Part shown: piece by piece, positions 1-37,468 of the stretch | Layout of the letters: every line of letters begins with the position of its first letter | Numbering within the stretch: the stretch's first letter is position 1 | IMG/VR virus record: IMGVR_UViG_3300037423_002659 | Location: 1-37,468 of that record | DNA from: a virus | Lineage: Duplodnaviria; Caudoviricetes | Length of the DNA stretch: 37,468 nt | Strand: one strand, 5' to 3' | Program-made: the position numbers and the translations under genes | The notes under the pieces: model-generated | What the model saw: the letters and a program-made list of their open reading frames with translations, nothing else | The model's database searches: none | What the model was told of the DNA's origin: nothing

Positions 1-1197
1 CTACTGAGCATCTGTCACCCCGAACGTCTTGTTCATGAGTGCGGCTTTGCTCGCTGCGCCTGGCTTGCAATACACACGCTGGTAGACCGCAAGGGTCATA
101 TCCAGAATCTCACATGCGACCATGGGAGGCCAGCCTTCCTCGCCAGTAATCGTCGCAAACGTGTGCCTCAGGTCATGGAAGCGCGCTTCGTATTTCGCCG
201 CCTCGGAAATGCCAGCGATGCGCTTCACCTTCCGCCACACCTTGTCGAAGATTTGGCTCGAGATATGGTTCGCCGGATCGGATGGCATCGGAAAGACCCA
301 TTCGGATTCGAGGTGTGACCCCAGGAAGAGCTGCTCATTCATGGCCTCGATGACCTCAGGGACCATGGGAACCTCGCGCCACTTGTGGTTCTTAAACGAC
401 CAGACGTGCATGACCTTCTTTTTGAAATCGACTTTCTCGCGTCTTAGCGCCAGCACTTCCTTCTTTCGCATCCCGCATCTGAGGCCAAGCAAGACCCCAA
501 GCCTTGCCCTTGAGACCAGGATCCGGCGCTGAAGAGTGATCTTCTCGGGTGGATAGAATGACTGGTATGCGACAAGCATTGCTGACTGCTCTTCAGGTGA
601 ATACACCCGGCCTGGCTTCTTGAATTTCTTGTTCTTTCGAATGATCTCGGGAAGGTCCGAGAGTTTTGAAAGGTCCGGCTCTTCGCGAATGTATTTGTGC
701 GCGAAAAGGTGGCGGCTGATCATCCCGATATAACGAATGGTTTGCTCTGGAAGTCTCTTCGGATGCGTTTCGAGATACCACGACTTAAAAGCGAGGATAC
801 CTTCGGTTGTCCACTGGCTTGCTGTTCGATCGCCCCAGAACGGCTCAATTCCATGCCGCCAGTTTTTATGGTACACCGCCTGGGTGCTCTTTTCCTTGCC
901 TGGAAATTTCTCTTCCAGCAGTTCAGGCCAAACATCTCTGATCAGCGGATTGGTGACGCCTTTCTTTATCCTCTTGATCGCCGTCTCTGACTTGCCGGAA
1001 CGGCGCTTTTCAAGTTCCACTTCGACGAATGAAATCGCCTTGGAAATCTGAGTCAGACCCGTCGGAATTTTGATGGTCTCGCCGTTTACAGTCCGCCGGT
1101 ACGTGATCTTTTTGTTGATCGGATTGACGTAGTAATGCGGATGCTTCTCGAGCCTGACAAGATCTTGAAACGTTGGCTTCCGTTCCGGCTTGGACAT
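1..1197 (-). CDS. int: Tyrosine recombinase / phage integrase
   Basis: GMRKKEVLAL (catalytic R), HDLRHTFAT (HxxR), C-terminal Tyr in RVY; 398 aa; adjacent to an excisionase-like gene. Confidence 0.92.
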   Translation of the reverse strand: MSKPERKPTFQDLVRLEKHPHYYVNPINKKITYRRTVNGETIKIPTGLTQISKAISFVEVELEKRRSGKSETAIKRIKKGVTNPLIRDVWPELLEEKFPGKEKSTQAVYHKNWRHGIEPFWGDRTASQWTTEGILAFKSWYLETHPKRLPEQTIRYIGMISRHLFAHKYIREEPDLSKLSDLPEIIRKNKKFKKPGRVYSPEEQSAMLVAYQSFYPPEKITLQRRILVSRARLGVLLGLRCGMRKKEVLALRREKVDFKKKVMHVWSFKNHKWREVPMVPEVIEAMNEQLFLGSHLESEWVFPMPSDPANHISSQIFDKVWRKVKRIAGISEAAKYEARFHDLRHTFATITGEEGWPPMVACEILDMTLAVYQRVYCKPGAASKAALMNKTFGVTDAQ

Positions 1198-1199
1198 GA

Positions 1200-1391
1200 T
1201 TAATCCTCAACACGCCTTTGCTCTGCCCAGCGATCGAACTCCGAGATTTTCACTTTCACCAGGCGGCCGAATTTGTAGTACGGCAAACCATACTTTTCCT
1301 TGGCACGCCTCAAATATGAAAACTTTAGCCCAGTCAGGCTCGCCAGCTCCTCAAGCGAAACAAACGTGTCCTTCAGTTTTGGCTCTCCCAT
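1200..1391 (-). CDS. Excisionase-like winged-HTH DNA-binding protein (63 aa from MGEPKL)
   Basis: VSLEELASLTG...LPYYKFGRLVKVKISEFDRW resembles the HTH_17/Xis pattern; purine-rich RBS before ATG 1391; directly upstream of int. Confidence 0.8.
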   Translation of the reverse strand: MGEPKLKDTFVSLEELASLTGLKFSYLRRAKEKYGLPYYKFGRLVKVKISEFDRWAEQRRVED

Positions 1392-1413
1392 GATGCCCCC
1401 CTCTCCCTCGCAC

Positions 1414-1656
1414 TCAGCAGTTGATCTCTTCGAGCAGCCGCGCCTGATAGTCACGCACCGACAAGCGAACCAATTTCACCAGCGGAACTTGATACATCTT
1501 CGACAACTCAAGAAAGTGCTCTGGCGGAACACCAACTTGGTGACGCTCCCAATTCGAAACGAATTGCGGAGTGCTGAAGCCAAGAGCTTTTGCCACGTCT
1601 CGCTGGCTCAATCCTGCTTTCAATCGCGCTGCCTTCAAATACTGATTCAACCTCAT
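1414..1656 (-). CDS. XRE-family HTH regulator (80 aa from MRLNQY)
   Basis: LKAARLKAGLSQRDVAKALGFSTPQFVSNWER is a typical HTH_3 motif. Confidence 0.85.
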   Translation of the reverse strand: MRLNQYLKAARLKAGLSQRDVAKALGFSTPQFVSNWERHQVGVPPEHFLELSKMYQVPLVKLVRLSVRDYQARLLEEINC

Positions 1657-1688
1657 CTTCCCCACCCTTTCTCTGCGGCTAATTACCG

Positions 1689-1775
1689 CCGCCTCAAGTG
1701 AACCACTCCGACCGATGGGATTCGAACCCATGGTTTCCTCGGCTAGTACGCAAGCCGAAGTGATTCATTTCAAGC
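1689..1775 (-). ncRNA. Long-stem structured RNA motif, copy 1
   Basis: GCTTGAAA-TGAATCACTTCGG...TCGGAGTGGTTCA-CTTGAGGCGG; encloses a T-loop hairpin ATGGG-TTCGAAT-CCCAT. Confidence 0.65.
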
Positions 1776-1856
1776 CAGCCTACCGAGCCCCATGCTCGAC
1801 AGACAGACGCGCCAGCTTCACTCAGGAGGCCCCGCCGAAACGAAGCTCGCGGTTCT

Positions 1857-2147
1857 TTAGTAGCCGTCGCCGTTGCCGTCGCCGTCGCCGTAGCCGTTGC
1901 CGTTGCCGTAGCCGTTGCCGTAGCCATCGCCATCGCCGTAGCCGTAGCCGTTGCCGTAGCCGTTGCCGTCGCTGTCGCCGTTGGCGTAGCCGTTGCCGTC
2001 GCCGTCGCCGTAGCCGTTGCCGTAGCCGTTGCCGTAGCCGTTGCCGTAGCCGTTGCCGTAGCCGTTGCCGTCGCCGTTGCCATAGCCGTTGCCGTGCACG
2101 GCCTGACATTTATCTCCCAGTGAGCCGATCAGAGATACTTTTCCCAT
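1857..2147 (-). CDS. Gly-rich (GNGY/GDG repeat) small phage protein
   Basis: GNGYGNG repeats; start overlaps the end of the upstream gene, an arrangement common for this pair in phages. Confidence 0.7.
   Translation of the reverse strand: MGKVSLIGSLGDKCQAVHGNGYGNGDGNGYGNGYGNGYGNGYGNGYGDGDGNGYANGDSDGNGYGNGYGYGDGDGYGNGYGNGNGYGDGDGNGDGY
1862..2095. repeat. Tandem 6/12-nt repeat (CCGTTG/CCGTAG/CCGTCG)
   Basis: Directly visible; it encodes the Gly-rich repeat. Confidence 0.9.
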
Positions 2148-2434
2148 TTGTCTTCCTTCGCATCGATCGACGTCACTACAGTCAGCGGATGGAATCTCAC
2201 CACTCCAGATTCATCGAGCTTTGTTGAAGAGGTGGGTCCGTTGACAAGTTCCGCCAACCCTTTAGTCGTACCCCAGACGCGAATGCATTTCGCATTATCG
2301 AGGCGATGTTCATCTTCCGCTGCCTTTACATAACGTCCGATAAATACCCATCCTCGCTGAAGTACGACAATACGCACGTCGCTTGATTTCTGTACCGGCT
2401 GATATTCAACTCCGTTGATAGTTACGATGCTCAT
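2129..2434 (-). CDS. Conserved phage hypothetical protein (DUF6948-like, 101 aa from MSIVTI)
   Basis: IVVLQRGWVFIG...AKCIRVWGTTKGLAELVNGP motif; precedes the Gly-rich gene; RBS GGAAAGGG. Confidence 0.7.
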   Translation of the reverse strand: MSIVTINGVEYQPVQKSSDVRIVVLQRGWVFIGRYVKAAEDEHRLDNAKCIRVWGTTKGLAELVNGPTSSTKLDESGVVRFHPLTVVTSIDAKEDKWEKYL

Positions 2435-2452
2435 ATTTCCCTTTCCGAGGCC

Positions 2453-2551
2453 CCGCCTCAAGTGAACCACTCTCGATCACCCACTTTCCCCAGGGTTATC
2501 TCACCGAGCGCCGGGCCGCCTATCTCGGTCCGAGAGTGATTCATTTCAAGC
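2453..2551 (-). ncRNA. Long-stem structured RNA motif, copy 2
   Basis: GCTTGAAA-TGAATCACTCTCG...CGAGAGTGGTTCA-CTTGAGGCGG. Confidence 0.65.
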
Positions 2552-2573
2552 GGTCCGTAACGTGGACCAGTCG

Positions 2574-2780
2574 TGAAGCGGGCCGGGCGCGACTCCGGCA
2601 ACAGTTATCCCGGTGAGCGAGTAACTAGCGGGGCAGGTCCAACTCCCTGGCGTGTGATCAGCGCAACCCGACCCTCACAGCTTTTATCTTGTTACCCCTT
2701 GCTGCGTGTCTCCAGTGGTGGCACGAATCGAACGTGCATTATGCAAACCTGCCTAGCCACAGCTTCCACGCCTCCGCCTC
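2574..2780 (-). ncRNA. Expanded tRNA-like element
   Basis: 7-bp acceptor-like stem GAGGCGG/CCGCTTC+A, T-arm-like GCCGG-AGTCGCGC-CCGGC, D-like stem GCGTG/CACGC, nested T-arm GCACG-TTCGATT-CGTGC; no normal anticodon arm. Confidence 0.55.
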
Positions 2781-2856
2781 AAGCCTGCCATCCCCGATCT
2801 TCACTCAACTCAACCAACGAGCCGAGCGCCCTTGTTAGAGATGGCAGGATTCAAGC
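2774..2856 (-). ncRNA. Long-stem structured RNA motif, copy 3
   Basis: GCTTGAAT-CCTGCCATCTCT...GGGGATGGCAGG-CTTGAGGCGG; same flanks with a completely different but still pairing stem. Confidence 0.65.
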
Positions 2857-2864
2857 GCCGGAGA

Positions 2865-3047
2865 TCACATCCCTGGCTTTGTGAGAAGCGCAATGAGAGT
2901 CATCGCATGACCGAGAAAGAGACCGATCAAGAAGGCAGCAAGCCACCAGTCGTTCGCCTGCTGCCTCACGATCTTGACCGGATACGGTCGCTTGCGGATT
3001 TCTCCATTCTCGGCCATGAGAACATCGGAAATCTTCACCGCGCTCAT
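2865..3047 (-). CDS. Small membrane protein
   Basis: 60 aa with hydrophobic C-terminus; ATGA-type coupling to the upstream gene. Confidence 0.6.
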   Translation of the reverse strand: MSAVKISDVLMAENGEIRKRPYPVKIVRQQANDWWLAAFLIGLFLGHAMTLIALLTKPGM

Positions 3048-3292
3048 GCCGTCTCTCGCTCCTCAACCGGCTTGAGGCCAACCTCACGAGCGGCAAACAT
3101 TTCTTCAAGCATCCGCTCCGCACTCCACGCCGAATCTTTAATTGTTAAAATCGATTCAAACGAAAATCCGCCCTTGATCATGTGATGAAGCGCCATCGCG
3201 TTCGATTGAAGGATCAAATCAGGAATGTCGGTCTTCGTCGAAGTCTCGCTCGGCCTAAACACGAGGTAGAAATGCTTTTCTGAGTAGCTCAC
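3044..3292 (-). CDS. Hypothetical protein
   Basis: GTG start overlapping the upstream stop (GTGA); operon context. Confidence 0.55.
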   Translation of the reverse strand: MSYSEKHFYLVFRPSETSTKTDIPDLILQSNAMALHHMIKGGFSFESILTIKDSAWSAERMLEEMFAAREVGLKPVEERETA

Positions 3293-3576
3293 ATTGCCTC
3301 CGCTTTCCGGCAAAGCTCATCCTCAACCCGGAGCTTCGCCATTTTGAATTCATCTTCGGTCTCACGTGCTTCAGCAATCCGCATCGCCTCACGCATGAGG
3401 TACTGCTCTCCGATGAGTTGCTCGAGCACCCGGAACATTGACCGAGGGACAAACACCCCGTTGATCCAGGCAGCCATTATCGTCCCACTCTCAGTGACCT
3501 CGAGTTCGAGCAATCGGCCGACAAACGATTCATCCTCGGTCGCGGTCATTCTGAACGCGAGTTCGATGGTGCTCAC
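3289..3576 (-). CDS. Hypothetical protein
   Basis: Coupled to the ERF stop; RBS GGAGG. Confidence 0.6.
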   Translation of the reverse strand: MSTIELAFRMTATEDESFVGRLLELEVTESGTIMAAWINGVFVPRSMFRVLEQLIGEQYLMREAMRIAEARETEDEFKMAKLRVEDELCRKAEAM

Positions 3577-4313
3577 GCATTGCCTCCGCTGGCGAGGTCA
3601 AAAGACTGATCGTCAAACTCGCCGACTTCGAAATCGTGGCTTGGTTCGATTACCGATGGCTTGCCTTGAGGAGTCTTGACGGCAAGCTCGGCCTTCTTAA
3701 GAAGCTCGCGGTCCTCTTCCGACGGATTCTTCTTCGTGTTCTTTAGGAAGCCGATCAATCGCGAGACGCCCGAGGTACCGAGTTCTCGAAGAGATTTGCC
3801 AGCATCCGGCGACCGCCAGTGCGACGGTATCCGCGTGTCCCATGGATCGAGGGAGTTCACGGATGCAGACGCCTGACTCTTTTGCGCCGTCGGCTGGTTC
3901 TTCGGTGTCGGCGCGCTCGCTGAGTTCCCATCGTCGTCTTCTTGAGTGATGTTTGCGATCGCGGCTTGTGCGTAGCGCCGCGAATATGTCAGTCCGCTGC
4001 CCATGCCTTGGCTGTCTTTCCGTGCCACGAGAACCGGCGTGTATGAGCGAAACCACTGGCCCGACGAGTGAGTGAGAGTTGTCACCAGAATCAACTCAGC
4101 ACCTAGCGGGATTGTGCTTTGGACAATCGAAAGATCATTCTTCGCAAACGTCTCGCGTGTGGCATTGATGATCGACGCAAGCGAAGCGAAGTTTGAATTG
4201 AAGTGAGGGTTCACCGAGTCCTTCGCTGCATTTTCAATTTCGCTGTGAGCTTTAGCTAGGGCCTTTGAAATTTCCTTCGTGTCGTCGGACTGGAGTTTGA
4301 AGTCAATCGTCAT
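3573..4313 (-). CDS. erf: ERF-family ssDNA-annealing protein
   Basis: KDSVNPHFNSNFASL...HSSGQW...QGMGSGLTYSRRYA...EDDDGN signature. Confidence 0.9.
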   Translation of the reverse strand: MTIDFKLQSDDTKEISKALAKAHSEIENAAKDSVNPHFNSNFASLASIINATRETFAKNDLSIVQSTIPLGAELILVTTLTHSSGQWFRSYTPVLVARKDSQGMGSGLTYSRRYAQAAIANITQEDDDGNSASAPTPKNQPTAQKSQASASVNSLDPWDTRIPSHWRSPDAGKSLRELGTSGVSRLIGFLKNTKKNPSEEDRELLKKAELAVKTPQGKPSVIEPSHDFEVGEFDDQSFDLASGGNA

Positions 4314-4846
4314 GAGCCCACCACCTTCTTCGCCGAGGTGTTGATCTTGCGAGCGACGCGAACTCCGCGCTCCATCTTCGCGCCAGGGACTTCCTGACCG
4401 GCTTTGAGATCCTCGAGAAGCATTTTCTTGTCGAGAGTGGTCTTCACTTCTGAGACGAAGTAGGAGCCCGGGATCATCTTTTCATTTTCGACGACGGCCC
4501 TGGGCGGGTTCTGCATGAGAACGAAGCGAGTCTCATCGCCCGCGATTTCCTTCACACCAAGTGCGCTCATCGCCCACTTGACCCGTTCGCTGAGAGAGTC
4601 TGACGCCTTCTCAATTGAGCTGAGAGCAGCTTTGTACGCCTCTATGCGGGCCTTTAGAAACTCAGCTCTCGCATCGAGTTCGGCCTGGACGTAGCCGTAG
4701 CGATCAGCCGTTGCGCTCAGGGCCGCGGCATTGAGGTTTTGAGCAAGCTCCAGTTCAGGCGGAAGCTCGCCGTCCATTTCCATAATGGCCTGAACGATTG
4801 ATGTAGCTTCTTTGATGATGGCCGGAAGTGTTTTTGATTCGCTCAT
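4310..4846 (-). CDS. Siphovirus Gp157-family protein
   Basis: Coiled-coil N-terminus then NPPRAVVENEKMIP...LDKKMLLEDLKAGQEVPGA; next to ERF. Confidence 0.85.
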   Translation of the reverse strand: MSESKTLPAIIKEATSIVQAIMEMDGELPPELELAQNLNAAALSATADRYGYVQAELDARAEFLKARIEAYKAALSSIEKASDSLSERVKWAMSALGVKEIAGDETRFVLMQNPPRAVVENEKMIPGSYFVSEVKTTLDKKMLLEDLKAGQEVPGAKMERGVRVARKINTSAKKVVGS

Positions 4847-4943
4847 TTTCACCTCTCCGTGAATTCGTTTCTAAGACAAAGCTCCGCCGTTCACATCGCG
4901 ACGGCAATGCGTTAAACAAACTCGATTGAACCTGTTTCCAATG

Positions 4944-5192
4944 TCAGGACGCTTTGCCGCTCTCGCTGACGATCGGGAACAGTTCGTCTTCGCTTAGGCC
5001 GGTCGCAGTGCAGAGGGCGGCTCTTGTCAGCTTGCGGGGTGAGCTCTGGTACGAGCCCTGAGTAATTTTCGCGATCGTGTGAATCGACAACCCGGACTCA
5101 AGGAGTGCTGTCATGCCCTCAGCTCCACGCTTCGTGAGCCATCGATTCAAGCGGTCGAGATCTGTCCTGCGAATATGGTTTTTCCTAATCAT
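4944..5192 (-). CDS. Cro-like HTH regulator, first gene of the early leftward operon
   Basis: HTH-like ESGLSIHTIAKITQG; divergent from the repressor with operators between; start uncertain. Confidence 0.65.
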   Translation of the reverse strand: MIRKNHIRRTDLDRLNRWLTKRGAEGMTALLESGLSIHTIAKITQGSYQSSPRKLTRAALCTATGLSEDELFPIVSESGKAS

Positions 5193-5207
5193 AGATGGAG
5201 ATGAATT

Positions 5208-5274
5208 TACGGGTTTCCGTATTTTTATCAACAACATTTTTACGGAATACCGGAAGGACCTACGGAATGCCGTA
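5208..5274. promoter_or_regulatory. Three operator palindromes TACGG-N4-CCG(T/G)A
   Basis: TACGGGTTTCCGTA 5208-5221, TACGGAATACCGGA 5241-5254, TACGGAATGCCGTA 5261-5274 between divergent HTH genes. Confidence 0.85.
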
Positions 5275-5297
5275 GGCTATCTTGGTAACCATTGAAA

Positions 5298-5747
5298 ATG
5301 TCGGGCAAAAAGAAAAAAACCATTCTTGCAGAAAACGTTTCACGCCTCCGCAAACAAAAGGGGTGGACGGCGGAAGTGTTGGCTGAAAAGGCGGGCATTC
5401 CCTACCCAACGCTTCGAGACATCGAGGCAGGCATTTCAAATGGACGCGCGAACACTGTTTTGAATATCGCAAGCGCGCTTGGCATTGATGCCAATCAACT
5501 TCGGTGGGATAGCCGAAAAGGCCAGCTCCCCAACCAATTCGAACACCGGAAAGCATTTCCTCTCAGCGATCGAGTCGTCTACGAGGGACCTACGGCCGCC
5601 GATGTCGCCGAGATCGTAAAGCAACTGATATTGGTATCACCTGCGCGACGTGCCCTGATTCTTGCGGTACTTTTTGAAGAACCCTCTCTTCTTGACGGTT
5701 TCCCTGATCTTGAGCCGTTCCTTCAAGCCGTCCCAGGCGTCCCCTAA
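5298..5747 (+). CDS. CI-like XRE repressor
   Basis: LAENVSRLRKQKGWTAEVLAEKAGIPYPTLRDIEAG HTH; divergent orientation; no S24 peptidase domain recognised. Confidence 0.8.
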   Translation: MSGKKKKTILAENVSRLRKQKGWTAEVLAEKAGIPYPTLRDIEAGISNGRANTVLNIASALGIDANQLRWDSRKGQLPNQFEHRKAFPLSDRVVYEGPTAADVAEIVKQLILVSPARRALILAVLFEEPSLLDGFPDLEPFLQAVPGVP

Positions 5748-5941
5748 TCAGCTCATACAGCGTCTTCATCAATAATCACCTCGATGCCCATATTGCCTTT
5801 AGGTTCCAGACCTGTCGGGCAGTTCAAGTGATTACTCAAGTACACTCAAGTGTCCTGCATAAATCGATTAAGTTTATGTAGACGAATCAGTCTTGTGATC
5901 TTGAAGCTTTAATTGGATACAAAATTGAGATGAATTTTCAA

Positions 5942-6172
5942 TTAAGACCTTGAAAGACGGCGTTGAACCCTTCTGACCAACTCGGGTGCAGGAATCTTCA
6001 ATGCTTCAGCGAGGTCGAGAACTGTCTGAAGCGATGGCTTCCGTCTACCTGTTTCAAGAAATGTAATGAAGGTCCGATTGTACCCCGAGCGCTCCGCAAG
6101 TTCGTTTTGCGAAATGCCAGCATCGAATCTGAGCTGCTTAAGGACCAATCCAAACGCTTGAGCCGTCGTCAT
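5942..6172 (-). CDS. Small XRE HTH regulator (controller-protein-like)
   Basis: FGLVLKQLRFDAGISQNELAERSGYNRTFITFLETGRRKPSL. Confidence 0.85.
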   Translation of the reverse strand: MTTAQAFGLVLKQLRFDAGISQNELAERSGYNRTFITFLETGRRKPSLQTVLDLAEALKIPAPELVRRVQRRLSRS

Positions 6173-6193
6173 CTTCCAAGCGTAGGTGCCTGA

Positions 6194-6220
6194 TTACTTT
6201 AGTACGACTTACTAAAGTAA
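6194..6220. promoter_or_regulatory. Perfect 11-bp inverted repeat, putative autoregulatory operator
   Basis: TTACTTTAGTA-CGACT-TACTAAAGTAA about 20 bp upstream of the HTH start. Confidence 0.7.
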
Positions 6221-6304
6221 ACATTTCCTCACACCTGCTGGGGAAAGAATTCTTAATTACAGGTCTCCGCAGAGTGGTCCGATGAGTGCGTAGGAGGCTT
6301 CAAC

Positions 6305-6682
6305 GTGAGATTCTTCCATCTAGTTGCCGTGTTACTGCTTGCCAGCTGCGCATCGAAGCCAACCTACAACTGCGATGAAGCATGCGCACTTCAAGGCATG
6401 TACTGCAGCGGTCAATCGATCGGCTCTTCGGTATCGACCACCTATGACAAGAACACATGGTGGGATCTCGGTCTCAGCTCATCCAGCGACAGTCGGACAT
6501 TCCACTGCGTGAAGGACGAATCGAAGGCTGAGAAAATCCGACAGGTGATAGCTGAAATGCAGAAACGCGAGCGATTGACCGAACTGCGGGAAAACTGCCT
6601 CGGTGTTGGTCTGTTCAATAACTACCGGTTTGAGCATCCGCAAGAATGCGCCATGATCCTTCCTGCGGGTGCTCAAAAATAG
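6305..6682 (+). CDS. Cys-rich lipoprotein (moron / superinfection-exclusion candidate)
   Basis: Lipobox LLLASC; RBS AGGAGG; opposite strand to lytic genes. Confidence 0.75.
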   Translation: MRFFHLVAVLLLASCASKPTYNCDEACALQGMYCSGQSIGSSVSTTYDKNTWWDLGLSSSSDSRTFHCVKDESKAEKIRQVIAEMQKRERLTELRENCLGVGLFNNYRFEHPQECAMILPAGAQK

Positions 6683-6684
6683 CT

Positions 6685-7911
6685 TCAGGCCTGGATATTG
6701 ATCGCGCCAACTTGCTCAAGGCGTTTGAACATTGCGGCGACACCGCATTGATCATCGATCGCAGCGGGATCAAACACGTGATCACGGATATACTTGCCTC
6801 GACGATGATGATTCGTCGTCGACCAAAGGTACGGCGAATTGCAGACCTCGCCATTCACATCGAGCTTGCCGTAGTAGCCCATACCGTTGAACTTCTCAGC
6901 GAAGTACAACACTTCCTCCAGCGACCAGCTTGCGCGCCCTGAGAGGCCATCGTATGCGAGGGCATCGAGCGCGCCATCTTCCCAGGTCTTGAAAGGGCCG
7001 CGGCCGGCCGGCACGTTTTTCGTCGGCTTCGATAGCGAATCGCCGTTTCCGAGGTAGGCATCCCAACGGAAGCTCGCCTCCATCGCATGAATCGCGCCGA
7101 TCAGAATCCAAGGTACGCCTGTCTTTGCTTGCATCGCCTCATAGCGCGAGCGCCCTTCGAGAAGTCGCTTCACGTACCAGTCGACGCGAGACAAGTTCTC
7201 GAGCTTTGCTGTCGAGTAAAGGTACGAGTAGCGCGGACGAAGCTCGCGGAATGTCTTCTTTCCGAAGTCAGGCAGCGCGCCTGGCGCCTTGTCCATTTTT
7301 AGGACGAGCAGAGCCGATGCATTGGCTGTTTGCTCCGTCTTCGTTGGATCTTTCGGCCAGCGAAAAATCACGCCCGCAATCGGAAAAGCGGTTTCATTTA
7401 CTTCGTCGCTCTGATTGCCGCCAACGCAGAAGACTTTGTCGCCGATGATGCGCGCGGCGAAGGTGACGTGATAGCCGCTCGCTGCAGCCTTCGACGGCAC
7501 GCAAGCGATACATCCAGGACGAAACGACGTGGCAACACCGAAGGATCTCCAGTTTGCGGCCCACGCCGGATCCTTGGGAAGATCCTCGCGCGCGATACCA
7601 GCATCGAGAAGCTTGCTGAAAGCATACACGCCACACCATGCGGTCGAGTCGTGCTGAAGGCTTGGCTCAAGCCCCGCGCGCTTTATCATCGCGACGATCG
7701 CCGGGTTGTCGCCTGAGCCTTGAACCTCCTTCATGCGGCCGATGTCGGCCTTAGCGAGCTCGAGCCATTTCGGCTCAGCGGGCGCAGGCGTCGCGGGTTG
7801 ATTCACATCAGGAGCAGGCGCTGGACCTGATTCAGATGGAGTTTTCGACTCGGCCTGGCTCTTCTTCAAGATTGAATCGAGCCAAGCGAGAAAGCGTTTG
7901 AAAATGTTCAT
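6685..7911 (-). CDS. Endolysin: TIGR02594/NlpC-P60-like peptidase plus lysozyme-like domain
   Basis: TAWCG...YHVTF...GGNQSD (Cys-His peptidase); IHAMEAS...LGNGD...EKFNGMGY...SPYLWS (COG5526-like lysozyme). Confidence 0.85.
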   Translation of the reverse strand: MNIFKRFLAWLDSILKKSQAESKTPSESGPAPAPDVNQPATPAPAEPKWLELAKADIGRMKEVQGSGDNPAIVAMIKRAGLEPSLQHDSTAWCGVYAFSKLLDAGIAREDLPKDPAWAANWRSFGVATSFRPGCIACVPSKAAASGYHVTFAARIIGDKVFCVGGNQSDEVNETAFPIAGVIFRWPKDPTKTEQTANASALLVLKMDKAPGALPDFGKKTFRELRPRYSYLYSTAKLENLSRVDWYVKRLLEGRSRYEAMQAKTGVPWILIGAIHAMEASFRWDAYLGNGDSLSKPTKNVPAGRGPFKTWEDGALDALAYDGLSGRASWSLEEVLYFAEKFNGMGYYGKLDVNGEVCNSPYLWSTTNHHRRGKYIRDHVFDPAAIDDQCGVAAMFKRLEQVGAINIQA

Positions 7912-7914
7912 TGA

Positions 7915-8286
7915 TTACCTCTGTTGGAGTTCGATCGCACTGTCGATGGTTTGAACCGACCGCTCCCAGTTCGAAATCGATCGGTCGCAGTCTTTCGTGC
8001 GCTTGCACATTTTGATGATGAACGCCTTGATCTCAGCCCACGAAGCGGCTGGCATGTGGACCATCAAAGGTCGCAATGCCCACCAGGTGTATTTTTCCTT
8101 CGTGTACGGATCGGTAAACGGATGTTCGTCGTCCACGTCGTACTCGGTGCTCGAGATCGTGTGGACGCAGTGTCCGCGATCGATATCGAGCTCCACGCAA
8201 AGCGGAACGTCGGGAGCACTCGCGCATCCGCTAAGAAGACAGACGAACGAAAGTACGAAAAGCGTCGATAACAGCTTTCTCTGCAT
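7915..8286 (-). CDS. Lipoprotein in lysis cassette (spanin-like candidate)
   Basis: Lipobox LLSGC; overlaps the upstream gene; next to the endolysin. Confidence 0.65.
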   Translation of the reverse strand: MQRKLLSTLFVLSFVCLLSGCASAPDVPLCVELDIDRGHCVHTISSTEYDVDDEHPFTDPYTKEKYTWWALRPLMVHMPAASWAEIKAFIIKMCKRTKDCDRSISNWERSVQTIDSAIELQQR

Positions 8287-8566
8287 CAGCCTTTTGCTCC
8301 GGTTTGGCGTTCTGGTTTTTTAGGGCCGCTTCGACGAACGCTCTCCCCTGCTTCGAAACGCGAAAGTCCGTGTAGAGGAAGAACATCCGCATTTCGACAT
8401 CGGCGATCAGTTCACCCAGGACGTAATTCACGAGAAGGCTTGTGAGTGGGTTGAAGAACGGAAGACGAAGAAGCGGGAGCTTGGCCACGAGCTTCTCCAT
8501 GAGCAGCCGGTGACCAAGCTCCTTGAATGTCTTCGCGATGAGATCAACGTACTCGTCGCGAGTCAT
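8231..8566 (-). CDS. Hypothetical protein, lysis region
   Basis: Tightly packed ORF with an amphipathic/hydrophobic segment. Confidence 0.65.
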   Translation of the reverse strand: MTRDEYVDLIAKTFKELGHRLLMEKLVAKLPLLRLPFFNPLTSLLVNYVLGELIADVEMRMFFLYTDFRVSKQGRAFVEAALKNQNAKPEQKADAEKAVIDAFRTFVRLSS

Positions 8567-8569
8567 TGA

Positions 8570-8815
8570 TCACTTGCCGTCGCCGTCAAGATCGAGCTTC
8601 TCGATCAGCGGAATCACCATGGGATCAAGCTGATCGTAAAAGGGCGCGACTACGTCGTCGATCTTGGTCTCGGATACCACCGCTGACTCTTTTGCCCACT
8701 GCTTAAACGCCTGGTACACCTTTGCGCCAGCATGCTCCAGCGCCTCTTCAGCGATCGGGAGGCCTGCGGCCTTCAGTTTGAGACCGAGGTCCTTCAGGTC
8801 ATACGCCTTTTCCAT
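8570..8815 (-). CDS. Hypothetical protein, lysis region
   Basis: RBS AGGAGAG, 81 aa, tightly packed. Confidence 0.7.
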   Translation of the reverse strand: MEKAYDLKDLGLKLKAAGLPIAEEALEHAGAKVYQAFKQWAKESAVVSETKIDDVVAPFYDQLDPMVIPLIEKLDLDGDGK

Positions 8816-8999
8816 CGTTTCTCTCCTTTTGGATGAGCCGCACGATCACCGCGACGGCTATTGTGGCGAAGATTGAGAGAATCGAGGAAGCACCGCCCGG
8901 ACGCTTTCGCCCGAGCCACGCTTCAAAGAGAAGAAATGGAAGCAGCATCAGAGCGTGAAACCACAAAGGCGCGTTCTGAACGCACTGAAGCTGATCCAA
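8799..8999 (-). CDS. Holin-like small membrane protein
   Basis: Two hydrophobic segments, charged C-terminus, TTG start after GAGGAG; first gene of the lysis cassette. Confidence 0.55.
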   Translation of the reverse strand: MDQLQCVQNAPLWFHALMLLPFLLFEAWLGRKRPGGASSILSIFATIAVAVIVRLIQKERNDGKGV

Positions 9000-9082
9000 G
9001 GATGCTCCTCGACCGAGGAGCCGGGATATTGCGGGTGGTTCAAGATTATGAGCCGGTCAACTCGTGGTCAACCGGCCCTAGA

Positions 9083-10705
9083 TCAGTTTCCTCGAATGAA
9101 TTTATCCCGAGCTTCTTCAGGCGGGATACGGGAGTTCGACGGAGTGGAGCTATCCGTGTCAAGCTCACTGGATGCGGCTTTCGGGAATGTTCCGTTTTCC
9201 TCAAGGCGGCGTGCCATATTCACGACGGCAGCAGAAAATGCCTTCGGATTCGTCTGAGCCAACTGCTGAAAACGAGGAGAGCGCAGCATGAGTTTTGAGA
9301 CTCGGTCCATCGCAACGGCCGATGCCTGATTCCCAAAGGCCCTGACTCCACTTGCTGCCATCTCACCTGAGACATAGCCGACCGGGCCTCCAGTGACCGC
9401 ACCCACCGCCTTTGCCCCAGCATCGCGGAGACCGAGCAGGCCACCGATAATCCCGCCTTGGTTCCCCTGCTCGCCAGCTAAGCGATTCTCGAGAGCTCGC
9501 ATCATGTCTTGGGAGGAGCCGTAATTCTTCTTCGCAGCAAGATAGCGCTCAGCCATCTCAGCGTTGGAGAGCTTCTTTGCGCCCTCTTCAACCGCATTTT
9601 CGAGCTCATCTTTTACGACACCGCTCACCTTCTGCGCGATTTCGCGACCTGGCGCTGCCATGCCTTCTTTGTAACCGTACTGTTGAAGAACCTCTTTGAG
9701 CCTCTGGGCGTCCGCGAAAGAAATCGGCTGATCGCCGCGGTTCAGAATCGTATCGAGTGTGTTCTCATACTGATTTGAAAGCCCCTGAAATAAGGGTTCA
9801 TTGCGATAGACATTACCGATCTCAGCGTCCACGCGTGTGCCGACGTCGAGCGGATTAAACGCCTTGATGCCTTGATCATCCAGAGCGTCCATGGTCTTTG
9901 AGATTGTATCCCCGGACGAATCCGCAAGGTCATTCGCACGCTCAAGCATCTTCTTGGTTCCGGACAATGGCGTTACAACTTCGTTGTCGAGGGCTGAACG
10001 ACCGACTTCACGAACACGAGCATCACCGAGCTTCTTTCTCAGTGCCTTTGTCATACCGAGCGCCGATGCAGCCCGATCTTCTGCCGCCTCAGAGAGTGCG
10101 TTTCGAGCGGCGTCAATCGCCTTCGGTGCGTACTTTGCAGTCGCCTGAGCTGCGCCTGCAAGGGCCAATCCTGTCCCTGCTCCAATCGCTGCATTCTTCG
10201 CTCTCGATCCAAGTTGAAGAGGATCAAGCTCGCCCTCTTTGTCTCCCGGATTCGCGGCGGCTCCCATCACTCCGCCCATTGCCGTCGCCGTTGCGATCTT
10301 CTTTGCCGTGGAGGCTGCCTTAGCTGCTGTTCCTCCGGGAATTGCCAAACCCGAAATCAAATTACCTGCGACATTGGCTCCACCGTAGGCGACCGGATTA
10401 TCTTCGGCGAGCTTCGTTTGACGCTTGATCCACGCATCTCTCCGCTTGACGTAATCGTCAGCGGTGTCCTCGGCTACATTGGTTCCATTGATGGCGTCGT
10501 AAAGACGCGCCAACGGCTTCTCAGCCAGCGCCTGCAAGTGAGGCGCGTAGCCCATGGTCAGTCCATTTCCAAGACCCTGTAGCGCAGCATCTCCGACCGT
10601 AGACGATCGTTCGGAAGCAGAGGGAGGTTCTGCGTCCCAACGACCGATATCAGCTACCGCGAGCTCGTCTTTGCTTGGCGGCTCTTGATCCCACGACATT
10701 GCCAT
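9083..10705 (-). CDS. Putative DNA ejection / internal virion protein
   Basis: Ala/Gly-rich helical protein with hydrophobic GA-rich stretches; last of a podovirus-type ejection cluster. Confidence 0.65.
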   Translation of the reverse strand: MAMSWDQEPPSKDELAVADIGRWDAEPPSASERSSTVGDAALQGLGNGLTMGYAPHLQALAEKPLARLYDAINGTNVAEDTADDYVKRRDAWIKRQTKLAEDNPVAYGGANVAGNLISGLAIPGGTAAKAASTAKKIATATAMGGVMGAAANPGDKEGELDPLQLGSRAKNAAIGAGTGLALAGAAQATAKYAPKAIDAARNALSEAAEDRAASALGMTKALRKKLGDARVREVGRSALDNEVVTPLSGTKKMLERANDLADSSGDTISKTMDALDDQGIKAFNPLDVGTRVDAEIGNVYRNEPLFQGLSNQYENTLDTILNRGDQPISFADAQRLKEVLQQYGYKEGMAAPGREIAQKVSGVVKDELENAVEEGAKKLSNAEMAERYLAAKKNYGSSQDMMRALENRLAGEQGNQGGIIGGLLGLRDAGAKAVGAVTGGPVGYVSGEMAASGVRAFGNQASAVAMDRVSKLMLRSPRFQQLAQTNPKAFSAAVVNMARRLEENGTFPKAASSELDTDSSTPSNSRIPPEEARDKFIRGN

Positions 10706-11775
10706 CACCTCTTTGCGGTTTGTCCAGCAGTGCGCTGGTCCTTAATTGCTTGAGCCTGCGCGGGCGCAATCCCATGTTTCTTTGCGTAGTCGAGCACGTC
10801 TTGTGCGAACTCCTGAGGAGGTGGCTGATATCCACGCACTCGGTTTTTCAATCGTTCTTGGAAGTCTCGATTGGTGTCGTCCTTGAACCTTTCAAGCTTC
10901 GTGAGAGTAGGATCTTGACCATACATCTGCGAGAAGTGGAACTGAGTCGGATCCGAGGGAATGATCTCGTCAACGATGTCGCGATCGCTTTGAGAAAGAA
11001 CACCAAGATTCTCGAGGTTCTTCTTTGTGAGAAGGAGATCCTTGCTCAACTGCTGAGCTCGAGCCACCACATCTCGATTCAAAAGCTCCGCGCCTTTTTC
11101 TTTTCGGAGTGTGATCAGCTCACTAATTTGGGAATCAAGCTTAGCTTTCTGCTCTCCAGCCTCTTTGATTTTCTTTGCATCATCCTCAGTTCTGGCGACA
11201 CCGTAGATCGTCTCAAGCTTTTTATTCTCCTCGGCTGCCTTATCCTCTTTCTTCAGCTCGCGCTCCATTTGGTACTTGCGAATATCCGCCGCATTGTCCA
11301 TCGCCTTGAGTGCCTTCTGATTCTCAAAGTTCACGCGGCTCGCAGCTTCGGTCTCCATCATCTTCCGCGGATCGATCATCTGCTCGATCTCATAGGCTGA
11401 CATCTCAGGAGCGACCTTGATACCCCAGCGAGGAGCAATTTGTTTCAACGCACGTGACTCGTTGGAGTTCGGATCCTTCTTTCTCACAAGAAGATCCTCT
11501 TGATCCTTGAGTTGCTTAGCCTCTTGCGTTTGCTTGTACGCACCATAGAGCTTCGCTTGACGATCAAAGGGATCTTGAATCGAATCAGCCATCGCTCCAG
11601 CCGATCGCGAGACAGCGGTAGACGGTGCGTTCATTTTTCCAGTGAGGAAATTCCCGAAGCTCTGCTGGCTAGAAAGCGCATCGCCAATGCCACCGGCAAG
11701 CGCGAGCCACTTCTTCTGTGAAGCAGCGTCATCTGCCTGCCGCTTGAGCTCTTCCGGATCGAAATTGAAGTCCAT
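10705..11775 (-). CDS. Putative ejection protein (356 aa from MDFNFD)
   Basis: RBS GAGGAGG before ATG 11775; coiled-coil; synteny. Confidence 0.65.
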   Translation of the reverse strand: MDFNFDPEELKRQADDAASQKKWLALAGGIGDALSSQQSFGNFLTGKMNAPSTAVSRSAGAMADSIQDPFDRQAKLYGAYKQTQEAKQLKDQEDLLVRKKDPNSNESRALKQIAPRWGIKVAPEMSAYEIEQMIDPRKMMETEAASRVNFENQKALKAMDNAADIRKYQMERELKKEDKAAEENKKLETIYGVARTEDDAKKIKEAGEQKAKLDSQISELITLRKEKGAELLNRDVVARAQQLSKDLLLTKKNLENLGVLSQSDRDIVDEIIPSDPTQFHFSQMYGQDPTLTKLERFKDDTNRDFQERLKNRVRGYQPPPQEFAQDVLDYAKKHGIAPAQAQAIKDQRTAGQTAKR

Positions 11776-11785
11776 CTTTTCCTCC

Positions 11786-12673
11786 TCAAACGTACGCCGA
11801 GTAGTCGGTATTTGATTCACCTGCGTAGCTTGGCTTCTTCTTCCCACCAGCTCCATACGCTGCGAGCCCCGCTTGAGCGGCGATTCCAGTCCACATATTG
11901 CGCTCAGCTGTGTTCGCTGCATTCTGAGCACCGTATCCGTTGGCGACTTGCGTATTCGCTCCTGCAATGCCATTGGCGCGTGTCATCTGGTTATTGAAGT
12001 TCTGCTGAGCCACGTCGCGACGGCCCTGCTGATTCGTAGCTTGGGTGTTATTGCGAAGATCCGTGTTCGCTGCGTTGGTCTGATTTCGCTGAGCCGTGTT
12101 GGCTTGGTTGAATCGGTTGATGATGTCCGTGTTCGCCTGGTTTGCCGCGAGGTCCTGGCTTCGAACACCTCCAAGCGCCGATCCGTATGCCTGCTCGTAT
12201 AAAGCTCTCTGACGAGCCGACTCCGCAGCCTGTTGAAGTGCTGCCTCGTGAGCCCGATCAGCGCCTGCCTGGTTTGCGATCTCGCGAGAAGCGAACTCGA
12301 GACCTGATCCTGCCACACCGCGAGCTGCCGCATCGGCCATTGATGCCTCTCGCCCCGCTCGAGCAGACTGCGCTCCTATTTGGCGTGCTTTATCAAAGCC
12401 AGCAGCGTCGACATCAGAAAGGCCATTATCAGCAAGCCCAGCGAGCTTTGCCAAATGATCCATCTGCCGCGATCGGATGATCGGATCTTCGCTCGTCAAC
12501 TCGTAGTTTGCGGTTTCATTTGTGTAAAGTTCGGGAGCGAGGTCTTGCCATGTGAGGTTCGGGACATCAATACCCTCATAGAGCTCACGATTCCTCGCGA
12601 GCTCCGCCATCGCCCGTTCGTCGGTGTCGTCAAAGAGTCCGCCAATGATTGGAATGCTTGTCGCGCCTGCCAT
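11786..12673 (-). CDS. Putative ejection/pilot protein
   Basis: Ala/Asn/Gln-rich, GGLF N-terminal motif; synteny after tail genes. Confidence 0.65.
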   Translation of the reverse strand: MAGATSIPIIGGLFDDTDERAMAELARNRELYEGIDVPNLTWQDLAPELYTNETANYELTSEDPIIRSRQMDHLAKLAGLADNGLSDVDAAGFDKARQIGAQSARAGREASMADAAARGVAGSGLEFASREIANQAGADRAHEAALQQAAESARQRALYEQAYGSALGGVRSQDLAANQANTDIINRFNQANTAQRNQTNAANTDLRNNTQATNQQGRRDVAQQNFNNQMTRANGIAGANTQVANGYGAQNAANTAERNMWTGIAAQAGLAAYGAGGKKKPSYAGESNTDYSAYV

Positions 12674-12674
12674 G

Positions 12675-13937
12675 TTATCCCCTCACCGAAAAACCTTGTT
12701 TTTTCCTGTCAGCAGTCGATCGGAGAATGTCCTGAATCGCATTCCACTTTCGTTCTTCCGCATCCGCAGTGTTCCCGTACTTCGTATCCTCTTGGCTGTA
12801 GAAGTCATTGAGTGCAGCACGATTGGCATCGTAGGAGCTTTGCGCTTGTGCCAACAAATTGCCCAATAGGCCTTGTCGCCCAAAATCTCGAGCCACATCC
12901 CAAGCGCCGCCGCCAACCGAGACTGGCGAGGAGTTGGCGATATCGGCCCAAGTTGCGTTGCTTGCGTTTAGACCCATGCCGTTCGGATTAATGAAGTCGT
13001 CACCAATTCCGGTGAGCCCAAGAATCTGCCTCCCGCTTTGCGAATTGAATTCATTTTGATAAGCCGATCGCGCCTGCGACTCCTGTCTTCCAATATTCGA
13101 CTCGAGTTCGTTTCCTGTGTTCCCGAGATAGTCGCGAAGTGAATTTTGATTCACTCGGTACTGCTTCTCAGCCTCAGACAGAGCGTTTGTTGTGTCAGCG
13201 ACTACTTGATCGCGATAATCACCAAGACCAGCGTACTGCTTCAGAAGAGCATCGCGAGTGTTCGCGAGATTTTCGTTGCTCACGTCGAGCTGATTTTGCA
13301 GCGCTCTGCCACCGCTGGTGAGCTGGCCCCCGGCTTTTTCCTGATAGAGGTTTCCCATCATGCGATCGAATGCATCGCGATTCTGGAGATTCTGACCATA
13401 GTTCTGCGTGTCAGCAGAAAGACTGTAGTCGAATGCGCGCGGCCCAGAGTACTGGCCCTCAAGAGCGTTTTGAAACTTTCCGATTGAATCGTTATATGCC
13501 TGCGTTTGAGCTCCGCCGTAGGTGTAGGCTTGCCCTGCCTGATCAAGCCAGGAGTTCATGTTCGACTTCACGTCATTGACACTCTCGGCGGCTTTTTGAG
13601 CCTCAGATTTCGTCGCATCCGCTTGAGACTGGACCTTCGACTTCTCCTTATCGAACTGAGAGCCGACTTTGTCCTGCAGCATCTGCGCTGAGCCCGTGTC
13701 GTCTTTGTTCGCCTGCATGTATGCCTGAATGTTCGTCCAGCCGCCAGTTCCACCTTTTCCGATCCCGGCCGTCGATACAGGTGATCCTATACCCGACGAC
13801 CCATTAATTCCGGATGCGACATAACCGGCATCGCTCGTGCCGCCCGGCTGAGCGAGTGCACTCGCCGCGGCCGGCTGCTGGTTCGCAGCTGGCTGATCCT
13901 GTAGAAGCTTATCCTCATCATCGAGAATGTATGCCAT
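12675..13937 (-). CDS. Putative virion protein
   Basis: 420 aa Gln/Asn/Gly-rich ORF within the structural operon. Confidence 0.65.
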   Translation of the reverse strand: MAYILDDEDKLLQDQPAANQQPAAASALAQPGGTSDAGYVASGINGSSGIGSPVSTAGIGKGGTGGWTNIQAYMQANKDDTGSAQMLQDKVGSQFDKEKSKVQSQADATKSEAQKAAESVNDVKSNMNSWLDQAGQAYTYGGAQTQAYNDSIGKFQNALEGQYSGPRAFDYSLSADTQNYGQNLQNRDAFDRMMGNLYQEKAGGQLTSGGRALQNQLDVSNENLANTRDALLKQYAGLGDYRDQVVADTTNALSEAEKQYRVNQNSLRDYLGNTGNELESNIGRQESQARSAYQNEFNSQSGRQILGLTGIGDDFINPNGMGLNASNATWADIANSSPVSVGGGAWDVARDFGRQGLLGNLLAQAQSSYDANRAALNDFYSQEDTKYGNTADAEERKWNAIQDILRSTADRKKQGFSVRG

Positions 13938-13941
13938 AGCG

Positions 13942-14340
13942 TTACCCCAAAAGAATGATAAGCGAGCACCACGCCTTCGTAGCCGAGGTACCGCCGTCGA
14001 AATTGAAATTTACATCGATGCTTCGATCGTCGTTTCGTGCCCACTTGAACTTGTCGACCGAGAGTCCACCTGAATCGATCGGTATGACACCCTTCACGCT
14101 CAAGTTCCGAGCCCCAGTCGGAAACGGGTTGATCGACTGATCCACATCGTGAGTGAATTGCAGTCGTACGATCTTGCAGAGCACGTTGTCCTCGAACGTC
14201 ACCCCGTTCTGAAGAGTGTTGCCGACCTTTTCAATGAACTGGTTGAGCGGGTCCAGAAGAGCATCAATCCACTTCGGAATGTCCCCTCCGCCCTTCGCCA
14301 GATCCTGTCGATCGATTCGTTTGAGCGTGCCAAGTTTCAT
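13942..14340 (-). CDS. Hypothetical tail-associated protein (from MKLGTL)
   Basis: ATGA overlap with the upstream stop; synteny. Confidence 0.65.
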   Translation of the reverse strand: MKLGTLKRIDRQDLAKGGGDIPKWIDALLDPLNQFIEKVGNTLQNGVTFEDNVLCKIVRLQFTHDVDQSINPFPTGARNLSVKGVIPIDSGGLSVDKFKWARNDDRSIDVNFNFDGGTSATKAWCSLIILLG

Positions 14341-16835
14341 CGCCCGATCCTCTCTGAGCCAGAGTTGAAGGCAAACGAGCATCCGGCGACGACAAGCTTC
14401 TTTCTTGCCTCAGTGTGTTTCACGCCAAGCGTGAGTCGCGTGCAATACTGCTTGTTCATGGGCGTGTAGGTCGGATATCCGACAGGATCATTTGAACCGC
14501 CCCACGGACTCGAACCCCATGCGGCTCCCCATCCCGACTGCGGCTCTTCAAGATCAACTTCCTCACGCTCGGAATCAAAGTTCGTCCTAAAGGTCATCGT
14601 GAGACGAGATGCTGAGTTATCGCCCATAGTGTCGTCGCTTAGAATTGCCGCCATCCAGACCTGCTTGAGCACGTCGGGTGCACCGGCCGTCCATGGCTGC
14701 CATTCAATATCCATATTCACACCAGGGTACAGCGTTGCCGCTCCCGTGGTCCACGTGCCGGGAATGTTTGAATCGACAGTCGCGCGCCAACCTACAGTGA
14801 GCGGCGTGATCTCGGTGATCACAAGATCCGTGGTGCCCTGAGAGATAACCCATCCAACCAGCGGCGTGACAACCGTCGCAATCGTGAAATCGAGTGTGTC
14901 GGTGCCGAGAGCCGATATCGTGATCGAGTACTCGGGATCGGCGAAGTCTGAGTCGTCAAACGCTTTACGTTCGATGTACAGATTCGTATCCGAAGGCTTC
15001 GCGAAATACATTTTATCGACGCTTGCTTCAACTATTCCCGCAGCGAATCCATAGGTGTGCGGAACCCACGTGCGCGTGATGTAGTTGTAGACAAACGTCT
15101 GCGAAGCAACTGTTCCTGACGCACTCGAAATCGTCGAGAGGTAGTACATCCGTTCCGACTCGTACGCGATGGCCGAGGTGTAATCCTTGAGGCTCGAGTT
15201 TGTCAGAAGCGGCGTGAGAAGCTGCTCGATATCGTGCGAGACAACTTGAATGCCACTCTCGGTGATTGCCACGACACCTTGGTTTGAGAGCATGAACACC
15301 TGGTTTGCAAGCACCACCGCAGAATTCGGCGCCCGGCAATACACCGTCGTATCAACCGGGACTACCGAGAAGCTCGACGGAGTTTCACCGGTAATTCGGT
15401 AAACACCTTCTTCTTTGATCACGATGGCCGACTCGCGAAGAGCCAGAATCCGGAGGATCTCCTTGTTTGAAGGCCCCACAGGGAGCTTGTTCAAAATAGG
15501 GACATGCTCAGGCTGCTGAGACTTCGCGTAATAAACCATGTTCTTTTCGACCTGATTGGAGCTCGTCGATTTTGTGTTCGTCGACGGACTCACCGGAGGT
15601 GCAGGAAAGAACATCCCGGAGATGGCTGTGTCAGACGCTTGTAGTGTGAACGCCGATGCGCCGACACCTTTCTCCTCGATCATGATTTGACCAGGGAGCT
15701 CCTCAGGTCCCGTGAGGTAGTACGCGTAGACACTCGTGTTCGAGGCATAGCGGTTGATCACGCGTACAAATGATCGCGCAGTTGCGTCGATGTCGAATGC
15801 CGCAACGCCAGTCGCCGAAACAGCTGCCTGAGGACTTCCACCACCGGAGATGATCTCAGATGCGCCGAAGTTATAGGTCACTCCACCCAACGTGATGGTC
15901 TTGCCGCTGAGGCTGCCCGTTCCGACGAGCGTTACGAAGAGCCGCTGCTTCGTCTGGGTGTTCGCATAGAGCATGTAATTGGTCTTGTAGAGCGCAATGT
16001 CCTTACAAAGCGGCGGACGCTCGTTTGCTTGCGCGATTCCTTCCTGCGACGGGCTCGTGTAGAGCGTAGCACCTCTTAAAGTATCGACAATCGAGTCAGT
16101 GAAGGTCACATAACCAGTCGAAATGTCAGACGAGGTGAGTTCGTACTGATAAACAAGCCCCATTTCATCGCCGGAGTCGTCCGAACTCGTGCCGGAGACC
16201 TGTTCCGTGCGGAAAAACTGAATCACATCGCCTGCGGCGGCTTCGCTTGGCAGGTATTCCGTCAAAATCACGTTTCTCGCGCCACCAGCCGAGTTCGGCA
16301 CCCATAAACGCTGGCTTGGATATCCCGTGATCACGTTGTTTTGCGCATCGGTGCGCACAATCACGCTTCGATAGGCGCACTGGTAGCCGTTTGCGAGAAA
16401 TCCGGTCGCTCCCGTGAGCGTGTAGCTCGGATCGAGAGCTCGAGGAGCTCCGGCAAGGCGCCCAGCCGTGCCTGCGATGTCGGAGAAGACCTTCACACCG
16501 AGCGATGTCGTGGCATAGAGGTTTGAAAACGCCTCCACCCCTCGCATCGTCTGCCCGGAAGGTGCCGTGTATGAACCGGAGTAGCTCGAAAATGAACCAG
16601 CTCCGTCGTCATATGCGAGCACTGATCCTCGATTCACGAGAACGCGATTCTGATACGTGAGAAGCGCGAGCGCCTGGCTCGCGAGCGCAGAATAAACCTT
16701 ATGACCGCGGCGATTTTCGAGAATATTCTCTCGACGATTTACGCAGTCGTTGGCCTTCAGAAGCGCGCCTGGCGCTACTGTGAGCGGATTGTACTGGGCT
16801 ACAAGCCCTAAGCACTTCGTGATTCTGTCTTGCAC
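14337..16835 (-). CDS. Tail nozzle / tubular protein B-like (P22 gp10-like)
   Basis: 832 aa beta-rich protein following the adaptor-like gene; size and position typical. Confidence 0.7.
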   Translation of the reverse strand: MQDRITKCLGLVAQYNPLTVAPGALLKANDCVNRRENILENRRGHKVYSALASQALALLTYQNRVLVNRGSVLAYDDGAGSFSSYSGSYTAPSGQTMRGVEAFSNLYATTSLGVKVFSDIAGTAGRLAGAPRALDPSYTLTGATGFLANGYQCAYRSVIVRTDAQNNVITGYPSQRLWVPNSAGGARNVILTEYLPSEAAAGDVIQFFRTEQVSGTSSDDSGDEMGLVYQYELTSSDISTGYVTFTDSIVDTLRGATLYTSPSQEGIAQANERPPLCKDIALYKTNYMLYANTQTKQRLFVTLVGTGSLSGKTITLGGVTYNFGASEIISGGGSPQAAVSATGVAAFDIDATARSFVRVINRYASNTSVYAYYLTGPEELPGQIMIEEKGVGASAFTLQASDTAISGMFFPAPPVSPSTNTKSTSSNQVEKNMVYYAKSQQPEHVPILNKLPVGPSNKEILRILALRESAIVIKEEGVYRITGETPSSFSVVPVDTTVYCRAPNSAVVLANQVFMLSNQGVVAITESGIQVVSHDIEQLLTPLLTNSSLKDYTSAIAYESERMYYLSTISSASGTVASQTFVYNYITRTWVPHTYGFAAGIVEASVDKMYFAKPSDTNLYIERKAFDDSDFADPEYSITISALGTDTLDFTIATVVTPLVGWVISQGTTDLVITEITPLTVGWRATVDSNIPGTWTTGAATLYPGVNMDIEWQPWTAGAPDVLKQVWMAAILSDDTMGDNSASRLTMTFRTNFDSEREEVDLEEPQSGWGAAWGSSPWGGSNDPVGYPTYTPMNKQYCTRLTLGVKHTEARKKLVVAGCSFAFNSGSERIGR

Positions 16836-16886
16836 GTCTCACGAGCCTAGGAGCCGGGAACAAATCAAGCGGGTAAAAAAATCTTA

Positions 16887-17834
16887 CTATCTCTGAAACG
16901 CACTTAGGAGTCCATTTCGCGCGGAGACTCTCATCGGTGAACTCTGAACACGGTTCTTCACCATTGCGATCGCCTCAGCGCGTGCCTCTTTGAGCTCGAC
17001 CTTTGCCGCTGCGAGCTTGTTCATGTCTCCAAGAGCTGCAACGAGCCTCACGCCCATCATCTGATCAAGCACGGGATGGAACTCTTCAGGTATCATCGGG
17101 ATGTTCGAGTATCCAGCCGGACACACGTAGTCACCGATCTGAGGCTCAACTGTGCCCGCCTCGTTTGAAATCGCAGATGTCGCGACTTGGATCTGGGTCG
17201 TTGAGATCGCCGTGAGGGAGACCTGTTCCGCCCAGAGAAGGAATGGACCCGTCGCACTCACGATGTCGACCTTCGACCCCACGGACAGCGGGAAATCAAG
17301 CCCCGTGTCGGTCAGGTCCGTGTCGATCGTGATCGTAGTGGTTCCTCCAGCACTCGAGATATCGGTGATCGCAGCGCAGTTTGTCGTCGAGATGAGTCGG
17401 TTCGGCTTCCGGTAGTACTGGAAGAGCAATGATCCCGTTGCCACTTCCGGCGCAGGGCAAATCACAACCTCATCACCCGCAAAATAAAACTTCGAGGGAG
17501 TTCCGGTTGAACCAGCAAACTCATGGCGTCGGCTCGGCTCGATGCGATCTAGCGGATGCTCGGTGCCTGATGAATCGACATAAAAAAGCGCGACGAGAGT
17601 GCTCCCGATCGCTCGTGGTGGGATCGAATAGTGATCCACCCCTGCTTCAAGCGTCGACGACCTCGAGGTTAGGAAGAAATCCTCCCGAACTTTCATGAGG
17701 TCAGAGACGACCTTCAGCAGGAGCTCGTCATTGGCGATCGTAATCAGATCCGACGTCTGAAACGTGTTCTGAGAGATCGGCGCAAGTGTCCTGAGCTTTG
17801 CTCCGGCAATCCGGTCCTCAATGAAGATCGACAT
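16887..17834 (-). CDS. Head-tail adaptor / tubular protein A-like
   Basis: DLITIANDEL N-terminal helix, GTPSKFYF, IPEEFHPVL motifs seen in podovirus adaptors. Confidence 0.7.
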   Translation of the reverse strand: MSIFIEDRIAGAKLRTLAPISQNTFQTSDLITIANDELLLKVVSDLMKVREDFFLTSRSSTLEAGVDHYSIPPRAIGSTLVALFYVDSSGTEHPLDRIEPSRRHEFAGSTGTPSKFYFAGDEVVICPAPEVATGSLLFQYYRKPNRLISTTNCAAITDISSAGGTTTITIDTDLTDTGLDFPLSVGSKVDIVSATGPFLLWAEQVSLTAISTTQIQVATSAISNEAGTVEPQIGDYVCPAGYSNIPMIPEEFHPVLDQMMGVRLVAALGDMNKLAAAKVELKEARAEAIAMVKNRVQSSPMRVSARNGLLSAFQR

Positions 17835-17837
17835 GGA

Positions 17838-18173
17838 TCACATTCCTTTCGCCTTCATAAGCTTCCGCAAGCGTTCGTGCGGGAGCAATCCATCCTCATC
17901 GAGGCTCTCGCCATCGTCCTCTACAACAGGATCGTGCTCGAGTTCATCTCCTTTGAGCTCCTCGACGCCTTCGGCCGGAAGCTCATCCTGGTCTTCCTCG
18001 AGAGCTTCTTCAGACTCGTCATCGATCTTAGGATCACCCTTTTCGACCGAGAGAATCTCGAGCTTTGCTGGCTTCTTCCCGTCTGCCTTCGACTCCGCTT
18101 CCTCGCCCTCGCCCATCATGTCGAGGTCCTCAATCAGTTTGGAGAGAAGCTTATTTCTCATCGCAAGGTTCAT
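17838..18173 (-). CDS. Highly acidic hypothetical protein
   Basis: Asp/Glu-rich; RBS GGAAGGGG before ATG 18173. Confidence 0.6.
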   Translation of the reverse strand: MNLAMRNKLLSKLIEDLDMMGEGEEAESKADGKKPAKLEILSVEKGDPKIDDESEEALEEDQDELPAEGVEELKGDELEHDPVVEDDGESLDEDGLLPHERLRKLMKAKGM

Positions 18174-18174
18174 T

Positions 18175-18450
18175 TCAGTTCCCCTTCCTATCTGGTTCAA
18201 GGCGGCCTCGGATATAACTCACGTCGACCGCAATTCGGTTCATGTTGTCCTGCATATTGTCGAGACGCTTCTCGACCGAGAAGACCCTTGCATCCACCTG
18301 AGCGAATCGCTCATTCGCATCGGCCTTGCTCTGAAAGTAAGTCGTCAGCCAGAGCGTTAACGACGCGATCGTGAAGCAAGCGGCGACCGTCTCGGCGAGC
18401 GAGAGCCGCCATTTCAACAGTAGATTCGGCTCCTCAGAGACCTTTTGCAT
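18175..18450 (-). CDS. Membrane-anchored coiled-coil protein
   Basis: One TM helix plus coiled coil; TAATG coupling to the upstream small ORF. Confidence 0.65.
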   Translation of the reverse strand: MQKVSEEPNLLLKWRLSLAETVAACFTIASLTLWLTTYFQSKADANERFAQVDARVFSVEKRLDNMQDNMNRIAVDVSYIRGRLEPDRKGN

Positions 18451-18623
18451 TAATGGCTCCGCATGTACCAAGGGATATCAGCGCACTGGAATAGGCCCTT
18501 ACCGAGAGGCTCGCATCCTTCTTGAATATTCTGCTTCACCCGGTATCTCGCACAGCCAGAAAGAGCGGCACAAAAATAGAGCGCCGCTACCAAGAAGAGA
18601 AGGATAACGATTTGAGCTTTCAT
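18450..18623 (-). CDS. 57-aa lipoprotein (absent from the ORF track)
   Basis: MKAQIVILLFLVAALYFCAALSGCARYRVKQNIQEGCEPLGKGLFQCADIPWYMRSH; lipobox LSGC; RBS GAGGTGAGG; fills the gap exactly. Confidence 0.75.
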   Translation of the reverse strand: MKAQIVILLFLVAALYFCAALSGCARYRVKQNIQEGCEPLGKGLFQCADIPWYMRSH

Positions 18624-18626
18624 TCC

Positions 18627-20579
18627 TCACCTCGGTCCCATGCATAGGACATGAATGGTGTCTGAAGACCCCGCAGCCGTATTGGATACAAACGAGAAGG
18701 TACGAAGTGAAGTAGCCGAAGAAATGGTCGCACTACACGCGCGCGCATTGTTCGTGTTGTCAGTGCAGCTACAACTAGGGCTAGACGAGAATCCCGACAT
18801 CGTCCATGAGCAATCGCCAGCGCCATTTCGTGCTGAAGTTGAAATCCATGAACCGCTTTGCGAGGTGACGTTGCATGCAGCTCCAGTGTCCACAAGAGTT
18901 GCGCGCTCAATGCGCTCAATGCTCGTAGAATTGGTCACGACCTCACCTTTAAGAAACGGGTTGAGACTAACCTCAGCTGGCGAGGCCGCCCACGTACCGG
19001 CAGTAGTTTGGCTCGATTTAATTCGGCCGATCAGCCGGAGAGGCTTGGAAGTCTGAGCCGACGAGGTATAGAGGACGCTGTAAGAGTCTGCCGCTCCCGC
19101 TCCGCCTTCAGCGGTTGATGATTGAAGACTGCCATCATCAAAGAGCACGCTCGATACACCGAGAACAACCGTGCCCGCGTTGTCGAGGGCATAGACGTAG
19201 ATGTATGAGGTAACTCCGTTCTGAGTGCCCAGAGTCGAACCAGACGACACTGTAAGAGACAATGCACCTGTGACCGATCGCTGATTGTAGGTCCCCGTCG
19301 TTGCAGTCGAGTTTCTGAAACCGATCAATACCGGTGATCCTGCCGAAGGATCGGAGCCGGCCGAATCCTTGAGCGCAATCGTCATGGCGTTGGCGGCTAC
19401 TGACACTGACAAGGAGAGGTTTGAATTCTGGTCACTCGCACTAGGAGCCGAAGCCGGTGTTGCCCACTTTACACCGGTAGATTGTGCTGAGTCCGCTGTC
19501 AGTACCTGACCATCCGATCCAACCGCGAGCCGAGTCGGGCTTGATGCACCGGAGGTCGCGAGGATGTCACCCTTCGTGGTGAATGTGGATTTGGCGACCT
19601 TCGCATCCAGCTGCGTTTGCACATCCGAGGTCGTCGTTGAGAGATAGCCGAGCTGCGTGGCTGTCGTCGCCGAGTGTGTCGGGATTCCGTTCGCATCTGA
19701 CACGAGTGCTCGCGATGCAGTGATCGCGGTGGCCTCGACAATTGCTCCGCCGGATGACTGCATCACTCGGTTGTTATTGAGCGCCGTGGCCGAGTTCGTT
19801 CCTCCATTCGCCACAGGGAGAGTTCCAGTCACCGCACTCGTGAGTGGAATATTGGTGAAGGTGTTGCCAGACCCACTCATTGCTTTGTTGGTCAATGTGT
19901 CCGTGGTCGCGCGCCCAACCAGTGTGTCGGTCGAAGTAGGAAGCGAAAGAGTTCCTGTATTCGAGATCGTCGAGATGACCGGCGTCGTCAGCGTCTTGTT
20001 GGTCAGCGTCTGTGTCGTATCGGTCCCGACAAGAGTCGTGCTCGCATCGGGAACAGTGAGTGTTCGAGTCGTAGCCGTCGTGATTCCACTCAACTGGAAC
20101 GCAAGCTTCTTTGTCGAATCAGCGTCATCAAAGAGATTGAAGAGCGAGTCTTTGAAAAGAGGACCGCTCGAGCTCGCAAGCACGAATCCGTTGTACGTGA
20201 GCTGGTCCGATGAGTCGACACTGAGAAGCAAGTTTCCTGAGTTCACAGCGTTTCGCCAGCCGATCGATTCGGCGTTCCCAAGACGGAGAATACCTGCGGT
20301 CGGCAAATTCGATGCTCGCGACTTGAAATAACCTGACTTCAAGCCAAACGACGATCCGAAGTCGACATCAGCATTGAGCGAGAACGTGCCGCCCGATGGC
20401 TGAAGCGTGTACTGCGAGATCGCTTGGATCCATGCCGTGACGTTCGTTCCCCACCCCTTTTCGTTCGTCTGAGGGATGGTGTGGTTCGTACCGTTCACGG
20501 TGACTGTGACGGACGCAAATGCAAAAAGCGGCACGAGGATCACCAGTGCCGCGAGGATGCGCTTCAACGAAGGACGCAT
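18627..20579 (-). CDS. Tail fibre-like Thr/Ser-rich protein with N-terminal signal-peptide-like sequence
   Basis: [19 protein letters not shown] and TTKGDIL...[15 protein letters not shown] fibre motifs; [23 protein letters not shown]-terminus; RBS AGGAG. Confidence 0.75.
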
Positions 20580-20593
20580 GAGCTTCTCCTAAT

Positions 20594-20989
20594 TCAGAGC
20601 GACTCCACGATGTAGAGGATCGCTGTTCCTGATTTCGCATTACCGGCATTCGCTACCGTGAAGGTATGAGTGCCGCATAAGAAAGCGGGAATCGATGAGC
20701 CCGAAGGCGTTGGATAGACCTGCTCGGTGTTCGCCGTATCGCGATCAGCTCCGGCACCAGCCAGTGCGTCGATGCTGTTTTCATCGACGAGCGTGATGTC
20801 GTAGTTGTCCGTCGGCGCGGCCGAGCCGCTCGGGACTGTCACCATCTTCAGCAAGAAGCCATAGAGGTTCTCGATTGAGAGGGTGGCGTTCCCAGATGCA
20901 TCCGAGGTCCAAGCGACATTGACCTTGTCGATGTGTTTTCCACGAGGCGCACTCCGCGGATCACGAGTCGCAGTGACTGTTCCAGCCAT
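20594..20989 (-). CDS. Putative virion protein
   Basis: Beta-rich 131 aa; strong RBS AAGGAGGT. Confidence 0.65.
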   Translation of the reverse strand: MAGTVTATRDPRSAPRGKHIDKVNVAWTSDASGNATLSIENLYGFLLKMVTVPSGSAAPTDNYDITLVDENSIDALAGAGADRDTANTEQVYPTPSGSSIPAFLCGTHTFTVANAGNAKSGTAILYIVESL

Positions 20990-21001
20990 CAGACACCTCC
21001 T

Positions 21002-21538
21002 TTAAGACGCCGAGCCGTAGTAGTGAGTCTTCTCAGCTTCGGAATTCGTACCACCTGCCATGCGAGCAGCACTCACCGAGCCATGCGCGGAGATGGCAAG
21101 TGTCACCCCATTTCCAAGCTCACCCGGGAAAAGAGCCGTGAGAGTCACGACACCAGACGCCGAAGTCGCTACGACCATTCCGTCGAGCGTGGTGTTGGCA
21201 TTGATCGCGGCAGCGAGAGCATCTGCCGTTAAAGCATCGCTTGCCCCTACGTTGTACTGGTTCCCCGTGGCACCCGATGCAACGCAGGTGAACGTGATGC
21301 CGTTAACGGTGACGGTGTCAGTTGCAACGTGCGAAGAGAGAGTGATCGTGCCCGTGGCCTTTACAGCATTCACGCACACTTTCACTGTCGCTTGCCGAGC
21401 GCCGCCCATAAGTGAGCGGAGATAGTTCATGAGCTTTTTGCCAGCCAAGAAACGATTCCCGGTCTCTGCATGAACAAGCGCCTGCATGTCCGCAGAAGAT
21501 TCGGGCTGATCAAGGATGATCATCGATTGAATCGACAT
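21002..21538 (-). CDS. Putative capsid decoration / virion protein
   Basis: Ala/Thr/Gly-rich, immediately after the major capsid gene; RBS GAGGAG. Confidence 0.65.
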   Translation of the reverse strand: MSIQSMIILDQPESSADMQALVHAETGNRFLAGKKLMNYLRSLMGGARQATVKVCVNAVKATGTITLSSHVATDTVTVNGITFTCVASGATGNQYNVGASDALTADALAAAINANTTLDGMVVATSASGVVTLTALFPGELGNGVTLAISAHGSVSAARMAGGTNSEAEKTHYYGSAS

Positions 21539-21562
21539 AAATAAGACTCCTCATATGAGCCA

Positions 21563-21595
21563 GGGAGCGGGTGCCCCTTTCAGGGCCCCGCTCTC
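21563..21595 (-). terminator. GC-rich hairpin after the capsid gene (no U-tract; attenuator or stabiliser)
   Basis: GAGAGCGGGGCCC-TGAAA-GGGGCACCCGCTCCC. Confidence 0.4.
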
Positions 21596-21615
21596 TGATG
21601 TTTTGTGGTTCAGGA

Positions 21616-22839
21616 TCAGACGGTCGTGTTCACGATGCCCGTGAACAGGATGTTCTGTGCGGGGGTCTCGGAGATGATGCCCTGGTTGGTGTAGATACGA
21701 GCCTCAACACCAGCCTTCGACTGGAGATGGAACCAGGGAGTGCCGCCGAAGCCAGGAGCGCCAAGCTCGAGGTCGACAGAGCCCACGCGGCGCCAGCCAG
21801 GCGTGAAGACAGCGTGTCCAAAGCCCTCTTTCACCATCGGGTGAGAGTGGACAACGGTTACGCCGTTCTGCGAGCGGTACTCGATCTCCTCGGTACCGAT
21901 CGAGACCTTGCGAACATCCTTTTCAGACGTAACGCGAAGAGCTTCGATCGAAGTCTGGAGGTCGTCCCATGCGCCCGGGTTCAAGAAGAGGTCGATCTTG
22001 CCGTAAAGGCCCTTACCGACCGCCTTCGAGATGCCCTTTTTCAGAGCGCCGAACGAGAATGCACCGCCGACAGCGTGGCTTGTGCCCTTCCAGAGCGAAT
22101 AGGTCGCTGCATCAATGCCGAAGAGCGAGCCCGTGTTGTTCTGGATGTAATGGATGCCGAGCAGTTCGTTGCCGTATCCACCTTTCACGCGGATCACGTC
22201 GCCCGCAGCGCAGCCAGTGACTGTGCCCGAGAGCGTGATCTTCTTGTTCTCGATATCGACGCCCGCGATCGTGACGGTGCCACGAACAGTCGAGGTCGTG
22301 CTCTGGTGAACGTCGATCTCAGCGCCTTCAAGGCCAGCCCAGATCTGCGGCGCCCACTGCGCGGTGGTGATGACAACCGACGGATCGCCCGAGGTGTAGG
22401 TGCCAACAGTTCCGATGCCCATGCCGCCGTAAAGGAGCATCGTCTCAAGTCGCTTGCGCGCCGAGAGCTGCAGGCCTTCGTAGAAAAACTCGGTACCGTT
22501 GACGAACGAGCGCTCACCTTTTACGGCTTTGCCAGCATCCTCGTACGACATCTGATCGCGGAGCAGGATCTGATAAGGATCCATCTCGGCGTTCTTCTGT
22601 GTACCGGCCTTCGCGTCATTCAGCGAGAACGCTCCCGCGGTGCCGTCGCCTTTCGCGTGGGTGAAGCCGTTCGGGTACGCGAGGCGCACGCCAACGACGA
22701 ACTTGGAGCCGAGCTTCTCCTTTTCAGAGAAAGGGATCAGCTTTTGGATCTTCGCCACTTCCGGGATGAGGTTCGGAAGCGGGCGCTTCGAGTACACTTT
22801 TTTGTGAAGACTATTTAGATCCTCTACAACGTCAGCCAT
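21616..22839 (-). CDS. Major capsid protein
   Basis: 407 aa after portal and scaffold; LFGIDAATYSLWKG motif typical of this P22-coat-like group. Confidence 0.8.
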   Translation of the reverse strand: MADVVEDLNSLHKKVYSKRPLPNLIPEVAKIQKLIPFSEKEKLGSKFVVGVRLAYPNGFTHAKGDGTAGAFSLNDAKAGTQKNAEMDPYQILLRDQMSYEDAGKAVKGERSFVNGTEFFYEGLQLSARKRLETMLLYGGMGIGTVGTYTSGDPSVVITTAQWAPQIWAGLEGAEIDVHQSTTSTVRGTVTIAGVDIENKKITLSGTVTGCAAGDVIRVKGGYGNELLGIHYIQNNTGSLFGIDAATYSLWKGTSHAVGGAFSFGALKKGISKAVGKGLYGKIDLFLNPGAWDDLQTSIEALRVTSEKDVRKVSIGTEEIEYRSQNGVTVVHSHPMVKEGFGHAVFTPGWRRVGSVDLELGAPGFGGTPWFHLQSKAGVEARIYTNQGIISETPAQNILFTGIVNTTV

Positions 22840-22938
22840 TGAAAACTCCTGAGTGAATCCTCCGGAGCCGGCTGAAGGCGTTGTAAATCTTGAAGCTCGA
22901 TACGAGTGCGGGATCGCCTCGAGCGATTAATTTTTTTG

Positions 22939-24009
22939 TCAGTCCCTGAGATCGTCACGGAGAGACTTTAGGTACTCTCGGTACTCGAACTCATTCATGG
23001 GTTTTGATTTCTGGATCTTGTGGCTTGCAGGCTGATTGCCTGGGCGCTGCTGGTCCTTCTGATTAGGTACCGAGGACCGACCGGTCACACGGGCCACATC
23101 GAAGTCGCGAAGTTTCTGAAGGGTCTGCTTCCCGAGAACTTCTTGGATACCCTGCGGGTCCATCGACTCGAGAATTTCAGATACCGACTTCAGAAAGTCT
23201 TTCTTAACGATAGCAGCAGCCTCCTTTGCCTGTAAAGGCTGTTTCGTGCGCCGCTGGTGCGAGAGAATCGTCGCCGCCATAAGTTGCACGAAGTACTTGT
23301 GTTTCGGGAGGCCAGATTCTTTCCAAGCTCCGCCAATCTCGGAGTCGAGTGTCTCCTGCTCTTTCGCGTTCACCTGCTTTTGACTGTCGAGAATTTCAAG
23401 AAGCCGCTCTTTAGGTAGACGCTTAATCTCTTCCGGCGCCTTTGATCCGACGAGCTCTTCAATTTGCGAGATGAGTTCAGCCTTCGACTGCATCTCAGCG
23501 CGCTCGCGGTTTTCCTTCTCTTCTTTCAGTTCTGCGAGCTCGCGTTGCTCCGGCGTCATCTGCGCACGCTCGTACTTTCGAGCAAGCCGATTCTCAGCGA
23601 AAGTGTCGGCATCAAGGCCGGTCAGCTCAAAGAACTTGTCAGGGTCGTCCTTCGCAAGCTGAACGAGAGCAGCAGCACGTTTTCTCTCCTGTGCTGCCTC
23701 CTGCATCCGCTTTTGCGAGACCTGCTCGAGCTGCACGCGCTTGAGCGCCTCTCGAACGCTCATTTTCTCAACCTTGCCGTCAAGCTTCACCGTCACGAGC
23801 GCGTCGAGATCTTGCTCGCCGAGCTCTTTCAGTTGTTGCTTTGCGGACTTCTGAGTCGCTTTCTTCTGAGTTTGGCTCGCGCCTGAGTCCTCTTGGATCT
23901 CTTGCGCGTCCGCGCTGTCGTTCTCGAGCGATTCATTGTCGATTTCGGTCGTCTCGAGTGATTCGTCGCTCGATTCGGCCGGAGTTGCGTCCATGGCTGC
24001 TTCTGCCAT
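22939..24009 (-). CDS. Scaffolding protein
   Basis: Acidic N-terminus, VKLDGKVEKMS motif, coiled coils; between portal and capsid. Confidence 0.75.
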   Translation of the reverse strand: MAEAAMDATPAESSDESLETTEIDNESLENDSADAQEIQEDSGASQTQKKATQKSAKQQLKELGEQDLDALVTVKLDGKVEKMSVREALKRVQLEQVSQKRMQEAAQERKRAAALVQLAKDDPDKFFELTGLDADTFAENRLARKYERAQMTPEQRELAELKEEKENRERAEMQSKAELISQIEELVGSKAPEEIKRLPKERLLEILDSQKQVNAKEQETLDSEIGGAWKESGLPKHKYFVQLMAATILSHQRRTKQPLQAKEAAAIVKKDFLKSVSEILESMDPQGIQEVLGKQTLQKLRDFDVARVTGRSSVPNQKDQQRPGNQPASHKIQKSKPMNEFEYREYLKSLRDDLRD

Positions 24010-24021
24010 TGGGAATCCTCC

Positions 24022-24162
24022 TCATTTCTCAAATTTTTGCCGTTCTTCAGCGCGACAGCATTCAGCGCAAATTGAATACGTGATTGTCTTGTTTCGCGGA
24101 CGGCGGCCCTGAAAGATCGTTTTCCCACACTCTCTGCAGACGACCTTCCCGTGCTTTTTCAC
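24022..24162 (-). CDS. 46-aa zinc-ribbon protein (absent from the ORF track)
   Basis: GTG start; MKKHGKVVCRECGKTIFQGRRPRNKTITYSICAECCRAEERQKFEK with CxxC...CxxC; fills the portal-scaffold gap. Confidence 0.6.
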   Translation of the reverse strand: MKKHGKVVCRECGKTIFQGRRPRNKTITYSICAECCRAEERQKFEK

Positions 24163-24165
24163 CGC

Positions 24166-26226
24166 TCACCCCATCATTGGACTGGCTTGTGGAAGATCGG
24201 GCATGTCAGGAATCGGTGGAGCATCCGGCGGCTGCTGAGGCGGCCCTGCCGGAGGCGGTGGAAGCGGAGGTCCGCCTGGCCCCGGAGGCGGCATCATTCC
24301 CGGCGGAGGCATCGGCGGAGGAGGTGGCGGTTCGCCAGAGATCACCGCAAAGAACGGATCCTGCGTCTCGTGGAGCTGCTTGTGCTCAGCGATGTGCGCA
24401 AGGGTGTTCTGCACGATCCTCAGAGCAAAGGGGTCACCCTCAGCCTGCTTTGCGCGAATGAGCGGGTCATTGAGGATCGAGCGATGCTCCTGAGCGTGGA
24501 GGATGTGCTTGTCACCCACGAGTGCCTTCGCTGGTTTTCCATCCATTAGATCTTCGTTCTCTTTTCGGATGAGGTCGTTCTCAGTCTCCGGTGCTTCAGT
24601 CGCAGGATCGAGATTTCCTGTCTTGGCGACGGTGAAGTACTGCTGAGGATTCTTCAGCATCCCTTTGTCGAGGAGCTTGTCGGCAAGGTCCTGGCGTCCA
24701 GCAGCTGTGCGCGTGAGCGGGTTTCCAAGGTCCACAGCGACTCCACTGATGCCAGAGAGACTATCACCGTTGAACGCAGCCATCGCCGATCTGTTCATCT
24801 TTCCTACGCGGCCCGCAATGCGCTCAGTCTTCGCGAAACGCTGAAGCAGGAAGAACATGAAGCTTCCGCCATCCTCGAGGAGCTCAGCCCACGAGCGCTG
24901 GAAGTTCGACGAGAACTGAATTGCCATGGCCTGCATGCGACCGAGCGCTGCGCCTGACTTCAGGTTCTCCTGAGGATCTCCACGCACAACCGAGTTCACG
25001 CCAGAGAGCTTCTCCATCGCTCCTTCGACCACCTCAAGGTTCTTAAAAACCTCCGCGGGTGTCGCCGTGAGCTGAAGCGCCTCGGGCTTTGTTCCTGGCA
25101 GTCCGCCCTTCAAGATCGTGGCACCACGACCGAGCTGCTCGCCCGCAACTTCACACCCTTCAGGTAGCCAAATCGCTTGAGCCGCGAATGCCTGCTGATT
25201 CGAGAACGGAATCGAGATCAGGACGTTGTAGACCTCTTGGAGAGCCATAAGGTCGTTCGCTGGAGTGTATCCCTCGCCTGAGTCGAACATGACTCCAGGA
25301 GTGATTCGAAACTCCGGGATGCGATCTTCGTATGGAGTCGCGCCGTCGTAGAGTTCAATCTCCCCATTCAAGAACTTCGTGAATCGCCCGTTCTTAAGAG
25401 CGTCGGTGGTCTTGTGCACGAAGTAGTAAACCGGGACGAGATCATCCTCGCAGTCGTTATCTTCCTCCATGCCGGTGATATCTTTGATTCCCGTTCCAGC
25501 AAGTTCATCCTCAGATGAAAGACTCAAGATCTGGTCAGCCTTGTCCGGATGACGAGCAGCGAGATCCCACTTGTTCTCCCACTCTCTCCACCAAATCCAA
25601 TTTCGCTTGGAGTAGTCTTTGAGGCTCGTGTCGTAGCCAACGTCCATCGGGCCTTTTGCACGACAGTTGATGTCGCCCTCGTAGACGACCTTTTCTCTCG
25701 GCATACCGTTCTCATCAGCAACGGGAGCGCCTTCATTATCTAGGACCGGCGTCGTCGTGTACGGACGACCAAGGCTCGGATCCCAAGTCTCGATCACGTG
25801 ACCACGATCAAGGACGAGAGCGCGCTCGGCAGCTTCGACGAAGTAGCGATTCATTCGCTTCTCATCGAGATAGCTGTCGAGCACGATCGCACCGACTTTG
25901 GTTCTCTGAATTACTTCGAGATCAGTATTCTCTGCGCGAGGTTCGAAGTCTGGCTTTTGGGCCGTGGTCAACGCCAAGACGTGCTGAACGAGATTTCGGA
26001 AGTGATTCACTCCGAATGCAGTGAGTTCACCGTCATCGCCAACGAGCTCAACTGAGCCGGAGCTCAATGAGTCTTCACCGAGATGGCGGCCGTAATAGAG
26101 ATCGTACTTGCGTTCCCAGCGCCTACGAAGGCCCTTCTTCTCGATGTAGCGATTGTACTTCTTGATGCGTTTGGCGATTTCAGGAAGGAACTCAGCGGTC
26201 GGAAGGCTCGCCCAGTACTGCTTCAC
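24166..26226 (-). CDS. Portal protein
   Basis: 686 aa directly after TerL; SGVNSVVRG...SGAAL motif; Pro-rich tail as in P22-like portals. Confidence 0.85.
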   Translation of the reverse strand: MKQYWASLPTAEFLPEIAKRIKKYNRYIEKKGLRRRWERKYDLYYGRHLGEDSLSSGSVELVGDDGELTAFGVNHFRNLVQHVLALTTAQKPDFEPRAENTDLEVIQRTKVGAIVLDSYLDEKRMNRYFVEAAERALVLDRGHVIETWDPSLGRPYTTTPVLDNEGAPVADENGMPREKVVYEGDINCRAKGPMDVGYDTSLKDYSKRNWIWWREWENKWDLAARHPDKADQILSLSSEDELAGTGIKDITGMEEDNDCEDDLVPVYYFVHKTTDALKNGRFTKFLNGEIELYDGATPYEDRIPEFRITPGVMFDSGEGYTPANDLMALQEVYNVLISIPFSNQQAFAAQAIWLPEGCEVAGEQLGRGATILKGGLPGTKPEALQLTATPAEVFKNLEVVEGAMEKLSGVNSVVRGDPQENLKSGAALGRMQAMAIQFSSNFQRSWAELLEDGGSFMFFLLQRFAKTERIAGRVGKMNRSAMAAFNGDSLSGISGVAVDLGNPLTRTAAGRQDLADKLLDKGMLKNPQQYFTVAKTGNLDPATEAPETENDLIRKENEDLMDGKPAKALVGDKHILHAQEHRSILNDPLIRAKQAEGDPFALRIVQNTLAHIAEHKQLHETQDPFFAVISGEPPPPPPMPPPGMMPPPGPGGPPLPPPPAGPPQQPPDAPPIPDMPDLPQASPMMG

Positions 26227-27734
26227 CTGATTCTCCTCGTCTTAGGGCCGAAGAGCTTTGCGAGAGCGTCTTCGGTAGTCCCCTGCGAGCCGGATACAGG
26301 TGGCAAGTGATGAGTGTACGGGTTCAATCCGTGATACTGCGGGATTGGATTGAACTTCGTGTCTATACAACGATTAAGGTAGAGCGCCGCCGCAATGGCG
26401 TCAAGGTGACCTAGCCCTTCTGTCCGCCGGAAGTCGGTCTTCATGTGGTCCTTCCACATCCCGACCCGCATTTGCTCTCTGAGATTCACGCATTTGCTTT
26501 TGACTTTGAACCGTCGGAGACCGACATCGGCTCGCCAAGCATGGATGGCGGCTCGCTTGTCAGTTTTGTCCGCCGGAGCCATTGGATACTTGTAATCAGC
26601 GTAAAGATCGAAAATTACCTGCTTGTCTGAATCGTAAACGCGCTTGCGCGGTTTCGGCATGTATGTCTCAAAGAGCTTTTGGACCTTTTCCTTCGTTTCA
26701 GCAACGTCGACTCTGGCTGCCAAGTCCTTAAAGTCGATCGTCCGATCCGAACCCCAGAGTTCGAGTTCCTTTAATTTTGCAAGACTCGTGATTACACCCG
26801 TCGTTTGACCATTCACCACGATTTCGTCTTCGACGATGAACTCGGCTTTGAGGAAGTCGTAATAGCCGAAGAGAATGGCGGTATTGTCGTCAGCACCTGA
26901 GTCACCGCCAACGTACGTCGTGAAAAATTCCGGCCGCGGGTAATCGTCTGGCACGACATTGCCACCGTCGCCGACGATGTCAGAATATTCGGGCACTACG
27001 AGAAGCTCAGGATCGGCAACCTCTTCACATAAACGTTCTCGACGGAACGAGGGCGAATCAACTCCGCCTGACTCCTCAATGATCTCCTGAAGCTCTTCTG
27101 GCGTGAGCGTCTCTTTGTCATAGATCGTCTTCGAGACGAATCGACTGCGACGTTTTGCTTCCTTCTTTTCTTTGTAGTAGGCGTGTCCAAGTTCTTCAGC
27201 CGGTGTCGAAGCTTTGATGAGCCAGCGGCCCTCTTGTCCTTCAAGCTGAGGGAGAAGGCAGGACTTTACAACATATGTCGGATCAGTCCAAAACCCGTAC
27301 TCGTCACAAATCAAGATGTTCGCCGCAGGACCGCGAGCAGAGTTTCCGCGGTCCTCGTTCACGCCTCGAATAAATAGTCTCGACCCACCTGGGCCCTCAA
27401 ATACTGAGTCGACCATCTTGTATTCAAACCGATAGCCCGCCGGTGCCCAGGTTTGGATCTTCTCCATCTCCGGGATCATGACCTCTCGTGCCTGGTTCTT
27501 GTTCGGAAAGCACCATCGACAGATCCAACCAGGATGCCGGAGAAGTTGTTCAAGTACGAACGTGAGAAGCGACGTGGTCTTGCCGAAGCGTCGAGCAGCC
27601 TCCACAAATGGATAGTGCTCGCGCACGAGAAGATCATAGATGTCCAACTGCGAATCGCGAAGATACCAGGCTGCGATAATCCCGTTGGCCCACAGCGCAC
27701 TTCGAGACCGCGCCGCTTCTGGAGAAAGAATCAT
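26223..27734 (-). CDS. terL: Terminase large subunit
   Basis: Walker A ARRFGKT, Walker B ILICDE, coupling motif ASTP, nuclease GGDSG...D and HLDAIAA. Confidence 0.92.
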   Translation of the reverse strand: MILSPEAARSRSALWANGIIAAWYLRDSQLDIYDLLVREHYPFVEAARRFGKTTSLLTFVLEQLLRHPGWICRWCFPNKNQAREVMIPEMEKIQTWAPAGYRFEYKMVDSVFEGPGGSRLFIRGVNEDRGNSARGPAANILICDEYGFWTDPTYVVKSCLLPQLEGQEGRWLIKASTPAEELGHAYYKEKKEAKRRSRFVSKTIYDKETLTPEELQEIIEESGGVDSPSFRRERLCEEVADPELLVVPEYSDIVGDGGNVVPDDYPRPEFFTTYVGGDSGADDNTAILFGYYDFLKAEFIVEDEIVVNGQTTGVITSLAKLKELELWGSDRTIDFKDLAARVDVAETKEKVQKLFETYMPKPRKRVYDSDKQVIFDLYADYKYPMAPADKTDKRAAIHAWRADVGLRRFKVKSKCVNLREQMRVGMWKDHMKTDFRRTEGLGHLDAIAAALYLNRCIDTKFNPIPQYHGLNPYTHHLPPVSGSQGTTEDALAKLFGPKTRRIR

Positions 27735-28171
27735 TACTGGCCCACGAACTTCGCTCTCAAAGCATCGATCGCGACGTTCCGCTCATGGATCACTGCTGTG
27801 TGAGCCTTGTCGACTGTAGCGAGAAGCTCCTCGAACTTGGCCAGCATCTCAGCCTTAATCGGGCCATCATCAGCGTGTTTCATCAACTCAGCGAATGGTA
27901 CCTTTTCAAGTTCACGCTCAACTTTGTCAGCAGCGACACTCGCCGTGTGCATGATGTTTGTAAGCTCAGTGAAGATCTCTGTCGCGACCGAGGTGACTGC
28001 CGCCTTCACCGCCTCTGCATGCTGAGCCTCGGTGTACTTTGCTCCTCCAGCTGCTGCGATGTCTTCACGCTCAAGACGACGGCCGTAGCCGACGTATTTC
28101 ATGAATGTCACGCGCATGTGTTCGGTATCGCGTCCAACTTCGTTATCAATCAGGTTGCTGACTTCGCTCAT
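27734..28171 (-). CDS. Hypothetical helical protein
   Basis: RBS GAGGAGG; TAATG coupling to terL. Confidence 0.7.
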   Translation of the reverse strand: MSEVSNLIDNEVGRDTEHMRVTFMKYVGYGRRLEREDIAAAGGAKYTEAQHAEAVKAAVTSVATEIFTELTNIMHTASVAADKVERELEKVPFAELMKHADDGPIKAEMLAKFEELLATVDKAHTAVIHERNVAIDALRAKFVGQ

Positions 28172-28181
28172 TGCATCCTCC

Positions 28182-28589
28182 TCATGTTTTACTCAGGCCT
28201 TCGACGCCGCGGGCTTCACGATCATTGGTTCGCTTCTCAAGCCACAACAGGCACTCGTCGAGCTTCGTGATCGCCATCGAGTTCTCGCGACACGGAAACT
28301 TCGCGTTCAGTCCTTCAAGGATGACCTTCGTAGCAGCGATGATCGTGTTCACCTGGCATCCATTCACACCTACCTCTTTGACAGGGCCATTTTGGATGGT
28401 GAACGAGAGCGAGTTTTTATCGTTGCGAACATAGATGAAATGATTGGGGCGGATGTCCTTTTCGAACCACTGCCAATCCATCGCGCCCGACTCGTTGAAC
28501 TTGTCAGGGAACTTCTCACGAAGTTCATCCATCACCACGACGTTAAATCCGTCGATCTTCTCTACCCCTTTGAGTGTCTCAAGTGCCAT
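28182..28589 (-). CDS. tad1: Tad1-like anti-defence sponge protein
   Basis: IQNGPVKE..NG...FPCRENSMAITKLDECLLWLEKRTNDREARGVEG matches the Tad1 C-terminal pattern as recalled (FQKG...[31 protein letters not shown]). Confidence 0.75.
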   Translation of the reverse strand: MALETLKGVEKIDGFNVVVMDELREKFPDKFNESGAMDWQWFEKDIRPNHFIYVRNDKNSLSFTIQNGPVKEVGVNGCQVNTIIAATKVILEGLNAKFPCRENSMAITKLDECLLWLEKRTNDREARGVEGLSKT

Positions 28590-28611
28590 ACTCGCCTCCT
28601 ATCAGTTTAAG

Positions 28612-28692
28612 TGGCTCAGGTCGGACTCGAACCGACAATGCTTGCGCGACGGCTTTTGAGGCCGCTGAGTTTACCTTCTTCTCCACTGAGCC
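28612..28692 (-). tRNA. tRNA-Leu(CAA)
   Basis: GGCTCAG/CTGAGCC acceptor, anticodon loop CT-CAA-AA, variable arm, GTCGG-TTCGAGT-CCGAC, discriminator A; CCA not encoded. Confidence 0.9.
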
Positions 28693-28697
28693 GTAGC

Positions 28698-29732
28698 TTA
28701 TGTGTCAATGCTGTCCTCGTTGCGACTGCGGAAGTACCCACGAATCTGATCGCGCAACTTCATCTGCCGCTCATCCCAAGTCTCAAGCTTCAACAGGCCC
28801 TGAGAGTCTCGGGTGAGGTCGTAGAGCGGATCGAAGTTCGCGTCGCGGAGGATCTTCCAGCGGTCCGTGTAGCCGCGGTCCTTCTTCTTTCCGTGCCAGA
28901 AGTGATAGATGGAACCAGGCACGAAGCCCACGTCACGTTTCACCCAGCGCTCGGCTCGCCGCTGCCACTGCATGAGTGCATTGCGATACTGCTCGTTGAG
29001 GTGCTCGAAGCTCTGCTCCATGCAGCCGATGAGGCCAAGAGCCATGTGTCGGTCGCCAGCGCCCAATATCGCGAAGTCGATGAGCGGACCCCCTATCGGT
29101 CCACCTAAATTATCAAGAGCCTCTCTCGTCGCGGCCCAGGCGTAGCCCGGATGACCATGGAGTTCGTGATAGGCGTCCTCTTTCCAATATCCTCCGCGCT
29201 TCGGCGACTGATAGCCTGACTTCACATACCGCGACATGAACGATGTCATCGCTCCACTTGTCACGGTTCCGTTCGGATCTAGATCGAAGGCTGACTCGAA
29301 CATCTGCACGACGTGGTAGTGCTGCAGTTGCTGAACGGTCTCTTCGAGCCACACGCGGACGGAGCCAGTCATCGGCATGACATCGGCATCGATCCACGCA
29401 CAGTACTTCCAATCGGGCCAGACCTGCGAGGCGTAGTTGATTCCGATGTTGATCATGTTCTCTTTGTGCCAGAGCTCATCGACCGTGCGGATTTGGACGT
29501 GCTGTGGGTTCTCGGCGTCAGTGATCTCAAACGGACGTTCGCCGAATGCTTGCTCGACAGTGATCATCCTCGCGCCAGCCTGGTCCATCGCTTCAGCGAA
29601 TCTGCGATAGAGCTCGTATCGCGAGTTGAACCGGACCGGGTTTGAGCACACCGCGATCACGACGAGGTTCTGTAGCTTGTTCGATGAGAGTCCGACAGTC
29701 GTCGGCATGAACTTCCACTGGTCTTGCATCAC
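28698..29732 (-). CDS. GT-A-fold glycosyltransferase-like protein
   Basis: WHKENMINIG, CAWIDADV (DxD), HPGYAWA, GAGD and YHFWHG motifs. Confidence 0.7.
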   Translation of the reverse strand: MMQDQWKFMPTTVGLSSNKLQNLVVIAVCSNPVRFNSRYELYRRFAEAMDQAGARMITVEQAFGERPFEITDAENPQHVQIRTVDELWHKENMINIGINYASQVWPDWKYCAWIDADVMPMTGSVRVWLEETVQQLQHYHVVQMFESAFDLDPNGTVTSGAMTSFMSRYVKSGYQSPKRGGYWKEDAYHELHGHPGYAWAATREALDNLGGPIGGPLIDFAILGAGDRHMALGLIGCMEQSFEHLNEQYRNALMQWQRRAERWVKRDVGFVPGSIYHFWHGKKKDRGYTDRWKILRDANFDPLYDLTRDSQGLLKLETWDERQMKLRDQIRGYFRSRNEDSIDT

Positions 29733-30061
29733 CGCTCCTCCGGATATCCGCCAACAACGACGTGCTCGACACAGACTTGAATGCGCGGATTCTTCTCGCA
29801 GCTCTCACGACGACGCCGAGCTGCAGCCGCTCGACTAGCATTCGCAGCAGCGATAGCTGCCACCGATGCCGCAACGGCCGACGCACCGGCGTGAGCTTTC
29901 GGAACAATTGCATCGAAGAGAGACGTCACAGCGCAGTCTGGGTTTCGAACTTCCTCGTACTTTTGGCAGTGGAAAGACTCATAGCTCTTGAAGACGAGCG
30001 AGCGACCGCCGTCACATGCTGTGATTGAAAGTGCGATGATCGCGATTAGGAGGCACTTCAC
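29729..30061 (-). CDS. Putative lipoprotein
   Basis: MKCLLIAIIALSITAC lipobox; coupled overlaps at both ends. Confidence 0.6.
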   Translation of the reverse strand: MKCLLIAIIALSITACDGGRSLVFKSYESFHCQKYEEVRNPDCAVTSLFDAIVPKAHAGASAVAASVAAIAAANASRAAAARRRRESCEKNPRIQVCVEHVVVGGYPEER

Positions 30062-30399
30062 TTCTTCTCCTCATCGCATCCGATGTACTTGCACTCGAGC
30101 TTCCTTCCGATGCGCTCGATCACTTCAGCTGCGCCCTTCAGATTCTCCGGCGATGCGAGCTCAAGCTTGATGAGTCCGATGCGGACCTTCCAGAGATCAT
30201 CGACACTTGGGATGACAGATAGAGCCAGCAGACAGCCCACGCCAAGAATGTATCCCGCCAGATATGGGCGCACTTGCCTCCACGCTTCATTTACAGAAAG
30301 GTAAAACAGCGCAAAGAAGGACCCAATACCCACAACAAACAACAAACTATGGGCAGCGCTTTTCAAATTCGAAAACAAAGCCAGTGCGAATTCCATCAT
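30058..30399 (-). CDS. Membrane protein
   Basis: Two TM segments; coupled overlaps. Confidence 0.65.
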   Translation of the reverse strand: MMEFALALFSNLKSAAHSLLFVVGIGSFFALFYLSVNEAWRQVRPYLAGYILGVGCLLALSVIPSVDDLWKVRIGLIKLELASPENLKGAAEVIERIGRKLECKYIGCDEEKK

Positions 30400-30578
30400 T
30401 TCACCTCAACGCAGACGGAGCGGACTTCCTTCACGGTGCCGTCCATCAGTTTCCTCGCTGCGGAACCAGCAGCTTCGCAGGAAGCCTTCGACTGAAAGCC
30501 CGGAACAGAGGTGATTGCGTTGCTGTTCCCAGTGCCCATCACTCCGACGTGAATGGCGACGATAAGTGTCCAAGTCAT
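30396..30578 (-). CDS. Small hypothetical protein
   Basis: FQSKASCEAA...C motif common in small phage proteins; coupled to the MTase stop. Confidence 0.65.
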   Translation of the reverse strand: MTWTLIVAIHVGVMGTGNSNAITSVPGFQSKASCEAAGSAARKLMDGTVKEVRSVCVEVK

Positions 30579-31783
30579 TTTTCTTCTCCGTTTCCTTCAG
30601 GCCACACTTGCTCGAATTCAATCCGGCGTTCAGCGATCTCAAAGTATTGCGGATCTCGCTCGATGCCGATGAAATCAAAGCCCTCTTTTGCGCACGCGAC
30701 ACCTGTCGTACCGCTACCCATGAATGGGTCGAGGCATACGCCGCCTTTTGGAGTCACGAGACGCACGAGGTATTGCATGAGTTTTACGGGTTTCACGGTT
30801 GGATGCAGATTGTCTTTTCCGCGCTCGCCTTTCGAAGCTTTCGCCACATAGAAAAAGCGAGAGGCGCCAATTTTATCGCCATCATCAAGGCGTCGTACGT
30901 TGTGTTTAGCCCCCATATGATAAGCGGCTGAATCTTTGCGAGCCTCCGACTCAATCCATTTATCCCGAGCCTTCCCGGCCGAATGAATGCCACCCGCAAT
31001 ACTCTGCGCATCGAGCATTTCCGCCGCCGTCTCGTCTAGCAGAACATTGCTCGGGAAGCGGCCGAGAGCGTGTTGCTCACATAAAATGCCCTTTGCACCA
31101 TTTCCTTGAGTGAGTCCATTCATCAATTTGCCAGACCCTATTGACAGCTTCTCCGACGTCTCAATCCGGCACCCATCGATATTCAAACCGCCGCAGCCGT
31201 ACTTCAGCACATTCGCCGCGATAGTTCCTTCGACCGGCTTTCTCGCGAGCACGATTGGTTCATTCGCTGGCTTTAAGGCTGTGCCCCAGCCAGACCAATG
31301 TTTCGCTTCGGGCGTTGCAGGCGCGGTGATGACTAGATTTGAGTCGCGCGAAATCGGATCAGCAAAAGTTGAGTTGCCACCTAGCTTTTGTGTCTTCCTA
31401 GCTTTTGAACCGTCCGCAAAAGTCTTATCACCAATCACTTCCCGCTCAGCCCCAGCCGCTTTATCAATCGCCTTCGAAATATCGAGCGACTTCGGGAATC
31501 CCTGACCGTAAATCCATTGAAGCTGATCGCGAATCTCGAAACCCGCATCCTCAATTCGCACAACGCCGCGATGATAGGTGCGCGTCCCGAAGTACGCGAG
31601 AAGGTGCCCGCCCGGTTTCAGTACGCGTATGCACTCGCGCCATACTTCGACTGAAGGCACGTCGTAATCCCATTTCTTTCCCATGAACGCGAGGCCATAA
31701 GGCGGATCAGTTACGACGCTATCGACTGAGTTGTCAGGGAGGGTTTTGAGTTGCTCTAAGCAGTCACCGAGGAGAAGTTTCAT
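30575..31783 (-). CDS. DNA N6-adenine/N4-cytosine methyltransferase (beta class)
   Basis: VTDPPY catalytic motif before HPTVKP and DPFMGSGTTG SAM-binding motif. Confidence 0.93.
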   Translation of the reverse strand: MKLLLGDCLEQLKTLPDNSVDSVVTDPPYGLAFMGKKWDYDVPSVEVWRECIRVLKPGGHLLAYFGTRTYHRGVVRIEDAGFEIRDQLQWIYGQGFPKSLDISKAIDKAAGAEREVIGDKTFADGSKARKTQKLGGNSTFADPISRDSNLVITAPATPEAKHWSGWGTALKPANEPIVLARKPVEGTIAANVLKYGCGGLNIDGCRIETSEKLSIGSGKLMNGLTQGNGAKGILCEQHALGRFPSNVLLDETAAEMLDAQSIAGGIHSAGKARDKWIESEARKDSAAYHMGAKHNVRRLDDGDKIGASRFFYVAKASKGERGKDNLHPTVKPVKLMQYLVRLVTPKGGVCLDPFMGSGTTGVACAKEGFDFIGIERDPQYFEIAERRIEFEQVWPEGNGEEK

Positions 31784-32268
31784 TTCTCTCCCCTTGCTAT
31801 GCGAATCACTTCGATGAGTTTTTCAGCTGAAAGATCGAGTTTCAGCGGTGCCGAATCTTCACCGCCGCCTTCGAGAGCCATCTGATGCTTGTCTCGCCAC
31901 TCATCGGGCTTCCGATTCTTGAGCCAGAAGATCGCTGCTGTAACATCAGGCGGATATTGCTTCATCGTCTCGTGAGTGATGATCATGCCTTCGTGACAGA
32001 ACACCTTCTCTTCACGATGGGAGTAGCCGACCGCGCGGGAAAAGAGAGAAGCTTCGACCAAATCGTCTGCGACCTGCTTCGATTCGTTTAGGGCCCACAT
32101 AAAGTCGGGATGCTTGCCCTTCCAGTTGCGAAGCGTGTTGACATGGATGCCAATAATCTCGGCGATTTGTTCCTCAGTCTTGCCTGCAGAGCCGAGCTCA
32201 AGAATTTTTTCCTTCACTGCCACATTAAATTTGCTGGGCCGGCCGATCGGATTTCGCTCTTCGCTCAT
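31780..32268 (-). CDS. terS: Terminase small subunit
   Basis: GRPSKF, HTH, SLFSRAVGY, PPDVTAAIFWLKNRKPDEWRDK. Confidence 0.88.
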   Translation of the reverse strand: MSEERNPIGRPSKFNVAVKEKILELGSAGKTEEQIAEIIGIHVNTLRNWKGKHPDFMWALNESKQVADDLVEASLFSRAVGYSHREEKVFCHEGMIITHETMKQYPPDVTAAIFWLKNRKPDEWRDKHQMALEGGGEDSAPLKLDLSAEKLIEVIRIARGEK

Positions 32269-32498
32269 CGTCCGATTCCTCTCGTGAGAGCGAGGCCGTC
32301 AATGCGATCCTTGAGCGCCAGGATCTTCTTCTCGAGCTCGACGATCTGCTGAGTGCGCTCACGCTCAATGAAATGAAGGAACCCGAAGAGAGCGCACGCA
32401 ACAGCAAAGGCAAGAGCCGTGGGATAGCTCGGAGCGAGCGCCAGGGCGAGAGCCGCTCCGCAGATCACGGCGGCAGAGAAGTGAAACTTGAATTCCAT
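32265..32498 (-). CDS. Small membrane protein (from MEFKFH)
   Basis: RBS GGAGG; two hydrophobic segments plus coiled coil. Confidence 0.65.
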   Translation of the reverse strand: MEFKFHFSAAVICGAALALALAPSYPTALAFAVACALFGFLHFIERERTQQIVELEKKILALKDRIDGLALTRGIGR

Positions 32499-32514
32499 TG
32501 AGCCTCCGGAGAAG

Positions 32515-32590
32515 TGGCTGCGGGACCTGGGCTCGAACCAGGAACCTTCTGAGTCAAAGTCAGCTGATCTACCAATTGATCTATCCCGCA
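32515..32590 (-). tRNA. tRNA-Gln(UUG)
   Basis: TGCGGGA/TCCCGCA acceptor, D-arm GATC, loop CT-TTG-AC, CCTGG-TTCGAGC-CCAGG, G-CCA end encoded. Confidence 0.92.
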
Positions 32591-32597
32591 TCTAACG

Positions 32598-32767
32598 CGC
32601 ACCAGGAGGGACGAGCGAACTCCCGGCTCCCCTATGGGGTGATGTTCGCCCTTCCCTTGAGCTACGACTTCAGCTCCGGAGCCCGCACTCCGCCCTTGGG
32701 CTCATTCGACCGGAGCCAATTCGGAAGCTGAAGGCTTCTCTTGCTCTTCTCTCATGCTTCTGGTGCG
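32598..32767 (-). ncRNA. Putative multi-stem small RNA at the head of the late operon
   Basis: Closing stem CGCACCAG/CTGGTGCG; inner stems CTTCAGCT/AGCTGAAG, GAGCCC/GGGCTC, AGGGA/TCCCT, GGGCGAAC/GTTCGCTC; seeds complementary to late-gene leaders. Confidence 0.65.
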
Positions 32768-32818
32768 TAGAGACTTCTCGCTCTTGAAAGTGGCAATTGA
32801 GCGTGCTGAAATCGCCTC

Positions 32819-33019
32819 ATGCAAAACGACATTCCTCGAATAAAGAAAGCCGTGCTCACGCAAAAGCTGAACATCGCCGTCGATGAGTCGACGAAGTCCG
32901 ACTACGACACCTTGAAGTCACGGCATGGGATTGATGTAGCTGAGTGTGTGCGCTCGGCCGTGCGCCGAGAGATCAAACGCCTGAAGGCGATCGTCGCTGA
33001 AGAGAATCAGTCCGCTTGA
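32819..33019 (+). CDS. Ribbon-helix-helix-like small DNA-binding protein
   Basis: KLNIAVD beta strand followed by two helices; own terminator downstream. Confidence 0.6.
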   Translation: MQNDIPRIKKAVLTQKLNIAVDESTKSDYDTLKSRHGIDVAECVRSAVRREIKRLKAIVAEENQSA

Positions 33020-33069
33020 CGACCACGCTCGAGAGATCGAGCATTGAACCTGTCCGGAGAGTCGCCTAG

Positions 33070-33097
33070 GGCCGCAGCATGGGGTTGCGGCCTTTTT
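33070..33097 (+). terminator. Rho-independent terminator
   Basis: GGCCGCAGC-ATGGG-GTTGCGGCC-TTTTT. Confidence 0.75.
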
Positions 33098-33669
33098 CAT
33101 TTCCGCGATTCTTTCAAACGCTTGATTTCATCCTCAAGCACCTTGATACGGACCTTCTTCAAGTTGAGATCGACCTCCAGCTTCCAGATCCGTGCGCTCA
33201 TCAACTCAGTTCCGGCCTTGTGTCCTGCACACCAAATTCGGTCTGTTTCCGCATCTCTCTTACTCTCATCGCCAGTCCGTAAGTTAGATCGCAAGAGGCC
33301 CGATCCCGTGTTTTGGTCTAGGCACTTCTGCCAGCCAGACTTGAACGCCTTTTCAGCAATGAACCTAGGGTCACTCCAAAAGTTCGTCGTGAGCATTTCG
33401 ATCTGCTGCTGGTTTTCAGGTTCGTTCCAAATCTCTTCCACCGACACGGGGGCGACGGGGTTTCTCTCGGGGAGGGCATTCGTTCTGCTGGCTTCCTCTG
33501 CCGCGAGATAGCCACGGCAAAACGCTTGGTACTCGCCAACTGTATAGTCTCCACCATTCTCAGCTTCGTCCTTGTCGGCAGCACGGCAGACGTGCTTTGG
33601 ATGGCTGTATGGGCTATCCAACTCATCCTCGTCGAAGTCTTTGGGGAGGGTTTCTTTCGGTTTACTCAT
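33097..33669 (-). CDS. Hypothetical protein (MSKPKETLP family)
   Basis: RBS GAGGAG; starts inside a junction repeat. Confidence 0.65.
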   Translation of the reverse strand: MSKPKETLPKDFDEDELDSPYSHPKHVCRAADKDEAENGGDYTVGEYQAFCRGYLAAEEASRTNALPERNPVAPVSVEEIWNEPENQQQIEMLTTNFWSDPRFIAEKAFKSGWQKCLDQNTGSGLLRSNLRTGDESKRDAETDRIWCAGHKAGTELMSARIWKLEVDLNLKKVRIKVLEDEIKRLKESRK

Positions 33670-34024
33670 GGGATTTCTCCTCAGCCGTAAGTTGAAACAC
33701 CTTTGGCCAGTTCACCAGCGCCTCGTTCACAAAGTCCAAGGCAACGCCTTCATTTCTTAAAGTCCAATCGAGTTGGTTTTCTGCCAGCTCTTTCGCGGTC
33801 AACAAGAAGTGTTGAGCGTCGATGAGGTTTTTTCTGATTTTTTCCATCTCACTCACCGCCTCGGAGGCGACGGGTTGAGCGGAGGGGGCATTCTCAAACG
33901 CCAGGTCCAATTCCTTTTGCCGAATCTGTCGCTCGTATTCGTGTACGTTCTTCGTCGATAGCTTCTTCGTTGCGAGTTGCTCTCTGAGCCACTGGATTTC
34001 GGTTTCGATTTGTTTCTTATTCAT
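33662..34024 (-). CDS. Hypothetical coiled-coil protein
   Basis: RBS GAGGTG; ends EEKSHE in the junction repeat. Confidence 0.65.
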   Translation of the reverse strand: MNKKQIETEIQWLREQLATKKLSTKNVHEYERQIRQKELDLAFENAPSAQPVASEAVSEMEKIRKNLIDAQHFLLTAKELAENQLDWTLRNEGVALDFVNEALVNWPKVFQLTAEEKSHE

Positions 34025-34065
34025 CACTCACCTCATCGAAGCCACAGGGGAGGGTTTCTTTCGGT

Positions 34066-34452
34066 TTACTCATGGGACTTCTCCTCAATCGTAAGTGTAA
34101 GCCGCCGGTAGTCAGTCCGGGTCGTGCATTGCGTACATTCCTGCCATTCCGATTTTTCGTAGCCATCTTTGAAGTGCGTTACCCATGCTCGACCTTCGCC
34201 TCGGCAGAAGTAGCAATCGGCTTTAGGTTTTCCATCCGCCTCACTCACCGCCACGGGTGCGACAAGGGCTTTCAGTCGATGCGCAATCAACTGCGCTTCC
34301 ATAATGAATTCGAGCGCTGTCATCGCATAGAAATCGACAGGTGTTCCCTTTGTCGCTTCCAAGACCGTAACGATCCAGCGATGGGCGCCGATGAGTTTTT
34401 CTTCTAACTCACTCGCGTCGAAGGTGGGGAGGGTTTCTTTCGAATCACTCAT
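34066..34452 (-). CDS. Hypothetical protein with CxxC-CxxC module
   Basis: CYFCRGEG...CTQC; starts MSDSKETLP and ends EEKSHE. Confidence 0.65.
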   Translation of the reverse strand: MSDSKETLPTFDASELEEKLIGAHRWIVTVLEATKGTPVDFYAMTALEFIMEAQLIAHRLKALVAPVAVSEADGKPKADCYFCRGEGRAWVTHFKDGYEKSEWQECTQCTTRTDYRRLTLTIEEKSHE

Positions 34453-34637
34453 GAGCCCGCCTCATTGTCTTCGCAGTAACCCACCACATCGCACACGGAC
34501 TCAATGAATTCATGAGCGTTCAGTATGACGTTGTCGCATTGGTAGATGGATTCAGAACTGTTGATCTCTTGTTTCTCAATAAAGGAGCGACAGACTTCCC
34601 AAAGCTTTTCCAGCTTTTCTGGTTCGACATAACTCAT
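34449..34637 (-). CDS. Hypothetical protein (from MSYVEP)
   Basis: RBS GAGGTGG; ATGA coupling on both sides. Confidence 0.65.
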   Translation of the reverse strand: MSYVEPEKLEKLWEVCRSFIEKQEINSSESIYQCDNVILNAHEFIESVCDVVGYCEDNEAGS

Positions 34638-35179
34638 GAGCCCACCTCTTTCTTCGCGCGTTGAATTCGTCCTTCTGTCGTCTCCCAATCCCAAAGAAGA
34701 TACATCTTGCCGTTCACCCAAATTCGCCAACACATCCGACATAGGTTTTCTTCAGGGGTGTCGTTACCATTGCAGCAACCAACGCAATCCTTTGTTTTGC
34801 CTCGGTCAATTTCTGACTGAATCTCCCTCACCAACTCCCTCAGTCGCTCAATCTCCGCGCGGTCCTTCTCGTACTGGTAACGTGCGCCAGCAGTGAACCA
34901 GATCGAATTCGTTACCGCTTTTATCGTTGGCTTCTTTCTGCCATCCATCGCCCGACGATAGCCTTCGTCATTCGCAGCCTTCTCATCAAAACCGTTGTTT
35001 TCGTCGGTCATTTCGTCACCCATTGCCATATTTTCCAGATCTCGCGTTGCTTTTTGCGCCTGAATTTTCGCCGATCTTTTGCATTCATTTTTATCAACCT
35101 GCCGAGCCATAAAAAGCCAACACCATGGAATGCCTATGTAAGCCAAACAGAAGCAGACGCTGAAGAGCAGAAATTCCAT
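34634..35179 (-). CDS. Hypothetical protein with N-terminal TM segment and Cys cluster
   Basis: Coupled ORF; an internal start at MTDENN is possible. Confidence 0.55.
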   Translation of the reverse strand: MEFLLFSVCFCLAYIGIPWCWLFMARQVDKNECKRSAKIQAQKATRDLENMAMGDEMTDENNGFDEKAANDEGYRRAMDGRKKPTIKAVTNSIWFTAGARYQYEKDRAEIERLRELVREIQSEIDRGKTKDCVGCCNGNDTPEENLCRMCWRIWVNGKMYLLWDWETTEGRIQRAKKEVGS

Positions 35180-35424
35180 TACTCAAACTCCTTGGCCTCA
35201 TAAATCACCAGATAGCCATCGAGCTTGCGCTTGGCATCTTTAAGCTTGGCGTAGATTGGATCGGTAATCGACTTGCGATGCGCGACTATCTTCGGACTAA
35301 ATCTCTGATCCACGTGCGGCCATTTCCTTGTGTACTCTCTCAACTCGTAATCGTATTGAGCCTTAAGCTTTCTTGCCTTCACAGATTCAGTTGCGATCTT
35401 GCGGAGAAGTTCGATCTCAGTCAT
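35179..35424 (-). CDS. Hypothetical protein
   Basis: RBS GAGGTG; coupled. Confidence 0.65.
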   Translation of the reverse strand: MTEIELLRKIATESVKARKLKAQYDYELREYTRKWPHVDQRFSPKIVAHRKSITDPIYAKLKDAKRKLDGYLVIYEAKEFE

Positions 35425-35567
35425 TTCAACACCTCAATTTGAACGTGTTGGAATACCCAGATCACGATCTCAACCAGCTTCCAAAGAGCTAGCGGGACTG
35501 CGATTACAAGTAGAAATATCATGAACCGATAAAGCCCAATAAAAGCATCACCAAGATTGCCGTACAT
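35421..35567 (-). CDS. 48-aa membrane protein (absent from the ORF track)
   Basis: MYGNLGDAFIGLYRFMIFLLVIAVPLALWKLVEIVIWVFQHVQIEVLK; TGATG and ATGA overlaps on either side. Confidence 0.7.
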   Translation of the reverse strand: MYGNLGDAFIGLYRFMIFLLVIAVPLALWKLVEIVIWVFQHVQIEVLK

Positions 35568-35779
35568 CACTCCACCTTCTTCTTCGCGACCTTCTTTTTC
35601 ACCTTCGATTTCTTTGACTTCAACTCAGGTGTCCTTAGCGACCATCCGAGCTTTGCACCTTCGACGTACGCCGCCTCAAGATACATGGCCCAATACTCGT
35701 ACGGAGCCGAGCCGCGCTCCCAACCAGCATCGAATTTCCTTGCGATCGCTCTAACTCTCTCCTCAGGAAATCCTTTCAC
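35567..35779 (-). CDS. Hypothetical protein with Lys-rich tail
   Basis: RBS GGAGGT; packed in operon. Confidence 0.6.
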   Translation of the reverse strand: MKGFPEERVRAIARKFDAGWERGSAPYEYWAMYLEAAYVEGAKLGWSLRTPELKSKKSKVKKKVAKKKVE

Positions 35780-35780
35780 T

Positions 35781-36173
35781 TCATACCTCCATTGCGATGA
35801 TTTCTATTTCGACACGCGGACCTTCGCCGAAAACCTTTCGGCTACCGTCGTGGCCTTGGATGATCTTGTCGTTCAATATGATGCCCGCCTTCTGGAGAGC
35901 GTCCTGAACCCCTTCGTAAAGATTAGAGAGGTCCGGTTCGTGAGCGTGGTTCTTGAAATAGAACCGGGCGCGAAGGATCACCGGTTCATCAATCGGATCT
36001 CGCCAGCCCCACAGACTCTTCAATTCGAGGACGGTCGAGTTCTCCCATGCGAGGTATCGATCGGACGGCAACGTGAATGTCCGTCTCTTGGCGAACGAGT
36101 ACTTCCGCTGAAGCGAGTTCTTCTTGATAGCCGCGCGTCCCTCGAGCGTCGCGCGAAAAAGTATCGTGCTCAT
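35781..36173 (-). CDS. rusA: RusA-family Holliday junction resolvase
   Basis: PDLSNLYEGVQDALQKAGIILNDKII acidic motif and PRVEIEI C-terminus. Confidence 0.88.
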   Translation of the reverse strand: MSTILFRATLEGRAAIKKNSLQRKYSFAKRRTFTLPSDRYLAWENSTVLELKSLWGWRDPIDEPVILRARFYFKNHAHEPDLSNLYEGVQDALQKAGIILNDKIIQGHDGSRKVFGEGPRVEIEIIAMEV

Positions 36174-36415
36174 TCAGCCTCCGCCGCGACAACGTCGGCT
36201 CGCTCAGTCTTTGAGAACTGGTCTCGTGCAGGGCACTTTACGAAGTGCGAGACGTAGGCTTCCTCGACAAGCTCGCGCGGTACCGCCGCCCAGCCGGTCA
36301 CACCCCAGTCCAGCGTGTACACCGCTGAGACTCGCTCAAGCGGAATATTCTTACCGGCCGGTGTTCGAGCCCAGACGATCTCCCGGCCGCAGCCCTTGCA
36401 CTTCGAGTACTTCAC
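36170..36415 (-). CDS. Small Zn-binding hypothetical protein
   Basis: CKGCGREIVWART...HFVKCP. Confidence 0.7.
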   Translation of the reverse strand: MKYSKCKGCGREIVWARTPAGKNIPLERVSAVYTLDWGVTGWAAVPRELVEEAYVSHFVKCPARDQFSKTERADVVAAEAE

Positions 36416-36639
36416 GCCGTCTTCTCCAGCTCGAAAGCGACGGCATTGCCGAGCGGCTCGGCGTACACGGTCCGCAACTGATCGCGAATCGCATCAACTG
36501 CGGCAAAGAGATGCATGAGCCGCTCCTCGCGTTCACCGCTTGCGGTCTCCTTGATGCGGGACTTTTTCACGGACTGCTCGAAGTTCCGGAGCCAGTACAT
36601 GTGAGCTGAATATTCGTCGGTGATCTGCTTGTGCGTCAT
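36412..36639 (-). CDS. Hypothetical protein
   Basis: RBS GGAGGG; coupled downstream. Confidence 0.6.
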   Translation of the reverse strand: MTHKQITDEYSAHMYWLRNFEQSVKKSRIKETASGEREERLMHLFAAVDAIRDQLRTVYAEPLGNAVAFELEKTA

Positions 36640-36640
36640 G

Positions 36641-37468
36641 CTATCCCTCCAGTGGTGTACGGCCGAGATTCCCGGCCTTGTTCATCATCGCTCTCACTTC
36701 CGCGGCCTTGCGGGCCCTTTCAGCTGGATCAACGGGCGGAGGCGGCTCAGGTGGCGGCCCCTCTGGAACGACGGCAAGGCGAGGCTGTGGCGGCGATTCC
36801 AGGGCGTAGTCTCGCCAAGGTTCCTTGTCGTCGGTGCCGACAAACGAGGACCAGTGCAGCATGTACTTCGGATCGCGCCGCTCCATTCGACACTCGCTGG
36901 CGTACTTGCGAACGGCACTCGAAAAAGCATCGAAGTCAGCCTGAGTCTTGATCCTCGCCTTGAGCCGTTTCATGCCCTCATCCTTCCCGCGCTTTCGCGG
37001 GTAGCCCTGGTAAACGCTTTCGAAATCAAATCCGGCCGATTCCGGCCGCGTGACCGTGTTTGTTTGTCTGTTTGTCTGTTTGTCTGTAGCGCACGTCTCC
37101 GTATCGTCGGCGTTACGTGGACGTTCCGTCGGTGTATCGTCCACGGGATCTATCTGATTTCCCGAGAGCTTTTCGATCGCAGACAAAACCGCCGCTCGTC
37201 GGAGCCGACAAACGCGCTCAGCATGGGCAAATTTGATCGTCACAAGGTCGGAGTTTTTCTGGGAGCTCACTGACAGGATGTAGACCCAGACCAGGATCTC
37301 CTCATGCGAGAACTCAAAGAAGTCGGGATCCTCAAGGAGGCGGTTCGAGCACCTGAACCAGGAATTGTGCTCGACATCCTTGCGGCCCTTGTATTCCGCC
37401 CAGCGGCGAATCCGAATGGTAATACTTGTCGGTGTGCTCATGATGTCAGGCGCCCCCCGCGCCTTCAT
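36641..37468 (-). CDS. Phage replication initiator / replisome organiser
   Basis: N-terminal WFRCSNRLLEDPDF helical domain, low-complexity linker, C-terminal FESVYQGYPRKRGK domain; upstream of rusA; true start may be ATG 37441. Confidence 0.75.
   Translation of the reverse strand: MKARGAPDIMSTPTSITIRIRRWAEYKGRKDVEHNSWFRCSNRLLEDPDFFEFSHEEILVWVYILSVSSQKNSDLVTIKFAHAERVCRLRRAAVLSAIEKLSGNQIDPVDDTPTERPRNADDTETCATDKQTNRQTNTVTRPESAGFDFESVYQGYPRKRGKDEGMKRLKARIKTQADFDAFSSAVRKYASECRMERRDPKYMLHWSSFVGTDDKEPWRDYALESPPQPRLAVVPEGPPPEPPPPVDPAERARKAAEVRAMMNKAGNLGRTPLEG
37057..37086. repeat. Tandem 8-mer (TGTTTGTC)x3 in the initiator linker, candidate origin element
   Basis: Copies at 37061, 37069, 37077. Confidence 0.55.

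Follow-up and report, generated by a model that had tools for sequence, protein, structure and literature searches.

A sequence tag shared by four late-gene leaders of a provirus and its possible link to the hairpin at a holin-like gene

Is the hairpin over the ribosome-binding site (RBS) of a holin-like gene in a tailed-phage provirus a private brake on lysis, or one instance of a control that also reaches other late genes? The window, i.e., the whole stretch of 37,468 nucleotides that was analyzed (IMG/VR record IMGVR_UViG_3300037423_002659), is a provirus recorded as complete in IMG/VR. It carries an integrase gene and a repressor-like gene besides those for replication, terminase, portal, capsid, virion, and lysis. 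Almost all of its genes are located on the minus strand, two tRNA genes are present, and the G+C content is 55%. Soil and rhizosphere sequencing runs contain DNA that is near-identical to the window. As relatives of the window proteins are found in a Halobacteriovoraceae genome and in further genomes of the same phylum, the host of the prophage is likely a member of the Bdellovibrionota. The best INPHARED matches of the capsid protein are <28% identical, and a search of viral contigs with this protein found no locus.

Several other features of the window are recorded here. A tandem repeat with a 6-nt unit (1812-2137) lies within the ORF at 1694-2083(-). Between 33627 and 34453, three adjacent genes have duplicated gene-start segments of 29-66 nt in common. 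The ORF at 28182-28589(-) possibly encodes an anti-defence protein, as it weakly resembles the Acb2/Tad1 hairpin domain (E 2.9e-4, which does not reach the cut-off).

A hairpin at the start of a holin-like gene

Hairpins that bury the Shine–Dalgarno (SD) sequence of a holin gene are textbook knowledge. In the window, the arms GCTCCTC (9021-9015) and GAGGAGC (9010-9004) are separated by the loop GGTC and enclose the SD GAGGAG, which lies 5 nt ahead of the start codon TTG 8999 (Table 1). The preliminary description of this DNA had quoted this minus-strand reading together with a perfect 7-bp stem over the SD; the reading and the stem are exact in the sequence, and the burial of the SD is predicted by folding. 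Perfect stems of at least 7 bp occur 13 times in the window and 10-26 times in ten shuffles, which corresponds to background. The opening energy of the holin SD ranks 10th among 53 automatically chosen starts, some of which are wrongly chosen, and closure is equally strong at 16 of 72 internal SD-like sites. When the whole ribosome footprint (-15 to +13) is calculated for 52 starts, those of the holin and capsid genes are more closed than all others.

The anti-SD arm and the five nucleotides in front of it together form site B, which consists of TCCCGGCTCC plus TC. These five nucleotides (9026-9022) had been regarded as an exposed toehold, which is not confirmed: their unpaired probability across six folding windows runs from 0.02-0.04 up to 0.43-0.96, and they are nearly fully paired in one context and mostly paired in two more. 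Farther upstream, a hairpin that directly follows the stop codon of the 541-aa gene lacks a U tract and carries a second, partial copy of the tag described below (CCGGCTCA) in its 3′ arm. In some folds, the TTG is paired with the upstream stop region, which hints at a coupling to the upstream gene; clearing this region changes the footprint by at most 1.5 kcal/mol in the opening direction. The 9-kb gap contains a sigma-70-like pair (15-nt spacer) that did not receive a promoter call, and an Rfam search of the 9-kb leader gave no match.

The hairpin as such is absent from 15 homologue leaders. Thirteen of them (two loci are identical) fold to only -3.5 to -7.7 kcal/mol, and the other two form a different, imperfect stem inside the upstream gene. 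The exact hairpin pattern is found at six loci in IMG/VR, none with a recognizable holin-like frame. Contigs of four DNA sequencing runs contain no variants where they cover the locus, the hairpin being covered by one run that is possibly the source of the record.

The frame that opens at TTG 8999 overlaps the next gene and encodes 66 aa. A full-library search retrieved homologues with a length of 63-69 aa, and an iterated search led to an 11-row family with invariant Cys, Glu, Trp, Gly, and Ser residues. The Cys is located within the first six residues in all 11 aligned members and corresponds to Cys6 of the TTG frame. The TTG also has the best SD of three candidate starts (-8.1 compared with -1.7 and -3.5 kcal/mol). 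The Cys alignment and the SD thus back the earlier assignment of TTG 8999 as the real start. The database gene call starts at Met18 of the TTG frame. ATG 8948 was excluded as start, because the homologues extend back to the Cys at residue 6 and because this ATG is not preceded by an SD.

An AlphaFold2 model of the ORF predicts helices at residues 12-31 and 39-61 (mean pLDDT only 63.5). Class II holins are described as proteins of 65-95 residues with two transmembrane helices (PMC3359269); the ORF agrees with this in its 66 aa, its two predicted helices, and its place in the lysis cassette. At many of the 15 homologue loci, the neighbors are cell-wall-enzyme-like or small membrane proteins, as judged by eye. 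One of seven family members matches a holin profile (PHROG 920, E 0.01), and a Pfam search of the family members found no holin. The holin-like identity that had been proposed is therefore well supported by position and shape (two-helix model, lysis-type neighbors) and weakly by profile. When the ORF alone served as query, no locus was retrieved from viral, metagenome, or genome contigs; searches of viral contigs with alignment A2 and P0002 likewise gave no locus, and all Atlas matches were below 0.8. With the 11 rows, a small family of holin-like proteins that was previously uncatalogued is now defined. The conserved 81-aa protein of the cassette was found at 41 loci (L001-L010 and L017-L047), often in lysis-type cassettes with varying upstream neighbors.

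Table 1. Positions of the features in the window
Feature	Position	Strand	Remarks
408-aa endolysin-like ORF	6685..7911	-	PHROG 1259, tail-lysozyme region, E 1.7e-17
123-aa lipoprotein-like ORF	7915..8286	-	weak Rz-like spanin match, E 9e-4
111-aa cassette protein	8231..8566	-	
81-aa conserved lysis-cassette protein	8570..8815	-	no family
66-aa holin-like ORF	8799..8999	-	TTG start, two predicted helices, basic loop, charged tail
Intragenic stem-loop	8969..8985	-	about +15..+31 of the holin-like gene; predicted fold
7-bp hairpin over SD of holin-like gene	9004..9021	-	GCTCCTC / GGTC / GAGGAGC; sequence, predicted fold
Site B	9015..9026	-	5 nt outside stem (proposed toehold) + 7-nt anti-SD arm
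Site A (ACCCGCAA)	9029..9036	-	complementary to seed A; single-stranded in most predicted folds
Upstream 12-bp hairpin	9050..9078	-	two G-U pairs; z -4.6
Tag copy, leader of 832-aa virion gene	16849..16860	-	5′ arm of predicted long stem around start (GTG 16835)
57-aa lipoprotein-like ORF	18450-18623	-	fills apparent late gap
Variant tag (TCCCTGGCTCA), leader of 178-aa gene after capsid gene	21556..21566	-	5-bp stem over part of SD
Tag copy, major-capsid leader	22864..22872	-	5′ arm of long predicted rod over SD + AUG
Capsid-leader site A (CCCGCACTC)	22904..22912	-	9-nt complement of seed A; mostly in hairpin loop
46-aa ORF with two CxxC pairs	24022-24162	-	fills apparent late gap
tRNA-Gln(UUG)	32515..32590	-	
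Candidate ~180-nt structured RNA	32591..32772	-	predicted; late-operon head, ends paired, directly 5′ of tRNA-Gln
Seed B (GGGGAGCCGGGA)	32621..32632	-	partly unpaired; opening cost 7.6 kcal/mol
Seed A (GAGTGCGGG)	32682..32690	-	partly in 13-nt loop
Head gap	32818-32591	-	non-coding late gap
Divergent 66-aa ribbon-helix-helix-like ORF	32819..33019	+	

A tag in the late leaders and its complement in the head gap

Once two apparent gaps that are filled by ORFs are removed, the late region contains five non-coding gaps of at least 30 nt. One is the head gap, and the other four are the leaders of the capsid, the 178-aa, the 832-aa virion, and the holin-like genes. All four leaders carry the tag CCGGCUCC or a variant of it 22-32 nt ahead of the start codon (ATG 22839, ATG 21538, GTG 16835, and TTG 8999, respectively), three times exactly and once with an extra base, and CCCGC precedes it. 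The predicted folds place the tag in the 5′ strand of a stem that covers the SD or encloses the start. CCGGCTCC is found five times in the window, four times in gaps, which make up 5.4% of the window. Since the tag is present in all four late leaders and its complement in the fifth gap, it marks late genes and is not a lysis-only gate. Of the interpretation in the preliminary description, the locked RBS and the holin-like identity stand, whereas the proposed gating of lysis timing is too narrow, as capsid and virion genes have the tag in common with the holin-like gene.

The tag is probably real. Its sharing among the four leaders was reached by none of 3000 leader shuffles and, with the anti-SD core held fixed, by 2 of 200,000; the restriction to four leaders was chosen after the pattern was seen. 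In a blind test, genes were called automatically and each of the 16 gaps served as query. This test recovered the 32.6-kb seed against three leaders (8-mer), a result that 0/200 shuffles reached, and against two leaders (10-mer), which 1/200 reached; the 7-mer gave 12/200. The loosest test (16 gaps, either orientation) gave 14, 46, and 5 per 1000 shuffles for 8-, 9-, and 10-mers, compared with 67, 163, and 13 per 1000 native samples. The five late gaps hold seven sense copies (two of them inside the head region) versus two antisense copies of the tag, and 0.72 sense copies are expected for this motif, which was chosen after the fact.

The role of the reversed copy in the head gap is less certain. 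Positions 9026-9015 pair with 32632-32621(-) in 12 of 12 positions with one G-U pair, exactly as had been proposed for seed B, and this is the only such partner besides the opposite strand of the site itself. On its own, the 12-nt match is no better than chance: within the 210-nt region at 32.6 kb, four minus-strand partners compare with 3.7 ± 2.0 in 200 shuffles, and one or more 12-nt partners exist for 97% of 178 native tiles. Given the tag, the head-region complement is reached by 8 of 3000 shuffles, a chance that is estimated to rise to about 0.05 if any gap on either strand is allowed. The head region carries complements of both the tag and CCCGC, and its second seed (GCGGG) matches all four leaders over 5-9 nt. 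Its one-seed score is the best among 1265 overlapping tiles on both strands; on the two-seed score, it is surpassed by a plus-strand tile at 19.3 kb. When pairing is weighted by accessibility, the region ranks second of 203 tiles for the holin leader, and the holin leader ranks second of 48 leaders for the candidate 32.6-kb RNA. A coding tile at 31.0 kb pairs more strongly with the holin leader (-18.3 versus -12.4).

The 32.6-kb region folds with a z of -1.6, has no Rfam match beyond chance, and contains no U-tailed terminator on the minus strand. DNA searches with it gave chance matches only, both in phages and in four records. A decayed tRNA was rejected as its identity, since ARAGORN calls it only at a cut-off that gives 300 calls in the window and Rfam is negative. 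The divergent ribbon-helix-helix-like ORF next to the gap is followed by a plus-strand terminator (33068-33094), and a Foldseek search with its model found no match. This ORF lacks an SD and has a sigma-70-like pair just upstream (by eye; region 32790-33094(+)), which suggests a leaderless mRNA. On the other side of the tRNA-Gln gene, a 77-aa hydrophobic ORF without family match (32265-32498(-)) precedes the small terminase gene. The pattern GAGGCGAT..GCAC lies close to where the head and capsid gaps begin, at 32803-32818(-) and 22906-22920(-), and GAGGCGAT is also present at 16976. This pattern, rather than the tag, could be a late-promoter element; as it was derived from those same two sites, it is a lead only.

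Six relatives with the same architecture (capsid proteins 33-41% identical) were searched for a tag-plus-complement pair, and none was found, apart from G308 with its long repeats. The blind seed test on 25 other contigs was clearly significant for G308 only and marginal for L002 (9/200) and L004 (7/200); the gene calls in G597 were wrong in this test because in-frame TAG codons are read through there. In G308 (C28, about 10200-35000; L087, L088), repeats of 100-200 nt in both orientations fill many late gaps, and a pattern search with this repeat found nothing. The G597 prophage (C4, about 28000-54000; L095, L096) has many in-frame TAG codons in its terminase, portal, capsid, and virion genes as well as a tRNA-like gene with a CUA anticodon, and is apparently amber-recoded. 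It also contains sense-only late-gap repeats of 12-19 nt (joined positions 12718, 18153, and 26643). Sense-only late-gap repeats, 12-19 nt as well, are present in G687 (L097/L098, joined positions 14363, 14472, 20846, and 28760). The repeats of the two prophages differ from each other, are located at the operon head, the capsid leader, and the ejection-gene leader, and look like late promoters.

How the tag might be read

The tentatively preferred reading is that the predicted ~180-nt RNA ahead of the tRNA-Gln pairs with the tags and opens the late leaders. Strand displacement by the candidate 32.6-kb RNA gains support because the same seed matches three further late leaders. The late operon would be transcribed from the head gap, and 5′ processing of the tRNA-Gln would free the candidate RNA, which may then accumulate late. 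It would dock at site A and at the five free bases of site B and subsequently displace the SD strand. The capsid gene, the two virion genes, and the holin-like gene, all four of which lack translational coupling to an upstream gene, would be switched on together, so that holin synthesis, and hence lysis time, would be one output among four. In its full form, as a multi-target toehold switch in which a tRNA-leader-derived RNA with two seeds opens all four genes with no protein activator, the proposal is somewhat more doubtful. If true, the build-up of the RNA would be a master late switch and lysis clock.

The calculated energies fit this reading to different degrees. Net binding (helix plus both opening costs) is -6.9 kcal/mol for the holin leader and -8.6 kcal/mol for the 832-aa gene. 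The capsid leader gives +3.6 kcal/mol with site B alone and -6.6 kcal/mol with site A, and site A of the 178-aa gene gives +5.7 kcal/mol. At the two best sites, the departures from an exact complement are G-U pairs. With site B blocked, the cost of opening the holin SD falls from 11.0-12.3 kcal/mol to 5.6-8.0 kcal/mol across six contexts. For the holin footprint, a block of the arm gains only 2-8 kcal/mol, with 3.5 kcal/mol in the symmetric context of greatest width. The same block lowers the capsid footprint from 22.4 to 9.6 kcal/mol (12.8 freed) and frees that of the 832-aa gene by 0.8 kcal/mol. Given these uneven energies and gains, the modeled case for the RNA is strongest for capsid and holin and uneven elsewhere. 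In cofolding, the hairpin stayed closed in four of four models, which are nested and do not represent loop-loop pairing.

A DNA-level reading, unlikely and yet deserving weight, follows phage T4 gene e. The tag would be a DNA element in the 5′ arm, i.e., part of a late promoter or a regulator site. Read-through RNA would fold shut, and late transcripts that begin a few bases past it would lack the arm and be translated; the copy at 32.6 kb would be a reversed DNA site or chance. The T4 genes e (lysozyme), soc, 49, and I-TevI operate in this way, with the RBS in a helix and the late promoter in its 5′ strand (PMC3014915). A transcript whose 5′ end lies 4-7 nt past the tag lowers the footprint from 22.1 to 11.5-14.6 kcal/mol for the holin and from 22.4 to about 9 kcal/mol for the capsid, so that the calculated opening is at least equal to that by RNA blocking. 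The excess of sense copies in the late gaps, the sense-only repeats without antisense copy in two of the six relatives (G597, G687), and the ribbon-helix-helix-like gene that adjoins the head gap also favor a DNA element. The tag itself fits a promoter poorly: it is 80-90% G+C, has no conserved A+T-rich melting part, unlike the repeats of the relatives, and its spacing to CCCGC varies from 1 to about 40 nt. It is anchored to the starts, whereas the repeats of the relatives are located at gap starts, about 190 nt upstream in the capsid leaders, and their promoter role is itself a proposal. A sigma-70 search gave no match here. A search for a T7-type polymerase in the window and four relatives was negative, which is a weak point as the control was also unmatched.

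Less probable still is damping in cis only, as in lambda S. The hairpin, the weak TTG, and the intragenic stem would set a low constant rate of holin synthesis, the unpaired upstream stretch would be a ribosome standby site, and the tag would reflect a common origin of the leaders or anti-SD composition. The offsets of the two stem-loops (-22..-5 and about +15..+31) are near those of lambda S (-21..-7 and +31..47), the single 12-nt match is at chance level, duplicated gene starts occur elsewhere in the genome (33.6-34.4 kb), and the pairing of the TTG with the upstream stop in some folds hints at coupling. Damping does not explain why the leaders have 4-6 bases in common on the 5′ side of the anti-SD core (2/200,000) or why the head gap holds the complement. 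There is no dual-start motif, a lock of 11-12 kcal/mol is strong for simple damping, and clearing the upstream stop region hardly opens the footprint (≤1.5 kcal/mol).

It is quite improbable that the tag is recognized on the mRNA by an RNA-binding protein of the phage that also melts the stems. The model for such a reader is Com of phage Mu, which binds beside the inhibitory structure of mom and melts it (PMC6483171). The tag is anchored to the starts, which fits an RNA-level reader, and the 46-aa ORF with two CxxC pairs would be a candidate. This ORF has no Com-family match and only weak zinc-finger matches (best E in Pfam 0.015, in PHROGs 0.008), the predicted folds have the tag in base pairs, and the complement in the head gap is left unexplained.

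The absence of any function, i.e., a chance stem in a 55% G+C genome together with a chance repeat, would agree with background stem counts, 8-mer sharing in 67 of 1000 random native stretches, and the lack of conservation among the homologue leaders and relatives examined, but is the least probable reading, since the tag stands in four of four late leaders with its distance to the start nearly constant, the blind test gave 0/200, and the holin and capsid starts are the most closed of 52.

Comparison with known systems

In lambda S, one stem-loop upstream covers the SD (-21..-7) and another lies inside the gene (+31..47) (10.1101/2025.05.14.654169), and such stem-loops at holin starts alter the lysis time (PMC3359269). 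The holin-like gene resembles lambda S in its SD stem-loop at nearly equal offsets and in its intragenic stem-loop, both predicted. It differs by the absence of a Met-Lys-Met dual start, the next in-frame starts being codons 12 and 18 without an SD, and by its TTG start, its two predicted helices, and an arm tag that is common to non-lysis genes.

As in the T4 gene e type, several late genes, one of them lytic, have a predicted RBS helix with shared sequence in the 5′ strand. Unlike there, no promoter is recognized, the tag is G+C-rich, and a reversed copy is present in the candidate RNA. The likeness to Com and mom of phage Mu consists in a late gene locked by (predicted) mRNA structure and a proposed phage opener; a Com homologue was not found in the window.

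The cluster K mycobacteriophages contain the SAS, an asymmetric short repeat near start codons, mostly behind large gaps. Its copies run in one orientation, apart from a single reversed one that is not tied to a gene start (PMC3203893). The tag is likewise an asymmetric start-associated repeat with a lone reversed copy. The SAS is a 13-bp sequence that overlaps the SD of 11-19 non-structural genes; the tag measures 8-10 nt and lies in the anti-SD arm of four late genes. The two sequences are unrelated, and the tag is not a SAS member. The provirus might nevertheless serve as a small model for start-associated repeats with a single reversed copy as in these mycobacteriophages.

The closest RNA precedents are lambda PreS, which activates dnaN by exposing the RBS (10.1101/2024.10.31.621285), and StxS, a late-leader RNA that acts in trans on rpoS (PMC7547250). 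As in both, the predicted effect of pairing ahead of the start is an exposed RBS, and the seed is complementary to the inhibitory arm; as for StxS, the RNA, a candidate here, comes from the late-operon head. The activated targets of PreS and StxS are host genes, whereas here they would be four late genes of the phage itself. A literature search, mostly of open-access text, found no phage RNA that activates its own structural and lysis genes by such pairing.

What would surprise specialists is that all uncoupled late genes have a common short tag in their locking arms and that a single candidate RNA holds the complement. Under the T4-like alternative too, the tag would indicate late control signals in phages, probably of Bdellovibrionota, that have received little study. 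If the RNA model is true, the provirus would hold a compact natural counterpart of engineered toehold switches.

Follow-up and report, generated by a model that had tools for sequence, protein, structure and literature searches.

A phage four-way-junction RNA as a predicted activator of capsid and other late-gene translation

The major capsid gene of a provirus appeared to be translationally locked by its own leader, and a phage-encoded RNA that folds as a four-way junction is likely to unlock it by base pairing, making it an activator of late-gene translation; this reading was built entirely from comparative and computed evidence. The DNA examined (37,468 nucleotides, hereafter 'the window') was a complete provirus record of 37.5 kb, with nearly all genes on the minus strand and a gene set that included integrase, replication, terminase, portal, capsid and lysis-region genes. 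A first-pass annotation of the window had proposed a dedicated activator for the capsid leader. That proposal gained support; the best-supported activator is the upstream RNA, its activating effect being a prediction from sequence.

The capsid leader and its occlusion

The leader (22840-22938, minus strand) occupied the 99 nt between the stop codon of a scaffold-like gene (22939..24009, minus strand) and the ATG of the capsid gene (21616..22839, minus strand), and contained neither a start codon nor an upstream reading frame. The capsid ORF encoded 407 aa and had 258 homologues; its product was a major head protein (PHROG 14242, E = 7.7e-16), in agreement with the first-pass annotation. The scaffold-like gene took its name from its position between portal and capsid, and a family search with it returned no match.

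Two short boxes described previously were recovered exactly on the minus (mRNA) strand: box A (CCCGCACTC, 22904-22912), a 9-nt complement of seed A in the upstream RNA, and box B (CCGGCTCC, 22864-22871). The proposed stem, CTCCGGAG-GATTCA-CTCAGGAG, was likewise present, as 8 bp with a single G-A mismatch; the GGAG in it (22849-22846) is separated by 6 nt from the ATG at 22839. Within this inner anti-SD hairpin (22846..22867, minus strand), the 5' arm at 22867-22860 paired with 22853-22846, which holds the SD, and the pair types varied in relatives. The complete fold was larger than that first described, since an outer helix (22825..22885, minus strand) paired 22885-22869 with the AUG and first codons (22838-22825), thereby burying both. 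Box B, the complement of RNA loop 3, was situated at the junction of the anti-AUG and anti-SD arms, while box A was presented by a separate upstream hairpin (22895..22924, minus strand) with seven of its nine nucleotides in the loop, making it a predicted toehold for RNA loop 1. The leader fold had an energy of -45.6 kcal/mol (z = -4.03; none of 200 shuffles was equally stable), and opening the region from -15 to +3 in the window cost 16.6 kcal/mol.

Leaders from relatives were gathered starting from the 258 homologous proteins. A locus search with a single protein found nothing and alignments were needed; scanning loci with alignments of capsid, portal and terL, together with whole records, produced 72 distinct leaders with resolved starts (L074 and L080, whose starts could not be resolved, were left out of the counts). 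These were divided into a close set of 29 leaders, with MCP identity of at least 42.5% (counting L061, a truncated piece of a 38% relative), and a distant set of 43. The median cost of opening the region from SD to start was 10.6 kcal/mol in the close set (n = 29) against 4.5 kcal/mol in the distant set (n = 43), with an excess over composition-matched shuffles of +4.0 and -0.8, respectively. The SD was paired with upstream sequence in 25/29 close and 12/43 distant leaders, and the start codon in 18/29 and 13/43; this contrast and its p-values are descriptive only, because the phages are related and do not represent independent samples. A GGA core was present in 26 close leaders and its central G was paired in 22 of these, while the flanking positions -1 and +4 each displayed five pair types when tabulated from individual folds. 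Among close relatives, therefore, comparison of predicted folds showed that occlusion of the capsid ribosome-binding site (RBS) was conserved while its base pairs changed.

Four leaders (L042, L049, L036 and G013) lacked GGAG at the SD position and sequestered other purine-rich words instead; in L042, L049 and G013 a hairpin still formed over that position despite the difference in sequence. The differing words hint at different hosts or initiation rules. The G003 leader was barely occluded (5.8 kcal/mol). Among distant relatives, L019, L097, L122 and L093 had occluded capsid leaders (8.9-12.2 kcal/mol), and no RNA was identified for them.

The RNA and its covariation with the leader

The predicted trans-acting activator is an RNA of 107 nt (32597..32703, minus strand), comprising a closing stem P0 and arms P1-P3, located approximately 9.8 kb upstream of the capsid leader. 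Seed A (GAGTGCGGG, 32682..32690, minus strand) lay in arm P1 and its loop, and seed B (32620..32632, minus strand) in the P3 loop region, with its core GGAGCCGG at 32623-32630. Outside coding context, GAGTGCGGG and GGAGCCGG each occurred once on the minus strand, in the intergenic region before a tRNA-Gln. This tRNA (32515..32590, minus strand) started 6 nt after the RNA, and its 5' processing could release the RNA 3' end.

In all nine phages where the RNA was delimited, it had a divergent small ORF on its upstream side and, downstream, a membrane gene with two helices that precedes terS. In the window, the former was a 66-aa RHH-like ORF (32819..33019, plus strand) with two helices in its structure model; it had no Pfam match and nothing significant in Foldseek (weak ParD, E = 3), and is a candidate regulator of the RNA's promoter. 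The latter encoded a 77-aa protein with two hydrophobic segments (32265..32498, minus strand) and was followed by terS (31780-32268, minus strand). The SD of this membrane gene, after the tRNA-Gln, fell (32498-32520) within a palindrome, CTCCGGAG, that the capsid arm also contains, and the acceptor stem of the tRNA supplied a CCCGCA upstream of that SD; the combination may be coincidence or self-regulation. A second tRNA, tRNA-Leu (CAA), was present in the late region (28611-28692).

Complementarity led to four RNAs of the nine (window, L029, L026 and G001) and gene order to the other five (L142, L150, L051, G003 and G013), with ends set by eye when the leaders of the gene-order RNAs had already been seen. 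For L029, L026 and L006/G001, the search for complements of a phage's own leader revealed a private stretch of 10-11 nt that complements the anti-SD arm and lies 8-10 kb upstream, in non-coding DNA. A tenth RNA, L144, was picked up with a structure descriptor and has both flanking genes beside it. Pairwise identity among the ten was 38-59%, and since BLAST of the window RNA against G001 and G002 found no match, its sequence is not conserved. Because MAFFT could not bring the RNAs or the 5' arms into register, base pairs were read from individual folds in place of a covariance model.

Folded alone, each of the nine RNAs produced a closing stem and three arms, with 4-8 G-U pairs. Stability was between z = -1.1 and z = -4.1; the window RNA (z = -1.85) was modest relative to shuffles. 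The opposite strand was rejected as the RNA, its reverse complement being less stable in 10/10 cases. The RNAs of G003 and L051 had U-rich tails, and those of L029 and G003 contained an extra hairpin in loop 3 ahead of seed B. Close variants from sequencing runs X4 (depth 7) and X5 (depth 2, single contigs) left both seeds unchanged; two of their changes fell in P2 and kept pairing (G-U to G-C, U-A to U-G), two were in a loop and one broke the junction-end pair of P3. In run X4 a different tRNA-like sequence followed the RNA.

The three-arm descriptor was not specific by itself, weak examples being found in most control stretches. No clear RNA, or no testable capsid leader, was obtained for L113 (which had an RHH-like match), L070, L072, L074 or L146. 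L078 (1.9 kcal/mol) and L079/L149 (2.3 kcal/mol) had an open capsid RBS and retained the membrane gene with no recognisable RNA. The capsid RBS was open (4.2 kcal/mol) in a Silvanigrella phage relative (23-31% identity), where no convincing RNA module was found. Comparison with Rfam gave no gathering-score match in the window, none at E <= 10 for the window, G001 and L029, and none at E <= 1 for the L026, L142, L051 and G013 loci, the scans covering seven of the nine RNAs.

The seed matches in this genome alone could be due to chance, because ten perfect leader complements of 10-12 nt were found in coding DNA of the window; a scan with both seeds placed the RNA fourth genome-wide and first among non-coding sites. 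Applied without bias, the two-seed scan ranked the true RNA above every other non-coding site in four records (the window, L026, L029 and G001), returned false top non-coding matches in G003 (-7995) and L142 (-7065), and missed the RNA in L150, L051 and G013. The case against chance rests on sequence comparison across relatives. When loops taken from each RNA's own predicted fold were exchanged among leaders in a 9x9 swap, the mean was -34.6 kcal/mol for cognate pairs and -23.3 kcal/mol for non-cognate ones; of 362,880 permutations, the cognate one was the best. Loop 3 preferred its own leader in eight of nine phages, but loop 1 (seed A) in only five. Ranked against all 72 leaders, the own leader came first for seven of nine RNAs (L051 ranked 5 and G003 ranked 9); the swap and rank tests are circular for the window, L029, L026 and G001, which were found via complementarity, and the five gene-order RNAs had own-leader ranks of 1, 1, 1, 5 and 9. 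Shuffles of the own leader reached the observed sum in at most 4 of 200 cases in eight phages and in 19 of 200 in G003, while seed A was not above shuffles in G001 or L051. The L144 RNA, for its part, selected the L037 leader among the 72 through matches of 13 nt and 7 nt (-39.5 against -29.7 for the next), these two being separate contigs that possibly belong to different phages.

These comparisons of sequence and predicted fold showed that loops 1 and 3 are complementary to the boxes of their own leader, phage by phage. The expectation that both boxes would be conserved was borne out in part: relatives with the RNA kept both boxes, but conservation as fixed sequence was rejected, the boxes being phage-specific and covarying with the RNA loops.

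Late targets and predicted opening of the RBS

Exact matches to box B on the mRNA strand of the nine records numbered 27. Nine were the capsid leaders (by construction), and of the remaining 18, 11 belonged to leaders of an approximately 830-aa virion protein (5), scaffold (3) or a small lysis-region gene (3), with 7 elsewhere. The seed itself occurred once per record in 8/9. A box-A-like word was usually found just upstream of a box-B match, and in L005 the terL leader carried the box B of the capsid leader. Reuse of phage-specific boxes before two to four late genes in each phage was thus shown at the sequence level.

In the window, the second target (16849..16873, minus strand) combined CCCGC (16873-16869) with a 12-nt seed-B complement (16849-16860) before the GTG of an 832-aa virion protein (14337-16835, minus strand; PHROG 511 and 3287), for which no solved relative was found. 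The third (8999..9035, minus strand) combined CCCGCA (9035-9030) with a 12-nt seed-B complement (9015-9026) before the TTG of a 66-aa hydrophobic ORF in the lysis region (8799-8999, minus strand); here, the complement formed part of the 5' side of a perfect 7-bp hairpin that covers GAGGAG. This ORF was holin-like by position and hydrophobicity only, and had no family above the cut-off. Both 12-nt matches were extended by G-U pairs. After the capsid stop and before a 178-aa gene, a strong hairpin (21545-21615) included CCCGC and an 8-nt seed-B match (21557-21564); it is possibly a weak fourth target (opening cost 7.4 to 5.3 kcal/mol). In G013, box B occurred a fourth time in non-coding DNA, 16530 nt past the capsid start, where it occupied the loop of a hairpin that covers a purine-rich, SD-like word; no standard start codon was close by, and a non-standard start is possible.

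The effect of the RNA was approximated by removing box B from the fold. This reduced the cost of opening the window capsid RBS from 16.6 to 6.4 kcal/mol, and lowered it in 8/9 capsid leaders (not G003, 5.8 to 5.8) and in 11/11 other targets, by 2.0-8.0 kcal/mol, a fall to which removal of any upstream stretch might contribute. Net energies in the window were -9.1 kcal/mol for seed A, -0.5 for seed B alone and, with initiation, -5.5 for both; pairing of seed A alone did not open the window RBS. Exposing box A cost 2.2 kcal/mol against 13.5 kcal/mol for box B, which suggests docking at A followed by invasion at B. In the sequence of events that we infer, the RNA would be transcribed from a late promoter region that adjoins the divergent RHH-like ORF, and would come free as a discrete species (by tRNA processing in the window, and with the U-rich tails in G003 and L051). 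Loop 1 would dock on the exposed box A as a toehold, loop 3 would next invade box B and displace the anti-SD/anti-AUG strand, and the 30S subunit would then load, helped by an A/U-rich stretch upstream. Capsid, scaffold, tail-region and lysis proteins would be made only after a phage's own RNA had accumulated, and read-through transcripts in the lysogen or in early induction would therefore stay silent.

The pairing might be real and its outcome different, i.e., the RNA might repress, tune stoichiometry, direct cleavage or stabilisation of late mRNAs, or block the ribosome at some targets such as the approximately 830-aa gene. We judge this unlikely. In L051, L150 and G013 box B ended just 13-17 nt before the start, where bound RNA might hinder the ribosome; the predicted gain was small for the 832-aa gene of the window (8.7 to 7.9 or 9.7 to 7.6 kcal/mol) and nil for the G003 capsid gene, and C4 RNA, of similar architecture, is a repressor (PMC5320573). 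Nonetheless, seed B was complementary to the inhibitory anti-SD strand rather than to the SD, and a repressor gains nothing there because the strand it would bind already blocks the RBS; moreover, the opening cost fell in 19/20 targets tested.

It is quite improbable that the element is the 5' domain of a long late transcript, opening the same leaders by pairing in cis over 5-24 kb or between transcript copies. The RNA and all targets did lie on one strand in one gene run, and no terminator-like site was found right after the RNA in the window; but a single copy cannot serve two to four targets simultaneously, the spacing from RNA to capsid gene varied from 5.1 to 9.9 kb, and a closed junction followed by a tRNA or U-run is typical of processed RNAs.

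A timing hairpin of the T4 type, relieved by a late promoter or processing site in the leader, by a protein activator or by scaffold-linked coupling, with the RNA match secondary, would have precedent in the SD/AUG-sequestering helices of T4 e, soc, 49 and I-TevI, which late promoters relieve (PMC3014915), and many leaders had an A/T-rich stretch upstream of the arm. This reading is very improbable. The leaders shared no promoter-like word (the top hexamers were A/T runs in at most 8/29, though a promoter particular to one phage may exist), a sigma-70 scan of the capsid leader gave no match, and the phage-specific covariation with a distant RNA would go unexplained; coupling was rejected for an upstream ORF, given a leader with no start codon and a scaffold stop 99 nt away.

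That the complementarity is chance, a by-product of SD-like GGAG words or of G+C, or belongs to a packaging RNA with loops that pair with each other, is scarcely credible despite equal or longer complements in window coding DNA and the poor specificity of a three-arm fold alone, given the swap test, the own-leader shuffles, the ranks among 72 leaders and several seeds that contain no GGAG. In a phi29-type packaging RNA two loops are complementary to each other; here, pairing between loops 1 and 3 of the same RNA (-6.6) was no better than that across phages (-7.8), and this identity was rejected.

Comparison with known RNAs and implications

The reading preferred here, an RNA that opens late-gene leaders in trans, was compared with known systems. 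The antisense C4 RNA of P1/P7 represses, its b' loop occluding the RBS (PMC5320573), while the CI RNA of P4 causes termination (PMC4825925). Like these, the present RNA is a small phage RNA with three stem-loops, two of which have variable loops; an upstream box that confers specificity would be bound by the first and a site near the RBS by the second, the specificity differs among related phages, and the order A-then-B is the same in RNA and target. The multi-stem junction with two exposed variable loops, a trait of C4, CI and IsrK, was observed in 9/9 predicted folds. C4 and CI maintain lysogeny through antirepressor or replication operons, whereas the targets here were late structural and lysis genes; immunity or antirepressor targets with a second loop covering the RBS, as in C4-type RNAs, were not found. 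Furthermore, loop 3 matches the anti-SD strand, unlike C4, and the predicted effect is activation, i.e., of opposite sign. The adjacent tRNA-Gln is at most suggestive of maturation by RNase P, as in C4-type RNAs.

IsrK, from the Salmonella prophage Gifsy-1, is a trans-acting sRNA that opens an RBS-sequestering structure and activates translation, approximately 140-fold for anrP (PMC4825925). The RNA described here is similarly predicted to open an RBS-sequestering structure of a phage mRNA in trans, but IsrK acts on its own read-through transcript, at one target upstream of an antirepressor, while here two to four distant targets in the virion and lysis regions would be addressed with two short loop seeds. 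PreS/LPR1 of lambda activates host genes by pairing with the RBS-hiding strand (10.1101/2024.10.31.621285), as does DsrA on rpoS (PMC2831331). A seed that pairs with the strand hiding the RBS was shared with both in 8/9 capsid leaders (not G003), and an RBS within an intramolecular helix, the target trait of activating sRNAs, was predicted with covariation; PreS and DsrA, however, have host targets, Hfq and a single seed, whereas the present RNA would act on late genes of the phage itself, with co-evolution of lock and key. As in T4 e, soc, 49 and I-TevI, where early translation is thereby prevented, the SD and AUG of late genes, including a lysis gene, lay in a helix; in T4 the late promoter removes the 5' arm (PMC3014915), whereas here there was a covarying RNA and no shared promoter word.

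The satellite RNA SviR lowers translation of its phage targets (10.1101/2022.04.08.487710). A screen of 10,006 candidates included cis candidates upstream of capsid genes (PMC10690425), and the present RNA might be among them without its targets; three supplements of that study, queried with six dataset ids, gave no match. The word 'capsid' and any such activator were absent from the portion covered of a 2025 review of phage sRNAs (PMC12197685). No description of a late-gene RNA activator of this kind was found in the open-access literature searched. The RNA would work like an anti-antisense activator while being built like C4, and it fell outside every Rfam family tested.

The late-gene switches of tailed phages are classically proteins: antiterminators, late sigma factors and transcription activators. 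Phage sRNAs in the compared literature target lysogeny genes, one antirepressor operon or host genes. We lean slightly towards the view that in this phage family an RNA, not a protein, is the master late switch, with two reprogrammable loops that license translation of capsid, scaffold, tail-region and lysis genes and that are private to their own phage; since lock and key change jointly within a phage, its virion genes would respond to no RNA but its own. If so, the switch would be private and self-recognising, and related phages or satellites could not trip it. The RBSs of capsid, scaffold and lysis-region genes would open as a regulon, i.e., a translational checkpoint in the lytic programme, and a two-loop architecture resembling C4 would be used with opposite sign. 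The phages would be a natural source of ten or more translational activators that are orthogonal to one another; these lock-and-key variants are candidates for orthogonal gene switches, and the claim can be tested by swapping. 

Scans of genome contigs with capsid and terL alignments gave no prophage. Elsewhere in the window, an HTH_3 repressor-like gene (5292-5747, plus strand) was located opposite the early operon. A long tandem repeat with 6/12/18-nt units (1812-2137) corresponded to a Gly-rich stretch of a 129-aa ORF (1694-2083). Three tandem genes (33097-34452) were almost the same at their 5' ends and in internal blocks (repeat families D6-D8), resembling a triplication. Where the RHH-like gene and the upstream operon converge, an 11-bp hairpin with T and A runs on either side (33068-33094) is probably a two-way terminator.

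Follow-up and report, generated by a model that had tools for sequence, protein, structure and literature searches.

A structured phage RNA predicted to pair with late-gene leaders through phage-specific seeds

In a temperate provirus of 37,468 nt (IMG/VR record IMGVR_UViG_3300037423_002659; this entire stretch is called the window below), a minus-strand element situated between the replication genes and the packaging genes, outside any immunity region, appears to specify a small structured RNA. Judging from the sequences of the element and its counterparts in related phages, it would represent a real and apparently undescribed phage RNA family. We consider it highly probable that the RNA pairs with the leaders of late genes, and probable, on modelled site geometry, that it activates translation of these genes in trans. 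The element, whose RNA is itself predicted, likely acts as a phage-specific key that opens the hairpins over the ribosome-binding sites (RBSs) of its targets.

The element and its genomic setting

The window is a complete IMG/VR provirus; the integrase gene (1-1197) and the provirus status mark the phage as temperate, and it is probably podovirus-like. Nearly all genes are located on the minus strand, with the replication genes at the right end. Further genes are those for TerL (26223-27734), the portal (24166-26226, minus strand), the capsid (21616-22839), an SU10-type adaptor (16887-17834) and the nozzle (14337-16835, with a GTG start and a weak Shine-Dalgarno sequence, SD). The names scaffold, decoration and nozzle were given by position, in the initial annotation and by us, without a database match behind them. 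There are hints of a host in Bdellovibrionota: the one named integrase match of 73 (48% identical) is from Bdellovibrionales, and the TerL of a Silvanigrella phage matches at 27.6%.

Several other features of the genome could be of interest. A terminase-small-subunit PHROG match (31780-32268, minus strand) is found 4 kb upstream of TerL, and a second small ORF (27734-28171, minus strand) directly adjoins TerL; both are candidates for the working TerS. Three tandem paralogous genes (33097-34452, minus strand) carry near-identical stretches of 29-66 nt around their starts at a spacing of about 400 nt, and a protein coded at 1694-2083 (minus strand) consists mostly of the products of 6-nt repeats coding Gly/Tyr/Asn/Asp. 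Right after tRNA-Leu, the product of 28182-28589 (minus strand) has a weak Pfam match to the Acb2/Tad1 hairpin domain (E 0.0003, below cut-off) and is a possible anti-defence sponge protein.

The conserved core of the element (32604-32696, minus strand, 93 nt) is predicted to form a four-way junction made of a closing stem P1, hairpins P2 and P3, and a long arm P4 (MFE -43.6, z -2.08). For the whole 176-nt region the computed fold has -75.7 kcal/mol (z -2.67; 2 of 200 shuffles were equally good), and AGCCG is unpaired in it, in agreement with the multi-stem structure drawn by hand in the initial annotation. Both seeds described there are present in the sequence: seed A, GAGUGCGGG (32682-32690, minus strand), is placed in the P2 loop, and seed B, GGGGAGCCGGGAG (32620-32632, minus strand), in an internal loop of P4. 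The UGCG core of seed A is common to most relatives. Seed B, which is purine-rich and SD-like, is the phage-specific determinant; in the window RNA its computed opening cost is 6.2 kcal/mol, and the computed net energy of seed B alone on the capsid leader is merely -5.6.

Upstream of the core is a 5' extension (32697-32767, minus strand), whose first 8 nt pair with 32598-32605 in an outer stem. The extension can compete with P2 and P3, and it cuts the predicted exposure of seed A (unpaired probability 0.2-0.7 vs 0.9). These 5' 70 nt were recognised solely in the window phage and in a near strain (run X5), not in distant relatives. Rather than about 170 nt, as put forward initially, the functional unit likely measures some 93-110 nt, and the conserved core replaces the longer interval. 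The near strain has five substitutions in the core, none of them in the seeds; two keep P3 pairs, two are in a loop and one breaks a terminal pair.

Directly 3' of the element is a tRNA-Gln(UUG) gene (32515-32590, minus strand), absent from the initial annotation, and 5' processing of this tRNA would free the 3' end of the element. By our reading of a loose end at 32596, the near strain apparently has another tRNA in this place, and the slot may thus accept different tRNAs. The element itself does not score as a tRNA: ARAGORN and RF00005 score only 32515-32590 and 28611-28692, and Rfam 15 at the gathering threshold found nothing but tRNAs in the window.

The first gene after the element codes for a small hydrophobic protein of 78 aa (32265-32501, minus strand) for which no Pfam family was found at cut-off; it served as the synteny anchor. 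On the other side we found a divergent, previously unlisted ORF of 66 aa (32819-33019, plus strand), which has weak matches to CcdA (E 0.007) and PSK_trans_fac (E 0.078). We read it as a putative ribbon-helix-helix (RHH) regulator, and it is a candidate regulator of a late promoter. A terminator-like hairpin (33068-33094, plus strand) separates the RHH-like gene from the minus-strand operon upstream. No sigma-70-like promoter was detected within 31800-33800, and no intrinsic terminator was found after the core in the window.

Target sites and their covariation with the seeds

The initial annotation had matched the two seeds to four leaders (lysis, tail nozzle, decoration and capsid) and had taken these for the full set of clear non-coding gaps in the region. 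All four matches are in the sequence. The pattern CCCGC-N(2-14)-CYGGCTC, picked after the sites had been seen, occurs three times (9018-9035, 16851-16873 and 21557-21571) against a shuffle mean of 0.24, and 0 of 100 shuffles reached three. CYGGCTC alone is not enriched (20 vs 13.8 +/- 3.8 occurrences, with 8 of 100 shuffles reaching 20). Since the two-box pattern was chosen post hoc and the B box alone is not enriched, the window taken alone is merely suggestive.

Among the 28 seed-B matches in the window, the best four sense-strand two-box matches were those of capsid, lysis, nozzle and portal. The expectation that the four leaders would rank at the top of the genome was borne out for capsid, lysis and nozzle; the decoration leader was not among these four. 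The portal target, which had been missed, is located inside the 3' end of terL on the minus strand, with the A site at 26338-26343 and the B site at 26287-26293, 61-67 nt ahead of the portal start. A long hairpin here pairs with the portal SD; the B site occupies its 5' arm, and the opening gain is 5.8 kcal/mol. The scaffold gap (24010-24165) counts as a further such gap, and in the window phage it has no site.

The capsid target (22864-22912, minus strand) consists of CCCGCACTC (22904-22912) and CCGGCTCC (22864-22871). Its A site lies in the loop of an upstream hairpin and its B site on the anti-SD arm, and the opening gain is 10.2 kcal/mol. In the tail-nozzle target (16850-16873, minus strand) a 10-nt B match ends at -15, with a gain of 1.5 kcal/mol. 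The fourth target (9017-9035, minus strand) heads a probable lysis module. Here the B site is on the 5' arm of a GCUCCUC/GAGGAGC hairpin (opening gain 5.8 kcal/mol) which hides the SD of a 66-aa ORF (8799-8999, minus strand) with a TTG start and two hydrophobic stretches, holin-like by anatomy only. Of the target set proposed at first, the capsid, nozzle and lysis leaders stand and the portal is added, while the label "lysis" depends on weak matches (a tail-lysozyme PHROG and TIGR02594, below cut-off, at 6685-7911; an Rz-like match at E 0.0009). No leader variants were found among the matches listed (40 of 167) for contigs of runs X4 and X5 aligned over 8700-27000.

The decoration-leader match (21557-21571, minus strand) was rejected as a covarying target (5.5 vs 5.3 nt, 8493 of 20000 permutations). 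A strong hairpin formed locally sequesters its CCCGC, the seed-B match there requires a G-U pair, and the match probably reflects local anti-SD structure.

For the comparison, relatives (L002-L152) were gathered by searching with TerL, portal, capsid and nozzle, and complete records were retrieved. A search of genome contigs gave no TerL relative and four distant portals, one over 17 genomes of the phylum of G029 gave only G029 itself, and the exact 19-nt P2 pattern had 0 matches in viral contigs. The anchor gene marks the syntenic position in 13 non-redundant loci. We found a candidate element in ten of them (the window, G001, G002, G004, G005, G007, L026, L010, L024 and, weakly, L005) and none in G006, L037 and L019, where the anchor gene is present. 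The divergent RHH-like ORF is upstream of all ten elements; it is also present in L019, which is without an element.

The shape [[][][]], a closing stem around three arms, was the MFE structure in 9 of 9 well-defined elements (82-109 nt), a count inflated by picking the ends for a closing stem; 4-18 of 200 shuffles also show this shape. A covariance model built from G005 alone had the window core (32604-32696) as its top match, with exact ends (23.3 bits, E 0.024 in 81.6 kb), L024 as the second and G002 as the fourth, and the stems were aligned with changed yet paired bases. The models are insensitive: R1 missed G001, G004, G007 and L026 in long loci, and R2 missed G004, G007, L024 and L026 at E 5. 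For this reason, the single match of R2 over 80 sources, the window, is no proof of absence in distant phages. Since MAFFT core alignments left the helices out of register, we claim no pair-covariation statistic for the RNA structure, and the conservation of the fold rests on independent folds and covariance-model matches.

The position of the seeds within the fold is variable. Seed A is in the P2 loop, in P3 in G007 and in both loops in G001; seed B is at the apex of P4 in G001, G002, G005 and G007 and on an internal loop beside a side hairpin in the window, G004 and L026. A T8 run is directly behind P1 in G004. The candidate L005:3653-3736 was rejected as a full element and counted as weak, with 11 bits, E 3.4 and an MFE structure that is not a four-way junction; it has an RHH-like neighbour and a 7-nt portal match. 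L010 and L024 are without capsid leaders, and no 7-nt match was found in the portal leader of L010.

Within the close clade, a given phage has one and the same tag in its leaders, just 5' of the SD-hiding hairpin, and the tag varies from phage to phage. We observed that seeds and tags change together across seven related phages. Seed B and tag are GGAGCCGG and CCGGCUCC in the window, UUGGAGAUGGCA and UGCCAUCUCCA in G001, GAGCUGGA and UCCAGCUC in G005, UGGUGUGA and UCACACCA in G007, GAGCUGGGGA and UCCCCAGCUC in L026, GGACUAUC and (G)AUAGUCC or GUAGUCC in G004, and CAUUCAGC and GCUGAAUG in G002. The G004 tags have A or G opposite one seed U, which is wobble-tolerant. As G005 and L026 share a similar seed, these make at least six distinct codes. 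In L002, the nearest TerL relative of the window (78%), the tag is GCCATCTCC, not CCGGCTCC. The end branches of a quick portal tree have a median length of 0.53 (11 of 29 inner branches are open); the phages are thus well separated, and the seed-tag pairs are not copies of one event.

Cognate complementarity was scored in fixed 370-nt windows anchored on the downstream gene and chosen independently of the seed. The cognate scores were 18 for the window phage, 25 for G001, 17 for G005, 19 for G007, 20 for L026, 15 for G004 and 13 for G002, and the element-less loci G006 and L037 scored 15 and 10. The 394 non-cognate pairs scored 12.4 +/- 1.5; six of these score 17 or more, among them the pair of G001 and L002, two phages with the same tag. 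In a blind whole-record scan (31 records), the element came first or tied first in five of the nine anchored phages; the elements of G002 and G004 were not at the top, and the 11 distant phages had no standout site.

Seed-target covariation in relatives, named in advance by the initial annotation as a check on its proposal, is strong. In exact permutations over -42..-12, the true assignment of RNAs to leaders was the best of 5040 for the capsid (seven phages), 4 of 720 for the nozzle and 19 of 5040 for the scaffold; for portal leaders over -82..-8 the figure was 66 of 20000 permutations. The cognate effect of seed A on capsid leaders is a weaker signal (258 of 20000). The control genes terL, g13942 and g12675 gave no cognate signal in permutations. 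The adaptor and g18627 leaders, also used as controls, were weakly positive (595 and 754 of 20000), and small effects are therefore at the level of background. The core-based permutations were limited to the 6-9 phages that have the element, with core ends placed around the seeds. In a test independent of the RNA, the portal leader and the capsid leader of a phage had a phage-specific word in common in 18 close phages (6.6 vs 4.6 nt, 0 of 20000); 10 distant phages showed no such word (5612 of 20000). The element of G001 has a 14-nt perfect match to the nozzle leader of that phage. The leader behind the last large virion gene has a site in 4 of 4 complete element-bearing genomes (window, G001, G004 and G007), the start codon behind it not being resolved in G007.

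These comparisons bear on whether the matches are chance hits of GC-rich or SD-like words, with the element a mere tRNA leader or terminator cluster. The lack of enrichment of CYGGCTC alone would suit such a reading, as would the fact that anti-SD arms complement any SD-like word, which explains the decoration match. However, the non-cognate controls, which are equally SD-like, fail, and ARAGORN lists no tRNA beside the element in the relatives. We regard chance as hardly credible.

Some observations were made on the relatives along the way. In L002 the tag also occurs just before terL (L002:3512-3520), where no target was seen in the window. A non-coding stretch of about 320 nt upstream of tRNA-Asn (L002:2670-2990) lacks the complement of the L002 tag and may for that reason encode some other structured RNA. 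L026 has another 220 nt of GC-rich non-coding DNA with apparent hairpins between the element and the anchor gene (L026:8310-8530). The start codons of the nozzle genes are weak: GTG in the window, G001, G002 and G007, TTG in G004 and L018, and apparently CTG in G005. The capsid gene is split after codon ~40-85 in L013 (L013:5622-7108), L038 and L039, possibly by an intron or an insertion.

Site geometry and the direction of regulation

All 23 sites of at least 7 nt end at -11 or further upstream, before the SD, and no cognate complementarity was found in the SD/start window of -12..+18 (887/5040, 266/720, 368/5040 and 4902/5040 permutations). Most tags are computed to be on the 5' arm of an RBS-hiding hairpin. 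With the sites blocked, opening -12..+3 is predicted to be cheaper by at least 1.5 kcal/mol in 18 of 23, while control windows in the capsid, lysis, portal and nozzle leaders of the window phage had median gains of -0.3 to 1.8. Little or no gain was seen at the other five (the portal, capsid and nozzle sites of G005, the portal site of L026 and the nozzle site of G002). Three 6-nt sites outside the 23 had gains of 1.2, 0 and 0.

The activating role suggested initially is favoured by this geometry, since opening inhibitory hairpins would defeat the purpose of a repressor. Several duplexes, on the other hand, end 11-15 nt before the start, near enough to hinder the ribosome, and leave room for repression. 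The same pairing would have the opposite sign if the element were a lysogen immunity RNA similar to C4 or CI, blocking ribosome loading or triggering termination of late mRNA. Such a role would suit a temperate phage with an integrase, and the two-loop recognition with tags varying among relatives recalls the specificity of C4 (PMC5320573). But the SD-like seed B pairs with the anti-SD arm rather than with the SD or the start, so that binding is predicted to open most sites, the portal sites of four phages are far upstream, and the element is not in an immunity region. We consider an immunity RNA unlikely.

In four phages the portal sites are 57-79 nt upstream, inside terL codons, and in the window, G001 and G004 they are on the arm of a long hairpin; the distance and the hairpin-arm position fit RNA unfolding better than promoter spacing. 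The spacing between A and B varies from 1 to 50 nt, unlike that of promoter boxes, and the distance from B to the start from 11 to 79 nt. Both bear on the possibility that the tags act at the level of DNA, as late promoter boxes or as sites at which transcription is initiated within the hairpin by an RNA-guided protein or an R-loop. A precedent exists in T4 gene e and I-TevI, where hairpins silence late or lysis genes on read-through transcripts and a late promoter inside the hairpin lifts the block (PMC3014915). Pairing of the seeds with the non-template strand of the DNA is conceivable as well. Yet plain promoter boxes would leave unexplained why a covarying reverse complement is displayed in a loop elsewhere, the spacings track the arms of RNA hairpins, and no Cas- or TnpB-like family matched among the 53 ORFs scanned (PHROG, Pfam), most of which were without any match. 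DNA-level action seems very improbable to us; the predicted key here, different from that described for T4, is a complementary RNA.

Every target is downstream of the element on the same strand, and in the window the core is not followed by an intrinsic terminator. The element might accordingly be the 5' leader of a long late transcript that folds back on the downstream leaders in cis, with no free RNA. Against this, a single seed B would have to serve 3-4 sites over up to 24 kb (9017-26293 vs 32620), and the tRNA (window) or the T8 run (G004) right behind P1 offers a release route. Cis action appears improbable, if a little less so than action at the DNA level.

Under the preferred reading, activation in trans, the late operon would begin with a small structured RNA, transcribed from a late promoter situated between the element and the RHH-like gene. 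This RNA would be released as a discrete RNA by tRNA processing in the window and at the T8 run in G004, and would turn on translation by pairing with the portal, capsid, nozzle and probable lysis leaders. The P2 loop would touch the A site first, often the loop of an upstream hairpin; the SD-like P4 loop would next invade the anti-SD arm and free the SD (anti-antisense activation). With an RNA acting in trans, read-through or leaky late mRNA would be silent until the RNA accumulates.

Known regulators and the meaning for late-gene control

The CI RNA of P4 is grouped with the C4-type two-box antisense RNAs. The C4 antisense RNA of P1 and P7 recognises two separated boxes by two loops, and the loop sequence sets specificity among related phages (PMC5320573). 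The element resembles it as a small multi-stem phage RNA with two loop-borne boxes facing two separated target boxes, here by computation. Rfam searches at E up to 10 over 32400-33150 and seven element loci gave no match to the C4 covariance model. Maturation by RNase P at the 5' end of P1 is another trait of the C4 type. C4 occludes the RBS in an immunity system and its variable loop is the upstream-binding one, whereas the seed of the element pairs upstream with the anti-SD arm of several virion genes and its downstream-binding loop B varies most. Membership in the C4 group was rejected on model match, target position and genomic role.

Most alike in working is IsrK of the Salmonella prophage Gifsy-1, a short operon-head RNA that binds an inactive read-through transcript in trans and switches its translation on (PMC4825925). 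The single target described for IsrK is its own long isoform, through which it leads to AntQ; the element, by contrast, would serve 3-4 leaders of morphogenesis genes at a distance, by way of phage-specific tags and a four-way junction with two guide loops. In rpoS (DsrA, RprA) and shiA (RyhB), too, the RBS becomes accessible when an RNA pairs with the leader arm that inhibits translation (PMC13501541), and, among phage RNAs, StxS activates rpoS and PreS of lambda targets dnaN (PMC12197685). The seed of the element likewise complements the SD-hiding arm, with the gain of at least 1.5 kcal/mol at 18 of 23 sites given above. These RNAs act on host genes, while the element is predicted to act on the late set of the phage itself.

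Synthetic toehold switches and riboregulators combine a cis-repressed leader with a cognate trans trigger in orthogonal pairs. The element differs from them in being natural and in presenting seeds of 7-14 nt in loops, in two parts, instead of a long linear trigger. Published lists of candidate structured RNAs from phage metagenomes could contain its motif. In the full-text literature searched, which takes in few subscription papers, we found no description of a multi-target late activator RNA of phages; SviR is a satellite RNA that lowers phage translation (bioRxiv 10.1101/2022.04.08.487710).

Late-gene control in temperate phages is usually ascribed to proteins, namely antiterminators, activators and late sigma factors. 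A single RNA licensing translation of the whole morphogenesis set would, if true, be a new layer of control. The six or more seed-tag codes in one clade provide ready-made specificity swaps, and the leaders and the cores of 82-109 nt are compact enough for reporter pairs in which phage growth is not needed. Such leader and core pairs could serve as natural orthogonal riboregulators.

A broader reading, which we find conceivable though on balance somewhat doubtful, is a late switch made entirely of RNA, in which translation of the virion and lysis mRNAs of the clade is locked until a single four-armed RNA, its guide loop exchangeable, releases the whole set. If so, the switch would be both a timer of late genes and an identity code, since only the phage's own key would work, and the key of a co-resident prophage or a satellite could not start morphogenesis. 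The family would then be a natural library of orthogonal riboregulators.
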